A stretch of 64,000 nucleotides of DNA, from positions 1,537-65,536 of the forward strand of contig JAGQZY010000003.1 in the NCBI GenBank assembly GCA_020435205.1, given 5' to 3'. Made by a program: the position numbers and the translations under genes. How positions within the stretch are numbered: the stretch's first letter is position 1; each line of letters opens with the position of its first letter. Source of the DNA: Bdellovibrionales bacterium (lineage in GTDB: Bacteria > Bdellovibrionota > Bdellovibrionia > Bdellovibrionales > JAGQZY01). Of the stretch, positions 1 to 64,000 are shown piece by piece. The notes beneath the pieces were generated by a model that was not told where the DNA came from, ran no database searches, and saw only the letters and a list, made by a program, of their open reading frames with translations.

Positions 1-721
1 CGCCAACGATACCGGCCACATGCGTGCCGTGACCATCCAGATCGTCGGGAAGTTGGCCCACTTCAACAAGGTTTGTTCCATATTGGCCATTGCCATTCCA
101 CATACGATTGATGAGATCGGCGTGATCATAGTCAACACCTGTATCTAAAATAGCAACGACTACTTTTTGATTAATTGCGCTACGAAGAGGATTGGCTTCA
201 TCATAACCAAGGTTTAGCAAATGTAGCTGCTGGGATTTTAATGGATCATTGATGCTAGCGACACTACTCTTTTTGATTGGGCTATTTTCAGCAATTCCTC
301 GGATGCAAATCTCTGCCTCCGCTTCCTGAGAAAGCTGATTCATGTCACTGTCCTTAGGCAGGGTGATGGGAATTGCAGACGTGCTTAAATCTGGGTGGGC
401 AACAGCTAAATCTAAAGGAACACCCAACAAACTTAGTTCACGATCACCGACACACTTTAAATCAACGAGAACTGCGAGTTGAATAGGCTCCGAACTGGCT
501 TTACTAAAACCAGATTGTTGAGCGCTGGAGAGTTGAAGTTTGCCATTTGCAAAAGGACTTTGCGACGGAGCTTGGGCTTTGCAAAAGGTATGATAGTTTA
601 AAGAATCCTTAGCACTAAAGCCTTTGCCGCAATTCTGAAAGGCTAGTGAAGTTATCACCAGTGTTAAAAAAATATATAGCATTGACCATCTTGATAACAA
701 AGAAACTCCCCCAAGCTTCAT
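1..721 (-). CDS. Subtilisin-like (peptidase S8) secreted serine protease, N-terminal part; gene continues off the left edge
   Basis: Absent from the ORF track because there is no stop in the window. My minus-strand translation from the ATG at 719-721 gives MKLGGVSLLSRWSMLYIFLTLVITSLAFQNCGK..., a signal/lipobox-like N-terminus. It then shows the Asp box AILDTGVDYDH (about 122-154) and the His box DGHGTHVAGIVG (1-37), the canonical S8 motifs in the correct order. Confidence 0.8.
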   Translation of the reverse strand, partial: MKLGGVSLLSRWSMLYIFLTLVITSLAFQNCGKGFSAKDSLNYHTFCKAQAPSQSPFANGKLQLSSAQQSGFSKASSEPIQLAVLVDLKCVGDRELSLLGVPLDLAVAHPDLSTSAIPITLPKDSDMNQLSQEAEAEICIRGIAENSPIKKSSVASINDPLKSQQLHLLNLGYDEANPLRSAINQKVVVAILDTGVDYDHADLINRMWNGNGQYGTNLVEVGQLPDDLDGHGTHVAGIVG

Positions 722-934
722 AGTAGAACCCATTGAATTCATTTATAATGATCTCATTTTTTTAGCCAATTTTCCATACCTAGAAGCGAAGTGACCTTTT
801 TTGTTCCTTTGCTGTGTACACAATCTACACAGAAAGGTGCTAGATGTTTCAATATGATACGGGAATTGTCGAAATTTTTTACATGCGTAAAAACGGTCAC
901 AAGCTAATTTGTAGCTAGAGGTTTTTTCTTGCGT

Positions 935-950
935 TGGTACTGGCCTTGCT
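935..950 (+). promoter_or_regulatory. Sigma-54 (RpoN) -24/-12 promoter candidate
   Basis: TGGTAC-tggcc-TTGCT versus consensus TGGCAC-N5-TTGC(A/T): GG and GC are correctly spaced, with one mismatch. It lies about 30 nt upstream of the ATG at 980, which is preceded by the SD AGGAGG (968-973). Confidence 0.6.
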
Positions 951-979
951 CCTCATGTTAATGACTTAGGAGGTTTCAA

Positions 980-2389
980 ATGGAATTTCGCAAGAAATTA
1001 ATAATTAGACGAGGAATCAATTTATTTTTCCTCATAGGCGCGTTGTCGTGGATGGTGAACTGTAACCAGTTTCATACCTTTACGTCCAACGAATCGGATG
1101 CTCACTTATCAACTAACCCTGTTTTCGAAGATCCCGAGGATTCATTCCTTTTAGATGATCAACAAGGTAATCATACGACTCAACAAGTGGACCAAGGTGT
1201 CGTCGACCCTCTCAATCCTGTTGATGAGCCAAAAAGTCCGCCGACAACGACAACTGTGAATCTTCCACCCATTCGTGTTTGTACAGATAACGCTTCTTAT
1301 CAGATTTTGCGCAATGATGGCTCTACCTATACGCACTGTCGCCCCTGTGAAATTTGGGGAACTGAAAGAGATGACAATGGCACCGATCACCGTGTGTGTT
1401 TAGTTGAGCGTTGTGATGGCGAACAAAATCGCTATGTATTTTTGACAGATCTCAGCCGTAGCCGAACTTCTTGCCAACGTTGTGATGTTCTAGATCGTAG
1501 AACTGGCGTATGTACTGTTCGTGTTGAGCCTCCAGTGGTTCAGCCCCCTCGACCAACTCCGGTTGTGCAAAACCCAACCCCTTGTCAAATGGGCTGTGGT
1601 GGCGATGGTGGAGATGGCGGCGGCGATGGCGGCGACGGCGGTGATGGCGATCCTTTGATGATCGATACTGTTGGTGACCGCTATGCGAATGTTGATGAGT
1701 TTGCTTCCCGTTGGGAAGACCCTCGTAGCTACATAAAGCCAGGTGAATTGAATTTATCTTCACCTGAGCAAGGAACAAAATTCAATCTTCTTGGTCACCA
1801 GTCTCAACTTCAGGTTGATAATGGTTTTTACCATATCAATGATGCTGGTAAGAACTTTGAGTACCAAATCAGCTGGATTGATGAAAACAACACCCGTTAT
1901 CGCTTTTTAGCCTTGCCAAATGAAAAAGGTCAAATTCTTGGTATCGACCAACTTTTTGGTGACAATACTTTTGGCCCTGATCCTCAAAAGCCTTTTGCTA
2001 AAGATGGATTTCATGCCTTGATGAAGTTTGACATGAACCAGGACCAATATATCGATAGCAATGATGTAGCGACCGATGGTCAGAAAATTTATGACAAACT
2101 TCGCTTGTGGCACGATTACAACCGTAACGGTAAGGTTCTCGATGCTGCTGAAGCTAAGCGTGAGTTAATCACTTTACAGGAAGCTAAGATTCGCTTTATT
2201 CACTTAAAAGTGAATCACAACTATTACGAGATTGACGATCATGGAAATGAAATCACTTATAAGTCACTTGTGGGTTTCGATTCCGACGGCGGCGATAGTC
2301 TCAGAATGGGAATGGCCTTCGATGTGTGGTTCCAATATCGTAAAGATGAGAATCCAAACGCAAAAATTGAAAGTATACAAAGTAATTAA
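980..2389 (+). CDS. Secreted hypothetical protein: Cys-rich region, (GGD)n linker, C-terminal EF-hand/dockerin-like Ca-binding motif pair
   Basis: 469-aa ORF with a strong SD and a hydrophobic N-terminus (LFFLIGALSWMVNC). It has multiple CxxC-like Cys pairs and GGDGGDGGGDGGDGGDGD. The DxNxDxxID-like loops DMNQDQYIDSNDV and DYNRNGKVLDAAE match the pattern seen in secreted Ca-binding proteins. Confidence 0.75.
   Translation: MEFRKKLIIRRGINLFFLIGALSWMVNCNQFHTFTSNESDAHLSTNPVFEDPEDSFLLDDQQGNHTTQQVDQGVVDPLNPVDEPKSPPTTTTVNLPPIRVCTDNASYQILRNDGSTYTHCRPCEIWGTERDDNGTDHRVCLVERCDGEQNRYVFLTDLSRSRTSCQRCDVLDRRTGVCTVRVEPPVVQPPRPTPVVQNPTPCQMGCGGDGGDGGGDGGDGGDGDPLMIDTVGDRYANVDEFASRWEDPRSYIKPGELNLSSPEQGTKFNLLGHQSQLQVDNGFYHINDAGKNFEYQISWIDENNTRYRFLALPNEKGQILGIDQLFGDNTFGPDPQKPFAKDGFHALMKFDMNQDQYIDSNDVATDGQKIYDKLRLWHDYNRNGKVLDAAEAKRELITLQEAKIRFIHLKVNHNYYEIDDHGNEITYKSLVGFDSDGGDSLRMGMAFDVWFQYRKDENPNAKIESIQSN
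1598..1651 (+). repeat. In-frame GGY-GGY-GAY trinucleotide repeat encoding (GGD)n
   Basis: ggtggcgatggtggagatggcggcggcgatggcggcgacggcggtgatggcgat, read directly from the sequence. Confidence 0.8.
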
Positions 2390-2526
2390 GTTTCTCCGAA
2401 AGGAGATGGATACCCTGTTCTTGCAGAACGTCCATATTTGAAACACTCCCCCCCTAAGACGGTTGTCGAGTATATCGGCAGCCGTCAAATTTTTTCCGGC
2501 CAATTCAAAGCTTTTGACAATAGAGG

Positions 2527-2542
2527 TGGCACCTCGTTTGCT
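2527..2542 (+). promoter_or_regulatory. Sigma-54 (RpoN) -24/-12 promoter candidate with no annotated downstream gene
   Basis: TGGCAC-ctcgt-TTGCT is a full match to TGGCAC-N5-TTGC(A/T). It lies in the 360-nt gap between the 980..2389 gene and the convergent flagellin gene. Confidence 0.6.
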
Positions 2543-2552
2543 CTATTAGAAA

Positions 2553-2750
2553 TGAGTGGGAGAAGGAGTGCGGGTCGGGGGGCCTAAAAATTTTCTTCAA
2601 GAAAGACAAACATGAGGTTGGCGAGTTTGTCTTTCTGCACTTTCCTTTTCAATTTTGCTTTTGTTATCGATCTTAATAGAGTCGTCTGGCTTTATTAATG
2701 ACCCTCTTGTTTCACCGGGGCACCCAATGGTTGGGTGCCCCAAATTTTTT
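2553..2750 (+). ncRNA. Candidate sigma-54-dependent small transcript (sRNA or mRNA of a 28-aa hydrophobic micro-ORF at 2612..2698)
   Basis: It is bracketed by the sigma-54 promoter (TSS expected near 2552-2554) and a strong plus-strand intrinsic terminator (2717-2750). There is an internal 11-bp hairpin, agaaagacaaa (2600-2610) paired with tttgtctttct (2636-2646). No ORF of 60 aa or more is present. Confidence 0.3.
2717..2750 (+). terminator. Rho-independent terminator, plus-strand orientation
   Basis: Perfect 11-bp stem GGGGCACCCAA/TTGGGTGCCCC with loop tgg, followed by aaaTTTTTT. The U-tract exists only on the plus strand and overlaps the flagellin stop codon (2749-2751). Confidence 0.7.
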
Positions 2751-3582
2751 AACCTAATAACTTCAGTGCTAAGTTGGGAATGCTATTGGCTTGACCAAGC
2801 ATAGAAACGCCTGCTTGGAGAAGAATATTCTGTTTTGCAAGCTCTGCTGATTCTTCGGCCACATCGGTATCTCTAATACGGCTATTCGCTGCAGATAAAT
2901 TTTCATGCGTCGTATTAATATTATTAATAGTTGCTACTAGACGATTCTGTAGGGCGCCAAAATTGGCGCGCATGGAGTTCACTTTCACAATCGCCTCGTC
3001 AATCACACCTAGAGACAGTTGTGCACCCTGTTTGCTTGAAATGTTCTCAGCAGCAACACCGAGCGAGGTGAGAGTGGCATTTGCGGCTGTGGAATCAAAA
3101 GCAATACGATCATTAAAAGGATCATTGTGGACGCCGATTTGAAACTCAAGAACCCCGCCGAGGCCACTCAAAAGGGGGGTGCTATTAAACTCAGTGACTT
3201 CTGCCACTCTCTGAATTTCGTTTTTCAATTGTTGGAACTCGACGTTGGTAAAAGTTCTTTCGGTGTTACCCACGGTGTCTGAAGCCGCTTGGATCGATAG
3301 CTCGCGCATGCGAATGAGCATGTTACCAATTTCACCGAGACCACCTTCGGCGACTTGCACCATGGAAATGCCATCGCTCGCGTTTCTGTTCGCCTGCTTT
3401 AAACCTCGTATTTGGGCTCTGAGGTTTTCTGATATGGCGAGGCCAGCAGCATCGTCAGAAGCTTTGTTGATGCGGTATCCAGAACTCAAGCGCTCTAGAG
3501 ATCTCATCATATTGAGGTTCGTATTAAACAACTGTCGCTGTCCATTAATGGAGGGCAAATTGGTTGCTATACGTAATGACAT
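2749..3582 (-). CDS. fliC: Flagellin (short type, 277 aa)
   Basis: MSLRIATNLPSINGQRQL...DDAAGLAISENLRAQIRGL...ANFGALQNRL...AANSRIRDTDVAEE...LLQAGVSMLGQAN are conserved flagellin N- and C-terminal domains. The start is moved to the ATG at 3580-3582; the ORF-track start at 3666 would add 28 aa in front of the export N-terminus. Confidence 0.95.
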   Translation of the reverse strand: MSLRIATNLPSINGQRQLFNTNLNMMRSLERLSSGYRINKASDDAAGLAISENLRAQIRGLKQANRNASDGISMVQVAEGGLGEIGNMLIRMRELSIQAASDTVGNTERTFTNVEFQQLKNEIQRVAEVTEFNSTPLLSGLGGVLEFQIGVHNDPFNDRIAFDSTAANATLTSLGVAAENISSKQGAQLSLGVIDEAIVKVNSMRANFGALQNRLVATINNINTTHENLSAANSRIRDTDVAEESAELAKQNILLQAGVSMLGQANSIPNLALKLLG

Positions 3583-3859
3583 TTCATCATCCCCTTTTTT
3601 GACTGAGGGCTCTTCCTTGAATCTCAAGACAAACTGTTTAGCTTTTTTACCTTCTGTAAAAAGCAAAATATTTTTGACAAATTTTTAATCGGGTCTTGTT
3701 TAGCTTTGATAAAGTCTAGTTTGAAATGTTTTGAGAAATCTATACACCCGTCCAGGTAAAACAGAGGCCAAAGTTATTGGCCCCTGACGAGCAGGTAATC
3801 GAGGTCTTACGGCCCGATTGGTAAAGAGGGGGGTGTTCCTCATTCCTAGAGACCGTTAT

Positions 3860-3889
3860 ACATTCTCCTAAGGGTTATTAGGAGAATGT
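3860..3889 (-). terminator. Stable hairpin overlapping the flagellin stop codon; no U-tract
   Basis: ACATTCTCCT (3860-3869) pairs with AGGAGAATGT (3880-3889), a perfect 10-bp stem extendable by 2 A-T pairs. The stop codon at 3878-3880 lies inside it. No T-run follows on either strand, so termination is uncertain. Confidence 0.3.
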
Positions 3890-4723
3890 ACTGTTCAAGA
3901 GTTGTAAAGAAGCCTTAGCTGTCTGGTTCGCTTGAGCAAGGACAGAAGTTCCAGCTTGAAGCAAGATGTTCTGCTTCGTTAAGTTTGCTGTTTCTTCAGC
4001 TACATCCACATCGCGAATTCGACTATTGGCGGCTGCCATATTCTCTAACGAGATAGCTAAGTTATTAATTGTCGACATCAGTCGGTTTTGCATGGCTCCA
4101 AAATCTGCACGCATCGCAGAGACAGCAACAATGGCTTCGTCAATGGCGGCGAGAGAATTTTGTGCAGAGGCCTTGTCAGACACACTGGTCAAATTCACAC
4201 CGAGTGCTGCACTGTTCGCATCTGCTTTGGAAGCATCAAAACTCAATCGATCAATATTAGGATCGTTTCTTGTTCCGACCTGGAAATCAAGAATCGCACC
4301 TGTACCACTTAATAGGGGAGTTCCGTTAAACTCCGTACTATCAGCAATTCGATCGACTTCATCCAAGAGCTGTTGGTATTCAACATCAAGAAGCTGTCTT
4401 TCAACAGGGCCTATGGTGTCAGAAGCGGCTTGCACACCCAATTCACGAAGTCGGACTAATATATTTGCAATTTCTTGCATTCCGCCTTCTGCGACTTGGA
4501 TCATGGAAACACCATCTTGAGCGTTTCGCCAAGCTACTTTCAACCCACGGATTTGACCGCGTAAGTTTTCAGAAATCGCTAGGCCCGCAGCATCGTCACC
4601 GGCTCTATTGATTCGGTAACCCGAGCTTAGCTTCTCTAAGCTTTTATCGAGAGCAATCTTTGTTCCGTACAAATTTCTTTGTGCGTTTAAAGACGCCGTG
4701 TTTGTGTTAATCCTTAGGCCCAT
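3878..4723 (-). CDS. fliC: Flagellin (short type, 281 aa)
   Basis: MGLRINTNTASLNAQRNL...GDDAAGLAISENLRGQIRGL...DFGAMQNRL...AANSRIRDVDVAEE...LLQAGTSVLAQAN. The SD AAGGAGGAAGT lies directly upstream of the ATG. Confidence 0.95.
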   Translation of the reverse strand: MGLRINTNTASLNAQRNLYGTKIALDKSLEKLSSGYRINRAGDDAAGLAISENLRGQIRGLKVAWRNAQDGVSMIQVAEGGMQEIANILVRLRELGVQAASDTIGPVERQLLDVEYQQLLDEVDRIADSTEFNGTPLLSGTGAILDFQVGTRNDPNIDRLSFDASKADANSAALGVNLTSVSDKASAQNSLAAIDEAIVAVSAMRADFGAMQNRLMSTINNLAISLENMAAANSRIRDVDVAEETANLTKQNILLQAGTSVLAQANQTAKASLQLLNSTFS

Positions 4724-4809
4724 GACTTCCTCCTTGAAAGTATTCGCGCATCATATCCTTTGATGCATGGAGTACCAAATACTCCTAGGGCATTCTTCCT
4801 ACAACCCAT

Positions 4810-4836
4810 TCATCGGCGTCTCGTTATGAGTCTTTA
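4810..4836 (-). promoter_or_regulatory. Sigma-28 (FliA) promoter candidate for the 3878..4723 flagellin
   Basis: The minus strand reads TAAAGACT-N11-GCCGATGA versus consensus TAAAGTTT-N11-GCCGATAA. It lies about 87 nt upstream of the ATG. Confidence 0.7.
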
Positions 4837-5265
4837 GGATTTTTTCTCATTTCTTTACACTTTTAGTCTAAAGTCGATAGTGAAACCGCATTTGTTTTGA
4901 GGAGAGAGAATAAAAAGTCTCAAGTCTGGACCTTAAGGGTTTCTTAATATCAGTGAGGTCGCTGCGATGACCATGATTGAGTCCGTGGGTGCTCCTATTC
5001 TGCCCCCTCTATATATTAATAGTGACTCAAGCTCAGATTTATGAAATTTCTGGTTTGTGGATAAAACTGGGGATTTAGTGTATTTCCTTTAACCCCTTAT
5101 TATTACTAAAGACCTAAGGAACCTACGAAGTGACTTAAGCAGCGAGCGAGACCATAGTCTAGTTTTGCTTTGAAAACACCTTGTCCTCCAGTACAGGCCT
5201 ACAAATCAGTCACTTTCTCTATAATAATAGATGAAGAGAACTTTCCAAGGAATGGAGTCAATCTT

Positions 5266-7179
5266 ATGAAAGCTATATGGTCAGTATTGATGGTAGTCTT
5301 TTTGTCGACCTTATTTTCTTCGCAAGCCTTTGCGGGAAAAGCCACCCGTCGACTAATGAATCATAGTCGCGGCATTGCATCAGTCAGCACAAAGTTTAAA
5401 TTCCGTGTTTCAAAAAAGCAGTGGGCTCAAATGACTCCTACGCAAAAAGTCGAGTATCTGACCATTGTTCGTGATTTGGCTTTGTCCTTAGGAAATGTTT
5501 CTAATAATGGTTTTGCTCAACTTTTGATGCCAGGAACTATGGATCCTTTGAACCAACTGCTATTTCCAACAGCGGATGCGGCCTATAACTTAGGGATCCA
5601 ATGTCCAGGAGATGACTACAACTGCGATACTGCAAAATCCTTTCAGGATGCTAGCCAGATCGTTAGTTGTAGCGGTGGACAAAAACCTTGTGCCACCTAC
5701 TTTGGTCTAACGGCCAGTGGTAAGGCCCTGTGTGCCAGTGGCAATAGCACAGCCAATTGCCCAACGACAGATGCCAGTATTCAAGTTTTAAAAACAAAAA
5801 TGGATGAGTGTAATGCGTCCACTGTAAAATCGGCTTACTGCAGCTCTCTTTTAGCCAACTACAATCAACACGTTAAAGGCCAAGAGGACTTTTGTAGTGC
5901 TTCGGCAAGAGCGAGTAAGTCGTATTGTAAGTTTGCACAAAGTGCCATCACCAAATTAGATCCGTCGAAAACGGCGCCTCCTGAAATTACTGGAGATCGT
6001 GGTACCAATCCTAATGCACAAAGTTGTGAGCGTGCAGTCTCTGAACTTAAATCTCGTGGGCGTATGAAGTACAATAAAGAGTACCTCAAAGCCAGCAAGA
6101 AGCCTGAAATTGAGGCTCAGCTGCGCAAACTTGACGAGGAAATCGTCAGCGAGCGAAATAGACTAAAAACAGCTCCACCTCCTGCTCGAGAAAGTATTTC
6201 TAAAAATATTGCCAAGTTAGAAGCTGATCGCTTGAAGCTATTCCGAACTCTAGACACAATTTTGAAAAGAGAGGCCGCTCGCCCTCGAGCTCAGAAGGTT
6301 AATGAAAAATGGGCTCGCATTCTCTACACTGTCCGTAATGTGTGTCCCAACCACAGTGCCGGTGCTGGTGTGACTATGTCAGATGTCGAAAAGACTTTTG
6401 GAAACTGTCGCCTTCCCGACAAAGACTTTCCCATGGGTGCTCTTGACGAAGCCAATCTGATCAAGCTTCGTGAGCAAGGTGGCGGTATTACCAATGAAAC
6501 CGATATTGGTAAGGTAATGACAAGTATCGGGATAACACCAGCCCAGTTTGACACTATTTTTTGTCAAACACCCAATGTTAGAAAGACGGGTAAAAAGAGC
6601 GAATTTTCTCGTCGTTTTTCAGCAAATCATAAGTATAGAGAAACCATAGAGAAAGGTAAAAAGCTTGGGATTGAAAAAGAGGTGCAAGCCAGTCTTGGTC
6701 AAATGTGGAAGTGTGTAAAAGATGCTAATGCGGAGTTGCGCAACGGCGAGTGGATCCCTGAAAAAGATAGAGATCTCCAAGCTCATGCTTCGAAAGATCA
6801 GTGTGAACCCAGCGCGATCTATAAGCCTCTCAGTGAACTAAAAGGTGCTAATGGTAGCACACCCTTCCTTCTTTTGGATAAAGCCTCAGGGAAATGTCAT
6901 ATTATCTCTGGAAAGCCAGAAGCGGTTAAGCCGAAAGGGGTAAAAGATCCTACTTGGGATGATGATGCCAAAACCGTGGAAACCAAATATAAAATCAAAA
7001 CTCAGGTTTGGAATTCGATCACCAATAAATTCGTGGACTCTGATCCAGTGCTCGAATACACCCGTAGCGAGATTGAGAGCATGGCAAAAGAAAGGCGCTT
7101 TCGCAGCTACAGCTGCCATTTCTCCGAGCTTCCCAAAGGCGATGCTGTGACTCCAGGAGGGGTGGATACGGTCTTCTAG
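5266..7179 (+). CDS. Secreted hypothetical protein, Cys-rich N-terminal half with central coiled-coil/Pro-rich segment
   Basis: The start is moved to the ATG at 5266, giving a classical signal peptide MKAIWSVLMVVFLSTLFSSQAFA. The ORF-track start at 5170 is a TTG with 32 non-signal residues. Many Cys fall between residues about 110 and 230. I recognise no family. Confidence 0.8.
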   Translation: MKAIWSVLMVVFLSTLFSSQAFAGKATRRLMNHSRGIASVSTKFKFRVSKKQWAQMTPTQKVEYLTIVRDLALSLGNVSNNGFAQLLMPGTMDPLNQLLFPTADAAYNLGIQCPGDDYNCDTAKSFQDASQIVSCSGGQKPCATYFGLTASGKALCASGNSTANCPTTDASIQVLKTKMDECNASTVKSAYCSSLLANYNQHVKGQEDFCSASARASKSYCKFAQSAITKLDPSKTAPPEITGDRGTNPNAQSCERAVSELKSRGRMKYNKEYLKASKKPEIEAQLRKLDEEIVSERNRLKTAPPPARESISKNIAKLEADRLKLFRTLDTILKREAARPRAQKVNEKWARILYTVRNVCPNHSAGAGVTMSDVEKTFGNCRLPDKDFPMGALDEANLIKLREQGGGITNETDIGKVMTSIGITPAQFDTIFCQTPNVRKTGKKSEFSRRFSANHKYRETIEKGKKLGIEKEVQASLGQMWKCVKDANAELRNGEWIPEKDRDLQAHASKDQCEPSAIYKPLSELKGANGSTPFLLLDKASGKCHIISGKPEAVKPKGVKDPTWDDDAKTVETKYKIKTQVWNSITNKFVDSDPVLEYTRSEIESMAKERRFRSYSCHFSELPKGDAVTPGGVDTVF

Positions 7180-7198
7180 AAATAGCGAAGACAAACTA

Positions 7199-7230
7199 CA
7201 AAAAAGGCCGCGAACAGCGGCCTTTTTTTT
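7199..7230. terminator. Bidirectional rho-independent terminator between convergent genes
   Basis: cAAAAAA-GGCCGC-gaaca-GCGGCC-TTTTTTTT. The A-tract upstream and T-tract downstream give a U-tract on both strands. Confidence 0.85.
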
Positions 7231-7244
7231 ATAGAATGGAGGGG

Positions 7245-8867
7245 TTAGTACCCTTGCAATCGACCTTTTTCATTGAGAAATCGCTCTTTGCTAATAACAC
7301 TTCTAAAAACATCAGCTGTTGAACTAAAAAGAACGGGTTCCACATCTAACATGTGGTCGGGGCTAGCCTTTTCGAGGCCTCTTTGTAAAGCGGCATTTAA
7401 GCGAGCTTTGTAATCCTTATTGGCTTGAGTTCCTGGGATTCCTTTTTCTCGTTCACGCTTCTCTTGTTGGGCTTTACCGACAATAGCTGGTCCACGGCCG
7501 TCCCCTTGAGCTCCACCGCCGCCTTCGGCGCCATAGAATTGATTGCCACCAATGCCATCGCGAGCGGTTTTGTAGGGCATGCCTCGACTGCCTCCGCGTC
7601 CAGAGTTTTTTGCAGATCCGCCGCCACTACCGCCGCGGCCATTGAAGTTGGGTGCGCCACCGAAGCCGCCAGGATTACCTCCCTGCGGGCGATTGCCCGT
7701 GGGTAGTTTTTTAGGGTCTCCACCGGGGAGCTTTCTTGTATTCGGCAAAATGCTATTGATTCCAGACAAGGCAACGTCGACTCCGGGTTGAAATTCGGCA
7801 TTGTCGCCGCCTCCACCATTGGCTTCATAGCTTGCTGCCTCTAAACCTTTTACATCGGTATCTCCGGCTTGTACGGAGTTATCGAAATTACCGCCGCCGC
7901 CGCCGCCACCACCGCCGCCGCCACCAAACATTTGATTCCCTAAATTGTCAGCCAGGCCTTCTAAGTCGTGGACGCCTTTGTCGTCGGGATCTGTAGTGTC
8001 GTCTTTTTTCTTGTCTCCATCTTTGTCTTTGTCAGCAATTTTATCTTTGTCCTTGTCGGCGTCTTTGTCCTTGTCACCGTCTTTGTCTTTATCCTTGTCT
8101 TTGTCACCATCGCCAATTTTAAAAGGAGGTGCGGGCTCAGCATCTTTTTTTGCAAATGGGTCATCGCCATCGACACCGGCAGCGCTTACTCGGCCCTCAG
8201 CGAGAGCTTCTGCCTTGGCGGCATCCACGACCTTTTGGCAAGCGGTTCCGACCATACGTTTACTCCAGTCCGTTTTTTCATCAAAGAGGTCTTTGCAGTC
8301 GGCATGCTCCATAGTCTTTTTAACGAGGGCACCACAAGTCGCAAGGTTGAATCCTGGCTCGGCGCTCGTTCGCCGTCCGCCCTTTCCAGAGCACTCTTGA
8401 TATTTAAAGGGTCGACAAAAGCGAGAGAAGTGCTCATTGGCAAGGTAAGTTCTCACCATGCAATTGTTACGCATGCCTGAGTCATCTTTATGATCTTTAC
8501 ATACCATGTAAGAGACATCAGCAATTTCATTGCACTTCTTTGAATTAGAGGTCAAACAGGCTTTACCCCAGTCTGCTTTTAGAAATTGTGGATTGCTTGC
8601 AGAATCAAGAACACCCCAAAAATTACATGAGGCTTCGGCTCCTGCGGTGACGCTATCGATTCCCTTTTTGGCAGAGCACCAACTATTGGAGGCAAAGGTT
8701 AAACTGCCAGCCGTGCGTGCTTCATCATCGACATTTTTGTCGCAAATATCCCCGGCGGCATAAGCCATTGTACTCATCAAAATGAGGGCTATGGCCACAG
8801 CAAGGCAAAGTTGGCAGAGCTTTTGATAGTTGTATTTCACGAAGAATTTAAAAAAATCCAGTAGCAA
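7245..8867 (-). CDS. Secreted hypothetical protein: Cys-rich N-domain, (KD)n acidic-basic repeat, poly-Gly, Gly/Arg-rich disordered tail
   Basis: 540-aa ORF with a TTG start at 8867 preceded by aGGGGGGaacaaa, and a signal peptide ending ...MSTMAYA. It contains GDGDKDKDKDKDGDKDKDADKDKDKIADKDKDGDKKKDD, a run of about 12 Gly, and RGG/GGF-type repeats (GRGGSGGGSAKNSGRGGSRG). Confidence 0.8.
   Translation of the reverse strand: MLLDFFKFFVKYNYQKLCQLCLAVAIALILMSTMAYAAGDICDKNVDDEARTAGSLTFASNSWCSAKKGIDSVTAGAEASCNFWGVLDSASNPQFLKADWGKACLTSNSKKCNEIADVSYMVCKDHKDDSGMRNNCMVRTYLANEHFSRFCRPFKYQECSGKGGRRTSAEPGFNLATCGALVKKTMEHADCKDLFDEKTDWSKRMVGTACQKVVDAAKAEALAEGRVSAAGVDGDDPFAKKDAEPAPPFKIGDGDKDKDKDKDGDKDKDADKDKDKIADKDKDGDKKKDDTTDPDDKGVHDLEGLADNLGNQMFGGGGGGGGGGGGNFDNSVQAGDTDVKGLEAASYEANGGGGDNAEFQPGVDVALSGINSILPNTRKLPGGDPKKLPTGNRPQGGNPGGFGGAPNFNGRGGSGGGSAKNSGRGGSRGMPYKTARDGIGGNQFYGAEGGGGAQGDGRGPAIVGKAQQEKREREKGIPGTQANKDYKARLNAALQRGLEKASPDHMLDVEPVLFSSTADVFRSVISKERFLNEKGRLQGY
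7890..7925 (-). repeat. (GGN)12 trinucleotide tract encoding poly-glycine
   Basis: The plus strand reads 12 consecutive NCC triplets (accgccgccgccgccgccaccaccgccgccgccacc). Confidence 0.85.
7975..8115 (-). repeat. Imperfect hexanucleotide repeat (TCTTTG/TCCTTG on the plus strand) encoding (KD)n
   Basis: Repeated gtctttgtc / gtccttgtc units are visible across about 140 nt. The boundaries are approximate. Confidence 0.7.
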
Positions 8868-9042
8868 TTTGTTCCCCCCTGTGAATCACCAGAGGCCTTC
8901 AATAGCCTTAGATCTGCTGATAACATCAGGCTTTCAGTCTAGCACAAGGTCTTTATATATAGAAAAAAACAGAGGATTTGTCTCAAATTGAGACGTTAAG
9001 ATACAAGTTATGTTGTATGAGCCATTTCAAAATTGGAAAGGT

Positions 9043-9537
9043 TTAATCCTTCTTGCGCACAAAGGTGCAAAAGGCAAAAGGGATGGGCTCAAAGCGCTCA
9101 TCCTTATCAGCAATGATAAAATCCGCTTCGAACTCTGGGAATTTAGCATCTCCCTCGAACTCTTTATCGATCATGGTCACATAAAGCTGATCACTCATGG
9201 GTAAGGCCTGTTTATAGATCTCGCCACCACCAATGATAAAAACTTCTTCACCCCAATCCTTAGTTTTGCCTTCACAAAATTTTAAGGCGGCCTCGATGTC
9301 ATTAAAGACAAAAACTCCTTCGGGAACTTTGTAATCTTTTTGGCGAGTGATCACCACATTCAATCTTTTTGGCAAAGGTTTTCCTAAAGACTCGTAGGTT
9401 TTGCGACCCATGACCACAATGCTGTTTTTAGTTTTCTCTCGGAAAAATTTCATGTCTTCGGGGAGATCCCAAGGGAGATTGCCGTCAACACCAATCACTC
9501 GATTTTTAGCCATGGCAGCGATTTGCGAAACGATCAT
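9043..9537 (-). CDS. folA: Dihydrofolate reductase
   Basis: [36 protein letters not shown]...[11 protein letters not shown]...FIIGGGEIY is the classical FolA signature. It overlaps thyA by 4 nt. Confidence 0.93.
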
Positions 9538-10325
9538 ACTGACACCTGAGCTTTAATAGTAGGGTAGGGGTCGTATTCAACCAATTCAAAGTCATCGTAA
9601 GTGAAATCAAAAATGTTTTTAATATCGGGGTTGATTTTCATAATAGGTAAAGGTTTTGGTGTTCTTGAGAGTTGAAGTTTGGCTTGCTCAAGGTGGTTGA
9701 GGTAAAGGTGAGCGTCTCCTAAAGTATGAATAAACTCATGGGCTTTAAGGCCGCACACCTGCGCCACCATCATCGTCAGTAGCGAGTAGCTAGCAATATT
9801 AAAGGGAACCCCTAAAAATACATCCGCACTTCGTTGATAAAGTTGGCAGGAAAGCTTATCGCCAGACACATAAAACTGAAAAAAAGCATGGCAAGGGGGT
9901 AGCGCCATTTTATCCAGTTCCCCAGGATTAAAAGCAATGACAAGGTGTCGTCGTGAGTTCGGATTAGTTTTAATTTGCTCAATTAAGTTGGAAATTTGAT
10001 CAATGCTATCGCCATCAGGAGTTTTCCAAGATCTCCATTGGGCACCATAAACAGGCCCAAGGTTTCCATCTTCATCGGCCCACTCGTCCCATATCCTGAC
10101 CTTGTTATCTTTAAGATATTTAATATTGGTGTCCCCTGATAAAAACCACAAAAGTTCGTGGATCACTGATTTAAGGTGAACTTTTTTAGTGGTTAATAAA
10201 GGAAAGCGATCTAAGGGATAACGCGTTTGGTGTCCAAAAACACTAAGCGTACCTGTTCCCGTGCGATCTGACTTCTCTTCACCCTTTTCTAGGATATGCT
10301 CTAAAAGATTGAGATATGACTTCAA
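9534..10325 (-). CDS. thyA: Thymidylate synthase (ThyA type)
   Basis: [30 protein letters not shown]...[13 protein letters not shown]...DAHLYLNH. I prefer the TTG start at 10325, which has GGGGG 6 nt upstream and gives 263 aa, the canonical length. The ORF-track start at 10424 adds 33 non-homologous residues. Confidence 0.93.
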
Positions 10326-10478
10326 ATGAACCCCCTGACTTAAACTTTCCAATCTATACCACCGGGGTTGGGGCTGGGGCAAGGAGCTTAAGCTGCTGAA
10401 ATAACCAAGGAAAATTAAGGGCACAAAGAATTTTGCCGAGGGGTGACAAAAGGGGATGCGTCAATATATATAGCATCT

Positions 10479-11792
10479 ATGGAAATTCGCGACCCCATCC
10501 ACGGGACCCTTGAAATTTCAAAAGAAGAAACCCGGGTTCTGGACACCCCAGCCTTTCAACGTCTGCGTATGATTAAGCAATTGGGTTTTTCTGAATTCAG
10601 TTTTCCAGGCGCGACCCATTCTCGATACATTCACTCTTTAGGGGTGGCTTATCTTGCAGGTGTTGCCTTTGATTTTATTTTTAAAGAGTACACATTTAGC
10701 TCTGAAGAAAAGCGTCGCAATTATCGTCAAGTCTTGCGCTTGGGGGCTTTGTTGCACGATATTGGCCACGGTCCTTTGAGTCACACCAGCGAAGAGGTGA
10801 TGCCTAAGCTTAAAGAATTGCAGGTGGATGCCTATAAGTTTCGTGTGGCGGCTAACCAAGAAAGCCTCATCCGCGATGAGGATACCAAAGCTAACCATGA
10901 AGATTACACCATTAAGTTTGTTACTGATTCCCATTTGACCAAAGAGCTTAAAGAGGCCTTCGCTGACTTTGATCCCTATCATATCGCCCTTTTGATTGAT
11001 AAATCCCTAGCTGAGCAGGATGATTTTTTTATCGATCAGGGCCTCAATTTCCGTAACATTTTTAGCCAACTGGTTAGCTCTGAAGTGGATGTGGATCGCA
11101 TGGATTACCTGGTTCGTGATGCGTATTTTTGTGGAACCAGCTACGGTAAAGTGGAGCTCAACTGGCTCTTGGGTAACTTTCGCTATCATGTTGTAGATAA
11201 TAATGTGCACTTGGCTCTTGATCATCGCGCGATTTACACCTTTGATGACTTCTTACTTTCTCGTCACCATATGTACCTGAATATATATTTCCATCACAAA
11301 AGCATTATATATGAAGAAATGCTTTACCGTTATTTGACTTCTGAGGATTGCGAGTACAAGTTGCCGGCCAATATCGAGCAATATGTGCGTTTTACTGATT
11401 TCTCTCTCTATGAAAATATGGCTGATTCTAGCAACCCCTGGGCCCAAAGAATTTCCCAGAGACGATCTTTTAAAGTGCTTTTTGAAAACCACATCTCTTC
11501 AGATTCACCACGAACAGAAAAATTGAACCAAGTGCTTAATGAAGCAGGAATTGAAACCATTACCGCGAGCTCAAAAAGCCGTTTATCTAAATATCATGGC
11601 CTACTTCCTGAGGAAGAAACCCCTGAAATTTACGTAGTGGACCCCTATGATCCCCAAGGAAAGCCCATCACTATTGATGCTTGTACGGAGATTTTCTCCA
11701 AATATGAGGGGGCAAGAACCATTGAGCGTCTGTATGTTTCCCCTGAAAACATTGAGATGGCTCGTGCCCTACTTAAAAAGGTGAATTTCTAG
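10479..11792 (+). CDS. HD-domain phosphohydrolase, dGTPase/SAMHD1-like dNTP triphosphohydrolase family
   Basis: MEIRDPIHGTLEIS...FQRLRMIKQLG...THSRYIHSLGV...LLHDIGHGPLSH...DVDRMDYLVRD. The ATG at 10479 is preferred over the GTG at 10443. Confidence 0.8.
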   Translation: MEIRDPIHGTLEISKEETRVLDTPAFQRLRMIKQLGFSEFSFPGATHSRYIHSLGVAYLAGVAFDFIFKEYTFSSEEKRRNYRQVLRLGALLHDIGHGPLSHTSEEVMPKLKELQVDAYKFRVAANQESLIRDEDTKANHEDYTIKFVTDSHLTKELKEAFADFDPYHIALLIDKSLAEQDDFFIDQGLNFRNIFSQLVSSEVDVDRMDYLVRDAYFCGTSYGKVELNWLLGNFRYHVVDNNVHLALDHRAIYTFDDFLLSRHHMYLNIYFHHKSIIYEEMLYRYLTSEDCEYKLPANIEQYVRFTDFSLYENMADSSNPWAQRISQRRSFKVLFENHISSDSPRTEKLNQVLNEAGIETITASSKSRLSKYHGLLPEEETPEIYVVDPYDPQGKPITIDACTEIFSKYEGARTIERLYVSPENIEMARALLKKVNF

Positions 11793-11993
11793 CGCCGCCT
11801 AAGGGGCTTGGCTGCGGCTTTTTGGTCACAACGTTCAAAAAAATGGACAGGGCCTGCCTAATACTCACCATTGGAGAGCCTTATGGGATGTTGTGAGAAA
11901 GTGACAGAATTCCCAATTCGTCCCGTCTAGACACAAAATTCTGTTAAAGTTTGAGATTACGATAAATTTTTTTTCAATTCCCAGCCAAAAGTC

Positions 11994-12021
11994 TAAAGTT
12001 TTTTTCTGATTTCCCCGATCA
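11994..12021 (+). promoter_or_regulatory. Sigma-28 promoter candidate for the 12159 flagellin
   Basis: TAAAGTTT-N12-CCCGATCA versus TAAAGTTT-N11-GCCGATAA. It implies a 5' UTR of roughly 130 nt. Confidence 0.6.
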
Positions 12022-12158
12022 AGGTAGTGAAGGATCGATCCCACATCTTGCCCAAAACATCCCTTCTAAACATTTTAATCAACAGCCAGTAACCACAGGG
12101 AAGTGGTAGCGCACGTCATCGGACTTAAAGGAAGAGAAGGCTGTAAGTAGGAGGTAAT

Positions 12159-12986
12159 ATGAGTCTTCGTATCAATACGAATCTGGCATCTATTAATGCC
12201 CAGAGGAGTCTTTCCAATACAGGTCAAGTGAAGTCGGAAGCTATGCGTGCCTTAGCTTCTGGAAGTCGAATCACACAAGCTGCAGACGACGCTGCAGGTT
12301 TATCGATCTCCGAGAATTTACGTGCAACGGATCGGAGTAATCGCATGGCCAAGCGCAATGCAGAGGATGCTATTTCCTTTATCCAAGTGGGTGAGGGTGG
12401 CCTCAATGAAGTTAACAATATATTAGTCAGAATGAGGGAGCTAGCGACTCAAAGTGCTAGTGATACCATTGGTGACACCGAAAGGGAATTTATTGGACAG
12501 GAAGTGGATCAACTTATGCAGGAAATTGATCGAATTGCTGAGTCCACCAACTTTGGCGATAAAAACCTTCTCAATGGTACCCTCGAAGCCATGGAATTCC
12601 AGGTTGGTACTGATGGAAGCGAGAACAGTATTATTCGCTTCGATTCGAGTCCTGACGCGACGGCGAGCTCTCTCGGAGTGAGTAGCCTTGATATGGATGA
12701 TAAATACAGTGCTCGCGACGCCATGGAAGTGATTGATGAAGCTCTCACCCAAGTTGGAAGCATGCGTTCTAATTTCGGTGCACTTCAGAATCGCCTGGAT
12801 TCCACCATCGCCAACCTTGATGTCTCCCACGAGAGTATGTCAGCCGCAAACTCAAGGATCAGAGATGCGGATATTGCTGCCGAAACCGCAAAGCTCACTT
12901 CAGCTCAGGTGCTGGAGCAGGCTTCTATCGGAATGCTGGCTCAAGCAAATCAATCGACGGCACAAGCTCTTAAACTTGTAGGATGA
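12159..12986 (+). CDS. fliC: Flagellin (short type, 275 aa)
   Basis: MSLRINTNLASINAQRSL...ADDAAGLSISENLRA...SNFGALQNRL...AANSRIRDADIAAE...GMLAQANQS. The SD is GTAGGAGGTAAT. Confidence 0.95.
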   Translation: MSLRINTNLASINAQRSLSNTGQVKSEAMRALASGSRITQAADDAAGLSISENLRATDRSNRMAKRNAEDAISFIQVGEGGLNEVNNILVRMRELATQSASDTIGDTEREFIGQEVDQLMQEIDRIAESTNFGDKNLLNGTLEAMEFQVGTDGSENSIIRFDSSPDATASSLGVSSLDMDDKYSARDAMEVIDEALTQVGSMRSNFGALQNRLDSTIANLDVSHESMSAANSRIRDADIAAETAKLTSAQVLEQASIGMLAQANQSTAQALKLVG

Positions 12987-13012
12987 TCGGTAGCTTATCA
13001 GCTCACACACTG

Positions 13013-13042
13013 AGCCCCAAACTTTTGTTTGGGGCTTTTTCT
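13013..13042 (+). terminator. Rho-independent terminator
   Basis: AGCCCCAAAC-tttt-GTTTGGGGCT followed by TTTTTCT. Confidence 0.85.
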
Positions 13043-13213
13043 GCGTATTGAGTTTAAAAATTCATTTTTTCGCTAAACTTTTTTACAGGACCTCAAAATA
13101 AACAATTTATAAAAAAATCTTTATTTATTTGTAATCCTTAAATTTTTCTCCAATAAAGCCCAATGTCTTAAGACCTCTGTCGTAGAAAAAGCACGACTTT
13201 TTACTAACAAGAC

Positions 13214-13240
13214 TTAAGTTGTTGCAGGACTCGCCGAAGG
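13214..13240 (+). promoter_or_regulatory. Sigma-28 promoter candidate for the 13398 flagellin
   Basis: TTAAGTTG-N11-GCCGAAGG matches the consensus at 6/8 and 5/8 positions. It implies a 5' UTR of roughly 150 nt. Confidence 0.45.
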
Positions 13241-13397
13241 GTGTGGTGTCAATAGTCGGGGGGGCCTAGCACGTTGACGATGATGGTTCATCCATTCCCT
13301 TCGGTTATTAACAGCAGCAATTGGAAACAGCAGGTTTCTTAGAAGCAAGCTTTTTGCTTGTGGATTTTTGCAACCTTGATTTCAAAAGGAGGACAGA

Positions 13398-14231
13398 ATG
13401 GCTTTAAGGATTGCTACAAATATTCCATCCGTTACGGCGCAGAGATCGTTGAATAAAAATCAACGTATGTCGAACCAGGCGATGGCACAAGTTTCGACGG
13501 GGAGTCGAATCACCAAGGCAGCAGATGATGCCGCGGGACTTTCGATCTCTGAAAATCTTAAATCAAACATCCGCAGTTATAAACAAGCGGGTCGAAATGC
13601 TCATGATGGTATTTCATTAGTGCAAGTGGCTGAAGGGGCTCTTGGCGAGGTCAGTAACATTATCACTCGTTTTAGAGAGCTTTCCGTGCAAGCGGCCTCG
13701 GACACTATTGGTGACCAAGAAAGAGGATTCATTCAAAAAGAAGTGGAGCAAATGAAAAGCGAAGTAGAGCGCATTGCTCAATCCACTCAATTTGGTGACA
13801 AAAAACTTCTCAATGGAGAAGGCGATGAGTTTGACTTCCAAGTGGGTATTCACGAGGATGCCGAACTTAATGCAATCACTTTTGATGCAGCCGAGACCGA
13901 CGCAACTTTGAGTACTCTTGGTATTAGCGGTCTTGATATCTCTTCAAAAGGTGGCGCTCAAAGTGCCCTTGAATTGATCGATGAGGCGCAAACAAAGGTA
14001 AACGGCTATCGCGCTAATTTAGGAGCTTTGCAAAACCGACTGACGGTAACGACTGAGAATATTGATAACTCTGTGGAAAACTTGTCAGCCGCAAACTCTC
14101 GGATGCGTGATGCTGATGTCGCTGCGGCAACGGCAGATCTTACTAAAAGTAATATTCTGCTTAACGCAACAACATCTATGCTTTCACAAGCGAACCAAAA
14201 TCCCCAGTTGGCTCTGCGCCTGTTGGGATAA
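13398..14231 (+). CDS. fliC: Flagellin (short type, 277 aa)
   Basis: MALRIATNIPSVTAQRSL...ADDAAGLSISENLKS...ANLGALQNRL...AANSRMRDADVAA...SMLSQANQNP. The SD is AAAGGAGGA. Confidence 0.95.
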   Translation: MALRIATNIPSVTAQRSLNKNQRMSNQAMAQVSTGSRITKAADDAAGLSISENLKSNIRSYKQAGRNAHDGISLVQVAEGALGEVSNIITRFRELSVQAASDTIGDQERGFIQKEVEQMKSEVERIAQSTQFGDKKLLNGEGDEFDFQVGIHEDAELNAITFDAAETDATLSTLGISGLDISSKGGAQSALELIDEAQTKVNGYRANLGALQNRLTVTTENIDNSVENLSAANSRMRDADVAAATADLTKSNILLNATTSMLSQANQNPQLALRLLG

Positions 14232-14260
14232 AAACCCAAACCCCATTCTTCCAACCTTTT

Positions 14261-14288
14261 CCAGGGACCTCAAAGTCCCTGGTTTTTT
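14261..14288 (+). terminator. Rho-independent terminator
   Basis: CCAGGGAC-ctcaaa-GTCCCTGG followed by TTTTTT. Confidence 0.85.
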
Positions 14289-14317
14289 GGTTAGAGCGAT
14301 GGATAATTTTGAGACAC

Positions 14318-14345
14318 TAAAGGTTTAGCAGACCCGCTCCGATAA
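14318..14345 (+). promoter_or_regulatory. Sigma-28 promoter candidate for flaG(-fliD-fliS)
   Basis: TAAAGGTT-N12-TCCGATAA matches at 7/8 and 7/8 positions. The -10 element ends only 5-8 nt before the TTG/ATG at 14351/14354. Confidence 0.65.
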
Positions 14346-14353
14346 GAGAGTTG

Positions 14354-14725
14354 ATGAATATTCGGTCTGTATCCAACCCAGCCCAAGTGCGGGCACAAGA
14401 AAAGGTCCAGGCAGAGCGCCAGACCATTAAGTCGGACACCACTTCCGAGAGAGAGGCCAATGGCCAACAGCTTTTCGGAGATGGAGAAGCCCATCGTCCC
14501 TTGACTGAAGAGGAAATCGAAAGGCTCCTTAAAAAACTAAAGAGTCACCCTGGCATCTCCCAAAACAATTTAAAAGTCGAATTCACTCATGAAAATGGCA
14601 AGCAAGTTGTCTACATAAGGTCCCAGGAAAATGAGACTATTCGCAGATTTGTCGAGGCAGACCTCTTTCACTACCTCTACAAGGAAGACAAAGAGGCTAT
14701 GCATCTCCTAAGCAAAACGGCCTAG
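14354..14725 (+). CDS. flaG: FlaG-family flagellar protein
   Basis: It has the expected size (123-124 aa) and position, between flagellin and fliD. The C-terminal LKVEFTHENGKQVVYIRSQENETIRRFVEADLFHYL matches the FlaG pattern (xVxVxDxxTGEVIRQIPxEE-like). An alternative TTG start lies at 14351. Confidence 0.6.
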   Translation: MNIRSVSNPAQVRAQEKVQAERQTIKSDTTSEREANGQQLFGDGEAHRPLTEEEIERLLKKLKSHPGISQNNLKVEFTHENGKQVVYIRSQENETIRRFVEADLFHYLYKEDKEAMHLLSKTA

Positions 14726-14903
14726 GCTTTCAAATAGTTATCCTATCTGCAATAAAAACCGTCATGTTTGTGACACCTCTTTTTTAGCTCAATGACATTA
14801 AAACCTTAGCTGGCTGGCCTTTTCCTTTGGTCGGTGACATATTTATGACTCACGAAAATCAGCATTTTTAGGTGATAATAAAAGAATATCTATAGGGGGA
14901 ACT

Positions 14904-16283
14904 TTGCCACCAATTCGTTTTGGAGGATTAGCATCAGGATTACCGCCAAACATAGTCGAACAGATTATGGCCAGCGAACGCATCCCTGTGCAAAACATGG
15001 AGGCAAAGAAAACTAATATCAATACAAAGTTTGATCTTGTTACTGATCTTGAAAGCAAAGTTCGAAAAATGCGAGAAGACATTCAAAAACTATTCGGAAC
15101 GAAAGGGTTTCAAGATTATTCTCTCAAAACATCGCGTGAAGGTATTGTCGCTGGCGCTGTAGATCCCGAGCAGGCAGTGACTGGCAATTGGGCTCTTGAG
15201 GTAGTGCGTATGCCTCAAAGTGCTGGGCGTCTCACCAATGGCTTTCCAGACAAGGACCGCACTCAAGTTGGAGTGGGTTACCTCAAGTTTAGCGGCCCTG
15301 ATGGAGATGAGGAAGTCTATATCAACGACGGCAACAACACTTTGCAAGGCATTGCCAACGCGGTGAACCAAGCCAATTTTGGTATTAGAGCTTCGGTGAT
15401 TAAGGATGCTGATCAAGGTGACTACCCTTATAAAATTATTTTTACGAGTGAAAAATATGGCGATGGAAACAATGTTGAGTTCCCTAGGGTTTATCTTCTT
15501 GATGGAGACCATGATTTTTATTTTGATGAAGAAAGAGAAGCCCATAACGGATTGATCAAGGTGAATGGCTTTGAAGTGGAAGTGGATGACAGAAAGTTAA
15601 AAGACTTGATCCCGGGTGTTACTCTTGATCTCTTGAGTGCTGACCCAGGAAAAGAGGTCGTTGTCTCTGTTAACGAAGACTATGAAATCATCAAAGGGAA
15701 AATTGGAGATTTTGTAGGATCCATTAACGCGGTTTTAGGTTTCATTCAGACTCAAAACAAAATGGACCAAAATACAGATACGTCGAAAACATTAGGTGGT
15801 GATTCCATGTTGCGCAGTGTGGAAATGCGCTTGCGCAGCACACTTCAGGGAGGCAACTACAGCTTTGGTCCGGGAATCAATCGCCTGAGTCAGCTGGGTG
15901 TGGAATTCAACAGAAACGGGACCTTAGATTTCAATCAAGAAAAATTTGATAAAGTTTTGCGTTCGAAGCCCCAGGAAGTGATCAGTTTTTTTCGGGGCAA
16001 TGGCGGTCGAGGTGAAGGATTCATTGGTAAAATTCAGGCCACCGTGGACAATTTCTTGCAGAGCACTTTTGGTGTGATTTCAAATCGCAAACGAGGTCTA
16101 CAAAATCAAATTAAGCGAATTGATGAGCGGATTGAGAGCAAGGAGCGTCTGCTCGCGCGTAAAGAGCAAAACTTAAGACAAAAATTTTCAAAATTAGAGG
16201 AGACAATGGGTGCCCTAAAAGCACAAGGGAGTGCTGTCAGTGCAGCTGTTGGTTCTTTAGGTACGGGGATCAGTTTACCATAG
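14904..16283 (+). CDS. fliD: Flagellar filament cap protein FliD (hook-associated protein 2)
   Basis: The N-terminus PPIRFGGLASGLPPNIVEQIMASERIPVQNMEAKK and the C-terminal coiled coil (RIDERIESKERLLARKEQNLRQKFSKLEETMGALK) are typical of FliD. The start is TTG. Confidence 0.9.
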   Translation: MPPIRFGGLASGLPPNIVEQIMASERIPVQNMEAKKTNINTKFDLVTDLESKVRKMREDIQKLFGTKGFQDYSLKTSREGIVAGAVDPEQAVTGNWALEVVRMPQSAGRLTNGFPDKDRTQVGVGYLKFSGPDGDEEVYINDGNNTLQGIANAVNQANFGIRASVIKDADQGDYPYKIIFTSEKYGDGNNVEFPRVYLLDGDHDFYFDEEREAHNGLIKVNGFEVEVDDRKLKDLIPGVTLDLLSADPGKEVVVSVNEDYEIIKGKIGDFVGSINAVLGFIQTQNKMDQNTDTSKTLGGDSMLRSVEMRLRSTLQGGNYSFGPGINRLSQLGVEFNRNGTLDFNQEKFDKVLRSKPQEVISFFRGNGGRGEGFIGKIQATVDNFLQSTFGVISNRKRGLQNQIKRIDERIESKERLLARKEQNLRQKFSKLEETMGALKAQGSAVSAAVGSLGTGISLP

Positions 16284-16300
16284 GGATAAAGGGGATGTGA

Positions 16301-16687
16301 GTGAGCTATAATAAATACAAGCAGACTGCGGTAGAGAGCGCGAATCGAGAAAAGCTGCTCCTCATGCTTTATGAGGGGGCGATTCGTTTTACTAAAAGGG
16401 CAGTGATTGCGACTGAAAATGGAAATATCCCCGAGAGATGTGAAAACATCGGAAAAGCCTATGACATTGTTTTAGAGCTAATGAACACCCTCGACTTTAA
16501 AGTCGGAGGTGAAGTGGCTGAAAATTTGGAGCAGCTCTATATGTTTATTACCGATGAACTGACGAGGGCAAACCTCACAGGAAAATCTGAACACTTACAA
16601 AATGTTCTAAAGATTTTGGAGACTCTTTACGATGGGTGGAAAGAGGCTGTTGAAATATTAAAGAAAAAGGATTCAAAAGGGGCTTAG
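16301..16687 (+). CDS. fliS: Flagellin-specific chaperone FliS
   Basis: YNKYKQTAVESANREKLLLMLYEGAIRFTKRA...AYDIVLELMNTLD...LEQLYMFI. GTG start; 128 aa. Confidence 0.9.
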   Translation: MSYNKYKQTAVESANREKLLLMLYEGAIRFTKRAVIATENGNIPERCENIGKAYDIVLELMNTLDFKVGGEVAENLEQLYMFITDELTRANLTGKSEHLQNVLKILETLYDGWKEAVEILKKKDSKGA

Positions 16688-16695
16688 GGGGAAAT

Positions 16696-17088
16696 ATGGC
16701 AGACATCTTTGAACTACTAAAAGAGAAAAATTATTACCTTGAGCGATTTCTTCAAGAATCAAGGAAAGAAAGACAAAGCTTCAAGGCCAGACGATTTGAT
16801 AATTTAGAGCCTTTGTATAAGAAGAGGGAACAGATTCTGGCTAATATATCGAGTATTGATGTGCGAATTTCAAAAATTTGCGAAGAAGCCAAAGACGAGA
16901 TTCTCAATGGTCCAGGTAAAGATGAAATCAGCAAACTTTTAAAGAAGATTAAGGACAATGTTCGCTACATAATGGAAGAGGATCTAGAGATTATCTCTTG
17001 TATAGAAAATGAAAAGTCCAAGATTATCAAAGAAATTTCACAGACCAAGGAAGGGCGCAGAGTCCTTAGAGGTTATAAAGCGATTTAG
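16696..17088 (+). CDS. Hypothetical helical protein, possibly a FliT/FlgN-like flagellar export chaperone
   Basis: 130 aa, predicted all-helical and charged, immediately after fliS and before the operon terminator. The function is inferred from position only. Confidence 0.35.
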   Translation: MADIFELLKEKNYYLERFLQESRKERQSFKARRFDNLEPLYKKREQILANISSIDVRISKICEEAKDEILNGPGKDEISKLLKKIKDNVRYIMEEDLEIISCIENEKSKIIKEISQTKEGRRVLRGYKAI

Positions 17089-17164
17089 ATTTTAGGGTCA
17101 AAAAAGTGACATTGACCTTAAAATATTGGCGGCTAAGCCCAACCCTTGTCTAGCCATTTTCTAA

Positions 17165-17192
17165 AGCCAGATCCCTATCTGGCTTTTTTTTT
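17165..17192 (+). terminator. Rho-independent terminator ending the flaG-fliD-fliS operon
   Basis: AGCCAGAT-ccct-ATCTGGCT followed by a run of 9 T. Confidence 0.85.
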
Positions 17193-17214
17193 ATAATAAG
17201 AAAATTTTATCGCT

Positions 17215-17230
17215 TGGCACCAAGCTTGCT
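17215..17230 (+). promoter_or_regulatory. Sigma-54 (RpoN) -24/-12 promoter candidate
   Basis: TGGCAC-caagc-TTGCT is a full consensus match. It lies 25-38 nt upstream of the ATGs at 17256 and 17268. Confidence 0.65.
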
Positions 17231-17267
17231 TATTAAAAATACGAAGAACTGATTTATGAGGTGCCCC

Positions 17268-18080
17268 ATGGAAACCAACTTTGAAAGTATTCCTTTAACC
17301 CATACTAATGTCGATAAATTTAGCCAAGATATAATGGGTGAGATGAATTCCTGTATTAATGAAAAACAATTTAGTAAAGCAGCTCAAATTGCTAAAAATA
17401 ACATAGAGAAGATGGCAAAAAACTCGTCTTTTTTAGTCGTTGCCGCTAGAGCCTTTAAAGCGAACCAAGACTATAAGACTGAGGCAGAGTGTCTGCACAT
17501 GTTGGTTTCCATTGATCCTCAGCCTCGCTACCAGATTTTGCTTGCTGAATCCTTGTCGGCACAGGGGGATTTCCCTTCAGCGATCAAGGTTCTGCATCAA
17601 GTCTTGGATGAAACGCAAGGAGCGACAGCCATACTTTTTGAAGTTTATAAAAATATGGGCAACATATATTTAAAGTGCGGAGATATTGAAGCGGCTGAAG
17701 AAAAATACCACAAAGCTAATCGTATCAATCCTAACGATGAAAGTCTTAACATCAACTATGGTGTCCTTGCTATTCAAAAGGGCCTTTACGAAGAAGCTAA
17801 GGAGCGATTTTCTATTGTGGTGTGTGCTAACGGAAAAAATGATCTGGGTTGGGTCGGATTGGCTTTAGTGCACAGAGCCCATGGTGATTTTGATCTGGCG
17901 AGAGCTTGCTTACTACGTGCTCTTGACGAAAACCCATTTAACAAGATGGCGATTATTCATTTCTACCAGTGGTGTAATGAAGAAGACATTGAGCCGAACT
18001 TTGCGATGGCCATGAATTACATGAGTGCTTTCCCTGACGATATTGAAATCCAAAAACTTGTCAAAGGGATGAATAACTAA
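17268..18080 (+). CDS. TPR-repeat protein
   Basis: Repeated A-x3-Y/F-x2-A-x3-P-type 34-aa units, for example GNIYLKCGDIEAAEEKYHKANRINPND and GLALVHRAHGDFDLARACLLRALDENP. The ATG at 17268 has the SD GAGGTG 4 nt upstream; the ORF-track start at 17256 lacks one. Confidence 0.8.
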   Translation: METNFESIPLTHTNVDKFSQDIMGEMNSCINEKQFSKAAQIAKNNIEKMAKNSSFLVVAARAFKANQDYKTEAECLHMLVSIDPQPRYQILLAESLSAQGDFPSAIKVLHQVLDETQGATAILFEVYKNMGNIYLKCGDIEAAEEKYHKANRINPNDESLNINYGVLAIQKGLYEEAKERFSIVVCANGKNDLGWVGLALVHRAHGDFDLARACLLRALDENPFNKMAIIHFYQWCNEEDIEPNFAMAMNYMSAFPDDIEIQKLVKGMNN

Positions 18081-19444
18081 TGGCTGCTCTTATCCCGCAA
18101 GTTCATCTTATTATTTGCATGGACCCGAGGGTTGCGCCAGGCCCAGTTCTTCATGCACTTGACGTCTTGCGAGCCAAAGAATGGCAGACTGAAACAGTTT
18201 TGGTTTGTGATCTGTCCTGGAAAAAGTATATTAGCGCAGAACAATCAGCTCTTTATTTGGATCGCAAACAATTTTTTCACTCTGACTTTGTTGGAACCAA
18301 AAATGAGATAGTCAAGGTGGATGCCTTAGAGGACTTTCTAGCAAAGCTTGATGACTTTGAGATCACCCAGCTCACACAGGTTGGCGAATTGAGTTGGGGG
18401 CGTTGGCTGCAAACTTACTTTGACGAAGAAGAAATCGAGAAGAAAAAGCATATTGAAGTTCGCGTTGGTGATGTCGCTGCGATTGAGGTCGCCAATCAAC
18501 TGGCAGAGGGCTTTAATATCGATCTTGCTGAAATGGTTAAAATTAATACCAAATCAGATACAATCTATATTGATCCCTACGTAGAAGGGGAAGTCAGTAC
18601 AAAGTTTATGCACTGGTTGGATAAAGAAAAAGTGAATCTTCCTGAATGGTGTAATGTCATTTGCAATGAAGAAGATAAGGCTTCCTTTGAAGCGATGGGC
18701 TTAGAGGAAAACCTTATTGTTGAATCCGAAATTGATGCCCACCTATTTAATCAAGGAGTGGTTGTTTTTGATGAAGATTCTCCCTTCGCACAAGCCAGTC
18801 GATCTTTTAATGTCGCTTATTGCAGCTTTTCTGAAATAAAAAATCCTAAGTGCATATATATTCCAGGTGATATTGCTTGCGCTATTGAAGATGACCTTCA
18901 TTGGGTGGAGTTCCTTAATCTTCTTACCTACTGGAAGAAGGGGCGCCTCCGTGAATTGGCATTTCAGTGGAACGAAATGCCAGTTTCTATACAGTTGGTC
19001 GAGGGCTTTGGCTACAGAATGAGCCTCAAAAGCCTCAATGAGTATTCTAGTGACCTTATTATTTGTAAATCCGTGGTGGCTAGTTATACCAGTCACCAGG
19101 GGCCAATCAAAGAGAGGGATGTGATTGAGCTGCATAGGTCACTCATGAAGACGGTGCACAATGACCCCTATCTCATTTCGTTTTCTATCAAGCTCTTAAT
19201 AATGATTGCTGAGCGCATGATTGCTTCAGCGTCCCAGGGGGAGCGTCTTTTTCAAAGGCTCGGCAGCGACTACCATCGGATTGTTGTCGGAGAAGCTCTT
19301 GTTGAAGGAATTATTGAATCAAAGTCAAAAAATTACAAAGAAATCAATATTCATGATTGTTTGAAATCCTTTCATCAATATTTGATGAAATTGGACTATT
19401 ATAATGATCAATTAGATTCTAATACTGCATATAGGGAGTCCTAA
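18080..19444 (+). CDS. Hypothetical cytoplasmic protein (454 aa), no recognised family
   Basis: Long ORF translationally coupled to the TPR gene by a TAATG overlap at 18078-18082. It has no signal peptide or TM segment and no motif I recognise. Confidence 0.7.
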   Translation: MAALIPQVHLIICMDPRVAPGPVLHALDVLRAKEWQTETVLVCDLSWKKYISAEQSALYLDRKQFFHSDFVGTKNEIVKVDALEDFLAKLDDFEITQLTQVGELSWGRWLQTYFDEEEIEKKKHIEVRVGDVAAIEVANQLAEGFNIDLAEMVKINTKSDTIYIDPYVEGEVSTKFMHWLDKEKVNLPEWCNVICNEEDKASFEAMGLEENLIVESEIDAHLFNQGVVVFDEDSPFAQASRSFNVAYCSFSEIKNPKCIYIPGDIACAIEDDLHWVEFLNLLTYWKKGRLRELAFQWNEMPVSIQLVEGFGYRMSLKSLNEYSSDLIICKSVVASYTSHQGPIKERDVIELHRSLMKTVHNDPYLISFSIKLLIMIAERMIASASQGERLFQRLGSDYHRIVVGEALVEGIIESKSKNYKEINIHDCLKSFHQYLMKLDYYNDQLDSNTAYRES

Positions 19445-19447
19445 ATC

Positions 19448-20119
19448 ATGGAAAAAGTTGTTGTTAGCCAACAAACTCATCCGGCATTCTTTCGTCAATG
19501 TAAGAGCTTGGGTCAACTCATTGCTTGCTTAGAAAAGATGGGCGAAAAAGACGACCAGTACATTGTTAAAATCCTTTTGAATGGGCGCAAACTCGACAAT
19601 GACGAAGAACAATTGTTAGAAAGTCTATCTATCAATGAGGTCGATGAACTTGCTGTCCACTTTTCCTCTATAGATGAAATCACGGGAAAAACCATGATTT
19701 CAATCATAGGATCTATCCAGGATATCCAGCTTAATGTTATTAAATTTACTAAAGAGTTTCGTGGTGCCGACCAGATTGATGATGAGAAATTAAAATTTAT
19801 CCTCATCCAGTGCCGAGGTGTTATCGAAGGCTTGGAAGAGATATTTAAAACTCATAGTTCTGGAAAGTTGATGCTCAAGCACTTCTCCTTGTGGGTCGAA
19901 GCCGAAAAGGAGTTGACCAATATCCTGCAGTGCATCTTACAGAGCCGTAGCCTGAATGATGTGGAGTTTATTTCGGATCTACTAGAGTTTGATCTAGTTC
20001 AGGCACTGTCTCTCTGGGAGGAAGTGTTGGAAAAAGAAATGCACGATAGTCCAACCATATCGCAAATTTTTAGTTTGAATAGTCGACTTGATGGCAGCGA
20101 TAATGGGGTGGATGTCTGA
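19448..20119 (+). CDS. Hypothetical cytoplasmic protein (223 aa), no recognised family
   Basis: ORF 3 nt after the previous stop; acidic and helical. Its 3' end overlaps the kinase gene. Confidence 0.7.
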   Translation: MEKVVVSQQTHPAFFRQCKSLGQLIACLEKMGEKDDQYIVKILLNGRKLDNDEEQLLESLSINEVDELAVHFSSIDEITGKTMISIIGSIQDIQLNVIKFTKEFRGADQIDDEKLKFILIQCRGVIEGLEEIFKTHSSGKLMLKHFSLWVEAEKELTNILQCILQSRSLNDVEFISDLLEFDLVQALSLWEEVLEKEMHDSPTISQIFSLNSRLDGSDNGVDV

Positions 20120-22124
20120 TCAAACCTTATCCAACAATGTAGACCAAAAAGATATTTTATGGATCTGTGAAGAGGGGACGTCTGACGATCGCTGCACGAC
20201 CGCAGCGTCCGAGTTTGGACTAGTGAAACAAGCTTGTCGGTGGGCGGACATTGACTCTTTGGTGAGTTTGGACAACTGTAAAATACTGATCTGCAATCTA
20301 GTAAAAGATCACTTTACTGAAGAATTTTCTAAACTTCAAAAGTTGCAGCAACTTTCACCAGCTTCGGTCACCATCGTGCTTTCCCATGGGCTTGATATTG
20401 ATGCCATTAATTTATTGATCAATGAGATGCATGTGTTTGCGATATTGCAGCCCAATGAGAACCTAAGGGTTTTTATTCAGAAGGCTCTAGAGGCTTACAC
20501 GGACAAAAAGCAATATATATCGGCTCTTGGCAAAATAAAGAAGCAAAACCGGCAGCTTGAGGAGCTCAATGAGAATCTAGAATCTCTTGTACATGTCAGG
20601 ACAAAAAAAGAATTTGAGGCCAATCAAAAAGCTCTAGAATCTTTAAAGAGCATGCAAAGTCTTTTAAAATTTATTAAAATAGTCTCGCGGTCCGATACCC
20701 TTGAAGATCTTATGATAGCGGTAAGGGATGATTTTAAAAAGTTTCATGGTTTACGCCCTCCGATTCTTCTTTTTACAGAGAGTCAAAATCGCTTGAGAGT
20801 TTACTATTTTCAAGGGAAGCAGTTGACCAGTCGAAACAACAATCACGATGAAGTGGGAAAGCTTTTTGAAAAAGATAATGCCCCAACAATTCGAGGAGAG
20901 CTTAGCAATTTATTCGGAAGACCCTTTGGTCCTATTGAGGTATCGAACCTCAGTTTTCAATCGGAAGAACTTCAATCGGTGGGTGCCAAAATAATATGTG
21001 AACACTCTTTTGATAGTAAAAATCTCGATGATTTTTTTCAGTTCTCCTTTGAACGTTGGTCCATCATAAATATGGCATTAGAAAATATTCTATTGCAAAA
21101 AAGCTCTAAAGATATCGCTAGGCAGTGGGCTCGGACGTTTAATGAGATGAAAGACCCAATTATTATTATTGACCACCATTACCGGATGACTTTGTCCAAT
21201 GGCAATTTTCATAGGCAACAGGATCAGTTTTGTTATCAAGCCTTTGCCCAGCGCGACAGCCCTTGTTTGGACTGTCCTATTCAGAAAACCTTCGAAAAGG
21301 GGGGGGCTCAATATTCAGATATTCATTGTTTAGGTAAAGTTTTCCGGGTTCATTCCTATCCGATTCGACTTGACGGAGGTGAGCAAGTTTCCCACGCTAT
21401 TAATCAATATGTCGATATTAGTCAGTCCGTCGATTTGCAAAGTCGAGTGATACAGGGTGAAAAAATGGCAGCCATTGGCTTGCTGGCGGGTAATATTGCT
21501 CACGAGCTCAATAACCCCTTAACTGGAATTTATTCCTTAGCGGGTTTGCTCTTAGAGGATATCGAGCAGGGGACAAATACTTATAAAGATTTACAAGAAA
21601 TCCGTGATGCTGCTCACCGCTGCCAAATCATTATTCGCGACCTCCTCGATTTTTCTTCGGTGGGGGCTGATTCAAAAGTTCTAGAAGTGAATGCTAACGA
21701 GGTCATTCGCAAAACCCTTCCTCTTTTAAAAATGTCTATGCGAACCCATAATTGCGATATTCATCTCTCTGAGGATGAAATTCTGATTAGAGTGAATCCT
21801 CAATTGCTTCAACAGGTCATCTTCAACCTTGTTAACAATGCTTGTCAGGCTATGCATGAGGGGGGCAGCTTGAGTGTTTCCTGTGCAAGGAAAGAGGATA
21901 TTTGCCAGATTCGCATTTCTGACACGGGGCCGGGGATTCCTGAAGACCTAAGAGAATTGATCTTTGATCCCTTTTTTACTACTAAAGATGAAGGTAAGGG
22001 AACGGGTTTAGGGCTTAGCATGAGTCGCTCGGTCATTGAAAGGTTTGATGGCCGCTTAAAATTAGTTGAGAAACAAAATCCCGGAGCCGAGTTCCTTATT
22101 GAGTTTCCGGTGGTGAAAAAGTGA
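20088..22124 (+). CDS. Cytoplasmic sensor histidine kinase with receiver-like N-domain, coiled coil and Cys-rich PAS-like domain
   Basis: H-box IAHELNNPLTGIYSL, N-box VNNACQAM, G-boxes DTGPGIPEDL and GTGLGLSMS. No TM segments. Possible starts are TTG 20088 and ATG 20091, 20103 or 20112; the last is coupled to the upstream stop. Confidence 0.9.
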   Translation: MMAAIMGWMSDQTLSNNVDQKDILWICEEGTSDDRCTTAASEFGLVKQACRWADIDSLVSLDNCKILICNLVKDHFTEEFSKLQKLQQLSPASVTIVLSHGLDIDAINLLINEMHVFAILQPNENLRVFIQKALEAYTDKKQYISALGKIKKQNRQLEELNENLESLVHVRTKKEFEANQKALESLKSMQSLLKFIKIVSRSDTLEDLMIAVRDDFKKFHGLRPPILLFTESQNRLRVYYFQGKQLTSRNNNHDEVGKLFEKDNAPTIRGELSNLFGRPFGPIEVSNLSFQSEELQSVGAKIICEHSFDSKNLDDFFQFSFERWSIINMALENILLQKSSKDIARQWARTFNEMKDPIIIIDHHYRMTLSNGNFHRQQDQFCYQAFAQRDSPCLDCPIQKTFEKGGAQYSDIHCLGKVFRVHSYPIRLDGGEQVSHAINQYVDISQSVDLQSRVIQGEKMAAIGLLAGNIAHELNNPLTGIYSLAGLLLEDIEQGTNTYKDLQEIRDAAHRCQIIIRDLLDFSSVGADSKVLEVNANEVIRKTLPLLKMSMRTHNCDIHLSEDEILIRVNPQLLQQVIFNLVNNACQAMHEGGSLSVSCARKEDICQIRISDTGPGIPEDLRELIFDPFFTTKDEGKGTGLGLSMSRSVIERFDGRLKLVEKQNPGAEFLIEFPVVKK

Positions 22125-22486
22125 AAGTATTGATTGTTGATGATGAAAATCTAGTGAGGCTGTCCCTGCAAAGGGCTTTTGAAAAGGCTGGCCATGAAGT
22201 TCAGCTGGCAGAAGACGGTCGGCAAGGTATTGAGCTTTGGCGGAGTTGGCAGCCCGACTGTGTCGTCCTGGATGTGCTCATGCCTGAACACAGCGGACCC
22301 GAGGTCATTCAGGAGGTTCAGCCCTCCGAGAAGGTTGCTATCATATTGATTTCTGCCTTTTCTGGAGAATATCAGGCCGACTCGGTCAAACAATTAGGGG
22401 CGGATCTTTTTATAGCGAAGCCATTTGAAGATATTAAAGACGTGGTCGTTCAAGCTCAAGCTCTTTACCAAGGGAAATCTTCTTGA
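22121..22486 (+). CDS. Single-domain (CheY-like) response regulator
   Basis: MKVLIVDDENLVRLSL...DCVVLDVLMPEHSG...FIAKPF. 121 aa, receiver domain only. A GTGA overlap couples it to the kinase gene. Confidence 0.9.
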   Translation: MKVLIVDDENLVRLSLQRAFEKAGHEVQLAEDGRQGIELWRSWQPDCVVLDVLMPEHSGPEVIQEVQPSEKVAIILISAFSGEYQADSVKQLGADLFIAKPFEDIKDVVVQAQALYQGKSS

Positions 22487-23025
22487 GGGTGATTGGTGGT
22501 AAATATGGTGGCCGAAAGTTGGTTTCTTTTAAGGCGGACAACATTCGTCCCACTACGGACAGAGTTAAAGAAACTATTTTTAACAAATTACAATTTATTA
22601 TTGAAGGCGAACCCGTGTTGGACCTGTTTTCGGGGACGGGAAGCCTAGCCATTGAGGCCTTGTCTCGAGGAGCTAATCGTGTGGATGCTGTTGAATCCCA
22701 TCCGAAGTCTCTTGCTGTCATCGAAAAAAACAAAAGTCTATTTGAGATTGGTGACGAGCTCAAGGTTTATAATATGGACGTCTTTCGCTATCTCAAAAAG
22801 GCAGAAAGTTCTTACCCGATTGTGCTTATTGATCCCCCTTTTACCAAGCGTATAGCTAACGAAGTTCTTGCTGCCCTTGCGGAGTCAAAAGTCCTCGCTG
22901 AGGGCACTGAAGTTTTTATAGAATCCAGTGCCAAAGAAAGTGTGGCTGAGGCCTATGGGCAGCTTGAGCGTAAGCAACATAAAAGTTTTGGGGACAAATT
23001 TTTGTCCCATTACATTTTTGGTTAA
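22483..23025 (+). CDS. rsmD: 16S rRNA (guanine966-N2)-methyltransferase RsmD
   Basis: MRVIGGKYGGRKL...RPTTDRVKETIFN...LDLFSGTGSLAIEALSRGA...VLIDPPF. Confidence 0.85.
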   Translation: MRVIGGKYGGRKLVSFKADNIRPTTDRVKETIFNKLQFIIEGEPVLDLFSGTGSLAIEALSRGANRVDAVESHPKSLAVIEKNKSLFEIGDELKVYNMDVFRYLKKAESSYPIVLIDPPFTKRIANEVLAALAESKVLAEGTEVFIESSAKESVAEAYGQLERKQHKSFGDKFLSHYIFG

Positions 23026-23074
23026 TTTTTGCACCCCAATTTGTTAATCTGGCGCCATCCCTTAGGAGGCCCCA

Positions 23075-24271
23075 ATGTTGTCAAAGCGAATGCAACAACT
23101 GAAACCATCCCCAACTCTTGCCCTGGCTGCAAAGGCAAAAGAGCTGAAATCTCAGGGGAAGGATGTTATTTCACTCACTGTTGGCGAACCCGATTGGCCC
23201 ACATATGGGGCGGCCAAGGAGGCTGGCATCCAAGCGATCCATGAAAATAAAACCACCTACACTCCTGCTGCGGGTATCCCAGAGCTACGCAAGGCTGTCG
23301 CTCAACTCATTGGGAAGCAGCTGGCTATGGAGGTCAGTCCTCAACAAGTCACCATTGGTTCAGGGGCAAAGTTTATAATTTATACTGCATTCACCGCCCT
23401 TTTAGATCCCGGCGACGAAGTGATTGTTCCCTCGCCTTATTGGGTGAGTTATCCGACTATGGTTGAATTGGCAGGTGGAACTCCTAAAATTGTGGAGTGT
23501 GATGCTCAAACCCACTTTAAGCTCAGTGGACCTCTTTTGAAATCGGCCATCACCGAAAAAACAAAAATTCTTCTTTTAAACTCTCCCTCTAATCCAACGG
23601 GGGCTGAGTATTCCCATGCCGAATTGGATGCATTAGCGGAAGTGTTAAAAGAGTATCCGAACCTCTGGATTGTGAGCGATGATATTTACAACCAGCTTTC
23701 TTTCCATCCTGGCGGCTTGAGCCCCCATTTGCTTCACAAGAATCCCGAGCTCAAAGAGCGCTGCATTTCTATTAACGGTATGTCCAAGGCCTATGCCATG
23801 ACAGGTTGGCGGATGGGCTGGGCTGTAGGGCCAGAAGCTGTGATTAAGGCCATGGCCAGTTTTCAAAGCCAAACCACAGGTGCTCCCTGCTCGATCTCCC
23901 AGTGGGCATCTTTGGCAGCCATCACAGAAACGGCTGACGAGGTTAAGGAAAGCTTAGTGGCCCTTCAGGAGCGCCGTGAGCTTTTCATTAAACTCCTTAA
24001 TGGGGTTCCAGGGTTGCAGGTTTTTCCTCCTCAAGGAGCCTTTTATCTTTGGGTTAAAGTTCAAGATTGGTTGGGTAAAACCTACAAGGGAAAAACTCTT
24101 GTCGACTCTAAGCAGTTGTCCCAAATCTTGCTCGAAGATGTCTTGCTTGCCGTTGTGCCAGGGGCGGAGTTCGGGACCGAAGGCTATTTGCGCTTGAGTT
24201 TTGCAGCCAGTCCGGAAGATCTGAAAAGGGCCAGTGAGCGATTAGCTAATTTTCAACAGCAACTCTCTTAA
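23075..24271 (+). CDS. Class I/II pyridoxal-phosphate aminotransferase (aspartate aminotransferase-like)
   Basis: SLTVGEPDWPT...YTPAAGIPELR...NSPSNPTG...NGMSKAYAMTGWRMGW (PLP-binding Lys motif); 398 aa. Confidence 0.9.
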   Translation: MLSKRMQQLKPSPTLALAAKAKELKSQGKDVISLTVGEPDWPTYGAAKEAGIQAIHENKTTYTPAAGIPELRKAVAQLIGKQLAMEVSPQQVTIGSGAKFIIYTAFTALLDPGDEVIVPSPYWVSYPTMVELAGGTPKIVECDAQTHFKLSGPLLKSAITEKTKILLLNSPSNPTGAEYSHAELDALAEVLKEYPNLWIVSDDIYNQLSFHPGGLSPHLLHKNPELKERCISINGMSKAYAMTGWRMGWAVGPEAVIKAMASFQSQTTGAPCSISQWASLAAITETADEVKESLVALQERRELFIKLLNGVPGLQVFPPQGAFYLWVKVQDWLGKTYKGKTLVDSKQLSQILLEDVLLAVVPGAEFGTEGYLRLSFAASPEDLKRASERLANFQQQLS

Positions 24272-24885
24272 ATAAAATCAGAAGGAACACAAACGGGTGG
24301 GGTGCTGACCCCAGCCTTTGCCATCCTAATTTTCCAGCCAAGGCTTCGTTCTACAGGGTTGCATCTTGTGGGAGTGAGCAAAAAATGCAAAGCCTTGTCG
24401 GCATCCAAAGCGACTTTATTATGATCAAAATATCCCTGCAGAAGTTCAGTGATTTTTTTATCTTTTGCACAGGTAAAAAATAAAGGGGTTGTAATGAGAA
24501 TTCTTTTAAATTTGGGTAAAATGGTTTTGAACCTCACCCTTCCTTTTTGAAAAGCCTCAAAAATCACAGCGTCAGAGGGGTTCTTTTTTTGTTTTTCAGA
24601 AATTTCAATTGTATCGATGATATTAGCCATGGCCACTCCCCATCGACTTAAGTACTGCTCTTTTTCGACCCTAAACTTCATTTTCTTAGGGGGATTATGA
24701 GGTTCGAAAACCAACTGGAGAATTTGCCAAAAATGGTTCCGCTTGTCGTGGTAGTAAAAAGCTTCTGGGTCTTTATTCAAACCATCGACGTCACGAGCGC
24801 TCACCGAAGCCATTGTGCCCAGAATCACCATTTGCGTTTGGGAAGTTGGGGTAAAGGTAGAAAGATTGTCTTGCGAGAGTGCCAT
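24268..24885 (-). CDS. Uracil-DNA glycosylase superfamily protein (Mug / hypoxanthine-DNA-glycosylase-like), tentative
   Basis: MVILGTMASVSARD...FYYHDKRNHFWQIL resembles the UDG-superfamily motifs (G-x-x-P-S ... HP-x-N-R-FW). This is a motif-level call only. Confidence 0.4.
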   Translation of the reverse strand: MALSQDNLSTFTPTSQTQMVILGTMASVSARDVDGLNKDPEAFYYHDKRNHFWQILQLVFEPHNPPKKMKFRVEKEQYLSRWGVAMANIIDTIEISEKQKKNPSDAVIFEAFQKGRVRFKTILPKFKRILITTPLFFTCAKDKKITELLQGYFDHNKVALDADKALHFLLTPTRCNPVERSLGWKIRMAKAGVSTPPVCVPSDFI

Positions 24886-24996
24886 ATCCTAGACCTAAGT
24901 TAACAGTGAAGGGACCTCTTAACCAAAGTCTCAGTCTGTAGACATGACGCATCATAAGTCGTAAAATAATAACTGAACGGCTTTCAAGGATGAAAT

Positions 24997-25644
24997 GTGG
25001 GTATTTGGTTTTTAATACAAATTGCGGTGAATATCTTTTTCCTCATTGGTTTAAGTATGTGTTTGGTGAAAATCTTCAAAGATAAAGAGGATGACCCTCG
25101 TTTGAGCCAAGGTTTGCGACTGTTGCAAAGTAAAATTGCTATCCTTGAAGATCTCTCTGATCATACTGAGAACCAGGTCAAACAATTGATGGCTCTCCTC
25201 GACAAAAAACTACAGGAGGTCCGTAAAGCCATGAGTTCGGTGAACCAGCATATTTGCGAAGTGGATCGGTCCATCGCCAAGAGTCAAAAAATGGCCGAGA
25301 AAATTGCCAATGAAATTCCCCATCAGCAGATTGTCGAAAAAAATCTGGAAAATAAATATATAAAGGCAGCACAAATGGCTCATCAGGGGAGTGGTGTTGA
25401 TGAAATCGTACAAAGCCTTGGGCTACCCCGCGGAGAAGTGGAGTTGATTACAAAAATAAACCGTAAGAAGTTTGTTTATGAAAAGTCGGCACCATCCTCT
25501 GTCTCAGAAGAGCTTTTCGAAAAAAGTATGGCCTTACCAGATATTCAAACCTCGAGTATGGAGCGCACGTATCTCAACTTTCATGAGGCGGTCCAAGAGC
25601 ATAAAGACAAAGACTCTGGGTTTGAGGCTGTTAAGCTAGGATAA
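24997..25644 (+). CDS. Membrane-anchored coiled-coil protein with a DUF2802-like C-terminal helix-turn-helix motif
   Basis: N-terminal TM segment (IWFLIQIAVNIFFLIGLSMCLV), then a coiled coil. The segment AAQMAHQGSGVDEIVQSLGLPRGEVELITKINR resembles the flagellar-locus-associated DUF2802 motif. GTG start. Confidence 0.45.
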   Translation: MGIWFLIQIAVNIFFLIGLSMCLVKIFKDKEDDPRLSQGLRLLQSKIAILEDLSDHTENQVKQLMALLDKKLQEVRKAMSSVNQHICEVDRSIAKSQKMAEKIANEIPHQQIVEKNLENKYIKAAQMAHQGSGVDEIVQSLGLPRGEVELITKINRKKFVYEKSAPSSVSEELFEKSMALPDIQTSSMERTYLNFHEAVQEHKDKDSGFEAVKLG

Positions 25645-25648
25645 ATCC

Positions 25649-25879
25649 ATGCTCAAACTTGGTGACCAGGTCTCAGCAAAACTCATTGAAAAAGTGGATA
25701 CTCACCACTGGATTGTGAGCTTTGAAGGAGACCTTCTGCAGGTCCGCAATGCCACTACGTTCACTTTTGAGGCGGGTAAGATTGTGAGCTTACAAGTTGT
25801 GTCCGAAAGGCCCTTGCAGTTTAAAATCATAGGCCTAGCATCCAATAAAAGTTTTCGCGGATTGAATGTGCGAGTGTAA
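25649..25879 (+). CDS. Small hypothetical protein (76 aa)
   Basis: ORF 4 nt after the previous gene, predicted beta-rich. I recognise no family. Confidence 0.5.
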   Translation: MLKLGDQVSAKLIEKVDTHHWIVSFEGDLLQVRNATTFTFEAGKIVSLQVVSERPLQFKIIGLASNKSFRGLNVRV

Positions 25880-26425
25880 CTACTTAGCACTCTCGTGGAC
25901 AAAGCGAGTGGTGTAATACTTGACAAGATAGTCGGTTTTGATGGGCTGGTTATTATAGGTCCAGTTGAGATCACCAAAAGGTCCCCATTTCGCAATCAAA
26001 AACTCTTCTTCGGCGGCCATGGGAGTAAAAGCTGGGTTAATCCCGGTTGCGCGATGGAACTTCATAGAAACAGTTCCAGGTTGTTTCATGGAAAAGATCA
26101 GCTTACAGCCATTACGGAAAAGCATAGAGTCGGCCTGGGTTTGGGAAATACTATAAACTTTAATTCGTCCTAGCGGTGAACCTTTGAGTTGATTAAAGGC
26201 AGTGGTTGCATCCACAAACTCACGCTTGAGGGCAATGAGAAATAGCAAGGTTTCATTGAGCAAATGTTTCTCTGGTTCAAATCCAGTGGTGATGGAAATC
26301 ATGCCAGACTCTTCCATGTCTTGCTCGGCGCGAACCAAATCCTTTATCCACGTCAATTTATCCATAAATCCTCCAGCGACGCCCTGCCGCATATTTGATA
26401 GTATCGAATCAGGGATTGAAGTCAA
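25880..26425 (-). CDS. Hypothetical cytoplasmic protein (181 aa) co-transcribed with the 964-aa peptidase-barrel gene
   Basis: ORF starting 4 nt after the stop of the upstream gene. It has no signal peptide and no recognised family. Confidence 0.65.
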   Translation of the reverse strand: MTSIPDSILSNMRQGVAGGFMDKLTWIKDLVRAEQDMEESGMISITTGFEPEKHLLNETLLFLIALKREFVDATTAFNQLKGSPLGRIKVYSISQTQADSMLFRNGCKLIFSMKQPGTVSMKFHRATGINPAFTPMAAEEEFLIAKWGPFGDLNWTYNNQPIKTDYLVKYYTTRFVHESAK

Positions 26426-26429
26426 GATT

Positions 26430-29324
26430 TCACAGTCTTACGTTGAAAAAAGTGGTGAAACCACCGTAAGCATCGAGATTTTCACCATAATAAAGACCCA
26501 GCGTGAGAGTGACGGGGACGTGGAAACCCACTGTGGTATTGGTGTGTAGCTCCAGCCCGTAGCCATAAAACCAGGTGTTGAAATCGTTCACCACCGAAGA
26601 TTGCAGGGCTTTATTGCTGTAAATGCCGTCGAAAGTGGTGGCGTCAAAGACAAAATTTCCCTGAAGGTTTTTGATAAAAAGCGGAGGGGCAGTCCAGCCG
26701 CGAAAAATACTAAACAATGGAAAGCGATACTCTAGATTCGTGTTCGCAAGATTGTTTCCAACAAAAACCCCGGTGGGGTAGCCACGCTGTAAATAGGTGG
26801 TGTTGGTCAGCTGCGGATTTTGAAAAGGTCCCGCCAAAGTGGAGGTGGCAAAAAAGCGGTTTTTCAATTGAGGGGCGTAAACCCCATTAATTCCCCAGTA
26901 TAAAGCGTGGCGCTTGGGTAAGAAGAATGACCAAAAACTGCCGATATGGGCTGAAGTTTCTCCATAATCAATATTGCCAAAATCAGCGAGATAATGGCGG
27001 TGACCCAATTCAAATTTCCAACCATCCTCGGGTGAAATCTGATAGGCCTTTTGTTGAAAGTTAGAAAAGCCTAATTTGAGTTGGGGGCCTTGGCGAATAA
27101 AAATAAATCGCGAGTAACTGAGGGCACTGTAGTTCCAACGAAAAAGAAGTTGCCAGCGGCGATCGCTGGGCGGGCGCCATCCGGCCACACCAGAAACGTT
27201 AGTGAAATGAAGGTTTTCGCGAGTGTTGTAGAAGTAAGAATAAAAATCACCAACCCCCAGGCCCAAAGAGACGGGGAGAGATTGGTTAAGATAATTGAAA
27301 GAGGCCCCTGCTTTTTTTGTTAAGGTGTCCCATTGACCAACCAAACCGTAGGAGTTTTTACCAAGAGGATCACCGGCTGAAGTTTGCGCCTGATAGATGG
27401 TTCCGCCATCGACGATGTATAAAAAAGGAATCCAATGGTTGGGGTATAAATATCTCCACGGAGAAAAGCTTTCGGCTTTGTATTTATTGTTGTGGGTAGC
27501 AGAGGGCGCTGGGATTCCAATTTGCCATTGATCTCGGGCAGCTTTTGCTACTTTATCGGAAGTATAATCCACCACAGCGGGGACTTGTGGCGGTCGGTCG
27601 GGTAGACTTTCCCATTGCGCACCCTTCAGGCGTCGAAGCCTGGGGCCGCTGGCTTCATACTCTTGATAGTAGAGGTCATCGATGAGTGGGTCCAATTCTC
27701 CCTGGTGAACTCGGGTTTTACTATTGGTGATGGCTTTGTATTTAATTTTTTTACCGCTGACGTTTTCGGCAAGATAAAGGTTTTCAATACCGCTGGCACT
27801 GGATGAAAACAAAAGCCCTAAGTGACTCCAGCGTACAAAGTGCACGGGGATCTCATCAAAAAAAGTCTCCATCTCTTTTTGCTTTATAAAAAAGCGGGCA
27901 ATATGGGGTTGTCCACCCGAGTTTTGCTTGACCATAAGCAGAGTGTTGTTCACCGGGCAAGTCAGATAGCTAATATTATCGCCAATTTTACCGCGATATA
28001 GGCTGCGGCCTATTTTCTTTTTCCAATCCCATTCAATGATTTCTTTGGTGCCGGGGACATTTTTCAAAAAGTAGAGAAAATGGCCATCCGGAGAAAAACA
28101 AGGATGGTGAGCGCGTTCTCCCTTCGTCACCCGCTCGCTCTTATTGGTTTTTAAATCATAATAATAGAGGTCAAAGAAGCGATAATAATAGTCCCAAGTA
28201 TCAAGTTTTTCGTAAACGAATCCCGTCGCAGCTGGGTGCCAGGTGAGGGTTTGTGAACCAGCCCCTTTAACAACTCTTTTCGCCTCATAAGCCGTGAAAG
28301 GGGACTTAGGATGGCGTGGGCGAATATAAATATCGCCTTGCCCATACTTGCTATCGGAAATGTAAGCCAACCAAGTGCCATCAGGGCTAATGCTCGGAAA
28401 GCTTTGCACGTCCTCTTTTTTAGGAAGGGGTTGCCCCTCGAGGTGAGATGTGGCCTCAACGATATCGATTTGCTCCTGGGTTTTTTGTTTCCAAAAATCA
28501 TAGGCGCGCTGGAGTTGGGCTTGGTAGCCGCGTCCAATGTGTTGCTCCGGTACGGCATTCAACAAATAGGGGATGCGTCGGGAGTGGCTTTGATTAAAGC
28601 GGTACATCATATCTTTGCCGCCATCACGATATATACTATCCCATAAAATGCCGCCGAAAAGATAGGCACGAGAGGCTCCTAGCCAGTCTAGATGGTAGTC
28701 ATTCAGTTGAGAGAGTGGGTACTTTTTCCATTGGTCTTCGAGGGTTAAGCTTCTCGCCATGCCCTCAAGGTGTTGAGATTTTAAGCGTCCACCATTTTCA
28801 GAAAAGTAGGATTCAGTAAAAACGGCAAGACCTTCAGTGTACCAACGCGGCAACATCATGTTGGGTTTTGCCACCGAACCAAAAATCCATGCTGTCGGAG
28901 AGATCCATCCATGGACAGGTTCCATATTAAGGATATGAGTGTACTCATGCACGAGCAGTTCAAAACTGGAATCGTCAAAATCACCAATAGATGAAGACGG
29001 GTTTGGCAAAACCGGCCACAGCACAATAAAAGGATGGGGAACCACACGTGCGGAACCATTAGCAAGGTCGGAAGGATCGGTAATAATGAAGGTGACCTTG
29101 CGTGAACCCTCACGAAACAGGGATAGAACAAGGGGGTAGGCTTTTTTAAATTGTTCAATGTAGTGTTCGACCAACTCTTGATGATTAGCGTCAAAGAGCC
29201 AAATCGCATTGTCGGTTTCGATCTGCTTCCACTCGATACGAGGGTCGCTCTGTGCTTGCGAAGTCCAAGGCAGCAAAGCCATGCAGAGAAATATAAAAAT
29301 AGAAACAAAAACTTTTTTCATCAT
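26430..29324 (-). CDS. Secreted multidomain protein: HExxH metallopeptidase-like N-domain, PD40/TolB-like beta-propeller repeats, C-terminal beta-barrel-like region
   Basis: Signal peptide MMKKVFVSIFIFLCMALLPWTSQAQS and the zinc motif LLVHEYTHILN. PD40-type repeats include SISPDGTWLAYISDSKYGQGDIYI and CFSPDGHFLYFLKNVPGTKEII. The last roughly 370 aa are rich in alternating aromatic/Gly strands, typical of OM barrels. Confidence 0.75.
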   Translation of the reverse strand: MMKKVFVSIFIFLCMALLPWTSQAQSDPRIEWKQIETDNAIWLFDANHQELVEHYIEQFKKAYPLVLSLFREGSRKVTFIITDPSDLANGSARVVPHPFIVLWPVLPNPSSSIGDFDDSSFELLVHEYTHILNMEPVHGWISPTAWIFGSVAKPNMMLPRWYTEGLAVFTESYFSENGGRLKSQHLEGMARSLTLEDQWKKYPLSQLNDYHLDWLGASRAYLFGGILWDSIYRDGGKDMMYRFNQSHSRRIPYLLNAVPEQHIGRGYQAQLQRAYDFWKQKTQEQIDIVEATSHLEGQPLPKKEDVQSFPSISPDGTWLAYISDSKYGQGDIYIRPRHPKSPFTAYEAKRVVKGAGSQTLTWHPAATGFVYEKLDTWDYYYRFFDLYYYDLKTNKSERVTKGERAHHPCFSPDGHFLYFLKNVPGTKEIIEWDWKKKIGRSLYRGKIGDNISYLTCPVNNTLLMVKQNSGGQPHIARFFIKQKEMETFFDEIPVHFVRWSHLGLLFSSSASGIENLYLAENVSGKKIKYKAITNSKTRVHQGELDPLIDDLYYQEYEASGPRLRRLKGAQWESLPDRPPQVPAVVDYTSDKVAKAARDQWQIGIPAPSATHNNKYKAESFSPWRYLYPNHWIPFLYIVDGGTIYQAQTSAGDPLGKNSYGLVGQWDTLTKKAGASFNYLNQSLPVSLGLGVGDFYSYFYNTRENLHFTNVSGVAGWRPPSDRRWQLLFRWNYSALSYSRFIFIRQGPQLKLGFSNFQQKAYQISPEDGWKFELGHRHYLADFGNIDYGETSAHIGSFWSFFLPKRHALYWGINGVYAPQLKNRFFATSTLAGPFQNPQLTNTTYLQRGYPTGVFVGNNLANTNLEYRFPLFSIFRGWTAPPLFIKNLQGNFVFDATTFDGIYSNKALQSSVVNDFNTWFYGYGLELHTNTTVGFHVPVTLTLGLYYGENLDAYGGFTTFFNVRL

Positions 29325-29372
29325 GTGTGTTTTTTTTAGTGCGAACCTTTTGGAGTTCAGTACTATAAGAGT

Positions 29373-29400
29373 TTGACATCATTTAATGAGATTTTAAAAT
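29373..29400 (+). promoter_or_regulatory. Sigma-70-type promoter candidate for pal
   Basis: TTGACA-N16-TAAAAT, with the SD AAGGAG at 29412-29417 and the ATG at 29424. Confidence 0.55.
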
Positions 29401-29423
29401 AGATTCAGACAAAGGAGTGCGAA

Positions 29424-29915
29424 ATGTGGCGTAAAATCATTTTAGCATTAACAGCAATGACTTTCGTGGTCGCCTGTTCATCAAAGAAAAAAGACGGAGA
29501 AATGGATGCCATCGAAGTGGATGGTGGAGTGACAGAAAAGCCTCTAGGCTTTGATTCCATGGGATCAGACAGTGGAAATATTCCCGGTTTGTCCACAGTT
29601 CATTTCGAATACGATCAGTTCAGCTTGAGCCCTGAGGCCCGAAACATTCTTGCACAAAATGCTGAGTGGTTACGCGGTAACGGAAACGTAAACCTTCAAA
29701 TCGAAGGCCATTGCGACTCTCGTGGATCTATTGAGTATAACTTGACCCTCGGTGAGCGTCGGGCCAATGCTGTGAAAGCTTATCTGGTAAGCCTTGGTAT
29801 TGGTGAGAATCGCCTGTCTGTACTGAGTTATGGTGAGGAAAAACCCCTCAATACGGGTGATAATGAGGCCGCTCATGCAGCTAACCGTCGGGCTAATTTC
29901 GTACCCGTTCAGTAG
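29424..29915 (+). CDS. pal: Peptidoglycan-associated lipoprotein Pal (OmpA family)
   Basis: Lipobox FVVAC. The OmpA-like domain reads VHFEYDQFSLSPEA...LQIEGHCDSRGSIEYNLTLGERRANAVKAYL...LSYGEEKP. Confidence 0.9.
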   Translation: MWRKIILALTAMTFVVACSSKKKDGEMDAIEVDGGVTEKPLGFDSMGSDSGNIPGLSTVHFEYDQFSLSPEARNILAQNAEWLRGNGNVNLQIEGHCDSRGSIEYNLTLGERRANAVKAYLVSLGIGENRLSVLSYGEEKPLNTGDNEAAHAANRRANFVPVQ

Positions 29916-29918
29916 ATC

Positions 29919-30263
29919 ATGATTAACCTTATTGGCTTAATGAGGTTCTTATTTCAGAGGGGGCACTGGGTTCTGTGCCCTCTTTTTGTATTGATTTCAG
30001 GCTGTGTAAACCCTGGGGTTTCCCAGGATGAGTACAACCTTGCCCGGGCCGCTTTTAAAGCCGCTCAGGAGGGTGAAGCGAAGCGTTATGCCCCTAAAAT
30101 ATTTTATAAGGCCCAGGGCTTGTATCGGCGTGGGGAAAGGGCCTATTCTGAGCGCTATTATGACGAGGCTAGCGAGCATTTTAAGAAATCCCGCTACTAC
30201 TTTGAAAAAGCTGAGGCTTTGTCGCGACTCAAACTCTTTAAACAAGGAGAGATGGCTCCATGA
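29919..30263 (+). CDS. Small lipoprotein, DUF4398-like helical protein
   Basis: Lipobox LISGC. The segment A-x3-A...KRYAPKIFYKAQGLYRRGERAY...EASEHFKKSRYYFEKAEA matches the DUF4398 pattern often found next to OmpA-family genes. Confidence 0.55.
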   Translation: MINLIGLMRFLFQRGHWVLCPLFVLISGCVNPGVSQDEYNLARAAFKAAQEGEAKRYAPKIFYKAQGLYRRGERAYSERYYDEASEHFKKSRYYFEKAEALSRLKLFKQGEMAP

Positions 30264-30940
30264 AACCCTTATTGTTATTTGCCGTATGTTTATCTTTGGT
30301 GGGTTGTTTAAAAACACGAGCCGAACTGCAAGGCAGTTCTGGAAGCTCCATGCGCACGGATTCGTCGGGTCGTTATGTGACGGGAAACATGGACCAGCAA
30401 CAGCGGGCCCAAATTGACAGCCGATTTTTTGAAATTGACCGAGATTTTCGTCAACTTTACGGAAAAATTGAAAGTCTGGAAAAGCAAGTGGCTGATCTTT
30501 CTGCTAAAAATGCTCAACCTCTGGAGCCAGCGACTGCTGGGGCGACGGCCACACCGGACAAGGTTAAAGATTTAGAAAAACGCATGAGCACCCTTGAAGA
30601 GGCCATTATTGCTTTGGACAAAAAGGTATCTGGCGGTGCGGCCAGCAAAAATGAAAAAACGAGTTTTCAACCTAAGCAACAGCCTAAGGGACTATACTCG
30701 GTTGCCGAGAGCCTTTATGGCCAAGGCAAATACGAAGAGGCGATCCAAGCCTATGAAAAATATCGTAAAAGATATCCTCGCGGTAAAAAGTATGCGGAAG
30801 CCACTTTAAAAATGGGGATGTGTTTTCAGCGCTTGAAAATGCCTATGGATGCAAAAGCTTTTTATAACGAAGTGATTCAACGCTATCCAAAATCGCAGAC
30901 GGCTAAGGCTGCCCAGACTAACATTAAGAGTATCCAGTAG
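30260..30940 (+). CDS. cpoB: Tol-Pal system protein CpoB/YbgF (coiled coil + TPR)
   Basis: N-terminal coiled coil (FRQLYGKIESLEKQVADL) and C-terminal TPR (LYGQGKYEEAIQAYEKYRKRYPRGKKYAEATLKMGMCFQRL...AKAFYNEVIQRYPKSQTAKAA). It is positioned after pal. Confidence 0.8.
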   Translation: MKPLLLFAVCLSLVGCLKTRAELQGSSGSSMRTDSSGRYVTGNMDQQQRAQIDSRFFEIDRDFRQLYGKIESLEKQVADLSAKNAQPLEPATAGATATPDKVKDLEKRMSTLEEAIIALDKKVSGGAASKNEKTSFQPKQQPKGLYSVAESLYGQGKYEEAIQAYEKYRKRYPRGKKYAEATLKMGMCFQRLKMPMDAKAFYNEVIQRYPKSQTAKAAQTNIKSIQ

Positions 30941-30941
30941 A

Positions 30942-31964
30942 GTGAAAAACATTTTAGCCATTGAAACGAGTTGTGACGACACATCGGTTGCTATCGTTAA
31001 TAGTAAAGCCGAAGTGATTCTATGTTTGACTGCTAGCCAAGACCTTGTGCATGAGCCCTTCGGCGGTATTGTCCCTGAAATTGCCAGTCGCAATCACACC
31101 AAGCACCTTCTTCCACTGGTGGAAAAAGCTATGGATACTTCTGGCCTATCCTGGAAAGACATTTCAGGGATTGCTGTGACCAATCGACCAGGCCTTGTAG
31201 GATCACTCATTGTTGGATTGGTAACGGCAAAAACCTTAGCCTTGGCCTATGAAATCCCATTTATTGGAGTTCATCATATCGAAGGGCACATCATGGCTCC
31301 TTTTTTGCGGGACGATGAATATAAGGGGCCTGATTTTTTTAAAGACCCCTTTTTAGCTTTGGTCGTAAGCGGTGGGCACACTCAACTCTATGAAGTGAAT
31401 GGTTTTGGTCATTATCAAGTGCTTGGCCAAACCATGGATGATGCCGCTGGCGAAGCCTTTGATAAGTTTGCAAAGATGATGGGGCTTGGATATCCCGGTG
31501 GTGTCCAGGTGGATAGGTTAGCCAAGAGTGGAAATATTAAGGCCTTTAGTTTTCCAAGGCCTTTATTGAATGAGGATCATTTTAATTTTAGTTTTTCTGG
31601 TCTTAAATCGGCGGCGCAAAGACAATTGGAAAAGTTGCCACAAGATAAAGACGAACCTCTGGTCGCCGATCTTTGTGCTAGCTACCAGCAGGCCATAGTC
31701 GATGTCCTTTGTGGAAAATTGGTTAAAGCGAGTTTTGACAAAGGCATTAAGAATGTCATCGTGAGTGGAGGGGTGAGTGCAAACTCGAGCCTACGGAATC
31801 ATTTGCAGGCAGAAGCTGAAAAAAATGGATGGCAGTTAGCTATACCCCCCTTGCGATTCTGTACGGACAATGCCGCTATGATTGCCTTAGCGGGCCATTT
31901 TCGTTTGCAGCAAGGTGACCAGTCCAGTCAAGAGTTAGCTCCTCAGGCGCGAGCCGAGTTATGA
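30942..31964 (+). CDS. tsaD: tRNA N6-adenosine threonylcarbamoyltransferase TsaD
   Basis: ILAIETSCDDTSVAIV...GIVPEIASRNH...GVHHIEGHI...VVSGGHTQL...VSGGVSAN. GTG start. Confidence 0.93.
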   Translation: MKNILAIETSCDDTSVAIVNSKAEVILCLTASQDLVHEPFGGIVPEIASRNHTKHLLPLVEKAMDTSGLSWKDISGIAVTNRPGLVGSLIVGLVTAKTLALAYEIPFIGVHHIEGHIMAPFLRDDEYKGPDFFKDPFLALVVSGGHTQLYEVNGFGHYQVLGQTMDDAAGEAFDKFAKMMGLGYPGGVQVDRLAKSGNIKAFSFPRPLLNEDHFNFSFSGLKSAAQRQLEKLPQDKDEPLVADLCASYQQAIVDVLCGKLVKASFDKGIKNVIVSGGVSANSSLRNHLQAEAEKNGWQLAIPPLRFCTDNAAMIALAGHFRLQQGDQSSQELAPQARAEL

Positions 31965-32803
31965 GCGAGAGTCTTCGCCAAAAAATTGAAAAACGGATGC
32001 AGGAGCTTGGTATTGCAGCTAAACGCTCCCTTGGGCAAAACTTTTTAGTGAGCGATAACACTGTCGACAGAATCATTGCCGCCGCCGAACCGAGACGATT
32101 CCAGCAAGTTGTGGAGATCGGTCCGGGACTTGGTTCATTGACCGACTTGTTAAAAGAGCAAAATCAATCCCTGAAACTTTATGAATTGGACCGCAATTTT
32201 TGTGAGTACTGGCGTGAGCAAGGCCTGCAGGTCATAGAAGGCGATGTCCTTAAAACCAATTGGTCGGATTTTGCGTGGGGTGATGGTGGTTCACTTTTGG
32301 TGAGCAATCTTCCCTATCAAATCTCCTCACGTCTTGTGGTTGATCTTTCAATCCGTCAGCCCACCTTTGATCGCATGGTGCTCATGTTCCAAAAAGAAGT
32401 GGGAAAGCGAATCATGGCGAAACCCTCGAGCGAGGATTATGGGCTGCTCACCGTTATTGCTCAGGCTTTCTGGGAGGTCGACTTAGTTCTTGAAGCCGGA
32501 GCGGTCGACTTTTTCCCCCGTCCCAATGTGGCCAGCCGCGTACTGAAGTTTGACTACCATGCGCTTGATGATCGATTAGCCACCCCGCACTTTTTAAAGT
32601 TTGTAAAAGCTGGTTTTGAAAATCGAAGAAAAAAACTCAATCGCAAGCTGGAAAGCCTATTTAGCAAGGCAGAGGTAGCGGAGGCCTACTCGCGGCTTAG
32701 TCTTAAAGAGGATATCCGCGTAGAAGCCCTTTCTGTGGAGCAAATCAAGGATCTCTATCTTATTTTGTCAAAAACACTTGAACCCTCAGCAAAGAATCAT
32801 TAA
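31961..32803 (+). CDS. rsmA: 16S rRNA (adenine1518/1519-N6)-dimethyltransferase RsmA/KsgA
   Basis: KRSLGQNFL...VVEIGPGLGSLT...SNLPYQISS. Confidence 0.93.
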   Translation: MSESLRQKIEKRMQELGIAAKRSLGQNFLVSDNTVDRIIAAAEPRRFQQVVEIGPGLGSLTDLLKEQNQSLKLYELDRNFCEYWREQGLQVIEGDVLKTNWSDFAWGDGGSLLVSNLPYQISSRLVVDLSIRQPTFDRMVLMFQKEVGKRIMAKPSSEDYGLLTVIAQAFWEVDLVLEAGAVDFFPRPNVASRVLKFDYHALDDRLATPHFLKFVKAGFENRRKKLNRKLESLFSKAEVAEAYSRLSLKEDIRVEALSVEQIKDLYLILSKTLEPSAKNH

Positions 32804-32814
32804 GGGTTTGAGTT

Positions 32815-33267
32815 ATGGGAATAAAGATCATTGTCGACAATAAAAAAGCTCGGTTCGATTATGAAATTATCGAAAAATATGAAGCTGGTTTAGTGCTCAC
32901 CGGTAGTGAGGTGAAAAGCATTCGTGCGGGTAATGTGAACCTAAAGGATTCCTATATTGCCTTTCGCAATGGTGAAGCTTTTTTGCAAAATGCCCATATC
33001 AGTGAGTACCAGTCCAGTAGTTACAATAATCATGAGCCCGAGCGTCTACGAAAGCTTCTATTACATAAAGAGGAGCTTGATAAAATCATGGGGCGTGTCC
33101 AAGAAAAGAGTCTGAGTTGTGTGCCCCTTAAGCTCTATTTTAAAGGGGGCCGAATCAAGGTGGAAATTGGCCTTGGTCGAGGTAAAAAGATGCATGACAA
33201 GCGCCAGAGCATCAAACAGAAGGATGCTAAGCGAGAATTGGCCAAAACGCTAAAGCGCTCTCGATGA
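32815..33267 (+). CDS. smpB: SsrA-binding protein SmpB
   Basis: NKKARFDYEIIEKYEAGLVLTGSEVKSIR...NAHISEY...ERLRKLLLHK; 150 aa. Confidence 0.93.
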   Translation: MGIKIIVDNKKARFDYEIIEKYEAGLVLTGSEVKSIRAGNVNLKDSYIAFRNGEAFLQNAHISEYQSSSYNNHEPERLRKLLLHKEELDKIMGRVQEKSLSCVPLKLYFKGGRIKVEIGLGRGKKMHDKRQSIKQKDAKRELAKTLKRSR

Positions 33268-33299
33268 ACTCTTGTCACTGAAGCCCATTTTGCTACAAT

Positions 33300-34070
33300 A
33301 TGTCTATGGTCTTTCTCAAAATCGTCATCGTTTTTTTGATAGCATTCCCGACTTACCTTCTTGCTGCAGAATCTTCCCCATCGAACCAAGCTCCTGAACT
33401 TCCAGACCAGGAATTGAGTTTAAAAAAAGATCGAGCGGAATTAGATGAGCTTCGCAAAGATATCCCTGAGGATATAAAACGAGAGAATGATGATTTAGCT
33501 TATATCTTGAAGCTTATGGAAAACCCGAAGGCTAAGCCCAATCAGATTCGACAAAAATTCGATAAAACCATTCGTGACTTGCGCAAAAAAAAGCAGAAAG
33601 AATCTCGTCGCTTGCGAAATGACTTCACCAAAAAAGAGAAAAAAGCTCGCAAAGAGTTTTTAAAGAAGCAAAAAGAGCAGCGAACGGACTTTTTAAAAGA
33701 AAAGAAGGACAAAGACGAGCGCAAAGAGTTTTTTGAAGAGGAAAAGTCTAAATCCAAAGACTATTTTGCAGATGAAAGGGAGCGGCGCAAAGACTTTGAA
33801 TCTCAGGTGCGCGCACAGCAAAAGGAATTTGATGCCTTCGTCCGCGATAAAAGAAAAGAGTTCGATGACCTTTTCAGGGAATTCAAGAAGCGGCAAGAAG
33901 AGATAAAGAAGGCAGAAAAAGAAAAGAAAAAGCGGCAATACCAGAGTCAATTCCCACCCAAGCGCGATCAGCTTTCTGAGGAAAATAAAAAATACCTCGA
34001 GGAGTTCAAGAAAATTCCAAGAGGTCAGGGTGTGCCCCTGCAGCCCCCTCAGGAAAACGATGGAAAGTAA
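33300..34070 (+). CDS. Exported/anchored Lys-Glu-rich low-complexity helical protein
   Basis: Hydrophobic N-terminus (VFLKIVIVFLIAFPTYLLAA) followed by about 200 aa of K/E/R-rich repeats (KKEKKARKEFLKKQKEQRTDFLKEKKDKDERKEFFEEEK...). Confidence 0.7.
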   Translation: MSMVFLKIVIVFLIAFPTYLLAAESSPSNQAPELPDQELSLKKDRAELDELRKDIPEDIKRENDDLAYILKLMENPKAKPNQIRQKFDKTIRDLRKKKQKESRRLRNDFTKKEKKARKEFLKKQKEQRTDFLKEKKDKDERKEFFEEEKSKSKDYFADERERRKDFESQVRAQQKEFDAFVRDKRKEFDDLFREFKKRQEEIKKAEKEKKKRQYQSQFPPKRDQLSEENKKYLEEFKKIPRGQGVPLQPPQENDGK

Positions 34071-35090
34071 ATGCTATTGTTAAAACCTGCACGAAATATG
34101 CGGTTGGCAGTAATTGCCAGCTTATTATTCTCGCCGACAGTCTACGCAGAGAATGGAGCGAGACTTCGTGATTTACGTTCCGGGGCCCTCCTTGCTTTAG
34201 GAGTTAATTTGACCGATTTTGCATGGCGCTGTCCTCAGATTATCAATTGTGGTCACGGTGTGAGAGACACTGCGGGTTGTGCAACTCAAGTGCAAAGTTT
34301 TGCAAATGCGTTTCAGGCGGGAGGTTCAGGGAACTACCTAGAAGATGAGATGAAAAAGCTGGCCAATGATAGGAGTGCTCATCGTCTGCTCCGCAATATT
34401 CTTAGGCTAACAAAGCAAGACAAAGAGTTTAACTTATGGAATATCGCTTATCAGGGGTTTGGCAGGGATAAAGAAAAAGCCATGAGATTTCTTGCTACTT
34501 ATTTTATGCAAGAAAACTCAGATTCACCACACCTTTCAAAAGAAATGAATGCTCTAAAGAGTGAGGCGTTCTCCCTTCTCGTACCAAAAATAAGAGAAGG
34601 AAAAATTCAAGCTTATCCACCAGGAGTGGAGTCAAAAGATGCCACATTCTATCACTTTTATATTCCTGCTGTTATGGCATCTAATATGCGCAAGCAAGGA
34701 ATCCATGACCGGTATGCCAGTGCTATTCCAATTGCTTTTAATGAAGCCTACGAGTATGTATTTTTTCAAGGGAGGAGTTTGTTCCGAAAGATGAAAGGTA
34801 AGCCTAGCATGGGAGAAATGTCTTACTCTGACATTTATTCAGGTTATGCTGGAGTTCAATTTGCTTTATCAAAGGACACAGAGTCTTTTAGTGGGCCGAG
34901 TTCCTCAAAATGGCTTCCTGATTATAGAAAAAGAGGGGCTGCAGCAATTTCAGACTATCTTAAAAAGGGGCTGGGTGGAGAGCAGGCTTTTTGCAACGAT
35001 GAGGTTCCCTATGAGCGACCTGCAGGTGTTGACATAAAACGAGAAGACGTTCTTAGGGTTTATCCAGAGCCTGTTGGGACTTCGAATTGA
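34071..35090 (+). CDS. Secreted hypothetical protein (339 aa)
   Basis: The ATG directly abuts the previous stop. It has a signal peptide (MRLAVIASLLFSPTVYA) and no recognised family. Confidence 0.7.
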   Translation: MLLLKPARNMRLAVIASLLFSPTVYAENGARLRDLRSGALLALGVNLTDFAWRCPQIINCGHGVRDTAGCATQVQSFANAFQAGGSGNYLEDEMKKLANDRSAHRLLRNILRLTKQDKEFNLWNIAYQGFGRDKEKAMRFLATYFMQENSDSPHLSKEMNALKSEAFSLLVPKIREGKIQAYPPGVESKDATFYHFYIPAVMASNMRKQGIHDRYASAIPIAFNEAYEYVFFQGRSLFRKMKGKPSMGEMSYSDIYSGYAGVQFALSKDTESFSGPSSSKWLPDYRKRGAAAISDYLKKGLGGEQAFCNDEVPYERPAGVDIKREDVLRVYPEPVGTSN

Positions 35091-36157
35091 TGTGTAAAAT
35101 AATTTCAGTTTTTATTTTAACAAACTTATTGTGGGCTCAGACAACCAATGTAAAGGAAATTTCTACCTACAAAGCTCTCTCCCAAGAGCCGCCAGCGAAA
35201 TACCAGCTGGCAGAGAACTATGAAATGCTCTCTTGCCGCATCGGTAAAATTTTAAATCCATCGGGTCGCGAACACAATGTTCAGCAGCAAAGGCGAGGAT
35301 ACCAAAAAAACATTCGATCCATCAAAAAGTGGTCTGATAAGCTGGATATGGGTTTTGAATATAAGAATTGGCTGATGAATAAGATAGGCAGTCTCACTAC
35401 CAGCAGCAAAGATTTTTTTGTTTCCGATGCTTTGGTTATGAATGGTGACTCAGCAAAAAATGGAAATTTCCTTCATGCTTTAAAAAGTTATAAGGCAGAG
35501 GAATTTTCAAAAAATAAGAAGAAAGATTTTATCAATGATAAAGATCTCTATAATAAAGTGAAAGCTCATCAAGGATCTAAAGGTCGCAATTTTGATTCCA
35601 GTGCTTACTCTCAAATCGAAGATAAAAATATGGCGGCTTTTTTTAAACATCTTCACAGTATGGAAGCGTTGGCCTCACCCCTTGCTGAGTGGATTATTCA
35701 GCAACCCAAGCACTCAATTTCACCAGTTAGGCTTTTAGAAAAAGCCTCCAATATTTACGGAGACCCTTGGGTTGGACTAGGAGTGATTGGCTGGATTACC
35801 GCCTGGACAGTCAACAGTGAAGGGATTCCTAGAAGTCGGGGCGCAGTACTCGCCTCTCGCATGGCCCCTATATACAAGCAACCCAATCAAGATCACGCCG
35901 GTGCTTTATACCACTATTGGGGATACCTCACTCGCATTCTTTTAAATCCTCTTGATTATGGAAGACTCTCTTTTGTGAGTTTTGGTTACGAAATGGTTTA
36001 TCAAAACGACCCTCAAGACTACTATGCTGATTACTGGGGGATGAGATCGGCCATTCTTGCCAATTACATCATGACCAATCATGCCGGAAAAAGTTGTGAT
36101 GTACTGGTGCCTCAGACAAACAACGAAGAGTTAGAAAGTGACAAAAGTGTTCACTAA
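35090..36157 (+). CDS. Secreted hypothetical protein (about 355 aa), possible distant paralog of the preceding gene
   Basis: TGATG overlap with the upstream stop. It has a signal peptide (MCKIISVFILTNLLWA). The shared motif pattern is FYHFY...NEAYEY in the upstream protein and LYHYWG...GYEMVY here. Confidence 0.7.
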   Translation: MCKIISVFILTNLLWAQTTNVKEISTYKALSQEPPAKYQLAENYEMLSCRIGKILNPSGREHNVQQQRRGYQKNIRSIKKWSDKLDMGFEYKNWLMNKIGSLTTSSKDFFVSDALVMNGDSAKNGNFLHALKSYKAEEFSKNKKKDFINDKDLYNKVKAHQGSKGRNFDSSAYSQIEDKNMAAFFKHLHSMEALASPLAEWIIQQPKHSISPVRLLEKASNIYGDPWVGLGVIGWITAWTVNSEGIPRSRGAVLASRMAPIYKQPNQDHAGALYHYWGYLTRILLNPLDYGRLSFVSFGYEMVYQNDPQDYYADYWGMRSAILANYIMTNHAGKSCDVLVPQTNNEELESDKSVH

Positions 36158-36176
36158 AAGTAAACACAATTGCTGA

Positions 36177-36830
36177 TTATTGAACAAAAAAGCTATTTCT
36201 TGTTGGCGCGAAGGTATCGCCTGGAGCTAACAAATTGAAGAAACTAATCCCAAAATCAATTTGTATTTTAAACCATATAATTTGCTCATTGAGCTTAATA
36301 TTTTGATTTTGGGTTGTGAGCTCTGTGGTTAGAATTTGCGAGTATCCAAGTACAACCGACGTGACTGGGCTCAGCGGGAGAGCCAAGCCGGCCTGCCACT
36401 GGGTGGGATTATAATCATATTCGAAGAGTTCATTCACTGTGCCAGCCTTGAGATGCTTTCCTCGCATGAACTGGTAATCGATTCCAGCAAACAGATAGGA
36501 GTAGTTAAACCTTACGCCTGTTCCCAAACCATTAAACTGACCCCATTCTGCAAGAGCCGCTGTGCTCGCATTGTTCGTTAAAGAGGTGTAGCGATAGGAT
36601 AGGTCAAAATCAATAGAGAAAAGCCCCGAATTGAGCAGTGGAAATAGAACATCGCCCTGTACAGCAACACCACTATATTTAGCATTTAAAGAACCCGTGG
36701 CAATGGTCAAACTAGGATAACCAACAGAGATTTCCATACCCACACCCTTTTGTGTGGAGGCCCAGCTTGATGAACAAAACAAGAGAAGAATAGAGAGAAA
36801 GAATAATCTATTCACTGGAGATATCCCCAA
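36177..36830 (-). CDS. Small outer-membrane beta-barrel protein (OmpW/porin-like)
   Basis: Signal peptide (FFLSILLLFCSSSWA) and alternating hydrophobic/aromatic beta-strand pattern with Gly-rich turns. The start is TTG 36830 or GTG 36815, and either overlaps the upstream gene end. Confidence 0.6.
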   Translation of the reverse strand: MGISPVNRLFFLSILLLFCSSSWASTQKGVGMEISVGYPSLTIATGSLNAKYSGVAVQGDVLFPLLNSGLFSIDFDLSYRYTSLTNNASTAALAEWGQFNGLGTGVRFNYSYLFAGIDYQFMRGKHLKAGTVNELFEYDYNPTQWQAGLALPLSPVTSVVLGYSQILTTELTTQNQNIKLNEQIIWFKIQIDFGISFFNLLAPGDTFAPTRNSFFVQ

Positions 36831-37791
36831 TGATCACCATGTCAGCGATATTCAGGCTGTAGACATCACGGATAAATGGTTCTGTACCAACTCTTTCTCC
36901 GGTCGTTGTGATTCGTTCAATGCTGTCCGTTGCTGAGGATGCTACTAATAGATCTCCATTGGGAAGCTCGACAATACCAGTAGGATCGTTGATGATTGAA
37001 GTGTCAGTATCCCAAACGATAACCGGATTAGAGCCATCGGGATCAGCTCGATACACGCGGTCGTCGCCTTGGGTAGTTACGTAAAGGTAACCATCAGAAT
37101 GCAAAAGGATTCCATAGGGATTATTGCCAAAACTGACGTGACTAACACAAGTGGCTGTAGAGGTGCTGATGTCGTAGGTCAAAATTTCATCAGCTCCACC
37201 AGCATTGGCAACCACAAGCTGGCCGCTAGCATTAACGAGCATTCCACGAGGTGAGTTCAATGTGCAGGCGCCAGTATTGGTATCGATAAGATCGCTTCCG
37301 AGCCGAATACCGCTGGCATCAAAAACTTCAATGCGATTATTTTCGGTGGCATAGACATTACCATTGGTACCAATGGCAAGATCGTATATTGTGCCGCTAA
37401 ACTGTGCTGAGCCATGGAATAGGGTTTTGCTTCCATCTAAGTTAATTTGGTAAATGGAATCCGTTGTGTCTAAACTCATGTAAACATTTTCTGAGTCTAG
37501 AGCAACGAGTCCTCTGGGGGTCGCTGTTTCGGCGCGAAAGTTACCACCCCTAATGAATTCCCCGTCGGTAGTATAAAAGGCAAATCCACGGTGGTTTCCG
37601 TCAGAACCAGCAATAACTAAATAGGGGATACTTGTGCTCGTCTCTGAAGCCAGGCTCAGGACATCACCTTGTTCTTTTCCACATGAAATAAACAGCAGGG
37701 AAAAAGCTACGAATAGCGATATGTGGACGGGCATCTTCATACGTATCATATCGGTATATTTTCTTGAAAATTTAAGATCAAAATAAGACAT
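36808..37791 (-). CDS. NHL-repeat / six-bladed beta-propeller lipoprotein
   Basis: Lipobox LLFISC after MKMPVHISLFVAF; internal starts at 37749, 37740 or 37734 are possible. Repeated motifs such as PRGLVALDSENVYMS, IYDLAIGTNGNVYAT, PRGMLVNASGQLVVAN, PYGILLHSDGYLYVT and PTGIVELPNGDLLVAS are typical NHL blades. Confidence 0.75.
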   Translation of the reverse strand: MSYFDLKFSRKYTDMIRMKMPVHISLFVAFSLLFISCGKEQGDVLSLASETSTSIPYLVIAGSDGNHRGFAFYTTDGEFIRGGNFRAETATPRGLVALDSENVYMSLDTTDSIYQINLDGSKTLFHGSAQFSGTIYDLAIGTNGNVYATENNRIEVFDASGIRLGSDLIDTNTGACTLNSPRGMLVNASGQLVVANAGGADEILTYDISTSTATCVSHVSFGNNPYGILLHSDGYLYVTTQGDDRVYRADPDGSNPVIVWDTDTSIINDPTGIVELPNGDLLVASSATDSIERITTTGERVGTEPFIRDVYSLNIADMVIIGDISSE

Positions 37792-37926
37792 CTATACCTT
37801 AGCCCATGAGAAGTTGTCGAAGGCGGCGCCCGTCTTGAGTCTAGGGGATTGGTGGGGGGGCAATAAAATGTGTATCAATCTAGGAATTACTAATACTTAG
37901 CCCACTTTTGACCGATATGTTTGTTG

Positions 37927-40917
37927 ATGTTGGCAAAGCTAAAGTACCTATTCATAATTGGAACTCTTTCGCTCTCTTTCTCCGGCTGTAAGCAGGGGAG
38001 TGATGCTTTTGATTTGCTGGGCAGTAGTGACACGACCTCGGTTGAGGATTTAGAAATTACGAGTCGAATTCCCGATCAAGCTTTAATCACGCTCAAGATC
38101 GGCGAATCTCAGCAATTTGCTGTCACCGCTTTGGCTCCGGCTCCACGAACCGTTTCTTATTCTTGGAAGCTAGATGGTTCAGCCTCTGGCGCCGGTCAAG
38201 TTTTTACCTTTACTGCAACAGCTGGGTTGGTGGGCGAGCACAGCTTGAAAGCTATTGTCACCGATGGCGAATCAGTCAAAGAAAACGAGTGGACGATTGT
38301 GGTCAATGCACCACCAGTGATTACGGCAATTTCAACGGGCACTCAAAAAGTCGCGGTGGGATCCACCATTAATATTTCAGCTTCTGCCACAGACCCAAAT
38401 GGTGACACCTTAACCTACAGTTGGGTGGTGGATGGAGCCACCAGTGCCTTTCTCACGGGGACAACAGGGACAGGAAGTTTTACCGGTGACTCTTCTTTAG
38501 TTGGTGCTCGAACCATTACTCTCACTGTGAGTGATGGGATTGAGAGCGTGTCCACTTCGTGGAGTGCTGAAGTGAATTATTTTCCTCAAGCTTGCAACAC
38601 TTTAGCGCAAGGAGAAATTTGTACATATAGTGGTGGACCTCACAAAGGAACAGGTTATCCTGTGACCAATACAACCTTTCCACTCCGTTTTCGACCTTTC
38701 AGTCATGTGCAAGATGCGCTAGGAAATATTTTTATTTCTGACCTCGATAGTAATGTCATTTGGTATTGGAATAAGACAGCAGCTCCAGTGAGTCGAATTG
38801 GGCAAACCATTCCAGCAGGAGTCATCCAAATTGTTGCTGGGACTGGTGAAGCAGCAAGTGGTGGATCTGGCATCCCAGCTCTGCAGTCAGCTCTAAATAG
38901 CCCTCGAGGGCTGTGGTACAATGACGTCACCGGGACTCTTTACGTTGCAGAGTATAGTGGTCACGCCGTGAAATACATCGATAACACGGGGACAGTATTT
39001 GTGGGAATGGGCGGAGGAACTAGCCATGTTGATGGCAACACAGCCTACAATCACGATTGCAATAACCCTGTCCATCTTGCCCATTACAATAACAATTTGT
39101 ATGTCACTTGTTATGCCCATCATCGGGTGAAAAGATGGGATCTGGCGACCGATTTAGGCTATATTGCCGGTGGTGATGGAGGCAATGATATTGCCGGGGA
39201 AAACACCAATCCAACCACTTCAGGAATTGGCAACCCTTATGGACTTTACGTCGATGCCAATGGAATTTATGTGGGTAGTTACTCTCAGCACGTGGTGAGA
39301 TTCATCAACCACAGTGGTGCTCCTTACACATTTTGGAGCGGAAACCCCGATCAAGTGATCGTTGCCAATGGCATGATTGCCTCCATTATTGGTGACGGAG
39401 GAACTTCAGAGCCAGGTTTGGCCATGAATCCCCTGAGCGAATCCTTAGGGCGACCGGTGACGATCACAGTCCGTAATGGCAATGAAATCTTTGTCGGCGG
39501 TCAGCAGCGGGATGATATTGTTCTCGTTAATAATTCAGGAGCTGGTGTGACTATTGATGGAATCACTGTGAATCCTGGCCTTCTCTCTCGCATCAACAAT
39601 TCTGCGGGTGGCTATAATGGAGATATCAATATTAGTAATGCTCGAGTAGACGACCCTTACCAATTGTCGGTGGATATTTTGGACAATAATAAACTGATAT
39701 TGTCCGATTATAATAACTATCGATTACGTGAGCTGGATTTTACCTCTGGAAGATTTTCCAACTTAGCTGGAACAGGCCGAGGAGAGTTGGGATTTTATGG
39801 AGATGTAGAGCTGCCCACCCAAGAGCACCTTTTTAATTATCCCACAGGGATTTTATTTGATGACACCACTCGCACTCTCTTTTTTGCAGACCAAAATAAC
39901 CATCGATTGCGCCAGACGGATGCTTACGGGAGAACCTCAACAGCATTGTGCCGAGGCGCGGGTGATCCTACTATTGATAATGATTTTCCATCCAATGCAC
40001 TTTGCAGAACTAATATTAATAGCAATAACTCAATGAACAACAGTTTTGATATTTGGTCAGATGGCTCTTTAGCCGTCCTCAATAGTTATGGTCACAATGT
40101 TAGAATTTGGAACCGCAGTGGGGCGGATCAAACCTATTTGGGCTCATTCATTCAAAATGACCGAGTCACCACTGTGGCTGGTGATTGGGTCGCTGGCGCT
40201 GGTAATGGCCCTGATGGACCGGCTTTGAACACTCAGTATCAATATCCCAATAGTGTTAAATTTTTCAATAATGCTGGCAATATGGAGCTTTGGATTCTCG
40301 ACACTATGAACCATTGTTTAAGAATGGTCGATAGTGCTGGTAATAGCACGACAATGTTGGGCCTTTGCGGGACTTCTGGAGATCCGGGACCGAGTGCCGC
40401 TGCGGCTGCGGCTCGTTTTAATAGGCCGCGGGGTTTGCTCATTGATGGAAGCGGAAATATTTATATTTCTGATTATAACAACGACACCATCTGGTTCTGG
40501 AATCGTGGAGGAAGCCCCGTCACAATTGGGACTGTCACCATTAACCCTAATGATGTTGCAAAAGTAGCTTGCTTGTCGGGATCGTCGGGGAGTAGTGCGG
40601 AAAACGTATTTGCAACAACCGCTCGATGTAATGAGCCTGCAGGGCTTGCAATGAGTGGTAACAACCTGTGTTTTGCGCAAAGAAACCGCCATAACGTGCG
40701 TTGTATAGACATCACGACAGGACTAATCAGTACTGTTGCGGGAAGGGTCGAGGCGGCTCCTCGTTCAGGGTCTCTTTTTGACTATTCTCAGGAAGGTGTG
40801 GCAGCAACATCAGCCACTCTTTCCTATCCTGCGGCAATCGCCTTTGACGCCAACGGAGATTTATATATTTCTGATACCTACAATCATGTTATTCGAAAAG
40901 TGAAACTCAGTCCTTAG
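37927..40917 (+). CDS. Large lipoprotein with Ig-like (PKD/Big-type) repeats followed by many NHL/beta-propeller repeats
   Basis: Start at the ATG 37927 gives MLAKLKYLFIIGTLSLSFSGC (lipobox). There are two similar roughly 90-aa Ig-like units (YSWKLDGSASGAG...HSLKAIVTDGE and YSWVVDGATSAFL...RTITLTVSDGI). These are followed by numerous NHL-like blades (PRGLWYNDVTGTLYVAEY, PYGLYVDANGIYVGSY, PTGILFDDTTRTLFFADQNNHRLR, PRGLLIDGSGNIYISDYNNDTIW, PAAIAFDANGDLYISDTYNHVIRKV). Confidence 0.8.
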   Translation: MLAKLKYLFIIGTLSLSFSGCKQGSDAFDLLGSSDTTSVEDLEITSRIPDQALITLKIGESQQFAVTALAPAPRTVSYSWKLDGSASGAGQVFTFTATAGLVGEHSLKAIVTDGESVKENEWTIVVNAPPVITAISTGTQKVAVGSTINISASATDPNGDTLTYSWVVDGATSAFLTGTTGTGSFTGDSSLVGARTITLTVSDGIESVSTSWSAEVNYFPQACNTLAQGEICTYSGGPHKGTGYPVTNTTFPLRFRPFSHVQDALGNIFISDLDSNVIWYWNKTAAPVSRIGQTIPAGVIQIVAGTGEAASGGSGIPALQSALNSPRGLWYNDVTGTLYVAEYSGHAVKYIDNTGTVFVGMGGGTSHVDGNTAYNHDCNNPVHLAHYNNNLYVTCYAHHRVKRWDLATDLGYIAGGDGGNDIAGENTNPTTSGIGNPYGLYVDANGIYVGSYSQHVVRFINHSGAPYTFWSGNPDQVIVANGMIASIIGDGGTSEPGLAMNPLSESLGRPVTITVRNGNEIFVGGQQRDDIVLVNNSGAGVTIDGITVNPGLLSRINNSAGGYNGDINISNARVDDPYQLSVDILDNNKLILSDYNNYRLRELDFTSGRFSNLAGTGRGELGFYGDVELPTQEHLFNYPTGILFDDTTRTLFFADQNNHRLRQTDAYGRTSTALCRGAGDPTIDNDFPSNALCRTNINSNNSMNNSFDIWSDGSLAVLNSYGHNVRIWNRSGADQTYLGSFIQNDRVTTVAGDWVAGAGNGPDGPALNTQYQYPNSVKFFNNAGNMELWILDTMNHCLRMVDSAGNSTTMLGLCGTSGDPGPSAAAAAARFNRPRGLLIDGSGNIYISDYNNDTIWFWNRGGSPVTIGTVTINPNDVAKVACLSGSSGSSAENVFATTARCNEPAGLAMSGNNLCFAQRNRHNVRCIDITTGLISTVAGRVEAAPRSGSLFDYSQEGVAATSATLSYPAAIAFDANGDLYISDTYNHVIRKVKLSP

Positions 40918-41468
40918 AATTCGATGCCAAGACCGATAAGCATATTCATTTGCTTGGCCAGTGCATCACCATTGCCGTAAAGATAGTCATATCGAAACTC
41001 TGCATTCAAAAAGACATCTCTACTCAGTGAATAGTCGACTCCAAGGCTCATACCAGGCCCCAAATAGCTTGAGGATAGGGCTAAATTAAAAATTCTTTGG
41101 CGAAAAGACAAGCCAATATAGGGGCGCCATTTTTCTTGGATAATTATAGAGGCTTTTCCAGATTCAATATCTATGGTTCCGGCACTGGTGAAGGGAAAGT
41201 ATTTTCCGCCAAAATCAAAACCATAGCCTGAGCTGCCAGTGTAGATATCACTCATGAGGACATTGATCCCGAAAACACCCTGGAACTTTGGCGACACCGC
41301 ATAGGCGATCTCAACAGAGTAGGCGCCAAAGCCACTGCTTGACTCCGAATTGGACCGAACATTTTCGGTTTGGAAACTCCAACTTCCTCCTTTGATGGCC
41401 ACTTGTCCAACAGAGGCAGAGCTGGAAACTCCGAAAAATAAAACCAAAGTGCTAAGCGCTAGCTTCAT
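40914..41468 (-). CDS. Small outer-membrane beta-barrel protein
   Basis: Start at the ATG 41468 gives the signal peptide MKLALSTLVLFFGVSSSASV. It shows a beta-strand alternation pattern and a C-terminal ...IGLGIEF ending in Phe, the classic OMP beta-signal. It is the last gene of the mot operon. Confidence 0.65.
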   Translation of the reverse strand: MKLALSTLVLFFGVSSSASVGQVAIKGGSWSFQTENVRSNSESSSGFGAYSVEIAYAVSPKFQGVFGINVLMSDIYTGSSGYGFDFGGKYFPFTSAGTIDIESGKASIIIQEKWRPYIGLSFRQRIFNLALSSSYLGPGMSLGVDYSLSRDVFLNAEFRYDYLYGNGDALAKQMNMLIGLGIEF

Positions 41469-43146
41469 TGGCCATTTCTCCACTGGTTGCAGTCCTTTTC
41501 TCAACATAGGCTTTACAAAGACTCATGATCTTTCGTTTGGTGCCGACGAGAGCTTCTATAGGTGTTGGGTGTACATCCTGTTGCTTTCGATACTGTTTAA
41601 GAAGGAATTTCTGCCTTTGCGTCATAAGGTTCTCAATTTTCGTAGTCTCTTCTTGGTCACAGTGAGTAAATACAAGCGCCCATTCATCGATAGAAATATC
41701 AAGGCTCAAATTTTGTAGCACGTTCTCTTCCGATTGAAAGACTTGGTAGAAGGGAAAGCGACTTTGCTTGACCCGATGTGTATCTGGCAAAACGCGATAA
41801 ACTTCCCGTTCATCTTTGGTTACAGCCGTATCAAGGTATTGGATAAGATCGTGTTCAGCGAAGTACTCTTCCACGGTATCTGCACTCTGCAGAGGTTTCA
41901 GTTCAATAGCTTCATCAATAAGTTTTTTAACATTCTTAACCTCAGAACGAGTTGTAGCCTGTTTTGCTCCGAGTAGCTCAGCCCATTGGCCGGGATAAAG
42001 GTACTTGCTGACTTTGATCATAAGGTCTCTGGGAAGAAGTCTAAGAATTGGGGCGGCTTCATCAAATTTTTTATTTTTTAAAAGTTGCCCAAACATTTTA
42101 TGATCAAGACGAGAAAGAACAAGCTCAAGTTCTCTATTTTCTGGATGAGTATGGCTATTTTCCTCTTTTTCAGAGAGTTCTATTCTTAACTTTATATGCA
42201 AAATCGCATCCATAATTTTTGCTGAATTTTGATTCAATTGAGAGGGTTCGGTAATAGCTGTATACCACCACTGCCCCCTTCCATAACGAAAAAGGCTTTT
42301 TACAACAGGGGGAGGAAGCTCCTTAAAAATAGATCCCATTGCATGAGGATACTTATACCCTAGATCTTCAATGGCACGGATCAGTACACCGTTGGGGTTT
42401 TCAAAGACCTGAAGGCAGTCTGAAATCTGACTTTTTATTGAGGCCATTTGTGAGTCCGATAAAACCGGACCGGGTGTTGATATTGAGTCCATAAAGGTTT
42501 GTGGCATCTTGTTAGCAGCTACAGCTGGGTTGGCGGCAAAGGTTTCAGTGGACTTTCCGATATCGGCGAGGGGGCCAGCAATGCCTTTCACCAGGGTTCG
42601 GATTCCATTTTGAAAAGCTATGAAAAACAAGAAAAAACCAAAGAGAAGCAAACCAGCACCAATACCCAAGAAAAGCTTTTTTTGTCGGCTGGTCGTTGTT
42701 GAACCCCAAGATTTTTCGGAAATCTCAACGCGATCATGAATGGGGGACAGCTTTAGGTACTGATAAATCTGATCCCTAAACTGATCTTTTTCAGCCTCCG
42801 CCATATCGCTATCGATATCAATCTTGACGTAGACACTTTTAAGATATCCTAATAGGGTGCCTAGTGACAGATCTTTTCGACTCCAAAAATTGACCTGATC
42901 TTCAGAAACTGAATCCAGATAGGGGAGACTGATTGCGCCGCGATCTGCGCTGTCAGCCAAGCGACGTTCTGGCTGACTGCCATCTGTTTCCACCTTAACG
43001 TAGACTGTAAAAGGCTTTTCTGGGAATCGAGTTTTGATAAAATCTGTTGCCTTTTTAGAGTAGTAGTCCTCGATTTCAACAATTCTTGAGGCATAGCCAT
43101 TGGATGAAAAGAGAATAAGACTGATTAAAATGAGTACATACTTCAT
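41452..43146 (-). CDS. Bitopic/two-pass membrane protein: N-terminal signal or TM, about 135-aa periplasmic domain, TM (about aa 157-178), about 385-aa cytoplasmic domain with FliG-like features
   Basis: MKYVLILISLILFSSNGYA; TM segment KKLFLGIGAGLLLFGFFLFFIAF. An internal repeat reads ELPPPVVKSLFRYGRGQW and LLPRDLMIKVSKYLYPGQW. The C-terminal RFPFYQVF...IENLMTQRQKFLLKQY aligns without gaps to the E. coli FliG MFLFENLV...FLRNMSQRAADILRDD region. The alignment is mine, by eye. Confidence 0.7.
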   Translation of the reverse strand: MKYVLILISLILFSSNGYASRIVEIEDYYSKKATDFIKTRFPEKPFTVYVKVETDGSQPERRLADSADRGAISLPYLDSVSEDQVNFWSRKDLSLGTLLGYLKSVYVKIDIDSDMAEAEKDQFRDQIYQYLKLSPIHDRVEISEKSWGSTTTSRQKKLFLGIGAGLLLFGFFLFFIAFQNGIRTLVKGIAGPLADIGKSTETFAANPAVAANKMPQTFMDSISTPGPVLSDSQMASIKSQISDCLQVFENPNGVLIRAIEDLGYKYPHAMGSIFKELPPPVVKSLFRYGRGQWWYTAITEPSQLNQNSAKIMDAILHIKLRIELSEKEENSHTHPENRELELVLSRLDHKMFGQLLKNKKFDEAAPILRLLPRDLMIKVSKYLYPGQWAELLGAKQATTRSEVKNVKKLIDEAIELKPLQSADTVEEYFAEHDLIQYLDTAVTKDEREVYRVLPDTHRVKQSRFPFYQVFQSEENVLQNLSLDISIDEWALVFTHCDQEETTKIENLMTQRQKFLLKQYRKQQDVHPTPIEALVGTKRKIMSLCKAYVEKRTATSGEMANEASA

Positions 43147-44156
43147 GGCCTTGTCCTTCTATGTTTTAAATTATGTTGGTTCACAACTTTTTCCGCCTGC
43201 TCTTGGGAATAACCCTTTTTTTGTAGCTCAGAGGCCACAGAGCGATCCACAATCTTTTGTAGCAACTCAATATGATTAAGCCGTTCATTGATATTTTGAG
43301 TGATAGCCTTGCTATTAAAAAATGCTTTCATTTTAGCAGAATCAATAACCTCTTTTACCGACTCTACGATTTCGTTGAGATCGCTAAGATGCATCCTATT
43401 TGAGCTTTTCGCAATCGTTGCTGAGGAAACCTCTTCGAAAGGTTTTGCACTTGCATCGATTTCTTCACGACTATCATTTTTAATTTCGCTCGCAGGAACG
43501 GGCTCAATAATAATATCAATTTTTCTTTGCAAGCTAGCCAGATCCCTATCAAAATTTTGATTTTCTTTTGGGGATTCGCCGTAACCAGCGATTCTCAGAT
43601 TTTTCAATTCAATTCCCTGATTATGCAGGAAACGGACAGCCGATATAGAGCGAAAGGCGGAGAGCTCTAAATTATCACTATACTTCCTCTTGGCGCGTAT
43701 AGGCTTTTCATCAGTGTAACCTCTAACCACTAGGCGGAATGCGCCAATATGCTTGGCAATAGCGCGTGAAAAGTCAGAAAGAGCATCTTCGCCTTCTTGG
43801 GTAAGAATATGATTCCCAGAATTGAAGAAGCTCACTCCGGGAAACTCAACCAAAATTCTCTCACCTTTTATATTTGCCTGAATTTTATAGGCACTTTTTG
43901 TATCACTGCTATAAAGAGGGGAGGCGACTTCGCCATGATTACTGAGTTCTGCAGATGGCTTTGTGGGATTCACTTGAGAGACAAAGTATTGGTCCAAGTC
44001 TTTCTTTATGAGATTTAAATTGAAAACTTGTGGCTTAATGTTGAAAAACAAAATAAAGAATCCCAATAGTAAGGTGATCATATCGCCGTAGCTAATGGCC
44101 CAGTTGTTTTCGGCATCTTCAGAACTAAATGGGGCGCGGAGCTTATTTAATTCCAT
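43143..44156 (-). CDS. motB: MotB-family stator protein (OmpA-like peptidoglycan-binding C-domain plus a C-terminal extension of about 100 aa)
   Basis: NNWAISYGDMITLLLGFFILFF is the TM segment with the conserved proton-binding Asp. The OmpA-like region reads FFNSGNHILTQEGEDAL...VVRGYTDEKP...DNLELSAFRSISAVRFL...IAGYGES. Confidence 0.85.
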   Translation of the reverse strand: MELNKLRAPFSSEDAENNWAISYGDMITLLLGFFILFFNIKPQVFNLNLIKKDLDQYFVSQVNPTKPSAELSNHGEVASPLYSSDTKSAYKIQANIKGERILVEFPGVSFFNSGNHILTQEGEDALSDFSRAIAKHIGAFRLVVRGYTDEKPIRAKRKYSDNLELSAFRSISAVRFLHNQGIELKNLRIAGYGESPKENQNFDRDLASLQRKIDIIIEPVPASEIKNDSREEIDASAKPFEEVSSATIAKSSNRMHLSDLNEIVESVKEVIDSAKMKAFFNSKAITQNINERLNHIELLQKIVDRSVASELQKKGYSQEQAEKVVNQHNLKHRRTRP

Positions 44157-44158
44157 GG

Positions 44159-44950
44159 CTAAGCGCTTTCGTTGTAGTGAATTCCGAGTATGTCAATTCT
44201 TTGTTTTGGATCTAGATAAGAGTTGAGCATTTCTTGAACGGTTAGAGCTGATTTCTGATCATGGATCATTAAAAGTCCCTCTAGCAAAAGTTCACGAAAC
44301 ACCTTTTGGTCCTCAGCCTTTTGTAAAAAATGTTCAGAAATAGGCGCTAAAACAAAATTCGAAAACCCAAGGCCATAGAGGGTAGCTGTTAGAGCTAAGG
44401 CCATGTTGAGACCAATTTGTGCGGCGTCGGCACCAGCTCCGACAGATCTCATTAAATTGACTAGACCTAAAACAGTTCCAACCAGACCAAATGCAGGAGG
44501 ATATTTAGCCAGCCTCCGAAAGAGAGTAACAATTTCTTCTTCTCGTTGACGAGCTCTGTAGATTCGTTCTGTTAGAATACTTTTAAACTCTTGTCTTTCT
44601 AGGCCTAATAAAAGCAATTCGATTCCCTCTTTTAGAAAAGGATCAATTTTTTTGTTGTTTAAAAGTGGTCGAACGCTTGCTTTTGAAGCTCCTTCTTGTG
44701 ATGAGGCGCGCACTAATACGTCAATAGATTCAATAGTGTTGGGCCTTCCTGATTTGAGCATAGCAAATGGAGCAAAAAATAATTTTTTCAAATATAAAGG
44801 AGGGAATGAAATCACTGTGGTCGCTAAGGTTCCTCCGAGAACAATGAGCAAGGCCACCTCATCAAAGTAAAAATCTATACTGACGCCCAATATATTTCTG
44901 ACGGTGTACAGAATTCCTAGAATGAGGGTAAATCCGATGAGGTTGTACAC
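44159..44950 (-). CDS. motA: MotA/PomA-family stator protein
   Basis: 263 aa with four TM segments. YPPAFGLVGTVLGLVNLM and ALALTATLYGLGFSNFVLAPI are typical of the MotA/TolQ/ExbB channel family. The size and cytoplasmic loop fit MotA. GTG start overlapping the upstream stop (TAGTG). Confidence 0.85.
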   Translation of the reverse strand: MYNLIGFTLILGILYTVRNILGVSIDFYFDEVALLIVLGGTLATTVISFPPLYLKKLFFAPFAMLKSGRPNTIESIDVLVRASSQEGASKASVRPLLNNKKIDPFLKEGIELLLLGLERQEFKSILTERIYRARQREEEIVTLFRRLAKYPPAFGLVGTVLGLVNLMRSVGAGADAAQIGLNMALALTATLYGLGFSNFVLAPISEHFLQKAEDQKVFRELLLEGLLMIHDQKSALTVQEMLNSYLDPKQRIDILGIHYNESA

Positions 44951-45561
44951 TAGCGATCACTCCTAGGTATTCCGGATTCGATTTTGTTGACCAAATTTTG
45001 AACTTCGATATTGTCAGGGTCGAATTCCAAGGCCTTATAATATGCAGCTAAGGCATCTTGGTGTCTCTGTTGCAGGTAATAGGCATTACCTAAGAGGCTC
45101 CAGCCGACAGCAAAAGATGGGTACTCGCTAACGAGGTTTTGGGCCAAGGATTGGGCTGAGTCATAATTTCTTTTATATAGGTTGGACTGGATACTAGCTA
45201 CCATTCGGCTGACTTTTTCAATTTTGACATTTTCGATCCCACCATTGGCGCTTGCGATCCCTCGGCCCCCTTCGTTCCCATCGAGTTGAGCAAAAATTTG
45301 CGCGTGGGTTGAGAGGGTTCGCTTTTCAAGTATGACTGAGTAAGGCTCAAACCCCGTTTTTTTAATAACAAGATGAACATTTGACCCTTCAATTTGTGAT
45401 ACTGGAATATTAAGTGGGGTCTCGCCAAGCTTCTTAAGGCGCTTGTCGGCTTGGCTGTAGACTTCCGCACCCTGTGGTTGCGAATCCACTTGAACCGTCA
45501 TACTGCTACAGCCGTAGATCAGTATTGGGATGAAAATAATAATTAGGCGAATCCTTGCCAT
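44950..45561 (-). CDS. Lipoprotein with PEGA-like beta-domain and C-terminal TPR repeats
   Basis: Lipobox LIYGC. The PEGA-like region is VQVDSQPQGAEVYSQ...LGETPLNIPV...VHLVIKKTGFEPYSVIL. The TPR region is AVGWSLLGNAYYLQQRHQDALAAYYKALEFDPDN. Confidence 0.7.
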   Translation of the reverse strand: MARIRLIIIFIPILIYGCSSMTVQVDSQPQGAEVYSQADKRLKKLGETPLNIPVSQIEGSNVHLVIKKTGFEPYSVILEKRTLSTHAQIFAQLDGNEGGRGIASANGGIENVKIEKVSRMVASIQSNLYKRNYDSAQSLAQNLVSEYPSFAVGWSLLGNAYYLQQRHQDALAAYYKALEFDPDNIEVQNLVNKIESGIPRSDR

Positions 45562-45591
45562 AACTGGTACTCTCCCTGTTTCTCAATGGAC

Positions 45592-45617
45592 ATATCGGAA
45601 TGATACAGAAAAATTAA
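45592..45617 (-). promoter_or_regulatory. Sigma-28-like promoter candidate for the lipoprotein-motAB operon
   Basis: The minus strand reads TTAATTTT-N10-TCCGATAT versus TAAAGTTT-N11-GCCGATAA (or TAAA-N15-GCCGATAT). It lies about 30 nt upstream of the ATG at 45561, whose SD is GGGAGAG. Confidence 0.4.
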
Positions 45618-45670
45618 ACTGGACCTAGACCTAAAAAATTGTAGCCAAGTATCCAGGGACTACTTTGGTC

Positions 45671-46411
45671 TTACTTGAATAGGTTTTCTAGGTCTTTTTG
45701 TGTCATAGGTCGGTAATCTCCAGGCTTAAGACCCGCTAACTTGAGACTGCCAATTGAGACCCGCTTGAGTTTAACAACGCTAAAGCCAATCTTTTCAAAC
45801 ATCTTTTTCACTTGTCGGTTTTTGCCCTCAGTGATCGTGATTTCAATCCAAGCTTTTTTGTCAGAGCCTCGACTGCTCAGCTTTTTGACTTTCAATGCCT
45901 TCACTTTACCGCCCACAATAGAAACACCTTTAGTCAGCTTTTGTAGTTTTTCGTCATTTGGGATGCCATCAAGTTTGGCATGATAGGTCTTTGGCACTTT
46001 TGATGAAGGATGAGCAATTTCATTGGCAAAATCACCATCGTTTGTCATGAGCAGTAAGCCTTCCGTGTCCCAATCTAAACGTCCAACCGGAAAGATTCTC
46101 TTTTTTACTTTTTTAAAATAATCCAGGACCACCGGTCGACCTTGCGGATCCGCCGTTGAAGTCACTACATTCTTAGGTTTGTTAAACACAAAGTAAACCA
46201 ACTGGGGCTTGGCCATGACTAGCTTCCCTTTAACCTTCACTTTGTCTTTATCAGGGTCAATCTTTACGCCGAGCTCATAGACCGTACGTCCATTCACTTG
46301 CACTAAGCCCTCATCAATCATTTCATCAGCTTTGCGGCGACTGGCTATCCCGTGATCGGCTAAATACTTATTCAAGCGAATGAGGTTAGTTTGTTCTACT
46401 GTTTTGGCCAT
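45671..46411 (-). CDS. Pseudouridine synthase, RsuA/RluB family (S4 domain + catalytic domain)
   Basis: S4 domain RLNKYLADHGIASRRKADEMIDEGLVQVNG and catalytic motif FPVGRLDWDTEGLLLMTNDGDFAN. Confidence 0.88.
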   Translation of the reverse strand: MAKTVEQTNLIRLNKYLADHGIASRRKADEMIDEGLVQVNGRTVYELGVKIDPDKDKVKVKGKLVMAKPQLVYFVFNKPKNVVTSTADPQGRPVVLDYFKKVKKRIFPVGRLDWDTEGLLLMTNDGDFANEIAHPSSKVPKTYHAKLDGIPNDEKLQKLTKGVSIVGGKVKALKVKKLSSRGSDKKAWIEITITEGKNRQVKKMFEKIGFSVVKLKRVSIGSLKLAGLKPGDYRPMTQKDLENLFK

Positions 46412-46415
46412 AGTC

Positions 46416-47339
46416 CTAGAGTCCGATTTCGTTCTCTAGCTGGTCTATCAGGACTTGGATCATATTGTCATTTGTAAAAATGTTATCCAGAGCGGATTTC
46501 CCGCGGTCATAGGCGGCTTGGGCAAAAGATTGGGCTTCGGGGTGGCGCAAGCGAATAAGCTCCACCGCTTTTTCCATAGCATCGATGAGCTCTTGGTAAG
46601 TGGGATCCGATTTGCGGTCGATAAAATATTGTTCAATATGCTTCAATGGGTAGAAAATCGCTGGGTATTGATTGATATTTCCATCCAGTTCCAGCTGTTT
46701 TTGAAAAACAAAGCCACGCACCACTAATCCTTTGGCACGGGTACCATCACTGTAAAAGCGCGCGGTGGTATTTGGCGCGACTTGGATATGATGGATCACC
46801 CCTCGTTTGAGTTCAAAATCGGGCGTGTAATGCAGTTGCAGATCCGTGCATAAAGGTTCAATCTCGCCATTGCGAATGAGCATATTCGCCGTGTTTTGCA
46901 CAACTTGCAATTCGCCATCGGGTTTTTGGATCACAACTAAAAAGTTCTTATCTTTAGTGAGTATCACTCGTTTACGACAATCACTACTGAAATGCTTATC
47001 CACCCACTTTTCAAGAATAGTCACAGTGTCTAAGCTATTCTTGATGGGAACCACTTGCCAGCGATCGGGAAAGCTAAAATCTTTTAAGCTCCAGTTGAGC
47101 ATGTAGGTTTCGTTATAGTGCTGAAGCATATACTGCAGTTCTTGGCTAAGGGCTGAAGCATGATCCTGCCAGTGTTTAAAGCTTAAGGCTCTTCTGCAAA
47201 AATTCTCAATAACCGAAGCCGTGAGCGGCGTGTCTGTATCGCAGTGATGGATCAAATAGTGGTACAAACATAGACGCGTGGCATCTTTGTTGGGCTGGAA
47301 CTGGAGAATATGTCTTGCAAGATGGGTGGTTGTATTCAT
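46416..47339 (-). CDS. Hypothetical cytoplasmic protein (307 aa), no recognised family
   Basis: Long ORF 4 nt upstream of the pseudouridine synthase gene. I recognise no motifs. Confidence 0.65.
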   Translation of the reverse strand: MNTTTHLARHILQFQPNKDATRLCLYHYLIHHCDTDTPLTASVIENFCRRALSFKHWQDHASALSQELQYMLQHYNETYMLNWSLKDFSFPDRWQVVPIKNSLDTVTILEKWVDKHFSSDCRKRVILTKDKNFLVVIQKPDGELQVVQNTANMLIRNGEIEPLCTDLQLHYTPDFELKRGVIHHIQVAPNTTARFYSDGTRAKGLVVRGFVFQKQLELDGNINQYPAIFYPLKHIEQYFIDRKSDPTYQELIDAMEKAVELIRLRHPEAQSFAQAAYDRGKSALDNIFTNDNMIQVLIDQLENEIGL

Positions 47340-47406
47340 AACCTGTTAAAAGAATAGGTGGAATTCCTGGTTCCGTCCACAAAAATGTCTGTATTGAAGG
47401 AGACTT

Positions 47407-47901
47407 GTGAGCCGAAGACTCAATCCTCAGTTATTTGAAGACAAGACCCCGACCTCAGCCGAGGTAGAGATCCCCTATTCTGCGGTGGCCAACCGACGGC
47501 TTGAGGAGCAAATGAAGGGCATGAGAAAGTCCATCTCCCACCTAGAAAGCTTGGTGGAGGTGCTGCAGAGCCAGATGGCCCAGTTCATCACTACCAGTGA
47601 CAAGCGTACCGAGGCCTTTTCGAAAGCCATTTCCGAGCTGGAAAGATCCAGCCATAATCAGGACCTTGAGCTAGCTCGCAAGACCCGCCATCTGCAGGAG
47701 CAGCTGGCCGAGCGCCGGTCTGTGGATGCGAAAACCGAAGCTATGGTGGATCGCTTCAACATGAATTTGCAGCAGTTTGAAAACAAGCTAATGACTTTGC
47801 AAAAAGTGCTATCGGAAAAAGAGATGACCTTGATGTCCTATCGCCGAGTCATCGAACAAATCGTCGACGAAGTCGAAAAACTTAAAGCGTCCCGTTACTA
47901 G
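47407..47901 (+). CDS. Coiled-coil protein (164 aa)
   Basis: GTG start. Heptad-rich sequence (SISHLESLVEVLQSQMAQF..., LQQFENKLMTLQKVLSEKEMTL...). The 3' end overlaps the convergent dsbD gene by 20 nt. Confidence 0.6.
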   Translation: MSRRLNPQLFEDKTPTSAEVEIPYSAVANRRLEEQMKGMRKSISHLESLVEVLQSQMAQFITTSDKRTEAFSKAISELERSSHNQDLELARKTRHLQEQLAERRSVDAKTEAMVDRFNMNLQQFENKLMTLQKVLSEKEMTLMSYRRVIEQIVDEVEKLKASRY

Positions 47902-49465
47902 GTTTTTTTGTCGCCTGATTCATACGTTCAATGAATTCGGGGGCCTCTTCAAATCCAGTTAAGATGAGGTCATCTCGGATGAGGCCATCTGAGCCGATAA
48001 AAATCATGGTGGGCAGACCGTAGACCTTATACTTCACTTGCCAATCTTTGAGTTCCGGAAAAGGGCTGGTCGCATCCACTTTCAACATCACAAACTGTCG
48101 GCTTTTGTTGATCACACTTTGATCGCTAAAAGTGAACTGATCCATTTCCACGCAGGAGACGCACCAGTCGGCATAAAAATCAATGATCACGGGCCTTCCC
48201 GCGGCTTTGGCTTCAATCACTTTTTGTGGATCGAATTTGATCCATTTGACCCCCGCACTTTCCTCGGCTGGAGCCGAGACGAGATAGGGCTTTGCGAGCG
48301 GCCAAACGTAGTAGGCGGAAAGAGCAAACAAGCAGATCGCAAGAATCACCTTTACGCGATTCATCCACATTCCAGAGCGTGGGATTTTATTGGCGAGGTG
48401 GCTAAAAGTTCCCAGAATTAAAAACAAAAGGCCGAAACCCATTGCAAAAGTAAAGAGGAGGAGGAAGCCAAGCACACTATCTTGGGATTGGGCAATATAT
48501 GCCAAGACTCCCACCAGAACGGGACCCACGCAGGGGCTAGCAATCACGCCCGCAAGGAGGCCAGAGACAAAGGCTCCTAGCGGACTCTTTTTTACATTCA
48601 CGGCGCCGAAGCGATTGCGAATGGAGGCGGGTGCTTGAATTTCAAAAAGACCAAGTAGACTCAGCCCCATGATAAAAAAGACAAGGCTCATACTGATGAT
48701 GACAGCGGGATGACGAATGAGCGAGCCAAACAACTGCCCAGTTTGTGCGGCGATGACCCCGAGTAAGGCGTAGGTGAGACCAATTCCCACGACGTAGCTA
48801 AGGCTCATCACAAAGGACTGCAAGTGGGTCCTTTCTTTTTCCGTGCCCAAAACCGCTAAAGTGATGGGAATAAGCGGATAAACACAAGGTGTAAGAGAGG
48901 TCAAAAAGCCAAAAAAGAAAATTAATAAAAAAGCGTAGGATAAGTTGCCCTCAATTTGTTTTTGTATAAAAGAGGAAGAAGTTTTGTCCTCTTCTTTTTT
49001 GGCAGCGCCACCAATGTCAGTATTGATTTCTAGTTTTAAAATTCTGGGTGTCAGACAAATTTTATCTGTACAGGCAATGTAAGTTAGATCAGCAAAAACT
49101 TCTGTTGCCGGTCCTTCAAACAATTCGTTGAGTTGAAGCTGGGCCTTCAAAGTGGCTTTTCCTCGCACCCCGGTTTTCTTCTTCTTGCTAATCTTGTCTT
49201 CAAACTCCACTAAAGGCTCAACAAAAACTTCACCCACTTCGATTCCGGTAGGCTGTGTAATCACCAACTTAAATTTGTCACCATAGGCGGAGAACCCATC
49301 TTGCAAGTTCATTTCCACCTGCATTTCCATCCAAGGGTGATCGCTTTCAGGGTTCTGAATTTTAATGAAGCCGTGCCCAGAAAGAGGGTTCAAGTTAGCT
49401 AACTCAGCATTGGTGAAGCCGCTACAGAGGAGGAAAATAAGGGGCAAAAGATATAAGCGCAACAT
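47882..49465 (-). CDS. dsbD: Thiol:disulfide interchange protein DsbD (N-domain, CcdA-type membrane core, C-terminal thioredoxin)
   Basis: LTSLTPCVYPLIPITL and VIASPCVGPVLVG are the two membrane Cys motifs; the thioredoxin motif is FYADWCVSCVEMD. Start at the ATG 49465 gives the signal peptide MLRLYLLPLIFLLCSGFTNA; the ORF-track start at 49540 adds 25 aa. Confidence 0.9.
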   Translation of the reverse strand: MLRLYLLPLIFLLCSGFTNAELANLNPLSGHGFIKIQNPESDHPWMEMQVEMNLQDGFSAYGDKFKLVITQPTGIEVGEVFVEPLVEFEDKISKKKKTGVRGKATLKAQLQLNELFEGPATEVFADLTYIACTDKICLTPRILKLEINTDIGGAAKKEEDKTSSSFIQKQIEGNLSYAFLLIFFFGFLTSLTPCVYPLIPITLAVLGTEKERTHLQSFVMSLSYVVGIGLTYALLGVIAAQTGQLFGSLIRHPAVIISMSLVFFIMGLSLLGLFEIQAPASIRNRFGAVNVKKSPLGAFVSGLLAGVIASPCVGPVLVGVLAYIAQSQDSVLGFLLLFTFAMGFGLLFLILGTFSHLANKIPRSGMWMNRVKVILAICLFALSAYYVWPLAKPYLVSAPAEESAGVKWIKFDPQKVIEAKAAGRPVIIDFYADWCVSCVEMDQFTFSDQSVINKSRQFVMLKVDATSPFPELKDWQVKYKVYGLPTMIFIGSDGLIRDDLILTGFEEAPEFIERMNQATKKPSNGTL

Positions 49466-49545
49466 GGATCTATCATATACAATCCAGCCCCTGGTTTCAA
49501 TGAAATGCTTGGAATTATGGGTGGGATGAGATAGGACCATAGCTT

Positions 49546-50385
49546 ATGAAAGACCAATCTGTAATGCCAGTAAACTGGATGGATCATCCTATCGTCGCTA
49601 TCGATACAGAAACCAGTGGGCAATACCCTTTTCGGGATGACCTCTGTGAAATCGCAGCGGTGAAAACTGTTGGCGGTCAGGTTGTGGACACTTACCAGTC
49701 TCTGGTTAAGCCCCGCCATAAAATGAGTGATTTTATCATTAGCATCCATGGCATCACTAATGAGATGGTCAAAGAGGCTCCCAAAATTGATGAAGTCCTA
49801 CAAGATTTTATTAGCTTCATTGGTGATGGCGTCTGCGTGGGGCATCACTCGCCCTTTGATTTGGGTTTTTTATCCTACGACCTTGAAAAGCAAAAAATTT
49901 CACTTCCTGATGCTCCCGTATTTTGTAGCAGCCTGGTGTCTCGCAACGTGATCAAAGGAACCGCTAACCATAAATTGCAAACATTAGTCGAGCATCTTGG
50001 GATTGATGGTGGTCAAGCTCACCGAGCTCTTGATGATGCTAAAGCTTGTGCTGAAGTTTTGTTTCATTGTCTGCGCGATAAAGAAGTGAATACATTTGAG
50101 GAGGCTTTTTCACTACAAGGAAGTCCTCTTTGGTGGCAGGATTTTTCTATCGCCGGCAAGATGTTGCAGAGTCAGGTATGGAAAACTCTGGTAGAAGCCA
50201 TCGAGTCCGGTAAAGATCTAGAAATTATCTATAATGGTGGCTCGCAAAAGGGAAAAAAGAGGCAAGTTAAACCTATCTCAGTAGTTATTACACCCAGTGG
50301 TGATTTCTTGGTGGCCTCAGATGGTGGTGAAGAGCCCAAACGATTCTATATGCAAAAGTTAATGGAAGCAGAGATGTTGCTCTAA
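49546..50385 (+). CDS. DnaQ/epsilon-like DEDDh 3'-5' exonuclease with a WYL-like C-terminal domain
   Basis: Exo I VAIDTETSG, Exo II VGHHSPFDLGFL, Exo III HRALDDAKA. The C-terminal DLEIIYNGGSQKGKKRQVKPISVVITPSGDFLVASDGGEEPKRFYMQKL matches the WYL-domain pattern (Y...R.V.P......yL.a......R.F). Confidence 0.75.
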   Translation: MKDQSVMPVNWMDHPIVAIDTETSGQYPFRDDLCEIAAVKTVGGQVVDTYQSLVKPRHKMSDFIISIHGITNEMVKEAPKIDEVLQDFISFIGDGVCVGHHSPFDLGFLSYDLEKQKISLPDAPVFCSSLVSRNVIKGTANHKLQTLVEHLGIDGGQAHRALDDAKACAEVLFHCLRDKEVNTFEEAFSLQGSPLWWQDFSIAGKMLQSQVWKTLVEAIESGKDLEIIYNGGSQKGKKRQVKPISVVITPSGDFLVASDGGEEPKRFYMQKLMEAEMLL

Positions 50386-51347
50386 CAGCCAATCTGCTCG
50401 TTGGTGTCCCTTTGAGCATCATCGGCTAGCCCTTCGGGCAAGATGGGGATGACCTGGCTTTGGTCATTAATTTGTAATTCGGTCCTAATTAACTCGGCAA
50501 TGTCCTCAAGTTGAAGGAATTCATCACCTTTGCGTAGCTTGAGGGCGTGGGATTTCCCTTGAATATAATCATTGATGAAGCGCTCAAAAGCATAAACGGG
50601 TCCAACGATGCGGTGACTTAACTTTTTACCAACCATAAAGAGAAAGGCGGAAAAGGCCATACTAAAAGAAGTAAAGGTCACTAAAAAGGGAATCAAAAAT
50701 TGGTCGAGAAGCTTTTTATTATTCCCAATAAGATCAATAACCACAAATCGTAAAAAGGTGTAAGAGAAAACTCCGGAGATCAAAGAGAAACCTAGGCCAC
50801 AGGTAACGAGGATATAGCAGTAGCGTAACTGGAATTTGGGGTCGACCCAAGCGTCTTTGCGAAGATTATCTTTGGGCCAAAGTTTTTCACGGTCGCGAAG
50901 CATAGCGTAGCCCATGGTGAAATACCCTAACCACTGTAAGGCGTCTGCAACATTGAAAACTCCTGTTGCCATTTTTTCGTTGCCGATGATTAAGAAATCA
51001 ACAACATGGCCCCAGACAATTCGATCGATCACATTGCCAAGAATGCCGCCGATTAAAATAGACATTCCCACCCGTAGAGTCATTGAGCGAGTCGGTAGTA
51101 AGTACTGAAAAATAATAAAAGAGAAAAATAAAAAAGCGCCACCCGTTGATAAAGATACAATTCTGAGCACGGGGGGAAGCTCAGAAAATAAACCCAGCAT
51201 TGCCCCCTTGTTGTAATGAAGGCTCAGGTGAAATATTTCCCAGTGCCATCGAGGGCTAAACTCTAAAATCACATATTTAGATATTTGATCTGCAGCAATC
51301 ACACCGAATAGGGAGGTAAGTACCCAAAACCAATCTCGCTTCTTCAT
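50382..51347 (-). CDS. lspA: Lipoprotein signal peptidase (LspA) fused to a C-terminal 2-TM + HAMP-like module
   Basis: The N-terminal half is VIAADQISKY...HYNKGAMLGLF...GGILGNVIDRIVWGHVVDFL...VFNVADALQ, the peptidase A8 motifs. The protein is 321 aa against about 160 aa for a typical LspA. The extra half has two hydrophobic helices, then SHRIVGPVYAFERFINDYIQGKSHALKLRKGDEFLQLEDIAELI (HAMP-like). Confidence 0.8.
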   Translation of the reverse strand: MKKRDWFWVLTSLFGVIAADQISKYVILEFSPRWHWEIFHLSLHYNKGAMLGLFSELPPVLRIVSLSTGGAFLFFSFIIFQYLLPTRSMTLRVGMSILIGGILGNVIDRIVWGHVVDFLIIGNEKMATGVFNVADALQWLGYFTMGYAMLRDREKLWPKDNLRKDAWVDPKFQLRYCYILVTCGLGFSLISGVFSYTFLRFVVIDLIGNNKKLLDQFLIPFLVTFTSFSMAFSAFLFMVGKKLSHRIVGPVYAFERFINDYIQGKSHALKLRKGDEFLQLEDIAELIRTELQINDQSQVIPILPEGLADDAQRDTNEQIGC

Positions 51348-51356
51348 ACCTTTATT

Positions 51357-52262
51357 TTAATGGTCGAAGTTCAAACCGACAACTGTCTGATTGCGGCCTC
51401 GTCTTTTAGCTTGATAGAGGGATTGGTCAGCACTAATGATGAGTTCATCCACAGAGTCAGCGTGTTGCGGATAAGAAGCAATTCCCAGACTTATGCTCAG
51501 GGGATAGTTATTAAAAGAGCAGTTGAGAACATGATTTCTCATTCTTTCGGCCACCATCAAAGCCTCTTCAGAGGTCGTGTTTGGGAGAATCACTGCAAAC
51601 TCTTCGCCCCCGTATCTGGATATAGAATCGCCTTCGGGGCAATTGTTTTTGAGTTCTTCAGCCACTTGGGCAAGGAGTTTATCTCCCTCAGGATGGCCAA
51701 AACGATCATTGAATTTTTTGAAATGATCAATATCGATCATGATTAATGAAAGGGCCCTTTTTTTGTCTTTATGCCTATCAAACTCAATACGAATTCTTTC
51801 TTGAAAAAAACGATGATTAGTCAATTGAGTGACGGGGTCCGTAATTGCTAGCTTCTGCAAGCGTTGGGACTCCATTAAGCTTTTGTGAAACTTATAAGCC
51901 TCAACCACTTGAATCAAAAGTTGATCGTTTTCCCAGGGCTTCATAATGAACTTATGAACTTTCGCTGTATTAATAGCATCTTCCATACTCTTTAAATCAA
52001 TTTGTCCACTGAGAAGGACTCGGCCACAGCTAGGCACCGCCTTTTCTACTTTGGACAAAAATTCAACACCATTTTCCGTGCCTAGGATATGGTCGCTAAT
52101 AACAACAGAGATATCGGGGTTTTGTTCAAGGATTGCAAAGGCATCAATTGTGTCCGTGGCTAAGAGAACTTCAAAGCGGCGGCGCAAGGTTCGCTCAAGA
52201 GATTCTAGAATTCCTAGCTCGTCGTCAACACATAGAATTTTAGGTAAATTATTTTCCATCAT
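51357..52262 (-). CDS. Response regulator with GGDEF diguanylate cyclase output (REC-GGDEF)
   Basis: REC domain ILCVDDELGILESL...VVISDHILG...FIMKPW. GGDEF domain DPVTQLTNHRFF...IMIDIDHFKKFNDRFGHPEGD...RYGGEEFAVIL. There is no RxxD I-site 5 residues upstream of GGEEF. Confidence 0.9.
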   Translation of the reverse strand: MMENNLPKILCVDDELGILESLERTLRRRFEVLLATDTIDAFAILEQNPDISVVISDHILGTENGVEFLSKVEKAVPSCGRVLLSGQIDLKSMEDAINTAKVHKFIMKPWENDQLLIQVVEAYKFHKSLMESQRLQKLAITDPVTQLTNHRFFQERIRIEFDRHKDKKRALSLIMIDIDHFKKFNDRFGHPEGDKLLAQVAEELKNNCPEGDSISRYGGEEFAVILPNTTSEEALMVAERMRNHVLNCSFNNYPLSISLGIASYPQHADSVDELIISADQSLYQAKRRGRNQTVVGLNFDH

Positions 52263-53769
52263 CTTCTTTGTATGCTGTTGCTAAAGAGCGAAAGTCACCA
52301 CTTACTGGTAGACTATAATTTTTGACTCTTTTGTGCACAATGGCAACTTGTTTTTCATACCATAGAGGGTCTGTTGGTAAATCTTTATAGGCGATTTCCT
52401 GGATTTTCTTATAAAGCTTCTTTCTTTTTTCAAAATTAGACTCTCGGTAAGCGGCCTCGACGAGTTGGTCAAACTGAGGATTGGAATAATAGCCCCGATT
52501 TCTTCCCGGAGGGGTCATTTTACTATGGAGAGAGATTCGGTAAATGTCTGGATCCTGGACTCCCACCCATTTCATAATGGCCATTTGAAACTTTCCAGTT
52601 CGTACATCTTCATAGTAGGTACCCCATTCATAGCTCTGTTGCTCAAGAGAAAGCCCTGCTTTCCTCAATTGATGAGCGATGATTTTGCCGTGCTCGATGG
52701 CTTCCATTTGGTTTGAAGTTTTTAAAACGACTTTTGCACTCCGAAGTTTAGAAAATACCTCTGAAATCTCTGTGCTCGTCATGTTTTCACTACGCAAGTT
52801 GTGGTCAAAAAACGGACTGACTGGGCTAATGATCGAAGTGGCTGGGTCAGCGAGTTCCTCAAGGGAATACTTAATAATATCGCGACGGTGGATGGCGCTA
52901 TGAATGGCTCTGCGAACTTTGACATCTTTGAAGATAGGGTCTTTTAAATTAAATAAAAGGTAGGTCGTCGATAGCCCAGGTTCAATGATCACATCAAATT
53001 GATCGGACCTTTTAAAAACCTTCACTTTTGAGTAAGGAATATCGCCCTGGACGATATCAATCTGTCCCTTATAAACTTTTTGGAAACGGGTATTTGAGTC
53101 CTTAATGATTTTAAAAAGTATATTTTTGCTCTGAGACTTGCTGCCAAAATAATTTTCATAGCGAGTCAGGTAAATGTTGTTAGGTTCTTGCTTAGAGAAA
53201 CGAAAAACTCCAGTGCCAATGGGGGCTTTATAAAAATCTTTTCCTGCCGCTTCGGTGATTTTTTTAGAGAGGAGCTTTACGACAGATAAATCCTTTAAAA
53301 AAGGTGCCGCAAATTCTTTAAGATAGAGCCTGACAAAGTACTTGCCTTCGCCATACTCGGCTTCCACCCGATCAATGACAGAAAGAATGGGAGCAAATGG
53401 AGATGATGGCTTTTGATATTCAGAAAATGAATACAAGATATCATCTTTAGTCAACGGATCCCCATTATGAAAAGCCAAGCCTGGGCGAAGCTGAAAGGTA
53501 TACACCCGTTGATCGTAGGACCAGGACTCAGCCGCATCGGCTATCGGCTCGAGGTTAGGGCCACTTTTGACAAGTGACGAAAAGATGAGGCTGCCTATGC
53601 GCTGTCCGTTTGCATCTGTGGCGTAACGGGGGTCTAGGGTTTTTGGCAGTGAAGCTAGACCCACGACCAGAGTGTCCGCTGGTGGGGGTTGATGCCACTT
53701 GCAGTGAGAGGTGAGGAGGAGGGCTGCAATGCAAAATACGCGTAGAATTGAAGACGCCATCTCAAACAT
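52249..53769 (-). CDS. ABC-type substrate-binding protein, family 5 (peptide/nickel type), orphan
   Basis: Signal peptide, then LVVGLASLPKTLDPRYATDANGQRIGSLIFSSLVK...WSYDQRVYTFQLRPGLAFHNGDPLT, typical of SBP_bac_5. No permease or ATPase gene is adjacent. It overlaps the REC-GGDEF gene by 14 nt. Confidence 0.8.
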   Translation of the reverse strand: MFEMASSILRVFCIAALLLTSHCKWHQPPPADTLVVGLASLPKTLDPRYATDANGQRIGSLIFSSLVKSGPNLEPIADAAESWSYDQRVYTFQLRPGLAFHNGDPLTKDDILYSFSEYQKPSSPFAPILSVIDRVEAEYGEGKYFVRLYLKEFAAPFLKDLSVVKLLSKKITEAAGKDFYKAPIGTGVFRFSKQEPNNIYLTRYENYFGSKSQSKNILFKIIKDSNTRFQKVYKGQIDIVQGDIPYSKVKVFKRSDQFDVIIEPGLSTTYLLFNLKDPIFKDVKVRRAIHSAIHRRDIIKYSLEELADPATSIISPVSPFFDHNLRSENMTSTEISEVFSKLRSAKVVLKTSNQMEAIEHGKIIAHQLRKAGLSLEQQSYEWGTYYEDVRTGKFQMAIMKWVGVQDPDIYRISLHSKMTPPGRNRGYYSNPQFDQLVEAAYRESNFEKRKKLYKKIQEIAYKDLPTDPLWYEKQVAIVHKRVKNYSLPVSGDFRSLATAYKEDDGK

Positions 53770-53824
53770 CTTACAGAGTGCATTGTGGGCTGTCTAAACC
53801 TTTTTATCGGTGTATCTTAGGTCA

Positions 53825-55234
53825 ATGAGACAAATCCTACCTATTATTTTATTGTTATTCGCGGTCCCCGGAAAAAGCGCCACCTTCAAGCAGCAGGCTG
53901 ATGAAGTGGTCTCCAAAGTCATTGCCGAAAGCGGCATTGATAAGAAGCACTTTGGTATTTGGGTGATGCAAAAAGATGAAGCTTCCATCCTCAATGGGGA
54001 TCAACTCTTTGTACCTGCTTCCTTATCGAAAATGCCCACAGCCCTCGCCTTTTTAAATCACTTTAAGATGGATCAATACTTCAATACCTGGGTATACAAA
54101 ACAGGAAAGATTGAGGATGGTGTCCTAAAGGGCGATTTGTACTTAAAGGGCGGCGGCGACCCTAGTTTTGTTAATGAATCCATGTGGATGATGATCAATA
54201 AGCTCAAACGCTCGGACATAAAAAAAATTGAGGGCCAACTGTATGTCGATGAAAGCTATTTTGATAACGATTACTACTCAGAGGGCCGCCAAAAGCGCAG
54301 AGTGGATCGAGCTTATGATGCTCCTGTCGGAGCTCTTTCCTTCAACTGGAATACAATATCAATTTATGTTCGGCCGGGATTGCGTGCTGGGCAGGCGGCG
54401 AGAGTTTACTTAGACCCTCCTGTCCCTTTTGTGAAGGTAGTCAACTCTGCTAAGACTGGATCTGACTTAAAAAGCTCCTTAAAAGTTGAGCGCACCAGCA
54501 AAAATGGTGAAATGCAAATTCGCGTGACGGGGACGATTTCACAAAAAGAGGAAGAAAAGGCATTCTATAAAAGTATTGAAAACCCAGCTCTTTGGACTGG
54601 AATGAATTTTAAGTATTTCCTTAATGAGTTTGGTATTGAATACAAAGGCGACATTAAAAAAGCTGTTGCCCCCAAGGAAGCCGATGTTCTTGTCGAGTAC
54701 AAGAGTTGGGATATGGGGCGCATTGTGAAAGCCATGTCTAAGTTTTCCAACAATTTTGTCGCTGAGATGCTCACCAAACACTTAGGTAAAAAGGAAGGAA
54801 TTCCAGCGAGTATTGATGACGGATTGGATGAAATTAATAAATTCCTTGCTCAAAAAGGTTGGAAGGCTAAAGAATTTAGCTTCGTCAATCCTTCGGGGTT
54901 TACCCACAATAATAAGATACGAGCCAGTCAACTGGGTGAGCTTCTCTATCACTCTCTTGAAGATTTTAATTTTTCCCCAGAGTTTTTGGCAGCCCTTCCC
55001 ATCAGTGGAACAGACGGGACTTTAAAAAAGCGGATGACTCAAGTCATGAAAGGCCGAGTGCGGGCCAAGACGGGCTATTTAACGGGAGTGGTGAGCTTGG
55101 GGGGGTACTTACAATCGCGCACCGGCAATCGCCCGATCACCTTTGTCTTCTTTTATAATGGGCCTTACAAGCACGACTGGGAAGTGCGCGCCCTGTTTGA
55201 TAAAATCCTCTGGCGTCTATACCAGAAGTCTTAG
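53825..55234 (+). CDS. dacB: D-alanyl-D-alanine carboxypeptidase/endopeptidase, PBP4 (peptidase S13)
   Basis: SxxK motif PASLSKMPT, SxN motif KFSNNFVAEML, KTG motif RAKTGYLTG, plus DLYLKGGGDPSF. Start at the ATG 53825 gives the signal peptide MRQILPIILLLFAVPGKSA. Confidence 0.88.
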   Translation: MRQILPIILLLFAVPGKSATFKQQADEVVSKVIAESGIDKKHFGIWVMQKDEASILNGDQLFVPASLSKMPTALAFLNHFKMDQYFNTWVYKTGKIEDGVLKGDLYLKGGGDPSFVNESMWMMINKLKRSDIKKIEGQLYVDESYFDNDYYSEGRQKRRVDRAYDAPVGALSFNWNTISIYVRPGLRAGQAARVYLDPPVPFVKVVNSAKTGSDLKSSLKVERTSKNGEMQIRVTGTISQKEEEKAFYKSIENPALWTGMNFKYFLNEFGIEYKGDIKKAVAPKEADVLVEYKSWDMGRIVKAMSKFSNNFVAEMLTKHLGKKEGIPASIDDGLDEINKFLAQKGWKAKEFSFVNPSGFTHNNKIRASQLGELLYHSLEDFNFSPEFLAALPISGTDGTLKKRMTQVMKGRVRAKTGYLTGVVSLGGYLQSRTGNRPITFVFFYNGPYKHDWEVRALFDKILWRLYQKS

Positions 55235-55761
55235 TTGAAATCCTGTGCCTGAGCCACGTAGGGGAGGTTGCGGTAATAGCCCTGGTAGTCTAGGCCGTAA
55301 CCAACCACAAAGCGGTTGTCGATTTCAAAACCAACATGGTCAATGGTGCAATCGGTTTTTAAGGCCGCAGGTTTCAGGAGTAAAGAGGTGGTCACCAGTT
55401 GTTTTGGCATACGCGCCATGATCATTTTTTTTAAAAAATTCATAGTAAGGCCTGTGTCGACGATGTCTTCAATCAACACAACGTTTTTTCCTTCCAGCGG
55501 AGTGGTGAGATCTAACGTGACTTTCACTTCACCCGAAGATTGGGTTTGGCCGTTGTAGCTAGAAACTCCGATAAACTCGCACTGAATGTCCAGGTCGATC
55601 GCGCGAACCAGATCTGCGTAATACATGAAAGAACCCTTAAGAATACAAATCGCCGTCACTTCTTCACCGGAAAACTGATCAGTGATTTTTTGACCGATTT
55701 CTTGAATCTTAGCTGTGACCTTTTCTTCGGAGATCAATTCAGACAAATTCAATGGCATCAT
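55231..55761 (-). CDS. hpt: Hypoxanthine(-guanine) phosphoribosyltransferase
   Basis: PRPP motif VVLIEDIVDTGLTM, plus ILKGSFMYYADL and VVGYGLDY. Start at the ATG 55761 has the SD AAGGAG 7 nt upstream; the ORF-track start at 55779 contains that SD. Confidence 0.92.
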   Translation of the reverse strand: MMPLNLSELISEEKVTAKIQEIGQKITDQFSGEEVTAICILKGSFMYYADLVRAIDLDIQCEFIGVSSYNGQTQSSGEVKVTLDLTTPLEGKNVVLIEDIVDTGLTMNFLKKMIMARMPKQLVTTSLLLKPAALKTDCTIDHVGFEIDNRFVVGYGLDYQGYYRNLPYVAQAQDFN

Positions 55762-55815
55762 GACAGGGCTCCTTTCCATGGGAATTCAGGCAGCCTACCA
55801 CAAGTTTTTTGAAAA

Positions 55816-56607
55816 TTACACGAAGGAATTGTTAATTAACTCGCCGACGCCACCCGCACCCGGGACGATGTATTGCTGCTCATTCAGGCCCTTTTCTTGG
55901 TCCCAAAGGCTTCCTGGCGGTTGTTTTAAGGCTTCACTGGTCGAAAAACCTCGATCAAGGCGAGCGGCATAGACCTGGATGTCAGGATGAGTTTCGCAGA
56001 CTTTGCGTATAAACTCTGGGGTGATAATCAAATGCACCGAGATAAAGCGCTTGGCTGTCCCTTCCACCTTTTTTTTGTAGTGGTTTACCACTTCACAAAG
56101 GGAGTTGCCGGTCGCCCCCATGGGGTCGGGCAGAAACACTAAGGCATTCTCAATGTCGCCACCAATTTTTGAACTGGATAAACTGGTGTGAGTCACCTGA
56201 TCCCTTTCGTCAGTCACTCGAGAGGCAAAAACATGGTCCTGGCGAACGCCGATAGGGTTGGTGAAGTGATTGATCATGTCAAAAATCACTTGGCTAGGAA
56301 CCATCCCGGCTCTAGCCACGTCCACACAAACAGCTTTCTGTTGATCGTCAAAAACCTTGCCTTTGTATTTTTGCTCGGGATGCATGGCGGTCATGCGAGT
56401 GGCGCATTCAGTTTCGATCATAGGCCATTCATTGTTAAGCACCTGAATTAAAAGTTCACGATAAGCCTGAGAAAGCAAAGAGTTAAAATGGGGTTGAATG
56501 GTTTTGGCTTGGGAGATCTTAGTCAGTAAGGTGTTGAGATAACCATTGTTTAAAATATGAATGTTCTTTGGATAATTGTGTTCAACTTCACTGAGTTGGA
56601 AAGCCAT
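55816..56607 (-). CDS. Uracil phosphoribosyltransferase-family protein (divergent, longer than canonical Upp)
   Basis: VARAGM, FLPDPMGATGNS (compare DPMLATGGS) and QQYIVPGAGGVGE (compare YIIPGLGDAGD). 263 aa against about 208 for canonical Upp, with an N-terminal extension and an insertion before the C-terminal motif. Confidence 0.7.
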   Translation of the reverse strand: MAFQLSEVEHNYPKNIHILNNGYLNTLLTKISQAKTIQPHFNSLLSQAYRELLIQVLNNEWPMIETECATRMTAMHPEQKYKGKVFDDQQKAVCVDVARAGMVPSQVIFDMINHFTNPIGVRQDHVFASRVTDERDQVTHTSLSSSKIGGDIENALVFLPDPMGATGNSLCEVVNHYKKKVEGTAKRFISVHLIITPEFIRKVCETHPDIQVYAARLDRGFSTSEALKQPPGSLWDQEKGLNEQQYIVPGAGGVGELINNSFV

Positions 56608-56637
56608 GATCCCCTCCTGGACAAAGAAGATCTAACC

Positions 56638-57579
56638 CTATTTGAGTTCAAGCACAAGCACCAGGTCGCTAAAGTCCTCACTGAAGGCCTCACTATTGAG
56701 AGCGGCCAAGGAGCTGCTACTGTCAAAAAAGGCCCTTTCTTCTTCGCTAAATCCCTGGTCTTTGGCGACAAAGCGGCTGACCATCAGATAGCTTTTGCGC
56801 GGAACGCTGATCTCTAGGCTGATGGGGTCAGTGGGATCTCCACCAATTTTCAGCTCATTCCAAATTCTAAGTTCAATAGTGAAACTATTGGGGTCATTGT
56901 TATTGTAGACCATGACTTCAAAATAAAATCCTAAGTTTTGCCCAGTGTCGGGGTTTCGTTCCCCACTAAACAATAGTTTTGGCTTATTAAACTGGAAGGA
57001 TTTACTCATGCTATCCACCGAAGTCCAAGATCTTCCGCCGCTTTTCAAAAGCTTTTTGAAATCGTTTTTGTCAATGGTGGCGACACCATCGTCCACCCGT
57101 TGGCCATTGGCAAATGCCGCCTCGATTTGGTCGCGACGAACTAAAAAAAGCTTGGCGCGCACACTTTGTTCGAGAGTGGCTTGAGTTTCTTTTTCGTTGG
57201 CTCCATTCGCTTTTGCGGCTTCTGGTTTAGGAGGTGGCGCAAAGCTTTGTGTTTGCGCTTCCGTAGGTTGTTGAGCGGCTCTGGCTTTTACTTGGCGCGG
57301 ACTGGGTTCTGCGGAACGTTGTCGTTGCGGGCGGGGGCTGGCTGTGGGCAGTTCATTCCAGCGCGGATCTTTGCTTTGTTTTTGACTGTTGAAATTATCC
57401 CAAAGCACAACACCGAGAATCACAACAAAGAGAACGCCCAATTGAAACATCCAATTGAAAACGATTTTTTTCCAAGCTGGTTTTTTAGGTGGCACCCAAG
57501 TTTCCATGTTGACGCCACAGTTAGCGCAGTACTGGTCCTTGGGTTGCAGGAAATTACATTTTGGGCAGTTAACCATCAT
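56638..57579 (-). CDS. Zinc-ribbon membrane protein with Pro/Gln-rich linker and an extracytoplasmic C-domain
   Basis: MMVNCPKCNFLQPKDQYCANCGVNM (CxxC...CxxC zinc ribbon). TM segment WMFQLGVLFVVILGVVLW, then a Pro/Gln/Ala-rich segment and a roughly 190-aa C-domain with no recognised family. Confidence 0.7.
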   Translation of the reverse strand: MMVNCPKCNFLQPKDQYCANCGVNMETWVPPKKPAWKKIVFNWMFQLGVLFVVILGVVLWDNFNSQKQSKDPRWNELPTASPRPQRQRSAEPSPRQVKARAAQQPTEAQTQSFAPPPKPEAAKANGANEKETQATLEQSVRAKLFLVRRDQIEAAFANGQRVDDGVATIDKNDFKKLLKSGGRSWTSVDSMSKSFQFNKPKLLFSGERNPDTGQNLGFYFEVMVYNNNDPNSFTIELRIWNELKIGGDPTDPISLEISVPRKSYLMVSRFVAKDQGFSEEERAFFDSSSSLAALNSEAFSEDFSDLVLVLELK

Positions 57580-57651
57580 GATGTTAGACCTGGTTGATCA
57601 GACTCAAGTCTAACATAGCGAGACTGAGACCTGGCCCCTTTTCTCGAAAAT

Positions 57652-57680
57652 TTGACGCAATGAGGCAAATGGAATAAAGT
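57652..57680 (+). promoter_or_regulatory. Sigma-70-type promoter candidate of the mraZ (dcw) operon
   Basis: TTGACG-N17-TAAAGT. The -10 element overlaps the first MraZ box. Confidence 0.5.
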
Positions 57681-57723
57681 GGAGAAAAGTGGGGAAAAGT
57701 GGAACCAAAGTGGTTCGAAGTGG
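57676..57723 (+). promoter_or_regulatory. Array of five direct AAAGTGG repeats (MraZ-box operator)
   Basis: AAAGTGG at 57676, 57686, 57696 and 57707, and GAAGTGG at 57717, with spacings of 10, 10, 11 and 10 nt. The array lies immediately upstream of mraZ. The GTGG-type direct repeat with helical periodicity matches published MraZ operators. Confidence 0.75.
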
Positions 57724-57751
57724 AGATCCCCCGCAAACCTAGGATGGGTGA

Positions 57752-58219
57752 GTGGAACAAGAACTAAGAGGGCGCTTTCAGATAAAGCTCGATGGCAAAG
57801 GACGATTGGGTCTGCCGTCTGCTCTTCATCAAGGTTCCGAGAACTCGTCTTTCGTCATAACCAATAGCCAATACCAGGGAAGTCGTTGTCTGGACGTTTA
57901 TCGTGCCGACGAATGGGAAGCTCTCGAAGCTCGCATTGCGCAGATGTCATCTCTAAAAAGAGAGGTCCAGGCCTTTCAACGTTTTTATATCGCTGGTGGG
58001 CAAGCCGTGAATGGAGATTCTCAAGGCCGTTTACTTATTCCCAAGAGCTTACGCGAGTACGCAGGACTCGAAGACCAAATCGTCCTTGTTGGAATGGGCA
58101 AGAAACTGGAAATCTGGAATCTCACTGAATGGCAGAAGATATTTGACAACTTGGCAACACAGTTTGAAGACACCCTCAACGTGATTGCTAGCCTCGATAT
58201 GGGAGCCGGACATGCATAG
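57752..58219 (+). CDS. mraZ: Transcriptional regulator MraZ
   Basis: LRGRFQIKLDGKGRLGLPSAL and a second half GDSQGRLLIPKSLREYAGL form the duplicated SpoVT/AbrB-like DxxGR motifs. GTG start with the SD AGGA 7 nt upstream. Confidence 0.9.
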   Translation: MEQELRGRFQIKLDGKGRLGLPSALHQGSENSSFVITNSQYQGSRCLDVYRADEWEALEARIAQMSSLKREVQAFQRFYIAGGQAVNGDSQGRLLIPKSLREYAGLEDQIVLVGMGKKLEIWNLTEWQKIFDNLATQFEDTLNVIASLDMGAGHA

Positions 58220-59162
58220 TCAAAATCATTATCCCGTTATGTTGAATGAAGTTATGGATATGTTTGCGCAAGCAGACATTGAAAACCCAAGTCACAATTA
58301 TCTCGATGGAACTTTTGGCCGAGGCGGGCATGCGCGTGCTTTGATCGATCGTTTCCCTGAGTTGAGTCTTTATGCCTTGGACAAAGACAAAGAGGCCATT
58401 GAGCATGGAAAAGAACAATTTGCTCAGCGGGCAAAAAATAAAAAGTTTTTTATAGAACAAGCCAGTTTCGCAAGTCTCGATAAAGTAATCGAAGATAAAC
58501 ACTGGCCAGCAAAGTATGACATGATCCTCTTGGACCTTGGTGTCAGCTCCCCCCAGCTTGACCAAGGGTCCAGAGGATTCAGTTTTTATCATCAAGGTCC
58601 TCTTGATATGCGCATGGATCAAAGAGCTCCCCTTACTGCCGAAGAAATTATTAATTATTGGAGTGAAGAAGAGTTGGTAGATATTTTTCGCGATTATGGT
58701 GAAGTGTTCCGCCCATATAATGTGGTGAAGTCCATCATTCGCGAGCGAAAAAAGGGATCCATCTCTTCAACGTCTGATCTTTCTGGTCTTATTGAAAGAT
58801 CCGTCGGTTGGAAAAAGAAGGGCAAGCACCCCGCGACTCAGTACTTCATGGCCTTACGTCTGGTTGTGAATCGTGAGCTCGAGGATTTAAAAGAGGGTTT
58901 ACAAGCATTGATGAAGCGCTTGGTTCCTGGTGGTCGTTTGGTGGTTATCACTTTCCATTCCCTGGAAGATCGTATTGTGAAGCAGGTATTTAAAACCTCT
59001 GAGTATGGAAAGCCAGTCAACAAGAAGGTGATTAAGCCTACCCGCGAGGAAGAGCTTGAAAATAAGCGTTCGCGGAGCGCGAAACTTCGCGCCTTTGAAA
59101 GAATTATTGAACAGTCTTTAAAGCAAGAATTTGATAAACGACATGGAGGTCGTCATGAGTAA
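58212..59162 (+). CDS. rsmH: 16S rRNA (cytosine1402-N4)-methyltransferase RsmH (MraW)
   Basis: HYPVMLNEV...YLDGTFGRGGHA...LLDLGVSSPQLD...RGFSF...ITFHSLEDRIVK. The ATG at 58212 is preferred; it overlaps mraZ by 8 nt. Confidence 0.93.
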   Translation: MHSQNHYPVMLNEVMDMFAQADIENPSHNYLDGTFGRGGHARALIDRFPELSLYALDKDKEAIEHGKEQFAQRAKNKKFFIEQASFASLDKVIEDKHWPAKYDMILLDLGVSSPQLDQGSRGFSFYHQGPLDMRMDQRAPLTAEEIINYWSEEELVDIFRDYGEVFRPYNVVKSIIRERKKGSISSTSDLSGLIERSVGWKKKGKHPATQYFMALRLVVNRELEDLKEGLQALMKRLVPGGRLVVITFHSLEDRIVKQVFKTSEYGKPVNKKVIKPTREEELENKRSRSAKLRAFERIIEQSLKQEFDKRHGGRHE

Positions 59163-59454
59163 AAAGCAAGTCAAAACCCTAAAACCCTTTCTTAGTATTG
59201 TTATTTTGATGAGTTTTTTGTTTGTCTTTGCCTTCATCAAGATGGAAAATCGTCGTATGGGTTACAGTTTTTTGAAGTTAGCTAAAAAAGAAAAGCAACT
59301 GCGTAACCTCAAGCGGGACAAGCGTGTAAAATTGGCGCAAATGATGGACCCAGATCGGGTTCGCGTTTTAGCCACTCGACGTCTCCCGATGAAAAAAGCA
59401 AGCGACGGCCAAATAATACAAATGACCGGGGATGGAATTGCCGTCATCCAGTAG
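59155..59454 (+). CDS. ftsL: Cell division protein FtsL-like (small bitopic membrane protein)
   Basis: 99 aa with a single TM segment (LKPFLSIVILMSFLFVFAFI) followed by a short coiled coil. It lies between rsmH and ftsI. The ATG at 59155 overlaps the rsmH stop. Confidence 0.7.
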   Translation: MSKKQVKTLKPFLSIVILMSFLFVFAFIKMENRRMGYSFLKLAKKEKQLRNLKRDKRVKLAQMMDPDRVRVLATRRLPMKKASDGQIIQMTGDGIAVIQ

Positions 59455-61419
59455 GTGATGAAGAACCATAGAATTATAATTGTCTTTTTTTTCATAGTTG
59501 GGTTGTGGGGGGCGATGCTTGTACGCGGAGCCTACCTACAACTTTTGCCCAATCCCAAGCTCGAAAAAATCAAAACTCGCCAGTTTAGTAAAATTGTTCA
59601 GCTCTCATCCCGTCGCGGTGATATTCTTGATCGTAGTGGCCAAGAGATGGCCATCTCTGTCACGACCTATTCTCTGTTTGCTGACCCAAAAATTATTAAA
59701 GATCCTTACTCCACCGCAAAAAGACTCTCACGTTTTTTTGATATTCCTTTTAAAAGTATATATAGCAAAATCAAAAATAAAAAGCGGCGCTTCGTCTGGA
59801 TTCAGCGCCGCCTTGATGAAAAAACCTATAAAAAAATTCAAAAGTGGGATATTCGTGGTCTGGCTTTCAAAGAAGAGTTTTCCCGCGTTTATCCCCATAC
59901 CCAACTGGCCGCTCATACTTTGGGTTTTGTTGGCAATGAACAGCAGGGCTTGAGTGGACTTGAGCGCGAGTACCAATCGGTATTGAGTGGTGACGGAAAA
60001 CGCATTCATGTACAGCGGGATGCGCGCGGACGGCCGTTGGTTGAAGATGGTCACATTTTTGCGCAAACACCCGAAGGCTCGGATATCTATTTAACTATCG
60101 ATAAAGAACTCCAGTTTTGGGTAGAAAAGGAGCTGAGACAGGCTGTTGAAAAACATCAAGCCAAGGCCGCTTGGGCTGTTGTTTTAAATCCGGAAAATTC
60201 TGAGATTCTGTCAATGGCTTCCTATCCCGTCTTTGACGCCAACAAAGGCGCCAGGTCCAAGGGATCAAAAATGCGCAACAAAGTCATCCACGATGTTTAC
60301 GAAGTGGGCAGTGTGATGAAGGCTTTTACTATTGCTGGAGCTCTTAAACACAATGTGGTCGAACCCAATACAAAAATTAATACTGAAAATGGTGTTTTCC
60401 GCATCGGCAAAAGAAAGATAACCGAGGCGGATAGCAAGCACAATTTTAAAGAACTGACCGTCAGCGAAGTTTTATCTTATTCCTCTAATGTGGGGACCTC
60501 AAAAATCGCTCTGCTGATGACGGACTCCGTTCTTTATCAAACTTTGCAAGAGTTTGGTTTTACCGAAAAGACGGGCGTTGATCTCAGTGGTGAGGGTAAA
60601 GGTCTTTTATCCAAACCCCCTTGGCGTGATCATTTGACGGCTAATATTTCCTTTGGTCAGGGTGTTGCGGTGACAGCTTTACAGCTGGCCAATGCTTATG
60701 CCGCAATTGCCAACGGGGGAGTCCTTCATCAACCGTATTTAATTAAAGAGATTCGTGACATTGATAAGGGTGAAGTGATCAGAACGGAAAAAAAGGCAAT
60801 TCGTCGCGTTCTTAGCGAGGGCAATGCTAAACTCATGAAGATGATGCTTTCTCAGGTGGTGGCAGAAGGTGGTTCTGGCTACACAGCTCGAATTGACGGC
60901 TTTCCTGTAGCTGGTAAAACCGGAACCGCGCAAAGAGTGAACCCTGACGGCAGAGGTTACTTAAAGGGCGCTTATATATCTAATTTTGTCGGTTTTGTTC
61001 CAGCTAATGATCCCCAATATGTCATTTATGTGGCGATCGACACCCCTAAAAATGGATATTACGCCACCACCGTGGCAGCCCCTGTCTTTCGCAATATTGC
61101 TCACTTTGCTCTACGCAAACAAGGCGCGACTCCTGTCTATATGAGTGATGGCAATATTATCAAATCCAGTCGTGAGACTGCAGAACCTAAAGATATCGCT
61201 GTAAAAAAAGTGAACTTGAATACTTGGAAGGCAGTAGCTGAACCTCTGCAAAAAGTTCCTAGCTTAAAAGGCCTTACCCTTAGTGAAGTGTTGCGAACCT
61301 TACATGGCCAAGATGTGGATTTGCATATTCAGGGGCGTGGTAAGGTGGCAAAAAGTCAGCCGGGAGCTGGGGAGCTTTTAGGCAAAAATCGCAAGCTCAA
61401 GCTTCGTCTCAGCGAATAA
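59455..61419 (+). CDS. ftsI: Peptidoglycan D,D-transpeptidase FtsI (class B PBP) with a C-terminal PASTA-like domain
   Basis: N-terminal TM segment. SxxK motif GSVMKAF, SxN motif SYSSNVG, KTGT motif AGKTGTAQ. The C-terminal VPSLKGLTLSEVLRTLHGQDVDLHIQGRGKVAKSQP is PASTA-like. Start is GTG 59455 or ATG 59458. Confidence 0.9.
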   Translation: MMKNHRIIIVFFFIVGLWGAMLVRGAYLQLLPNPKLEKIKTRQFSKIVQLSSRRGDILDRSGQEMAISVTTYSLFADPKIIKDPYSTAKRLSRFFDIPFKSIYSKIKNKKRRFVWIQRRLDEKTYKKIQKWDIRGLAFKEEFSRVYPHTQLAAHTLGFVGNEQQGLSGLEREYQSVLSGDGKRIHVQRDARGRPLVEDGHIFAQTPEGSDIYLTIDKELQFWVEKELRQAVEKHQAKAAWAVVLNPENSEILSMASYPVFDANKGARSKGSKMRNKVIHDVYEVGSVMKAFTIAGALKHNVVEPNTKINTENGVFRIGKRKITEADSKHNFKELTVSEVLSYSSNVGTSKIALLMTDSVLYQTLQEFGFTEKTGVDLSGEGKGLLSKPPWRDHLTANISFGQGVAVTALQLANAYAAIANGGVLHQPYLIKEIRDIDKGEVIRTEKKAIRRVLSEGNAKLMKMMLSQVVAEGGSGYTARIDGFPVAGKTGTAQRVNPDGRGYLKGAYISNFVGFVPANDPQYVIYVAIDTPKNGYYATTVAAPVFRNIAHFALRKQGATPVYMSDGNIIKSSRETAEPKDIAVKKVNLNTWKAVAEPLQKVPSLKGLTLSEVLRTLHGQDVDLHIQGRGKVAKSQPGAGELLGKNRKLKLRLSE

Positions 61420-61531
61420 CCAATCATGAAATTTACTTATACACACCATAGCGATCTTTTATGATGATCTCGCAACCCCTTATTATTACTTGCTTGTAAA
61501 AGATTCTGAAAGCCCCCTCCAATTTATTCCC

Positions 61532-61561
61532 TTGACCAAGGTCCGTGTTTTTTGGTTATTT
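61532..61561 (+). promoter_or_regulatory. Sigma-70-type promoter candidate for the 61606 lipoprotein gene
   Basis: TTGACC-N18-TTATTT. It would place the TSS downstream of the ORF-track start at 61552, which supports the TTG at 61606. Confidence 0.3.
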
Positions 61562-61605
61562 ATCGCCTGCGCGTGAAACAAAGCGTCAACATATTGGGGG
61601 GTCAA

Positions 61606-63798
61606 TTGTTTAAAGCAGTAAAGCGTTTATCGCTTGTCTTTTTTATCGCATCCTATGTTTTGTCATGTACCGAAGCGCCTCAGAAGCCTCCGGGATCTAA
61701 CGAGGTTCCACCGTCTCCAGAAGTGAAGCTTCAAAGCTACAAGTCATACACTTACTTCCAGGAGAAACTCAAAACTGATCCAGACGTGTTCTCTCGTCCT
61801 GGGGAGTTGACTGGGGTGGGTTCTGCTGAGCAAGAAAAGCTCAAGCAAGAAAACCTACGCAAGCCCATCGTTTATGGTGTAGGTGCTGCCGGTATTACTA
61901 TGGATACCACTTTTGCGGACTCTGCAACTTTACTTACGCCTCCCTGGCGTGGCCCTTTTGATAACGGTCTGACATTTTACAACGAGCAAGTTGTCGTGTT
62001 CTGGAAGGATGAGGGCGATCGTAAGCCACAAATGATCATTCCATTAAAAGGTTACCTTGGAACCATGGAAGCCGGTAAGTTTGGTGCCCTTGATTTCCAA
62101 ACTAAGTTTTTATCTTACAAGGGTGACCAGCCTGAAGAGGGTGCGGCCCGTTTGATTCGCGAACTTTATCTCGAACTTGAGCAAGTGTCTGATACTTCTT
62201 ATAACTGCCTTGAAACCAGCCGCTGTCGTTTGATTTATGGTACAGCCAACCAGGCCAATATGGTGCTAGTGTTGCCTGGAGCGGTTTTCTTGCTAGCTAA
62301 GGAGGAGTTTCAACTCGCCGAAATCCGCATCATTCGTGACGTGGATCCCGGCATGCTCGCCAACAACATTGATTTGTTGAGTGGTGAAGTGTTGGTTCCT
62401 GGTGAGCTTCCTTTTCAGTTGGGGCAATCCTATGAAACTGTATTTGGCCGCATCAATGCGAGCCCAGTGAAGTCCACCCCTGAAGTTTACGTACGCACCG
62501 ATTTCATCGGGTATTCTTGGAATGGTTTTTGGTATTCATTTCATAGAACAAATTATGAAAACAATGTGGTGAAAGCTGAGCCAAGTGACATCACAAAGGT
62601 TCTTGAGCTGGGCACAGAGTTCCCCGCTTACCTAACTATCGGTGGTCAGCGCATCCTTATGACCCAAGGCGAGGGAACGGTTTCATTTAAACTAGAAATT
62701 AATCCTGATCCCAACACAGCTGATATTGATAATCTTCCCATCAGTGCGACAGAAATTGAGAGTAAGTTGAAAATGAACACTCCAGTGTTTCAACAAAACT
62801 CTATGGCTTTCGTTGAAAACTTCACGGCGTTCCTCGAGAATCATCTCAAATCTAACTTTGATGTGGTTCAAAACCGCGTGACTGGCTTCCAAAATGAAGC
62901 CAAGGCCCACAAAGAAATCACGGCTGTGATCACTGCCTTCAATAAAAATAGCCTCACTGGCGTAGGAATTATTTTCCAAGTGAACGAAGAGCAAGAAAAA
63001 ATGGGTTTCCTCAATGTTTCCTTGATTAACAACGAGGTTGAGCCCTTCAATCAACTCACTCTTCCGGCCTCTTTAGGTAATGTTGAGCGAGTCGCTGTTG
63101 AGCAGCCTGTGCTGAACAAATTTACAGGCCAGCCTGTGATTGATCCTGCGACTGGTCAAGCTGTGACCGAGATGAAAAAGTCCCCAGTGTTCACTGAACT
63201 TGCTGGTGTGGAACTGAACAGTCTTATCCGTTTGACTGAAATCGATGCCCTTGGCCGTAAAGAAGCCACGGCAGAGTACTTGAATCCTGATGGTAGCTCA
63301 GTGGGAGCAGGCATTAAAGCTCGCGTTCCTTATGAAGAGCAAAGCGTATTTGAAGTTCCTGAAGACAATCGCCCTCGTTCTCGTGACCAAGGTTTTATCA
63401 CCGTGGGCCTACGAGGCACAGTGCTTGGCTTGACTGTGATTGGCCAGGATAGCCAAGGCACTCTCGCTCGTGTGGTGAGCGTGAGCACAAACAATGTCTA
63501 TGGAACTGTAACTGACCTTTGTGGCCTCGGCAGCGACCTGGAGCTGAAGTTGGCCATGAAATCCAGCGATGTCTTAAATGATATTATCAAAGCTATCGAT
63601 TCTAAAAAAGTTTTGGACAAGAAATATAGCTGTGACTACTTCAAAGTAATGAATAATGGTGCCTTGGGCCTTATCAAAGAAATTTACTTCCCAAGCCAAC
63701 GTTTGAAATTGCAGTTTAGCAACAAAACCTTAGCTGCAGTGACGATTTACCTACCACTCAATGAGGTTGACACTACCATCCCGGGGGGGAACCAATGA
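61606..63798 (+). CDS. Large lipoprotein (about 730 aa), no recognised family
   Basis: The TTG at 61606 is preceded by GGGGGG 5 nt upstream and gives (M)FKAVKRLSLVFFIASYVLSC (lipobox). It is a long uninterrupted ORF with no motif I recognise. Confidence 0.7.
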   Translation: MFKAVKRLSLVFFIASYVLSCTEAPQKPPGSNEVPPSPEVKLQSYKSYTYFQEKLKTDPDVFSRPGELTGVGSAEQEKLKQENLRKPIVYGVGAAGITMDTTFADSATLLTPPWRGPFDNGLTFYNEQVVVFWKDEGDRKPQMIIPLKGYLGTMEAGKFGALDFQTKFLSYKGDQPEEGAARLIRELYLELEQVSDTSYNCLETSRCRLIYGTANQANMVLVLPGAVFLLAKEEFQLAEIRIIRDVDPGMLANNIDLLSGEVLVPGELPFQLGQSYETVFGRINASPVKSTPEVYVRTDFIGYSWNGFWYSFHRTNYENNVVKAEPSDITKVLELGTEFPAYLTIGGQRILMTQGEGTVSFKLEINPDPNTADIDNLPISATEIESKLKMNTPVFQQNSMAFVENFTAFLENHLKSNFDVVQNRVTGFQNEAKAHKEITAVITAFNKNSLTGVGIIFQVNEEQEKMGFLNVSLINNEVEPFNQLTLPASLGNVERVAVEQPVLNKFTGQPVIDPATGQAVTEMKKSPVFTELAGVELNSLIRLTEIDALGRKEATAEYLNPDGSSVGAGIKARVPYEEQSVFEVPEDNRPRSRDQGFITVGLRGTVLGLTVIGQDSQGTLARVVSVSTNNVYGTVTDLCGLGSDLELKLAMKSSDVLNDIIKAIDSKKVLDKKYSCDYFKVMNNGALGLIKEIYFPSQRLKLQFSNKTLAAVTIYLPLNEVDTTIPGGNQ

Positions 63799-64000
63799 TG
63801 AAGAGACTATTAATCGCTCTAGCGGCTTTGAGTTTATTTGCTGGTTGCGCCAAAAACCGCGACGTCGAACTCGTGCGTGATGGTGACAAGCAAAACGTAT
63901 TACCCAAGACTGCCTTTATTGGTGCCAACGAAGATGGATCTCGTGGGATTTGGTTAACCAAAATGACAATCATCGACACATCGGACGCCCCTGCCGGGAC
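63795..64000 (+). CDS. Lipoprotein, N-terminal part; gene continues off the right edge
   Basis: Absent from the ORF track. My translation from the ATG at 63795, which has an ATGA overlap with the upstream stop, gives MMKRLLIALAALSLFAGCAKNRDVELVRDGDKQNVLPKTAFIGANEDGSRGIWLTKMTIIDTSDAPAG, with lipobox LFAGC. Confidence 0.65.
   Translation, partial: MMKRLLIALAALSLFAGCAKNRDVELVRDGDKQNVLPKTAFIGANEDGSRGIWLTKMTIIDTSDAPAG

Follow-up and report, generated by a model that had tools for sequence, protein, structure and literature searches.

The p469-flagellin interval

The DNA analysed here (the window, 64,000 nt in length) spans positions 1537-65536 of contig C101 from an uncultured Bdellovibrio relative, and the related genomes with which it was compared are labelled Bdellovibrionales. 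The source genome is a metagenome-type assembly of 2.83 Mb in 167 contigs, with 44% G+C. Within the window, a gene for a 469-aa protein (hereafter p469) and a convergent flagellin gene enclose an interval in which a sigma-54 (RpoN) promoter motif is followed by an intrinsic terminator on the + strand (Table 1). The product of p469 is a secreted, Cys-rich protein. Several species share the gene order S8 peptidase (-), p469 (+), flagellin (-), and nine other species of the genus retain the sigma-54 promoter of p469 along with a strongly conserved control region upstream.

Table 1. Features of the p469-flagellin interval and of two further gene-less sigma-54 sites. Coordinates are those of the window unless a contig is named; transcripts, helices and hairpins are predictions.
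Feature	Position	Strand	Remarks
p469 sigma-54 promoter	935-950	+	TGGTAC-N5-TTGCT
p469 gene	980-2389	+	469-aa secreted protein; no Pfam match
p469 intrinsic terminator	2458-2495	+	stem 2458-2486, then AAATTTTTT; -21.3 kcal/mol, z -7.5
10-nt direct repeat CAAATTTTTT	2486-2495 and 2741-2750		each copy directly 3' of a terminator stem
Palindrome GAGGTGGCACCTC	2523-2535		contains part of the promoter, with the -24 element inside
Sigma-54 (RpoN) promoter TGGCACCTCGTTTGCT	2527-2542	+	TGGCAC-N5-TTGCT; 11/11 consensus positions
Promoter elements	2527-2532 (-24); 2538-2542 (-12)	+	TGGCAC (-24); TTGCT (-12)
Predicted transcript	2553-2750	+	about 195-198 nt; start placed 12 nt after the C of the -12 GC (2541); end in the T-run
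Purine-rich, Shine-Dalgarno-like 5' segment GAGUGGGAGAAGGAGUGC	2554-2571	+	in predicted helices
15-codon ORF	2568-2615	+	GTG start, 5 nt after GGGAG (2558-2562); no comparative support
Small G-rich hairpin	2572-2585	+	GGGG loop; in predicted helices
12-bp perfect hairpin	2600-2611/2625-2636	+	13-nt loop starting with AUG; -15.8 kcal/mol, z -3.4
28-aa hydrophobic micro-ORF MRLASLSFCTFLFNFAFVIDLNRVVWLY	2612-2698	+	no Shine-Dalgarno sequence
Third hairpin	2671-2701	+	13 pairs including two G-U
Second terminator	2717-2750	+	arms 2717-2727/2731-2741, 3-nt loop, AAA spacer, T6 at 2745-2750
Flagellin gene (Flagellin_N and Flagellin_C)	2749-3582	-	convergent; 3' end adjoins the second terminator
C84 sigma-54 RNA (predicted)	C84:13216-13372	-	promoter 13357-13372; about 130 nt, terminated
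C65 sigma-54 RNA (predicted)	C65:491 to about 590	+	about 60 nt; ends with AUCCCCCCCUUUUU and a canonical terminator

The p469 gene is served by an intrinsic terminator of its own that ends 32 nt upstream of the promoter motif at 2527-2542, and terminators occur at the equivalent position 3' of p469 orthologues in relatives. Because this strong terminator precedes the promoter, the element at 2527-2750 is not simply the 3' UTR of p469, in keeping with an earlier reading of the sequence alone, for which such an origin would have been the undoing. The second terminator has a perfect, GC-rich stem of 11 bp (8 G-C pairs, -22.8 kcal/mol) directly followed by AAATTTTTT, whose last two T's fall within the stop codon of the flagellin gene (TTA at 2749-2751 of the + strand). 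Read on the - strand, the same hairpin lies 9 nt past the flagellin stop and is followed by GGTGAAAC, with no U-run, and for this reason it faces the + strand as a terminator, exactly as the sequence-only reading had it. Since p469 already has a strong terminator, a second one on the + strand needs a + strand transcript. The AAA between stem and T-run is atypical, being found in 2 of the 78 perfect-stem terminators of the genome, and may lower the efficiency of termination. The flagellin gene has no other 3' hairpin besides that at 2717-2741; in one relative (G008), a + strand terminator at the equivalent place serves a + strand gene and the flagellin gene has a separate terminator of its own.

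An exact sigma-54 motif without a downstream gene

The exact TGGCAC-N5-TTGCT match that the sequence-only reading had placed at 2527-2542 was confirmed on the + strand at every consensus position. Within the window alone, a search that allowed up to one mismatch returned five motif sites against 2.35 expected, an unremarkable number. Across the whole genome, the exact motif occurs 15 times against 1.9 expected from word frequencies, and the same two words at spacings of 0-4 and 6-12 give between 0 and 6 sites each (mean about 2). Eleven of these 15 exact sites lie 30-70 nt upstream of a Shine-Dalgarno sequence/start codon, mostly at genes for exported proteins; fourteen are intergenic and one lies inside a gene. 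With a coding share of about 93% by crude ORF calls, non-coding DNA makes up roughly 7-10% of the genome, where about 0.2 exact matches would be expected by chance against the 14 observed. Chance would place most matches in coding DNA, so an exact intergenic match such as that at 2527-2542 is very probably a genuine RpoN site. Three of the 15 exact sites have no downstream gene, namely the one described here and one each on contigs C84 and C65; a site on C136 was rejected as a fourth orphan promoter in view of an ORF of about 85 aa downstream of it.

The genome has one rpoN gene (Sigma54_DBD match on contig C33, E = 1.9e-65) and about 12 strong Sigma54_activat matches to enhancer-binding AAA+ activators, with no activator gene on the element's own contig. 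Enhancers (UAS) for bacterial enhancer-binding proteins (bEBPs) typically lie 70-150 bp upstream of a sigma-54 promoter, and some bEBPs work without a DNA site. Upstream of 2527-2542, the TGACA-N5-TGTCA palindrome that characterizes the C65 family (see below) is absent, and the UAS palindrome of p469 is represented by a half-site only (TTGAAACA at 2438, about -90). A derivation of the element as a duplicate of the p469 promoter region was rejected, the local alignment being no better than that of shuffled sequence (74 of 500 shuffles reach its score).

Predicted structure and coding potential

The whole predicted RNA has a minimum free energy (MFE) of -72.5 kcal/mol (z -4.47 to -4.87). Without the terminator, the body still gives a z of -2.8, with none of 200 shuffles folding as well, and its + strand reaches -49.7 kcal/mol as opposed to -31.8 kcal/mol for the - strand. 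This advantage of 18 kcal/mol favours a + strand RNA over palindromes at the DNA level. In the MFE fold, GAGUGGGAGAAGGAGUGC pairs with GCACUUUCCUUUUC (2637-2650) and with CCCUC (2702-2706) to close the structure, and these closing helices enclose the GGGG-loop hairpin and the 12-bp hairpin. Left unpaired are two U-rich linkers (2586-2599 and 2651-2670) and a 7-nt loop, AGGUUGG. Three hairpins of 11-13 bp have z-scores of -3.0 to -3.4 against shuffled sequence. The internal hairpin that had been read as 11 bp spanning 2600-2646 is real, although its stem has 12 bp and ends at 2636; the ATG of the 28-aa ORF does lie in its loop, where 2612-2614 are the first three bases.

That the 28-aa ORF lacks a good Shine-Dalgarno sequence was borne out. 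Its translation contains a hydrophobic run of about 17 residues, a property that derives from the T-rich sequence beneath it, where all three frames are hydrophobic. No homologue of the peptide was found in 26 family genomes, and it has no paralogue. The 15-codon ORF upstream stops at a TGA that shares bases with the start codon of the 28-aa ORF (ATGA), and the spacing of its GGGAG and GTG from the promoter resembles that at real sigma-54 genes of this genome. From this arrangement it is possible that the short ORF couples translation into the 28-aa ORF, and possible too that the overlap is due to chance; chance alone yields an open frame of 15 codons in about half of cases. A search of both strands between 2000 and 4500 found no sigma-70-type promoter, which means that the gene for a type I antitoxin is missing; read-through of the flagellin mRNA would then be the only possible antisense of the 28-aa ORF. 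All told, the element apparently has no credibly started ORF, and its predicted RNA is probably non-coding.

No covariance model of Rfam 15 matched the window at the gathering threshold. An E-value scan of the locus returned a single match, to a Caenorhabditis snoRNA model (25 bits, gathering threshold 70), which we took as noise. For targets, a blastn-short search for perfect complementarity gave nothing above background; folding the pyrimidine-rich segment in duplex with every 5' region likewise gave background only, with flagellar genes ranking 168th or worse. A tblastn search of the genome found no Hfq gene. CsrA is present in the genome, and the predicted RNA has only two GGA motifs, both of them paired.

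Conservation and the variable slot

DNA searches for the element covered first 40 relatives, then the genus as a whole (13 genomes) at E-values of up to 0.1. The element is missing from the other 12 congeneric species and from 40 relatives overall, so that a promoter/terminator pair conserved in relatives, on which the sequence-only reading had made its idea depend, was found in none of them. The searches returned only chance matches of 18-30 nt, one of which (in G004) lies within a coding region. In metagenome contigs, a scan with the neighbouring protein gave no relative and a scan for the hairpin pattern gave eight matches, all unrelated; the genome collection yielded one relative, which was already known. 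Confinement to one species implies that an RNA made here would be young or fast-evolving.

The spacer between p469 and the flagellin gene is variable among relatives, with one or two type IV pilin-like genes in five of them and unrelated sequence in one. No sigma-54 site was found in this spacer in the relatives, and no sigma-54 promoter before their pilin genes. In the present genome, the pilin orthologue lies on contig C26, where it follows an apparent sigma-70-type TATAAT and has no sigma-54 promoter. The region was also considered as a pilin-gene relic; this was rejected, as the pilin proteins of three relatives had no significant tblastn match in 2380-2760.

The two copies of CAAATTTTTT bracket a module of 255 bp. 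Together with the rare AAA spacer, these repeats hint at a recent insertion or rearrangement. Of the traits of a small mobile element (MITE), a 10-nt direct repeat is present, but terminal inverted repeats are lacking and the genome has only one copy. A tandem duplication of the preceding 255 bp is unsupported, its score being reached by 462 of 500 shuffles.

Two conserved RNAs predicted at the other gene-less sites

The gene-less sites on C84 and C65 share with our element the exact TGGCAC-N5-TTGCT followed by CT(A/T)T, the lack of an ORF and an intrinsic terminator. In the predicted C84 RNA, GUUGUACGUU occurs twice, and a long stem with the apical loop AUCUCCCCCCCCAA is followed by a U-run. 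This RNA and its promoter are conserved at 78-81% identity in 10 of the other 12 congeneric species and at 73% in one member of a second genus; of the 33 pairs predicted in the fold of the alignment, four show compensatory changes. Placed between two convergent genes, the RNA extends over the 3' end of the opposite gene, a layout like that at 2527-2750. The predicted C65 RNA is kept, with a GG-N10-GC promoter, in 10 other species of the genus and one species of the second genus, and its family carries a TGACA-N5-TGTCA-like palindrome 100-130 nt upstream. Taken together, the C84 and C65 stretches show 78-87% identity in 10-11 other species, with compensatory changes in their stems, and neither RNA has an Rfam match. 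The occurrence of two conserved, terminated RNAs behind sigma-54 promoters implies that sigma-54-dependent sRNAs exist in this lineage.

Differences between these RNAs and the one predicted at 2527-2750 are nevertheless clear. Both precedents carry a poly-C motif (CUCCCCCCCC or AUCCCCCCC) and are themselves conserved in 10-11 species, whereas the RNA at 2527-2750 is longer, lacks poly-C, is G-rich in its 5' part and is limited to a single species. The idea that this G-rich part sponges, or is targeted by, the poly-C sRNAs or the p469 3' UTR was rejected, as its duplexes with them were no better in energy than those with random genomic segments.

Interpretation and competing explanations

We postulate that RpoN-RNA polymerase would bind the -24/-12 element at 2527-2542 and that one of the roughly 12 enhancer-binding ATPases would open the promoter complex, with transcription starting near 2553 and stopping at the hairpin and U-run of 2717-2750. 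The resulting non-coding RNA would measure about 195 nt, with a purine-rich 5' end that closes onto the pyrimidine-rich middle and CCCUC. Such an RNA could act as a base-pairing riboregulator in trans. Alternatively, it could act in cis on the flagellin mRNA that converges on it and would be fully complementary to it along the U-less 3' hairpin and any read-through. The motifs, their genome statistics, the structure prediction and the precedent of two RNAs in the same genome are the observations from which we infer transcription itself, its 5' and 3' ends, the non-coding nature of the product and any regulatory role. On balance, we tentatively favour a real sigma-54 transcription unit that makes a lineage-specific small non-coding RNA, to which we give slightly less than an even chance. 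The proposal of a sigma-54-dependent sRNA is in this respect strengthened with regard to promoter and terminator, by the genome statistics and the two conserved precedents, but not with regard to conservation. Against it speak the absence of homologues of the element, where the C84 and C65 RNAs are well conserved; the failure to find an enhancer site, an Rfam match, an Hfq gene or targets above background; the AAA spacer of the terminator; and the flanking direct repeats, which are compatible with a non-functional insertion.

Such an insertion, or an evolutionary leftover, would be a 255-bp module that has no selected function and is perhaps transcribed; it could consist of the promoter, 5' end and terminator of a sigma-54 gene that has lost its body, or of DNA from a rearrangement of the slot. 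We regard this as somewhat unlikely, although it would agree with the restriction of the element to one species, with a slot that varies among relatives while the genome's own pilin orthologue lies on C26, with direct repeats that include the rare AAA spacer and with a Shine-Dalgarno-like sequence and start codon placed after the promoter as at real genes. An unselected site is, however, unlikely to keep 11 consensus positions, and three hairpins of 11-13 bp in a strand-asymmetric fold are unexpected for decayed coding sequence. Nor does the region hold a trace of pilin, whose genes in relatives have no sigma-54 promoter, or show terminal inverted repeats, a second genomic copy or a signal of tandem duplication. 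Unlikely to a greater degree is the view that no productive transcript arises, with 2527-2542 a chance or non-productive site (for example, a closed-complex roadblock between convergent genes) and the hairpin at 2717-2741 both a fail-safe terminator for p469 and a 3' stabiliser of the flagellin mRNA. Tandem terminators are common between convergent genes, and many gene-less sigma-54 binding sites are reported in enterobacteria. The lack of an enhancer site in searches for the C65-type and p469 UAS is consistent with this view, as is the absence of another 3' hairpin for flagellin; but it must contend with the excess of exact non-coding matches (14, with about 0.2 expected) and a first terminator that is already strong, and it leaves the structured 165 nt between promoter and terminator unexplained.

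The same transcript might instead be an mRNA for one or two tiny proteins, the 15-codon leader and the 28-aa ORF, a reading that we consider improbable. Translation of the leader would melt the hairpin at 2600-2636 and let the ribosome start again at the 28-aa ORF's ATG, giving a small membrane protein or a type-I-toxin-like product that is silenced by the 5' fold. In its favour, the ATG sits at the base of the hairpin loop and takes part in the ATGA overlap, the peptide has its hydrophobic run, the GGGAG and GTG geometry matches that of real sigma-54 genes of the genome, and the MFE fold buries the Shine-Dalgarno-like region in the way known from type I toxin mRNAs. Against it, the 28-aa ORF has no Shine-Dalgarno sequence and could be initiated only by coupling to the leader, all three frames of the T-rich stretch are hydrophobic, the peptide has neither a homologue in the 26 family genomes nor a paralogue, a frame as long as the leader is supplied by chance about half the time, and the stretch from 2000 to 4500 has no sigma-70-type promoter for an antisense partner. 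The type-I-toxin or small-peptide alternative, which the sequence-only reading had offered beside the sRNA, thus gained no support. We know of no precedent for a type I toxin driven by sigma-54. Very improbable is a full sigma-54-gated switch for a small membrane peptide, in which the ribosome-binding site would be hidden, the 15-codon leader would couple into the 28-aa peptide and flagellin read-through would silence it as antisense; if true, it would tie a type-I-toxin-like unit to flagellar expression and an enhancer-binding protein.

Comparison with known systems

With the mRNAs of type I toxin-antitoxin systems (hok/sok, tisB/istR, aapA/isoA), the element shares a short hydrophobic ORF, heavy folding and a sequestered ribosome-binding region. 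Unlike them, it has a peptide ORF that lacks a Shine-Dalgarno sequence and has no antisense RNA gene, paralogues or homologues, and its promoter is of the sigma-54 type. Parallels also exist among gamma-proteobacterial sRNAs, where Qrr1-5 depend on LuxO and sigma-54 and GlmY on GlrR and sigma-54. Here too an orphan sigma-54 promoter is followed by a short, terminated non-coding RNA. These sRNAs are, however, Hfq-dependent or protein-sequestering, conserved and equipped with defined enhancer sites, whereas for the element no Hfq gene was found in the genome, and neither conservation nor an enhancer site was identified. Qrr is mentioned in the abstract of 10.1101/2021.07.01.450815.

The Pxr sRNA of Myxococcus xanthus is intergenic, has a predicted sigma-54 promoter and folds into multiple stem-loops (PMC5568312). 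Like the element, Pxr is a stand-alone intergenic gene that combines such a promoter with at least three stem-loops and a rho-independent terminator, and its host, like Bdellovibrio, was formerly classed in the Deltaproteobacteria. It differs in being conserved across myxobacteria and in adjoining the gene for its enhancer-binding protein; our element has no sequence relationship to it and no Rfam match, is species-specific and lies on a contig with no activator gene. In Campylobacter jejuni, CJnc230/FlmE is an RpoN-dependent sRNA of the flagellar regulon that is processed from the 3' end of the flgE mRNA and represses flgM (PMC11187230). The likeness lies in an RpoN-dependent small RNA in a flagellar gene neighbourhood, and the FlmE system illustrates that sigma-54-controlled sRNAs can tune flagellin expression. 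In contrast to FlmE, the element has a predicted promoter of its own and is convergent to the flagellin gene, and its target scans stayed at background.

The element alone would not surprise a specialist; its general kind is already known. Should the transcript be real, it would place an sRNA beside a flagellin gene in a lineage of predatory bacteria, where riboregulation is hardly explored. Better leads than the element are offered by the genus itself, which has at least two well-conserved and undescribed sigma-54 sRNAs with poly-C motifs, and these, along with the conserved enhancer region of p469, offer a place from which to begin mapping the RpoN regulon of such bacteria. Set beside Pxr, FlmE, Qrr and GlmY, the RNA predicted at 2527-2750 would, if made, be a lineage-specific addition to the few sRNAs that depend on sigma-54.

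Two conserved sRNAs and the RpoN regulon

Two sRNAs elsewhere in the host genome, each predicted to be sigma-54-driven, are conserved among relatives. The one on contig C84 is preceded by TGGCAC-N5-TTGCT and contains two copies of the repeat GUUGUACGUU, a long stem with apical loop AUCUCCCCCCCCAA and a U-run. Of the 12 other species in the genus, 10 carry a homologue, as does one species from a second genus (L028-L038). Folding of the alignment gives 33 pairs, four with compensatory changes, and the sRNA had no match in Rfam. The sRNA on contig C65 runs to …GUACGAUCCCAUAUCCCCCCCUUUUU before reaching its terminator, and 10 further species of the genus, plus one species from a second genus, retain its GG-N10-GC promoter (L039-L049). 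Its homologues show compensatory changes in their terminator stems, and a TGACA-N5-TGTCA-like palindrome is located 100-130 nt upstream.

Every one of the 15 exact sigma-54 sites in the genome has TTGCT as its final element, and TTGCA does not occur among them. The majority of genes downstream of these sites start with a signal-peptide-like sequence, suggesting that the RpoN regulon is made up chiefly of genes for exported proteins. With regard to RNA-binding proteins, tblastn detected no Hfq gene in this genome, and CsrA is encoded on contig C83.

Location of sRNAs, genes and p469 control elements in the host genome (p469, predicted sigma-54-dependent gene for a 469-aa secreted protein, window 980-2389)
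Feature	Location	Strand	Basis
sRNA, ~130 nt	C84:13216-13372 (L024:1217-1373)	-	conserved promoter and stretch
Second conserved sRNA, ~60 nt	C65:491 to ~590 (L025)	+	conserved promoter and terminator
Orthologue of pilin-like genes	C26:1949-2491	-
CsrA	C83:14263-14424
Conserved palindrome GTTTCAATATGAAAC	p469 control region, about -90
Conserved palindrome TGTGTACA-N5/6-TACACA	p469 control region
Conserved block TCGTCGAACTTTTTTACAGGTG	p469 control region
Conserved promoter TGGTAY-N5-TTGCT	p469 control region

The interval between p469 and flagellin

In five relatives (L006, L007, L008, L009 and L012), the p469 orthologue is separated from the flagellin gene by one or two genes for type IV pilin-like, Cys-containing proteins of ~195 aa with the N-terminal motif KGFSLVELM, which occupy the position of the sigma-54 module (predicted promoter, candidate sRNA and terminator) in the host genome. 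The host orthologue of these genes is on contig C26. The 10-nt direct repeat CAAATTTTTT at window 2486-2495 and 2741-2750, each copy right after a terminator stem, could be a trace left by an insertion or rearrangement. An AAA spacer separating the stem from its T-run, a rare form here, occurs in 2 of the 78 perfect-stem terminators of this genome.

The flagellin gene (2749-3582) lacks a dedicated U-tract terminator, and its sole 3' hairpin (2717-2751, minus strand) is the plus-strand terminator in reverse reading. The relative G008 has separate terminators for flagellin and the convergent pilin gene.

Regions flanking p469

The control region upstream of p469 (window 743-950) is strongly conserved genus-wide (L004-L012), and the elements within it are probably enhancer-binding-protein sites. 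Downstream, the 3' UTR (2390-2495) keeps the same layout in relatives (L004, L005, L008, L009 and L012) despite sequence turnover, with a small hairpin followed by a C-rich single strand (CACUCCCCCCCUAAG in the host genome, CUCCC or ACCCCC in relatives) and then the terminator. This arrangement is similar to that of an sRNA that derives from a 3' UTR and has a C-rich seed.

Follow-up and report, generated by a model that had tools for sequence, protein, structure and literature searches.

A conserved operon behind the filament genes of a Bdellovibrionales bacterium: a putative filament-glycosylating accessory joined to a kinase and lone receiver

Five coupled genes between the filament operon and rsmD

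In the 64,000-nt stretch of DNA analysed here (the window), positions 17215-22486 hold five tightly coupled genes for cytoplasmic proteins, and the unit continues into rsmD. The features of the locus are:

16696-17088, + strand: FlgN-like gene, 130 aa (Pfam FlgN E 4e-8, FliT E 1e-3)
17126-17153, + strand: upstream block TTGGCGG-N15-GTCTAG, ~85 nt before the -24 element
17163-17192, + strand: intrinsic terminator ending the filament operon (10-bp stem, then a T-run)
17215-17230, + strand: predicted sigma-54 promoter, -24 TGGCAC / -12 TTGCT, perfect match
17268-18080, + strand: TPR gene, 270 aa (reading frame open from 17256), ortholog of B. bacteriovorus HD100 Bd0614
18080-19444, + strand: U454 gene, 454 aa, orphan "tailed" protein of predicted GT-B/GT9-like fold
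19448-20119, + strand: U223 gene, 223 aa, ortholog of HD100 Bd0619
20103-22124, + strand: sensor histidine kinase gene (reading frame open from 20088), ortholog of HD100 Bd0620
22121-22486, + strand: single-domain response regulator gene, 121 aa, ortholog of HD100 Bd0621
22483-23025, + strand: rsmD, 16S rRNA m2G966 methyltransferase (TIGR00095, 141 bits, cut-off 117.5)

The FlgN-like gene, found 3' of fliS in all loci compared, closes the flaG-fliD-fliS unit and sets the upstream limit of the locus. An earlier note on this DNA had placed the end of flaG-fliD-fliS at a terminator ahead of the promoter; the terminator was confirmed, but the FlgN-like gene intervenes after fliS. Such a terminator is poorly kept elsewhere, with only 2 of 18 loci showing one. 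The tight coupling claimed in the same note, running on into rsmD, was found at all junctions: TAATG at 18078-18082 between the TPR and U454 genes, a 3-nt gap (19445-19447) between U454 and U223, an overlap of U223 with the kinase gene, GTGA at 22121 between kinase and regulator, and TTGA at 22483 between regulator and rsmD. This last overlap measures 4 nt in this genus, and rsmD lies up to ~390 nt from the regulator gene in other genera. Regarding start codons, ATG 17268, preceded by a GAGGTG ribosome-binding site, is more likely than 17256 for the TPR gene. ATG 20103 is the most likely kinase start; the overlap with U223 then equals the 17 nt seen in two other loci (L001 and L003). Hydrophobic segments (19-residue Kyte-Doolittle mean above 1.6) are absent from all five proteins.

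The TPR protein matches TPR_2, TPR_14 and TPR_19 (E 1e-16 to 1e-19). The two proteins in which the earlier note recognised no motif, U454 and U223, indeed pass none of the curated Pfam or NCBIfam cut-offs, and U454 has no sequence match in Pfam or PDB either. Its AF2 model (pLDDT 84) comprises two Rossmann-like domains (1-318) followed by a helical tail (319-448). The predicted fold is GT-B/GT9-like: in Foldseek, the best eight matches are the GT9 heptosyltransferases WaaC/WaaF (E 1e-4 to 2e-3), with other GT-B enzymes below them, and the modelled domains share the two-Rossmann GT-B topology of WaaC/WaaF, starting with beta1-loop-helix. However, U454 differs from GT9 heptosyltransferases in several respects. 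TM-scores are modest (0.34-0.54), the ~130-aa helical tail is extra, and there is no PF01075 match. Comparison with GT9 profiles is not significant (hhalign with the family profile, E 0.11-0.14), the best extended profile comparison reaching a probability of only 14-18%. At the N-terminus, a weak but in-register profile similarity to the two GT9 families of related loci is seen (E 0.0019 and 0.0013). The canonical G-D reads G-P/A/V, with an invariant Asp15 close by, and neither the G-D nor the G-D-S...H motif is recognisable in the U454 alignment. U454 is under constraint, since 75 alignment columns, many of them polar, are invariant despite 38-46% identity within the genus; invariant polar or charged residues in the Rossmann-like domains include D15, D28, R31, E38, D165, D199, R241, D264, E277, R289 and E292. 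As for U223, its model (AF2 pLDDT 86) shows a small alpha/beta domain (1-74) and a four-helix bundle (75-199); no fold match is significant, and the precomputed Pfam matches, PF27299 and PF26154, are weak.

From its N-terminus, the kinase has a pseudo-receiver and a coiled coil, then a conserved but unassigned domain and a four-Cys region, and finally HisKA (E 1e-13) and HATPase_c (E 1e-24). A profile of the kinase N-terminus matches solved receiver domains (E 1e-9), although its acceptor Asp is not conserved, and the four-Cys region aligns with the PAS_4 domain detected in the HD100-type ortholog of locus L032. The kinase had been described as cytoplasmic and its partner as a stand-alone receiver; accordingly, hydropathy revealed no transmembrane segment in the former, and the 121-aa regulator consists of a receiver domain only (Response_reg, E 4e-24; D7, D8, D51, S78, K100).

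A conserved sigma-54 element

The putative promoter (TGGCACcaagcTTGCT, 17215-17230) lies 23 nt downstream of the terminator T-run and is one of two perfect sigma-54 matches within the window. Genome-wide, the motif is found 25 times against ~5 expected, including sites upstream of flgF/G-like and FliL-like genes. The element TGGCA[CT]-N5-TTGC[TA] is kept in all 19 intact orthologous loci (11 from this genus and 8 from distant genera), 27-65 nt upstream of the TPR start. The N5 spacer and the flanks vary across these loci while -24/-12 stay constant, even where the adjoining U223 falls to ~20% protein identity. The aflagellate genome G105, whose decayed locus is the only one of its kind scanned, lacks the element. 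Because of this 19/19 conservation and because the genome encodes rpoN together with 12 enhancer-binding proteins, the promoter that the earlier note had called perfect is, judged by sequence, very likely real.

Besides -24/-12, the block TTGGCGG-N15-GTCTAG is the only one that is invariant in an alignment of nine loci of this genus, and TGACG-N16-18-GTCAAA occupies the corresponding place in distant genera. An enhancer-binding protein may bind at this block; a FleS/FleR-like pair of a kinase and an enhancer-binding protein is encoded on a flagellar contig of the genome. Sigma-54 flagellar tiers are driven by such proteins, namely FlrA/FlrC in Vibrio, FleQ/FleR in Pseudomonas, FlgR in Campylobacter/Helicobacter and FlbD in Caulobacter. 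Like these tiers, the present locus sits among flagellar genes and combines a -24/-12 promoter with a conserved block upstream, but the sigma-54 regulon predicted here differs, consisting mostly of secreted proteins and few flagellar genes. Flagellin genes themselves reportedly use sigma-28 (Karunker 2013). A report on H. pylori points to a precedent for RpoN control of a flagellin-glycosylation-type gene (PMC5368276).

Synteny, loss with flagella and expression in HD100

The locus is not private to one lineage; it is a local, reduced version of an operon that is shared across the order Bdellovibrionales and corresponds to Bd0614-Bd0621 of B. bacteriovorus HD100. The order-wide arrangement is flaG-fliD-fliS-flgN-like, TPR, a variable slot, U223, kinase, regulator, rsmD, aminotransferase and DUF2802. 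In the eight distant loci, the slot contains a ~200-aa protein and two tailed GT9-like glycosyltransferases, whereas U454 stands alone in this genus, where relatives have three proteins. Alignments of the slot GT9 families retain the G-D and G-D-S/T...H motifs, and both members in locus L032 belong to PF01075 (E 5e-15 and 4e-18). The U454 family is confined to one GTDB genus, in which it is full-length in 11/11 assessable flagellated genomes and less conserved than FliS (75-85% identity). U223 occurs as a single copy in 133 of the 301 genomes of the order, always directly 5' of the kinase gene. FliS accompanies it in 131 of these 133 genomes; of the other two, G158 encodes flagellins and its contig breaks off close to the locus, and G275 is a fragmented assembly (81% complete). 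Synteny with the kinase pair, on which the earlier note had made its reading depend, extends throughout the genus for U454 and across the order for U223.

Compared with HD100, gene order and position after fliD-fliS-flgN-like are identical, the TPR, U223, kinase, regulator, rsmD, aminotransferase and DUF2802 genes are orthologous, and locus L032, of the B. bacteriovorus type, likewise has a sigma-54 -24/-12 element ahead of TPR. In contrast, the ~200-aa and both GT9 genes (~3.7 kb) are replaced here by the single U454 orphan, which has no detectable sequence similarity to the replaced proteins; the TPR protein is shorter (270 aa versus 315-392 aa in other genera), and rsmD is joined to the unit by its 4-nt overlap. 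The HD100 genes Bd0614-Bd0621 are annotated only, not characterised. The annotation reads "putative O-linked GlcNAc transferase" for the TPR protein, "putative LPS biosynthesis" for the two GT9 proteins, and sensor kinase and response regulator for the last two genes, with one hypothetical protein before the GT9 pair and one after it. The RPKM values of these genes in attack phase and in growth phase at 3 h (PMC3627812, Table S1) are 4-9 and 2-8 for Bd0614-0618, 26 and 56 for Bd0619, 8 and 40 for Bd0620, and 10 and 201 for Bd0621. In HD100, kinase and regulator are thus growth-phase induced and the proximal genes near-silent.

The two ends of the operon also part ways when flagella are lost. 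In five aflagellate genomes from three families, the TPR, glycosyltransferase and U223 genes are lost while the kinase is intact in 5/5, and the regulator is retained in the three loci inspected. G105, a member of the same genus (100% complete), lacks flagellin, FlhA and FliS; of its flgN-like, TPR and U454 genes only truncated copies remain and U223 is gone, whereas kinase (671 aa), regulator and rsmD are intact. The other four are G008 and G020 (family f8) and G038 and G045 (family f7); the G008 and G045 loci, which were inspected, carry the regulator and none of the TPR, glycosyltransferase and U223 genes. Conversely, the flagellated genus g5 keeps an intact kinase without U223, the slot being filled by an unrelated 357-aa protein.

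Two proposed modules with separate tasks

On balance, and with moderate confidence, we favour a reduced, lineage-specific operon made of two separable modules, a filament-glycosylating accessory and a flagellum-independent kinase/regulator pair. The earlier note had seen a signalling module tied to flagella or the life cycle. Since the kinase survives flagellum loss and the first three genes do not, the flagellar link belongs to those three genes; the loss pattern together with HD100 expression assigns any life-cycle link to the kinase pair, and the single five-gene module is not supported.

Module A would comprise the sigma-54 promoter, the TPR protein, U454 and U223 as a helical-bundle partner, with an enhancer-binding protein, probably at the block ~85 nt upstream, activating transcription. 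The TPR protein is most likely a substrate-binding adaptor, and U454 most likely a transferase, or the degenerate descendant of one, that took the place of the ~200-aa protein and two tailed GT9 enzymes of other genera. The likely substrate, handled in the cytoplasm ahead of export, is flagellin or some other late substrate of the flagellar export route. We know of no flagellin glycan for any Bdellovibrio, and the operon contains no dedicated sugar-nucleotide genes. TPR and U454 might represent a split version of the logic of Caulobacter crescentus FlmG, a flagellin O-glycosyltransferase whose TPR binds flagellins and whose GT-B domain transfers the sugar (PMC7591256). By analogy, both systems would combine cytoplasmic TPR and GT-B-fold modules in a flagellar context, and both hosts have several short (~275 aa) flagellins. 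However, FlmG is a single polypeptide, whereas the two parts are encoded here by separate, TAATG-coupled genes, and the putative GT-B part is GT9-like with a helical tail. In Module B, the kinase would phosphorylate the 121-aa receiver; this module would have a flagellum-independent task, probably growth-phase related, and one or more further promoters besides the sigma-54 one.

A single signalling module of all five genes, driven by sigma-54 and with TPR, U454 and U223 as kinase inputs or accessories, is unlikely; this is the reading where U454 might sense a nucleotide-sugar, U223 might gate the kinase, and the lone receiver would steer flagella or the attack/growth transition via protein-protein contacts. 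Translational coupling along the entire unit, the conserved 17-nt U223/kinase overlap, the order-wide adjacency of these two genes and the growth-phase rise of Bd0619 alongside Bd0620 and Bd0621 are consistent with it, and a ligand-binding pseudo-enzyme is conceivable since U454 lacks canonical GT9 motifs. Yet the kinase is intact without TPR, U454 and U223 in the five aflagellate genomes, accompanied by the regulator in the three inspected loci, and without U223 in flagellated g5, and proximal and distal HD100 genes are expressed very differently. Also against this reading are the GT-B/GT9-like predicted fold of U454 and its position in a slot that in other genera holds two GT9 enzymes of ordinary appearance, catalytic motifs included.

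We give little credence to U454 as a catalytically dead relic or scaffold, with glycosylation lost in this genus and TPR, U454 and U223 persisting without enzymatic activity, to chaperone filament subunits or assist their assembly. One GT-B-like protein instead of three, the unrecognisable GT9 motifs and the fast evolution of U454 relative to FliS would fit, but the 75 invariant columns, which include many polar or charged residues of the Rossmann-like domains, and the full-length U454 in every assessable flagellated genome of the genus argue against it.

A membranous flagellar sheath is typical of Bdellovibrio, and GT9 is the classical LPS heptosyltransferase family. The least probable reading, that Module A glycosylates lipid A-core for this sheath with heptose or another sugar, agrees with the WaaC/WaaF fold matches of U454, the "putative lipopolysaccharide biosynthesis" annotation of Bd0616 and Bd0618 and the co-loss with flagella, equally compatible with a sheath-specific function, but is countered by the pairing with a soluble TPR adaptor, the long helical tails absent from WaaC/WaaF, the absence of membrane-association features in the proteins, the fliD-fliS-flgN chaperone/cap neighbourhood instead of LPS core genes, and the protein-targeting GT9-like heptosyltransferases of the TibC/BAHT autotransporter type described in one account (PMC4358343).

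Finally, some findings speak against the favoured reading as regards U223: its 17-nt overlap with the kinase gene and the intermediate Bd0619 expression fit a grouping with the kinase and not with Module A, and genus g5 is flagellated yet has no U223.

Layout of the locus across the order

The locus behind the filament genes is best read as a composite of two modules, Module A (a sigma-54 promoter with the genes of a TPR protein, of U454, a 454-aa orphan, and of U223, a 223-aa protein) and Module B (a kinase and a lone receiver, hereafter the regulator). The earlier note had listed a terminator, a sigma-54 site and tightly coupled co-directional genes continuing into rsmD and an aminotransferase, and all of these are present in the window. 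Its layout was right but for one gene: a FlgN-like gene, conserved after fliS across the order and represented by Bd0613 in B. bacteriovorus HD100, separates fliS from the terminator.

Features of the locus in the window
16696-17088, + strand: FlgN-like/FliT-like gene, 130 aa, after fliS (Pfam FlgN, E 4e-8)
17163-17192: terminator, 10-bp hairpin and T-run
17215-17230: sigma-54 site TGGCACcaagcTTGCT, perfect match
17256/17268-18080, co-directional: TPR protein (TPR repeats in Pfam and NCBIfam)
18080-19444, co-directional: U454
19448-20119, co-directional: U223
20088-22124 (likelier start 20103), co-directional: kinase, HisKA and HATPase_c
22121-22486, co-directional: regulator, 121-aa lone receiver
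22483-23025: rsmD
23075-24271: class-I aminotransferase

The successive gene junctions are TAATG, a 3-nt gap, a 17-32-nt overlap, GTGA and TTGA, and none of the five operon proteins has a membrane-like segment. The TPR gene more likely starts at ATG 17268, which is preceded by GAGGTG, than at 17256, and the kinase gene more likely at ATG 20103, giving the same 17-nt overlap as called in two orthologous loci.

From eight distant loci, the order-wide arrangement was read as flaG-fliD-fliS-flgN-like, sigma-54 promoter, TPR - slot - U223 - kinase - regulator - rsmD - aminotransferase - DUF2802, where the slot is the gene space between the TPR and U223 genes. The synteny with the kinase pair on which the earlier proposal hinged holds, the order U223 - kinase - regulator being kept across Bdellovibrionales. 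In the genera of the eight loci, the slot encodes a protein of ~200 aa and two proteins of 488-585 aa. Both large proteins of locus L032 match Glyco_transf_9 (PF01075; E 5e-15 and 4e-18); the alignments of these slot GT9 families retain the G-D (G12-D13) and G-D-S/T...H motifs, and both proteins have long C-terminal tails. The HD100 counterparts are the annotated genes Bd0614 to Bd0621 (tags from PMC3627812, Table S1; those of fliD and fliS from PMC9140294), for which literature searches found no functional study.

Two departures from this arrangement were observed. The flagellated sister genus g5 (L043/L044) is without GT9 genes, U454 and U223; its slot holds a single 357-aa protein between the TPR and kinase genes (L044 10562-11635), related to neither U454 nor U223, which indicates that the slot turns over repeatedly. 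In a congeneric genome (L009 11990-13697), an insert of ~1.7 kb parts the kinase gene from the regulator gene; in the other loci the two overlap or abut.

The orphan protein of the slot

U454, which occupies the slot in the window's genus, has ~24 sequence clusters among 5.8 billion proteins, and a full-library profile search returned 20 representatives among 1.84 billion, none annotated; one relative (P0074) is encoded beside a U223 homolog on a contig of 2 kb. All 13 genomes sampled from one GTDB genus carry U454 (11 intact, one degraded in G105 and one cut by a contig end in G109), against none of ~288 other Bdellovibrionales genomes. The earlier statement that neither U454 nor U223 carries a recognised motif is borne out, as no Pfam or NCBIfam match exceeds the curated cut-off for either.

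The AlphaFold2 model of U454, built on a 22-sequence family alignment (pLDDT 84, pTM 0.72), consists of two alternating beta/alpha domains (residues 1-318) followed by a helical tail (319-448). Its best eight Foldseek matches in the PDB are GT9 heptosyltransferases (WaaC, WaaF, Veillonella GT9; E 1e-4 to 2e-3, TM 0.34-0.54, probability 1.00), and other GT-B enzymes come next. U454 is predicted in this way to adopt a GT-B fold of two Rossmann-like domains. Proof at the sequence level that it is a GT9 protein was sought and not obtained, since all comparisons were non-significant: Pfam and NCBIfam, PF01075 included, gave no match even at E up to 5, a profile search of the PDB gave none, and hhalign against the two slot GT9 families yielded E 0.11-0.14. 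When distant members were added, the N-terminal alignments to the slot GT9 proteins were in register but weak (E 0.0019 and 0.0013, probability 14-18%). Because U454 sits in the same slot, shares the GT-B/helical-tail architecture and finds its best fold match in GT9, it probably descends from a tailed GT9 protein.

At the position of the G-D motif, U454 reads G21-P/A/V. D15, at or near the end of beta1, and G263-D264 are both invariant, and the family alignment contains 75 invariant columns, many of them polar, at an overall identity of 38-46%. A non-catalytic role of U454 as scaffold or chaperone is judged unlikely. A GT9-type enzyme set appears replaceable by a protein that structure prediction alone recognises, a case that calls for caution in annotation pipelines labelling such genes functionless.

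Comparative separation of the two proposed modules

The comparative separation of the two halves of the locus is clean and, together with the sequence-orphan GT-B-like protein, makes up its points of interest. The congener G105 (100% complete, two contigs) has no flagellin, FlhA or FliS. In its locus on contig C2 (L040 9597-14362), only truncated remnants of the flgN-like, TPR and U454 genes are left, and both U223 and the sigma-54 element are missing; an intact kinase (671 aa), regulator and rsmD persist, with a divergence no greater than in flagellated congeners. Four further genomes without flagellin or FliS retain an intact kinase (G008 and G020 of family f8, G038 and G045 of family f7). 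The G008 locus reads flgN remnant - kinase - regulator - rsmD - aminotransferase, and that of G045 is reduced to kinase and regulator. Conversely, FliS is present in 131 of the 133 genomes carrying U223, the exceptions being G158, which encodes flagellins and whose locus lies close to a contig end, and G275, which is 81% complete and fragmented. The loss in aflagellate genomes and this co-occurrence imply that the TPR, glycosyltransferase and U223 genes are useful only with a flagellum. The kinase pair has no such tie. Naturally aflagellate relatives in this way set a glycosyltransferase-type module that depends on the flagellum apart from a kinase and regulator that do not.

These observations bear directly on the earlier proposal of one integrated signalling module, in which the TPR, U454 and U223 genes would co-occur with the kinase. 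The adjacency of U223 and kinase across the order speaks for it, but the kinase survives the loss of the trio in aflagellates, and a single integrated module is unlikely. A link to flagella or to the life cycle is partly supported, with the filament-linked Module A set apart from the kinase pair.

Module B agrees with the earlier picture of a cytoplasmic kinase (no membrane-like segment) and a stand-alone partner (single receiver domain), and it has the hallmarks of a two-component pair. In the kinase, HisKA with its H-box (AHELNNPL; E 1e-13) and HATPase_c (E 1e-24) are confined to the last 215 residues, and the regulator has all five canonical receiver residues, i.e. the acidic pocket (D7, D8), the acceptor Asp (D51), the Ser/Thr (S78) and the Lys (K100). 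The N-terminal ~140 residues of the kinase match receiver domains of solved structure (E 1e-9), but they form a pseudo-receiver, since the acceptor position is occupied variously by N, Y, Q, D, E, C or H. Behind this part come a coiled coil, another conserved domain and a region with four Cys, aligned with the PAS_4 domain detected in the HD100-type ortholog. The GTGA overlap and the order-wide adjacency of the two genes suggest that the kinase would be the cognate phosphodonor of the regulator. Describing the latter as CheY-like is apt for its single receiver domain, but its best PDB and NCBIfam matches are a mixture of OmpR-type, CheY and Spo0F receivers, no che genes lie nearby, and its retention in aflagellate genomes argues against a role restricted to the motor. 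The regulator was also considered as a decoy of the receiver of an enhancer-binding protein, and this was rejected since it has no close paralog in the genome (best match 35% identical).

U223 is a single-copy protein of 133 of 301 genomes and 59 of 103 genera of Bdellovibrionales. It is predicted (pLDDT 86) to fold into an alpha/beta domain of 74 residues and, after it, a four-helix bundle, and Pfam PF27299 (TP0873_N) and PF26154 are precomputed on its relatives; a literature search on TP0873 found nothing. A role as HPt is unlikely because the sole invariant histidine (H145), invariant within the genus, is replaced in orthologs from other genera; the fold matches are generic four-helix bundles (E 0.035 or worse). 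U223 is grouped with Module A by its loss pattern and is the least certain piece of the scheme; since its gene overlaps that of the kinase and is expressed at an intermediate level, there is room for a bridging role.

We infer, for the locus as for the functions of all its members, a flagellar-neighbourhood glycosyltransferase module under sigma-54 control that adjoins a two-component pair, made of parts of known kinds. Flagellar motility is central to prey hunting in Bdellovibrio-like predators; to our knowledge, nothing is known of filament modification in these bacteria, and we know of no biochemical evidence for any Bdellovibrio flagellin glycan. Module A, dependent on sigma-54 and on the flagellum, would most likely act in the cytoplasm by modifying or handling filament subunits, the TPR protein being the putative adaptor and the GT-B/GT9-like protein the putative transferase. 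The same adaptor and transferase logic is found within one polypeptide in Caulobacter FlmG (PMC7591256), where a TPR flagellin-binding domain is fused to a GT-B domain, whereas separate genes coupled by TAATG are found in the window. A FlmG-like glycosylation of flagellin is a candidate activity of Module A, supported indirectly by the loss of the genes together with flagella in five genomes. Modification of sheath LPS is improbable. Module B is a cytoplasmic two-component pair with a flagellum-independent function, probably related to the growth phase.

A bolder scheme joins the two modules into a checkpoint coupling completion of the flagellar filament to the cell cycle of the predator. The module for filament modification would be switched on by sigma-54 at a late stage of flagellar assembly, sugar transfer being performed in the window's genus by a new sequence-orphan branch of GT-B enzymes. 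U223, coupled translationally to the kinase and lost only with flagella, would report the state of the cytoplasmic pool of flagellin or of its glycosylation to the pseudo-receiver/PAS kinase, whose lone receiver would act on growth-phase or attack-phase targets. We consider this scheme a long shot and retain the two-module composite.

Promoter conservation and expression

The site at 17215-17230 has GG at -24 and GC at -12 with the exact TGGCAC-N5-TTGCW spacing. The 2.83-Mb assembly contains 25 copies of the strict motif TGGCAY-N5-TTGCW (~5 expected), of which ~15 lie in non-coding DNA ahead of genes, mostly for secreted proteins but also for one flgF/G-like and one FliL-like protein. The genome encodes rpoN (Sigma54_DBD, contig C33) and 12 enhancer-binding proteins with strong Sigma54_activat matches. 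The promoter was compared with 10 further loci of the same genus (neighbour proteins 38-60% identical) and 8 from other families of the order (U223 ~20% identical). The -24/-12 element is kept in 19 of 19 intact loci, each with TGGCA[CT]-N5-TTGC[TA] 27-65 nt before the TPR start while spacer and flanks vary, and is missing from the decayed G105 locus. This conservation is the strongest argument for a sigma-54 promoter at this site. A second conserved block ~85 nt upstream (17126-17153 in the window), of the form TTGGCGS-N14-16-GTCnAG within the genus and TGACG-N16-18-GTCAAA in distant genera, is a reasonable candidate for an activator site. The terminator between the flgN-like gene and the promoter is present in just 2 of 18 loci; insulation from the fliS transcript is therefore a local rather than a general feature. 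In one congeneric genome (L001 5660-7230), an additional 310-aa gene between the flgN-like gene and the promoter has on its flanks several copies of a CCGAAAAAAGAACCTGGTACTTT-like motif, a possible repeat element or regulatory site.

Per-gene expression of the HD100 operon was taken from Karunker et al. 2013 (PMC3627812, Table S1).

RPKM in HD100 (attack phase; growth phase at 3 h)
Bd0613: 53; 24
Bd0614: 6.3; 4.8
Bd0615: 4.4; 1.7
Bd0616: 8.6; 8.1
Bd0618: 7.3; 4.9
Bd0619: 25.6; 56.2
Bd0620: 8.2; 40.0
Bd0621: 9.6; 200.7

In HD100, expression falls eight-fold after Bd0613, which speaks against strong read-through out of the filament operon. The proximal genes are almost silent at both times, which would fit a sigma-54 promoter firing in a narrow window, and the distal genes, induced in growth phase, must have at least one promoter of their own. 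Sigma-54 control is little studied in Bdellovibrio-like predators, and literature searches found no characterisation of it; a conserved promoter and a candidate activator site are now defined ahead of the uncharacterised Bd0614-Bd0621, both amenable to direct testing in laboratory strains.

Outside the window, a 651-aa kinase paralog is encoded directly upstream of the best-scoring enhancer-binding protein (484 aa) on contig C83 (27335-30159, minus strand), which additionally bears flgF/G-like and FlgL-like genes. The two probably form a flagellar pair of FleS/FleR type and are candidates for activating the promoter at 17215-17230.

A second perfect sigma-54 site, TGGCACctcgtTTGCT, was observed at 2527-2542 of the window, within the intergenic region 2459-2752 (+ strand) after a 469-aa gene. 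A GACGG-N21-GTCAAA element ~40-70 nt upstream of it resembles the block that precedes the TPR operon promoter in distant genera. Downstream of the site there is no ORF of at least 50 aa, and the region has no Rfam match. A hairpin and a terminator-like stem lie within it, a flagellin gene on the minus strand points its 3' end towards it, and it could encode a sigma-54-dependent small RNA.

Follow-up and report, generated by a model that had tools for sequence, protein, structure and literature searches.

The core of the flagellar motor consists of the MotA5B2 stator, FliG of the C-ring and the FliF MS-ring. In Vibrio (MotX, MotY, FlgT) and in Helicobacter and Campylobacter (PflA, PflB, FlgY), MotAB or PomAB are accompanied by TPR-type and peptidoglycan-binding envelope proteins. 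A FliG homologue, an NHL lipoprotein or an outer-membrane barrel is not known from any of these sets, and their genes do not form an operon with motAB and a rotor-like gene. Motors of the MotAB family also operate outside flagella, in Tol-Pal and in Zorya (ZorAB). The TolQRAB-Pal-CpoB system combines a 5:2-type motor with an inner-membrane adaptor, a β-propeller protein, an OmpA-like peptidoglycan binder and a TPR protein. The Agl-Glt machinery of Myxococcus and Bdellovibrio and the GldLM/T9SS machinery likewise connect a proton-driven 5:2-type motor to TPR proteins, barrels and a surface adhesin. Neither has a FliG-like partner, and GldLM is not homologous to MotAB. AglRQS belongs to the TolQR-like, non-flagellar group, while a full-length match to MotA/PomA, the plug, the channel Asp, the OmpA domain and equivalents of P173 and P222 are treated as specific for flagellar stators (PMC12505986). 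Agl-Glt-type gliding machinery occurs in the phylum studied here, of which the gliding motor is still unidentified (PMC13104615).

A conserved six-gene unit of uncultured Bdellovibrionota, relatives of the predator Bdellovibrio, of which unit no description was found in the literature searched, was identified in a window of 64,000 nucleotides, the whole stretch of DNA that was analysed. It combines MotA and MotB with a membrane-anchored FliG of its own, which suggests that the flagellar torque mechanism has been reused in a second machine. The unit differs from the flagellar motor core in that it lacks genes for FliM/FliN, the export apparatus, rod, hook and filament; a small outer-membrane barrel and two lipoproteins accompany the stator and the FliG-like protein instead.

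Five genes of the unit, here called A to E, abut or overlap on the minus strand (40914-45561). Their junctions, read directly from the sequence, are exactly those given in the preliminary description: a 1-nt overlap (TAGTG) at 44950 between A and B, a 2-nt gap (44157-44158) between B and C, a 4-nt overlap (ATGA, 43143-43146) between C and D, and a 17-nt overlap (41452-41468) between D and E. The order A to E was kept in 15 of 15 independent loci fetched, down to 20-25% identity. Such an arrangement is far beyond what chance would give: order and tight junctions were the same in all related loci that were fetched. The ATGA-type overlap between motB and gene D was found again in most related loci. 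Every locus with sequence at that place (14 distinct loci and the window) carried a D-family gene directly 3' of motA-motB, overlapping or abutting it, at identities down to 20-25%. The genes flanking the unit were never common between the fetched loci, and all named sources of these loci were uncultured Bdellovibrionota. The proposed association of the neighbours with this motAB pair was thus borne out: no locus examined lacked any of them or had them in another order, in a family of 209 representative clusters.

The operon had been described as consisting of five genes. Membership of A to E stands; the count has to be raised to six. The product of gene F (37921-40917, plus strand), 998 aa long, is a lipoprotein that combines Big/PKD domain(s) with NHL β-propeller repeats (Pfam NHL, E 2e-18; TEN_NHL, E 6e-12; Big_9, E 1e-6). 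In the window the gene is convergent with gene E and the stop codons overlap. Homologues with 26-67% identity were linked to motAB-D-E in 14 of 15 distinct loci. They were located directly downstream on the same strand (L008, L009, L011, L012, L017, L019), in convergent orientation (window, L001, L002, L006, L007), 2.4 kb away (L003) or upstream (L004, L010). Lipoproteins of this NHL/PKD/cadherin type range from 1000 to 3900 aa, with a conserved lipobox and C-terminal motif. Gene F is the sixth, co-conserved member of the unit.

Gene B (44159-44950, minus strand, GTG start) specifies a 263-aa MotA of the flagellar, PomA-like type. It matched Pfam MotA_ExbB (E 2.7e-21) and, in phmmer searches, aligned over its full length with solved flagellar MotA/PomA structures, including 8ucs_C, 6ysf and 8bri (E 1e-27 to 1e-22). 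The equivalents of E. coli P173 and P222 were invariant in 13 orthologues. All NCBIfam equivalog cutoffs were missed, the best score being 118 bits against 237. A TolQ/ExbB-like identity was rejected, as NCBIfam TolQ reached 18 bits against a cutoff of 221 and the full-length alignment was to flagellar MotA/PomA instead. PADLOC detected only ZorB-type homology of MotB in the unit; ZorA, for which gene B gave no match, ZorC and ZorD were not found.

Gene C (43143-44156, minus strand) encodes a 337-aa MotB. It has a plug, an OmpA-like peptidoglycan-binding domain and the channel Asp (YGDMITLL), which lies in a transmembrane helix. Both MotB_plug (33.5 bits) and OmpA (39.6 bits) exceeded their Pfam cutoffs. 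The motif WAISYGDM/L, invariant in eight orthologues, aligns with AYAD (D32) of E. coli MotB. MotB measures 313-337 aa in the window clade vs 221-278 aa in remote clades, and about 110 additional residues at the C-terminus are specific to the clade. These hallmarks agree with the initial MotA and MotB calls. The stator is, as judged from its sequence, of the flagellar type, which implies the cytoplasmic domain that in flagellar stators contacts FliG. Its rotor-facing residues appear to have diverged: when aligned by HMMER with PomA and C. sporogenes MotA, it had S/Q and V/R as the equivalents of R90 and E98, a result in conflict with what MAFFT gave for E. coli MotA.

Gene D (41452-43146, minus strand) encodes a 564-aa single-pass inner-membrane protein comprising, in this order, a signal peptide, a periplasmic α/β domain, a transmembrane helix and a cytoplasmic FliG-like region. 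It differs from flagellar FliG by this membrane anchor and the secreted N-terminus. There were 15 close homologues, and nearly all members of the 209 clusters measure 550-600 aa. The AF2 model had a mean pLDDT of 76 (about 90 in the cytoplasmic part), and the top Foldseek matches were FliG and FliF. Residues 156-182 (42601-42681, minus strand) form the single transmembrane helix, the sole internal 19-aa window with a Kyte-Doolittle hydropathy >1.6. Family-wide, the net charge was +1.56 on the C-terminal and +0.29 on the N-terminal side of this helix, and the FliG-like part is therefore assigned to the cytoplasm. About 40 residues between the helix and the FliG-like part are disordered in the AF2 model. 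Such a linker would be a loose tether for torque transfer, which counts against a machine driven through D.

The FliG-like region (residues 231-555; 41482-42456, minus strand) is all-helical, with a FliG_C-like domain at about residues 458-548 (41503-41775, minus strand). Taken alone, the protein of the window scored 19.4 bits with Pfam FliG_C (E 1.4e-3), under the cutoff of 23.3. Of 76 family members, 35 had a FliG_C match (best E 1.5e-10) and 12 an MgtE_N match. Searching the PDB with the family profile retrieved T. maritima FliG_C (E 5.2e-5). Foldseek aligned the AF2 model best with full-length Aquifex FliG, 3hjl (E 3e-3, Foldseek probability 0.99, 345 columns), and Salmonella C-ring FliG (8umx_B and 9n49_G, probability 0.99) was among the best matches. 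Compared with FliG_C alone, the model gave TM scores of 0.74-0.79, with 0.79 for 1qc7_B and 0.74 for 8ucs_H, a chain solved bound to MotAB. Profile and model both identify the 564-aa protein as a true relative of FliG with a genuine FliG_C domain, as had been supposed from the sequence.

Charges are conserved in the helix that aligns with the torque helix of FliG: at the position of FliG R281, 140 of 141 family sequences have K or R, preceded by E or D in 116. The D288 equivalent is E in 81 of the 141 and Gln in the protein of the window, and there is no conservation at the positions of K264, D289 and R297. Most of the canonical charge pairs between rotor and stator are not clearly kept in the module, a point against a machine driven through D. 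The unit also lacks the EHPQR and MFXF motifs of flagellar FliG. EHP was present in only 4 of the 141 sequences, and the place of the MFXF hinge is occupied by R-P-P-F-[YF], in which R463 and F466 are each found in 138 of 141. This rarity of EHP and the replacement of MFXF by a near-invariant motif fit a partner that needs no C-ring.

A FliG_C domain without FliM-binding and hinge motifs might also belong to a regulator. Tethered to the membrane as a decoy, D would bind MotA to park, brake or sequester stators, as a clutch or store. F, E and A might then sense an envelope or surface signal that is relayed via the periplasmic domain of D, for instance to stop swimming on prey contact. The long flexible linker would suit such a decoy, and the periplasmic domain and outer-membrane partners could make up a sensing path. 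The D family ends in Ala-Ala in 96 of 141 sequences and in Ala in 130; this near-universal terminus, which resembles a proteolysis tag, would suit a regulated inhibitor. We nevertheless consider a regulatory role very unlikely. A brake needs no stator genes of its own, whereas in all loci motA and motB are strictly inherited together with gene D, to which they are coupled in translation, and D has no sensor or signalling domain. The known brakes and clutches YcgR, MotI and EpsE are small, soluble proteins unrelated to FliG.

The periplasmic domain of D (residues 20-150; 42697-43089, minus strand) was modelled by AF2, using a 42-sequence alignment, as an α-β-(insert)-β-α-β fold with a pLDDT of 81; the insert of about 40 aa is of low confidence and carries a conserved LPY...W88..D. 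Foldseek matched this domain to many FliF S-ring/RBM3 entries (E 0.04-0.1, probability 0.97-0.99, only 46-53 columns, rmsd about 1.8 Å), to SpoIIIAF (E 0.037) and to OsmC-like folds (E 0.01); none of the matches reached E 1e-3. The best specific ones were the ring-building proteins FliF RBM3 and SpoIIIAF, both weak (E >1e-3). With hhalign, D 114-184 aligned with E. coli FliF 395-474 (E 0.037), colinear with the second half of RBM3 plus TM2, and Pfam YscJ_FliF was found in 0 of 76 family members. The domain may represent a ring-building motif of the FliF RBM3/SpoIIIA type, which had gone unnoticed in the preliminary description. Tethered by one helix and exposing a small periplasmic domain, D would be built like a minimal natural FliF(RBM3)-FliG fusion. 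Engineered full-length FliF-FliG fusions of Salmonella and Vibrio are reported to assemble rings, so a covalent link of this kind seems compatible with ring assembly (PMC6079021, PMC11481574). These are laboratory constructs that act within the flagellum and contain the complete FliF (RBM1-3, two transmembrane helices), whereas D occurs naturally, combines a single small periplasmic domain with a single transmembrane helix, and is encoded outside flagellar gene clusters.

The 203-aa product of gene A (44950-45561, minus strand) is a lipoprotein that has a PEGA domain (21.0 bits vs a cutoff of 20.8) at the N-terminus and two TPR repeats (TPR_1, E 7e-10; TPR_16, E 4e-9) at the C-terminus, in accordance with its first annotation. 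The lipobox Cys18 was invariant in nine orthologues, and the gene is orthologous across deep clades at 22-62% identity. Its relatives in the PDB were generic TPR proteins only. Pfam gives TPR_1 and PEGA rather than Sel1, and the unit is unrelated in sequence to the MotX/MotY/FlgT and PflA/PflB/FlgY sets. Gene E (40914-41468, minus strand) encodes a secreted 184-aa protein with a C-terminal Phe. Its longest ORF starts at 41507 and comprises 197 aa; the 184-aa start is backed by the gene calls of homologues. Residues 7-184 matched Pfam OMP_b-brl below the cutoff (E 8e-5, 23.3 bits vs 28.7), and orthologues have precomputed OMP_b-brl matches. A signal peptide was present in all of nine orthologues and a terminal Phe in six. 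No significant relatives were found in the PDB (Opa60, E 1). The protein is retained as a candidate small outer-membrane β-barrel. A, E and F each carry a signal for export, either a lipobox or a signal peptide, and throughout the family they co-vary with the core genes.

In the reading preferred here, to which we give an even chance, the unit would be a module spanning the envelope: a dedicated stator would act on the FliG-like protein D, which would relay force to outer-membrane partners. MotA and MotB would form a proton-driven stator of the flagellar type, anchored to peptidoglycan by the OmpA-like domain of MotB. Its cytoplasmic face would contact the FliG_C-like domain of D from the same operon, not the flagellar C-ring. 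D might oligomerize or rotate, and force or rotation imposed on it would pass through the periplasmic domain to A, E and F. The likely output would be gene F, for example as an adhesin or another surface component that is moved or gated.

The composition of the unit, with its β-propeller protein, OmpA-like binder and TPR protein, also recalls Tol-Pal. Ring formation by D is inferred, and the stator could instead energize non-rotary, conformational work at the outer membrane as in Tol-Pal or TonB, D only docking and activating it, for envelope maintenance or the handling of lipoproteins or adhesins. The MotAB-like SiiAB proteins reportedly assist the export of a giant adhesin by a type 1 secretion system (10.1101/641415). 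Such an output seems quite unlikely, as MotA of the unit is not TolQ/ExbB-like. TolA and TonB engage their motor within the membrane and extend across the periplasm, whereas the large domain of D is cytoplasmic and FliG-like, which makes sense only for contact with the cytoplasmic domain of MotA. Moreover, separate Tol-like genes are apparently present in the window, for a CpoB-like TPR_6 protein (30260-30940) and a PD40 protein (26430-29324).

The preferred reading, a stator dedicated to D, has further to be weighed against an additional or alternative flagellar stator. MotAB would then drive an ordinary rotor, with D, A, E and F as lineage-specific scaffolds that recruit, position or stabilize stators, by analogy with MotX/MotY/FlgT or the PflA/PflB/FlgY rings. 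The stator itself is of flagellar type, and periplasmic accessories containing TPR or OmpA domains are known from other motors (PMC12054838). Bdellovibrio species possess several motAB pairs per single flagellum (PMC11323537, PMC11870529). Two flagellin genes and fliD are located in the same window (12159-16283), 25 kb from the unit, and the host is therefore flagellated. The earlier statement that no flagellar basal-body gene is nearby holds for the ORFs scanned, although filament genes do share the window. Still, this explanation appears unlikely. Accessory sets with a FliG homologue are not known, and C-ring FliG and a second FliG_C, tethered to the membrane, would be competitors for one and the same surface of MotA. 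In all loci examined the operon lies away from flagellar basal-body genes, a lipoprotein the size of the gene F products would be odd as a motor scaffold, and the rotor-facing residues of MotA appear diverged.

The promoter region bears on the same question. A FliA/sigma-28-like candidate, TTAAT-N14-CCGATAT (45592-45617, minus strand), was recognized by reading the sequence and starts 56 nt upstream of the start codon of gene A. It resembles the attack-phase FliA consensus of B. bacteriovorus, TTAAG-N16-CCGATA (PMC3627812). In 6 of 13 loci (window, L001, L003, L006, L007, L013), gene A is preceded at a distance of 47-58 nt by the pattern T[CAT]AA-N14-16-nCCGA[TA][AT], against 0.045 hits expected in the 1.04 kb examined from a background of 0.043 per kb per strand. 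The candidate noted at the outset is thus real. A FliA-like promoter is a feature shared with the flagellar motor core, and together with the flagellated host it counts against a mechanism driven through D and for an additional flagellar stator. In this phylum, though, it is no argument for a flagellar role: in Bdellovibrio the FliA motif is a mark of the entire attack-phase regulon and not of flagella alone, and in B. bacteriovorus it also governs most non-flagellar attack-phase genes (PMC3627812). Judged from these sites, the six-gene module is probably transcribed from a FliA-type, attack-phase-like promoter.

The five minus-strand reading frames of the preliminary description are present in the window exactly as it placed them. 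The source of the window is a metagenome-assembled "Bdellovibrionales bacterium." Gene A (44950-45561) encodes a protein with PEGA and TPR domains behind a lipobox (Pfam, NCBIfam), the PEGA domain scoring 21.0 bits against a Pfam cutoff of 20.8. It is followed by B (44159-44950), with a MotA_ExbB domain (Pfam, E 2.7e-21), and by C (43143-44156), in which MotB_plug and OmpA both score above cutoff (Pfam). For the product of D (41452-43146), which is identical to the protein KDD33_01355, FliG_C stayed below threshold (19.4 bits against a cutoff of 23.3) and MgtE_N matched weakly (Pfam, NCBIfam). The last gene, E (40914-41468), specifies a putative small barrel with a signal peptide and a terminal Phe; OMP_b-brl matches it weakly from end to end, and no informative relative of it was found in the PDB. 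The protein calls made earlier for A, B, C, and E are upheld by Pfam and NCBIfam, that for E by a weak match, and the junctions can be read from the sequence as described: A and B overlap by 1 nt (TAGTG), B and C are 2 nt apart, C and D overlap by 4 nt (ATGA), and D and E by 17 nt.

A sixth member of the module, F (37921-40917, plus strand), lies convergent with E and encodes a 998-aa NHL/PKD lipoprotein. The stop codons of E (minus strand) and F (plus strand) overlap at 40914-40917 (TTAG) with no terminator between them, and the same 4-nt overlap is present in the related locus L001. In the region 37880-37930 (plus strand), a CCGATA element with a weak -35 is located 5-10 nt 5' of the candidate F starts (TTG 37921, ATG 37924); this implies a FliA-type mRNA of F with almost no leader, unless the start of F has been set wrongly.

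Fifteen independent loci were compared, some of them with a D protein of 20-25% identity to that of the window. Wherever the contig reaches, the genes follow one another as lipoprotein A, MotA, MotB, D, and small barrel E, so that the neighbours are co-conserved with motAB and D, a point on which the preliminary description had made its proposal depend. The junctions are usually overlapping or abutting, and the genes flanking the module differ at each of the 15 loci. A homologue of F is linked to the module in 14 of the 15, at a variable position. In six loci it directly follows the module on the same strand, in the window clade it is convergent, in one locus it lies at a distance of 2.4 kb, and in two it is upstream. 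All copies of F carry a lipobox and a common C-terminal motif. That this linkage survives rearrangement argues for function, and the ancestral unit was most likely a six-gene operon. The NHL partners range in size from 998 to more than 3900 aa; L004 contains two tandem NHL copies upstream of the operon (16-5624), and in L010 the upstream partner, on the same strand, is an NHL/cadherin giant of 3930 aa (1-5174).

Window D has 15 close homologues, and a search with a 141-sequence profile retrieved the same 15 close proteins only. The wider family was obtained from a search of a representative library together with a search using a remote medoid. By exhaustive profile search it comprises 209 representative clusters, of which 155 score better than E 1e-30, with members that are nearly all full length at 550-600 aa. 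The family splits into two deep clades, across which A, like E, is orthologous. All named members stem from metagenome-assembled genomes of uncultured Bdellovibrionota (Bdellovibrionales, Bdellovibrionia, Pseudobdellovibrionaceae, Bdellovibrionaceae, and Oligoflexia/Oligoflexales). In L017, a 3.02-Mb JGI contig, an insertion element consisting of an HTH_Tnp_1 and rve transposase pair separates motB from D (8802-9958). L018, from a second sample, has a D protein identical to that of L017 (P0150) and the same series of downstream genes, with 116 bases covered upstream of D. The remote-clade loci L009 (4103-5777) and L010 (5165-5719) have extra small genes, for products of 175-184 aa, just upstream of A. 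One of these gave an OMP_b-brl match; they are absent from the window and may be paralogues of barrel E or additional components.

The AF2 model of D (pLDDT 76 overall, about 90 in the cytoplasmic part) consists of a signal peptide, an alpha/beta domain (residues 21-144), a long helix, a disordered linker (187-225), and an all-helical region (231-555). The only strongly hydrophobic segment, residues 156-182, lies in the long helix. Family-wide, the charge bias is +1.56 on the C-terminal side of the helix and +0.29 on its N-terminal side, which places the helical region in the cytoplasm. In Foldseek searches of the PDB with D, the top matches were full-length FliG of Aquifex (3hjl; E 3e-3, probability 0.99, 345 columns) and FliG of the Salmonella C-ring. 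Full-length FliG structures (3hjl, 8umx_B, 9n49_G, and 8vib_G) were matched over 316-369 columns with probabilities of 0.90-0.99, at E values of only 3e-3 to 3e-2 and low global TM scores. Isolated FliG_C (1qc7_B) gave a TM score of 0.79 and MotAB-bound FliG_C (8ucs_H) one of 0.74. The 141-sequence D profile matched T. maritima FliG_C at E 5.2e-5, and among 76 members scanned with Pfam, 35 contain FliG_C (PF01706; best E 1.5e-10) and 12 MgtE_N. The FliG-like character suggested earlier for the cytoplasmic part of the 564-aa protein is supported by predicted structure, profile, and family-level domain matches.

Residues of FliG were mapped by hhalign against E. coli FliG and then counted over the 141 sequences. 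The hhalign alignments of the D profile, made with FliG and FliF of E. coli as single sequences, are colinear and placed correctly, but their statistics are uncalibrated (Prob below 2%, E 0.03-0.04); they were used for residue mapping only. In this mapping (E 0.03), the equivalent of R281 is K/R in 140 of 141 sequences and lies inside a conserved charged stretch, that of D288 is E in 81 of 141 and Q in window D, and those of K264, D289, and R297 are not conserved. A near-invariant R-P-P-F-[YF] occupies the position of the MFXF hinge (MFLF aligned), and the FliM-binding EHPQR signature is absent from the family, EHP occurring in 4 of 141 sequences. D differs from FliG in these two motifs and also in solubility: FliG is soluble, resides in the cytoplasm, and binds the FliF C-terminus through FliG_N, whereas the predicted layout of D includes a signal peptide, 130 aa of periplasmic domain, and a transmembrane helix. 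Judged from its sequence and predicted structure, D is a membrane-fastened FliG homologue stripped of switch-related features. The protein ends in Ala in 130 of the 141 sequences of alignment A2 and in Ala-Ala in 96 (window 41452-41460, minus strand), reminiscent of ssrA-like C-terminal degradation signals.

The periplasmic domain of D was predicted on its own in a separate AF2 run with a deeper alignment (42 sequences, pLDDT 81) to have an alpha-beta-[insert]-beta-alpha-beta fold, in which a low-confidence insert of about 40 residues carries conserved LPY...W...D motifs. Its strands and helices come in the order of a ring-building motif into which a segment has been inserted between strands one and two, where FliF RBM3 has its beta-collar. 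Foldseek returned many FliF S-ring/RBM3 entries with probabilities of 0.97-0.99, but with E values of 0.04-0.1 over 46-53 columns. SpoIIIAF was matched at E 0.037, OsmC-like folds ranked equally, and the best match did not reach E 1e-3. In hhalign (uncalibrated, E 0.037), D residues 114-184 are colinear with E. coli FliF 395-474, which cover the second half of RBM3 and TM2. None of the 76 members matched Pfam YscJ_FliF or YscJ_FliF_C at E up to 0.1, and at the sequence level D does not belong to FliF. An RBM3-like domain is plausible on the predicted fold. If it is RBM3-like, D would be a small natural counterpart of the FliF-FliG fusions made by engineering, for which ring assembly is reported (PMC6079021, PMC11481574).

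Residues 5-251 of the 263-residue MotA match solved MotA/PomA structures (phmmer, E 1e-27 to 1e-22), a span that includes the cytoplasmic torque-generating domain. In an alignment of 13 orthologues with E. coli MotA, the equivalents of P173 and P222 do not vary. In MotB, the channel Asp (Asp32 equivalent) is kept in WAISYGDM, YGDM/L being invariant in eight orthologues, and the plug (PF13677) and OmpA-like domain (PF00691) score 33.5 bits (cutoff 24) and 39.6 bits (cutoff 27.2), respectively. Full-length MotA homology, channel residues, a plug, and an OmpA-like domain are named in PMC12505986 as hallmarks of flagellar stators ("FIT") as opposed to Tol, Exb, and Agl. None of the NCBIfam equivalog models for MotA, PomA, or MotP was passed, the best score being 118 bits against a cutoff of 237. 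Taken together, the pair is of the flagellar type but divergent. At the positions of R90 and E98, MAFFT alignment with E. coli MotA places R and D in the window clade; HMMER alignments with PomA and C. sporogenes MotA place S/Q and V/R at the rotor-facing positions (R88 and E96 in PomA). The HMMER alignment seems the more credible because of a G-anchored motif and would mean that the rotor-facing charges are not conserved. The MAFFT reading, in which the canonical charge pairs are kept, was dropped, as the HMMER alignments contradict it. In MotB, the OmpA-like domain is followed by a C-terminal extension of some 110 aa that is charged and helical (residues ~225-337; window 43143-43480, minus strand) and for which no domain match was found. 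It is confined to the window clade, whose MotB proteins have 313-337 aa vs 221-278 aa elsewhere.

The flagellar stator-rotor core is the closest known system; the module has its parts but neither its architecture nor its gene context. Tol-Pal and ExbBD-TonB were rejected, as MotA scored 18.4 bits with TolQ (cutoff 221) and 17.8 bits with ExbB (cutoff 135) (NCBIfam). So was Zorya, since in PADLOC only MotB matched ZorB models (E 1e-15) and A, B, D, E, and F were without a match. The Vibrio MotX/MotY set differs as well: in Pfam, A matches TPR_1, TPR_2, and PEGA and not Sel1, and there is no separate MotY-like gene. The module is neither Agl-Glt nor GldLM. It may be classed with the envelope systems powered by 5:2 ion motors, and there is a realistic chance that it is a distinct machine. 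To our knowledge, all described uses of the MotA-FliG torque interface are inside flagella, and the other 5:2 motors (Tol, Ton, Agl, GldLM, Zorya) have unrelated coupling partners. Full-text searches of open-access papers did not turn up any account of a FliG-like protein that is anchored in the membrane and encoded together with motAB, and the pairing goes unmentioned in the searched passages of a 2025 survey on the diversity of MotAB.

Since motAB is strictly co-inherited and translationally coupled with the gene for a FliG homologue, the most economical explanation is a stator that works on D. A role for D as a FliG decoy that regulates stators is in our view very unlikely. The export signals on A, E, and F and the periplasmic domain of D suggest that the output would be passed outward to these three proteins, the giant lipoprotein F being the likely end effector. 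We give an even chance to this general mechanism, in which the MotAB stator works on D and its output is relayed outward. More specifically, the module could be a self-contained rotary machine without rod or export apparatus, which we propose tentatively; the stator might instead push or pull D in another manner. The RBM3-like domains would build a small MS-ring-like ring of D, the fused FliG-like domains would be turned by dedicated stators, and the rotation would drive an outer-membrane complex of A, E, and F, for instance by moving or tensioning an adhesin on the cell surface when Bdellovibrionota glide or touch prey. A Tol/Ton-like force transducer, which would have no rotating D ring, seems quite unlikely.

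Should D indeed be turned as a ring, the MotA-FliG torque interface would for the first time be seen at work outside a flagellum, in a living minimal stator-rotor pair relevant to the origin of the flagellar motor. A conserved operon in which a flagellar-type stator has a membrane-anchored FliG homologue of its own, along with outer-membrane partners, would show that the torque interface has been redeployed or could preserve a simpler state; either way, its six genes offer a small, tractable system for how stator rotation becomes work. The gliding motor and adhesins of Bdellovibrio are unidentified according to a 2026 review (PMC13104615), and the module is a candidate for such unexplained surface behaviours of predatory Bdellovibrionota.

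The sigma-28-like promoter candidate upstream of A (TTAAT-N14-CCGATAT, 45592-45617, read in the sequence) gains support from conservation. A strict match lies 47-58 nt upstream of A in 6 of 13 loci (0.045 expected), and two or three further loci have near matches. Two thirds of the attack-phase promoters of B. bacteriovorus, many of them of non-flagellar genes, have the FliA motif TTAAG-N16-CCGATA (PMC3627812), and the candidate site accordingly suggests attack-phase-type expression and not flagellar function. The host is flagellated, as the window encodes two flagellins (12159-12986 and 13398-14231, plus strand; Flagellin_N and Flagellin_C, E 1e-34 to 1e-38) and FliD (14904-16283, plus strand; FliD_C, E 4.5e-43). 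The earlier statement that no other flagellar basal-body gene is nearby holds for the ORFs scanned and has to be qualified by these filament genes at 12159-16283. That the module is an accessory set of the flagellum seems unlikely; if it were one, no earlier set of this kind with a FliG paralogue would be known.

A strong sigma-28-like site, TAAAGGTTTAGCAGACCCGCTCCGATAA, is located at 14318 (plus strand), between the second flagellin gene and fliD. Divergent from F, a gene for a 327-aa NHL/Vgb_lyase-like beta-propeller (36808-37791, minus strand) is preceded by a near-perfect Bdellovibrio-type FliA motif, TTAAA-N16-CCGATA (~37749-37775, minus strand). As the motif falls inside the longest ORF, the true start codon is probably further downstream; the gene is not found beside the module elsewhere. 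A 964-aa PD40/DPPIV_N beta-propeller protein (26430-29324, minus strand) and, near it, a 226-aa coiled-coil and TPR_6 protein resembling CpoB/YbgF (30260-30940, plus strand) may be products of separate Tol-Pal-related genes. Genes for a response-regulator-GGDEF diguanylate cyclase (51357-52262, minus strand) and a DsbD-type thiol:disulfide interchange protein (47882-49540, minus strand) lie 3-7 kb from the operon, and neither is kept beside the module elsewhere.
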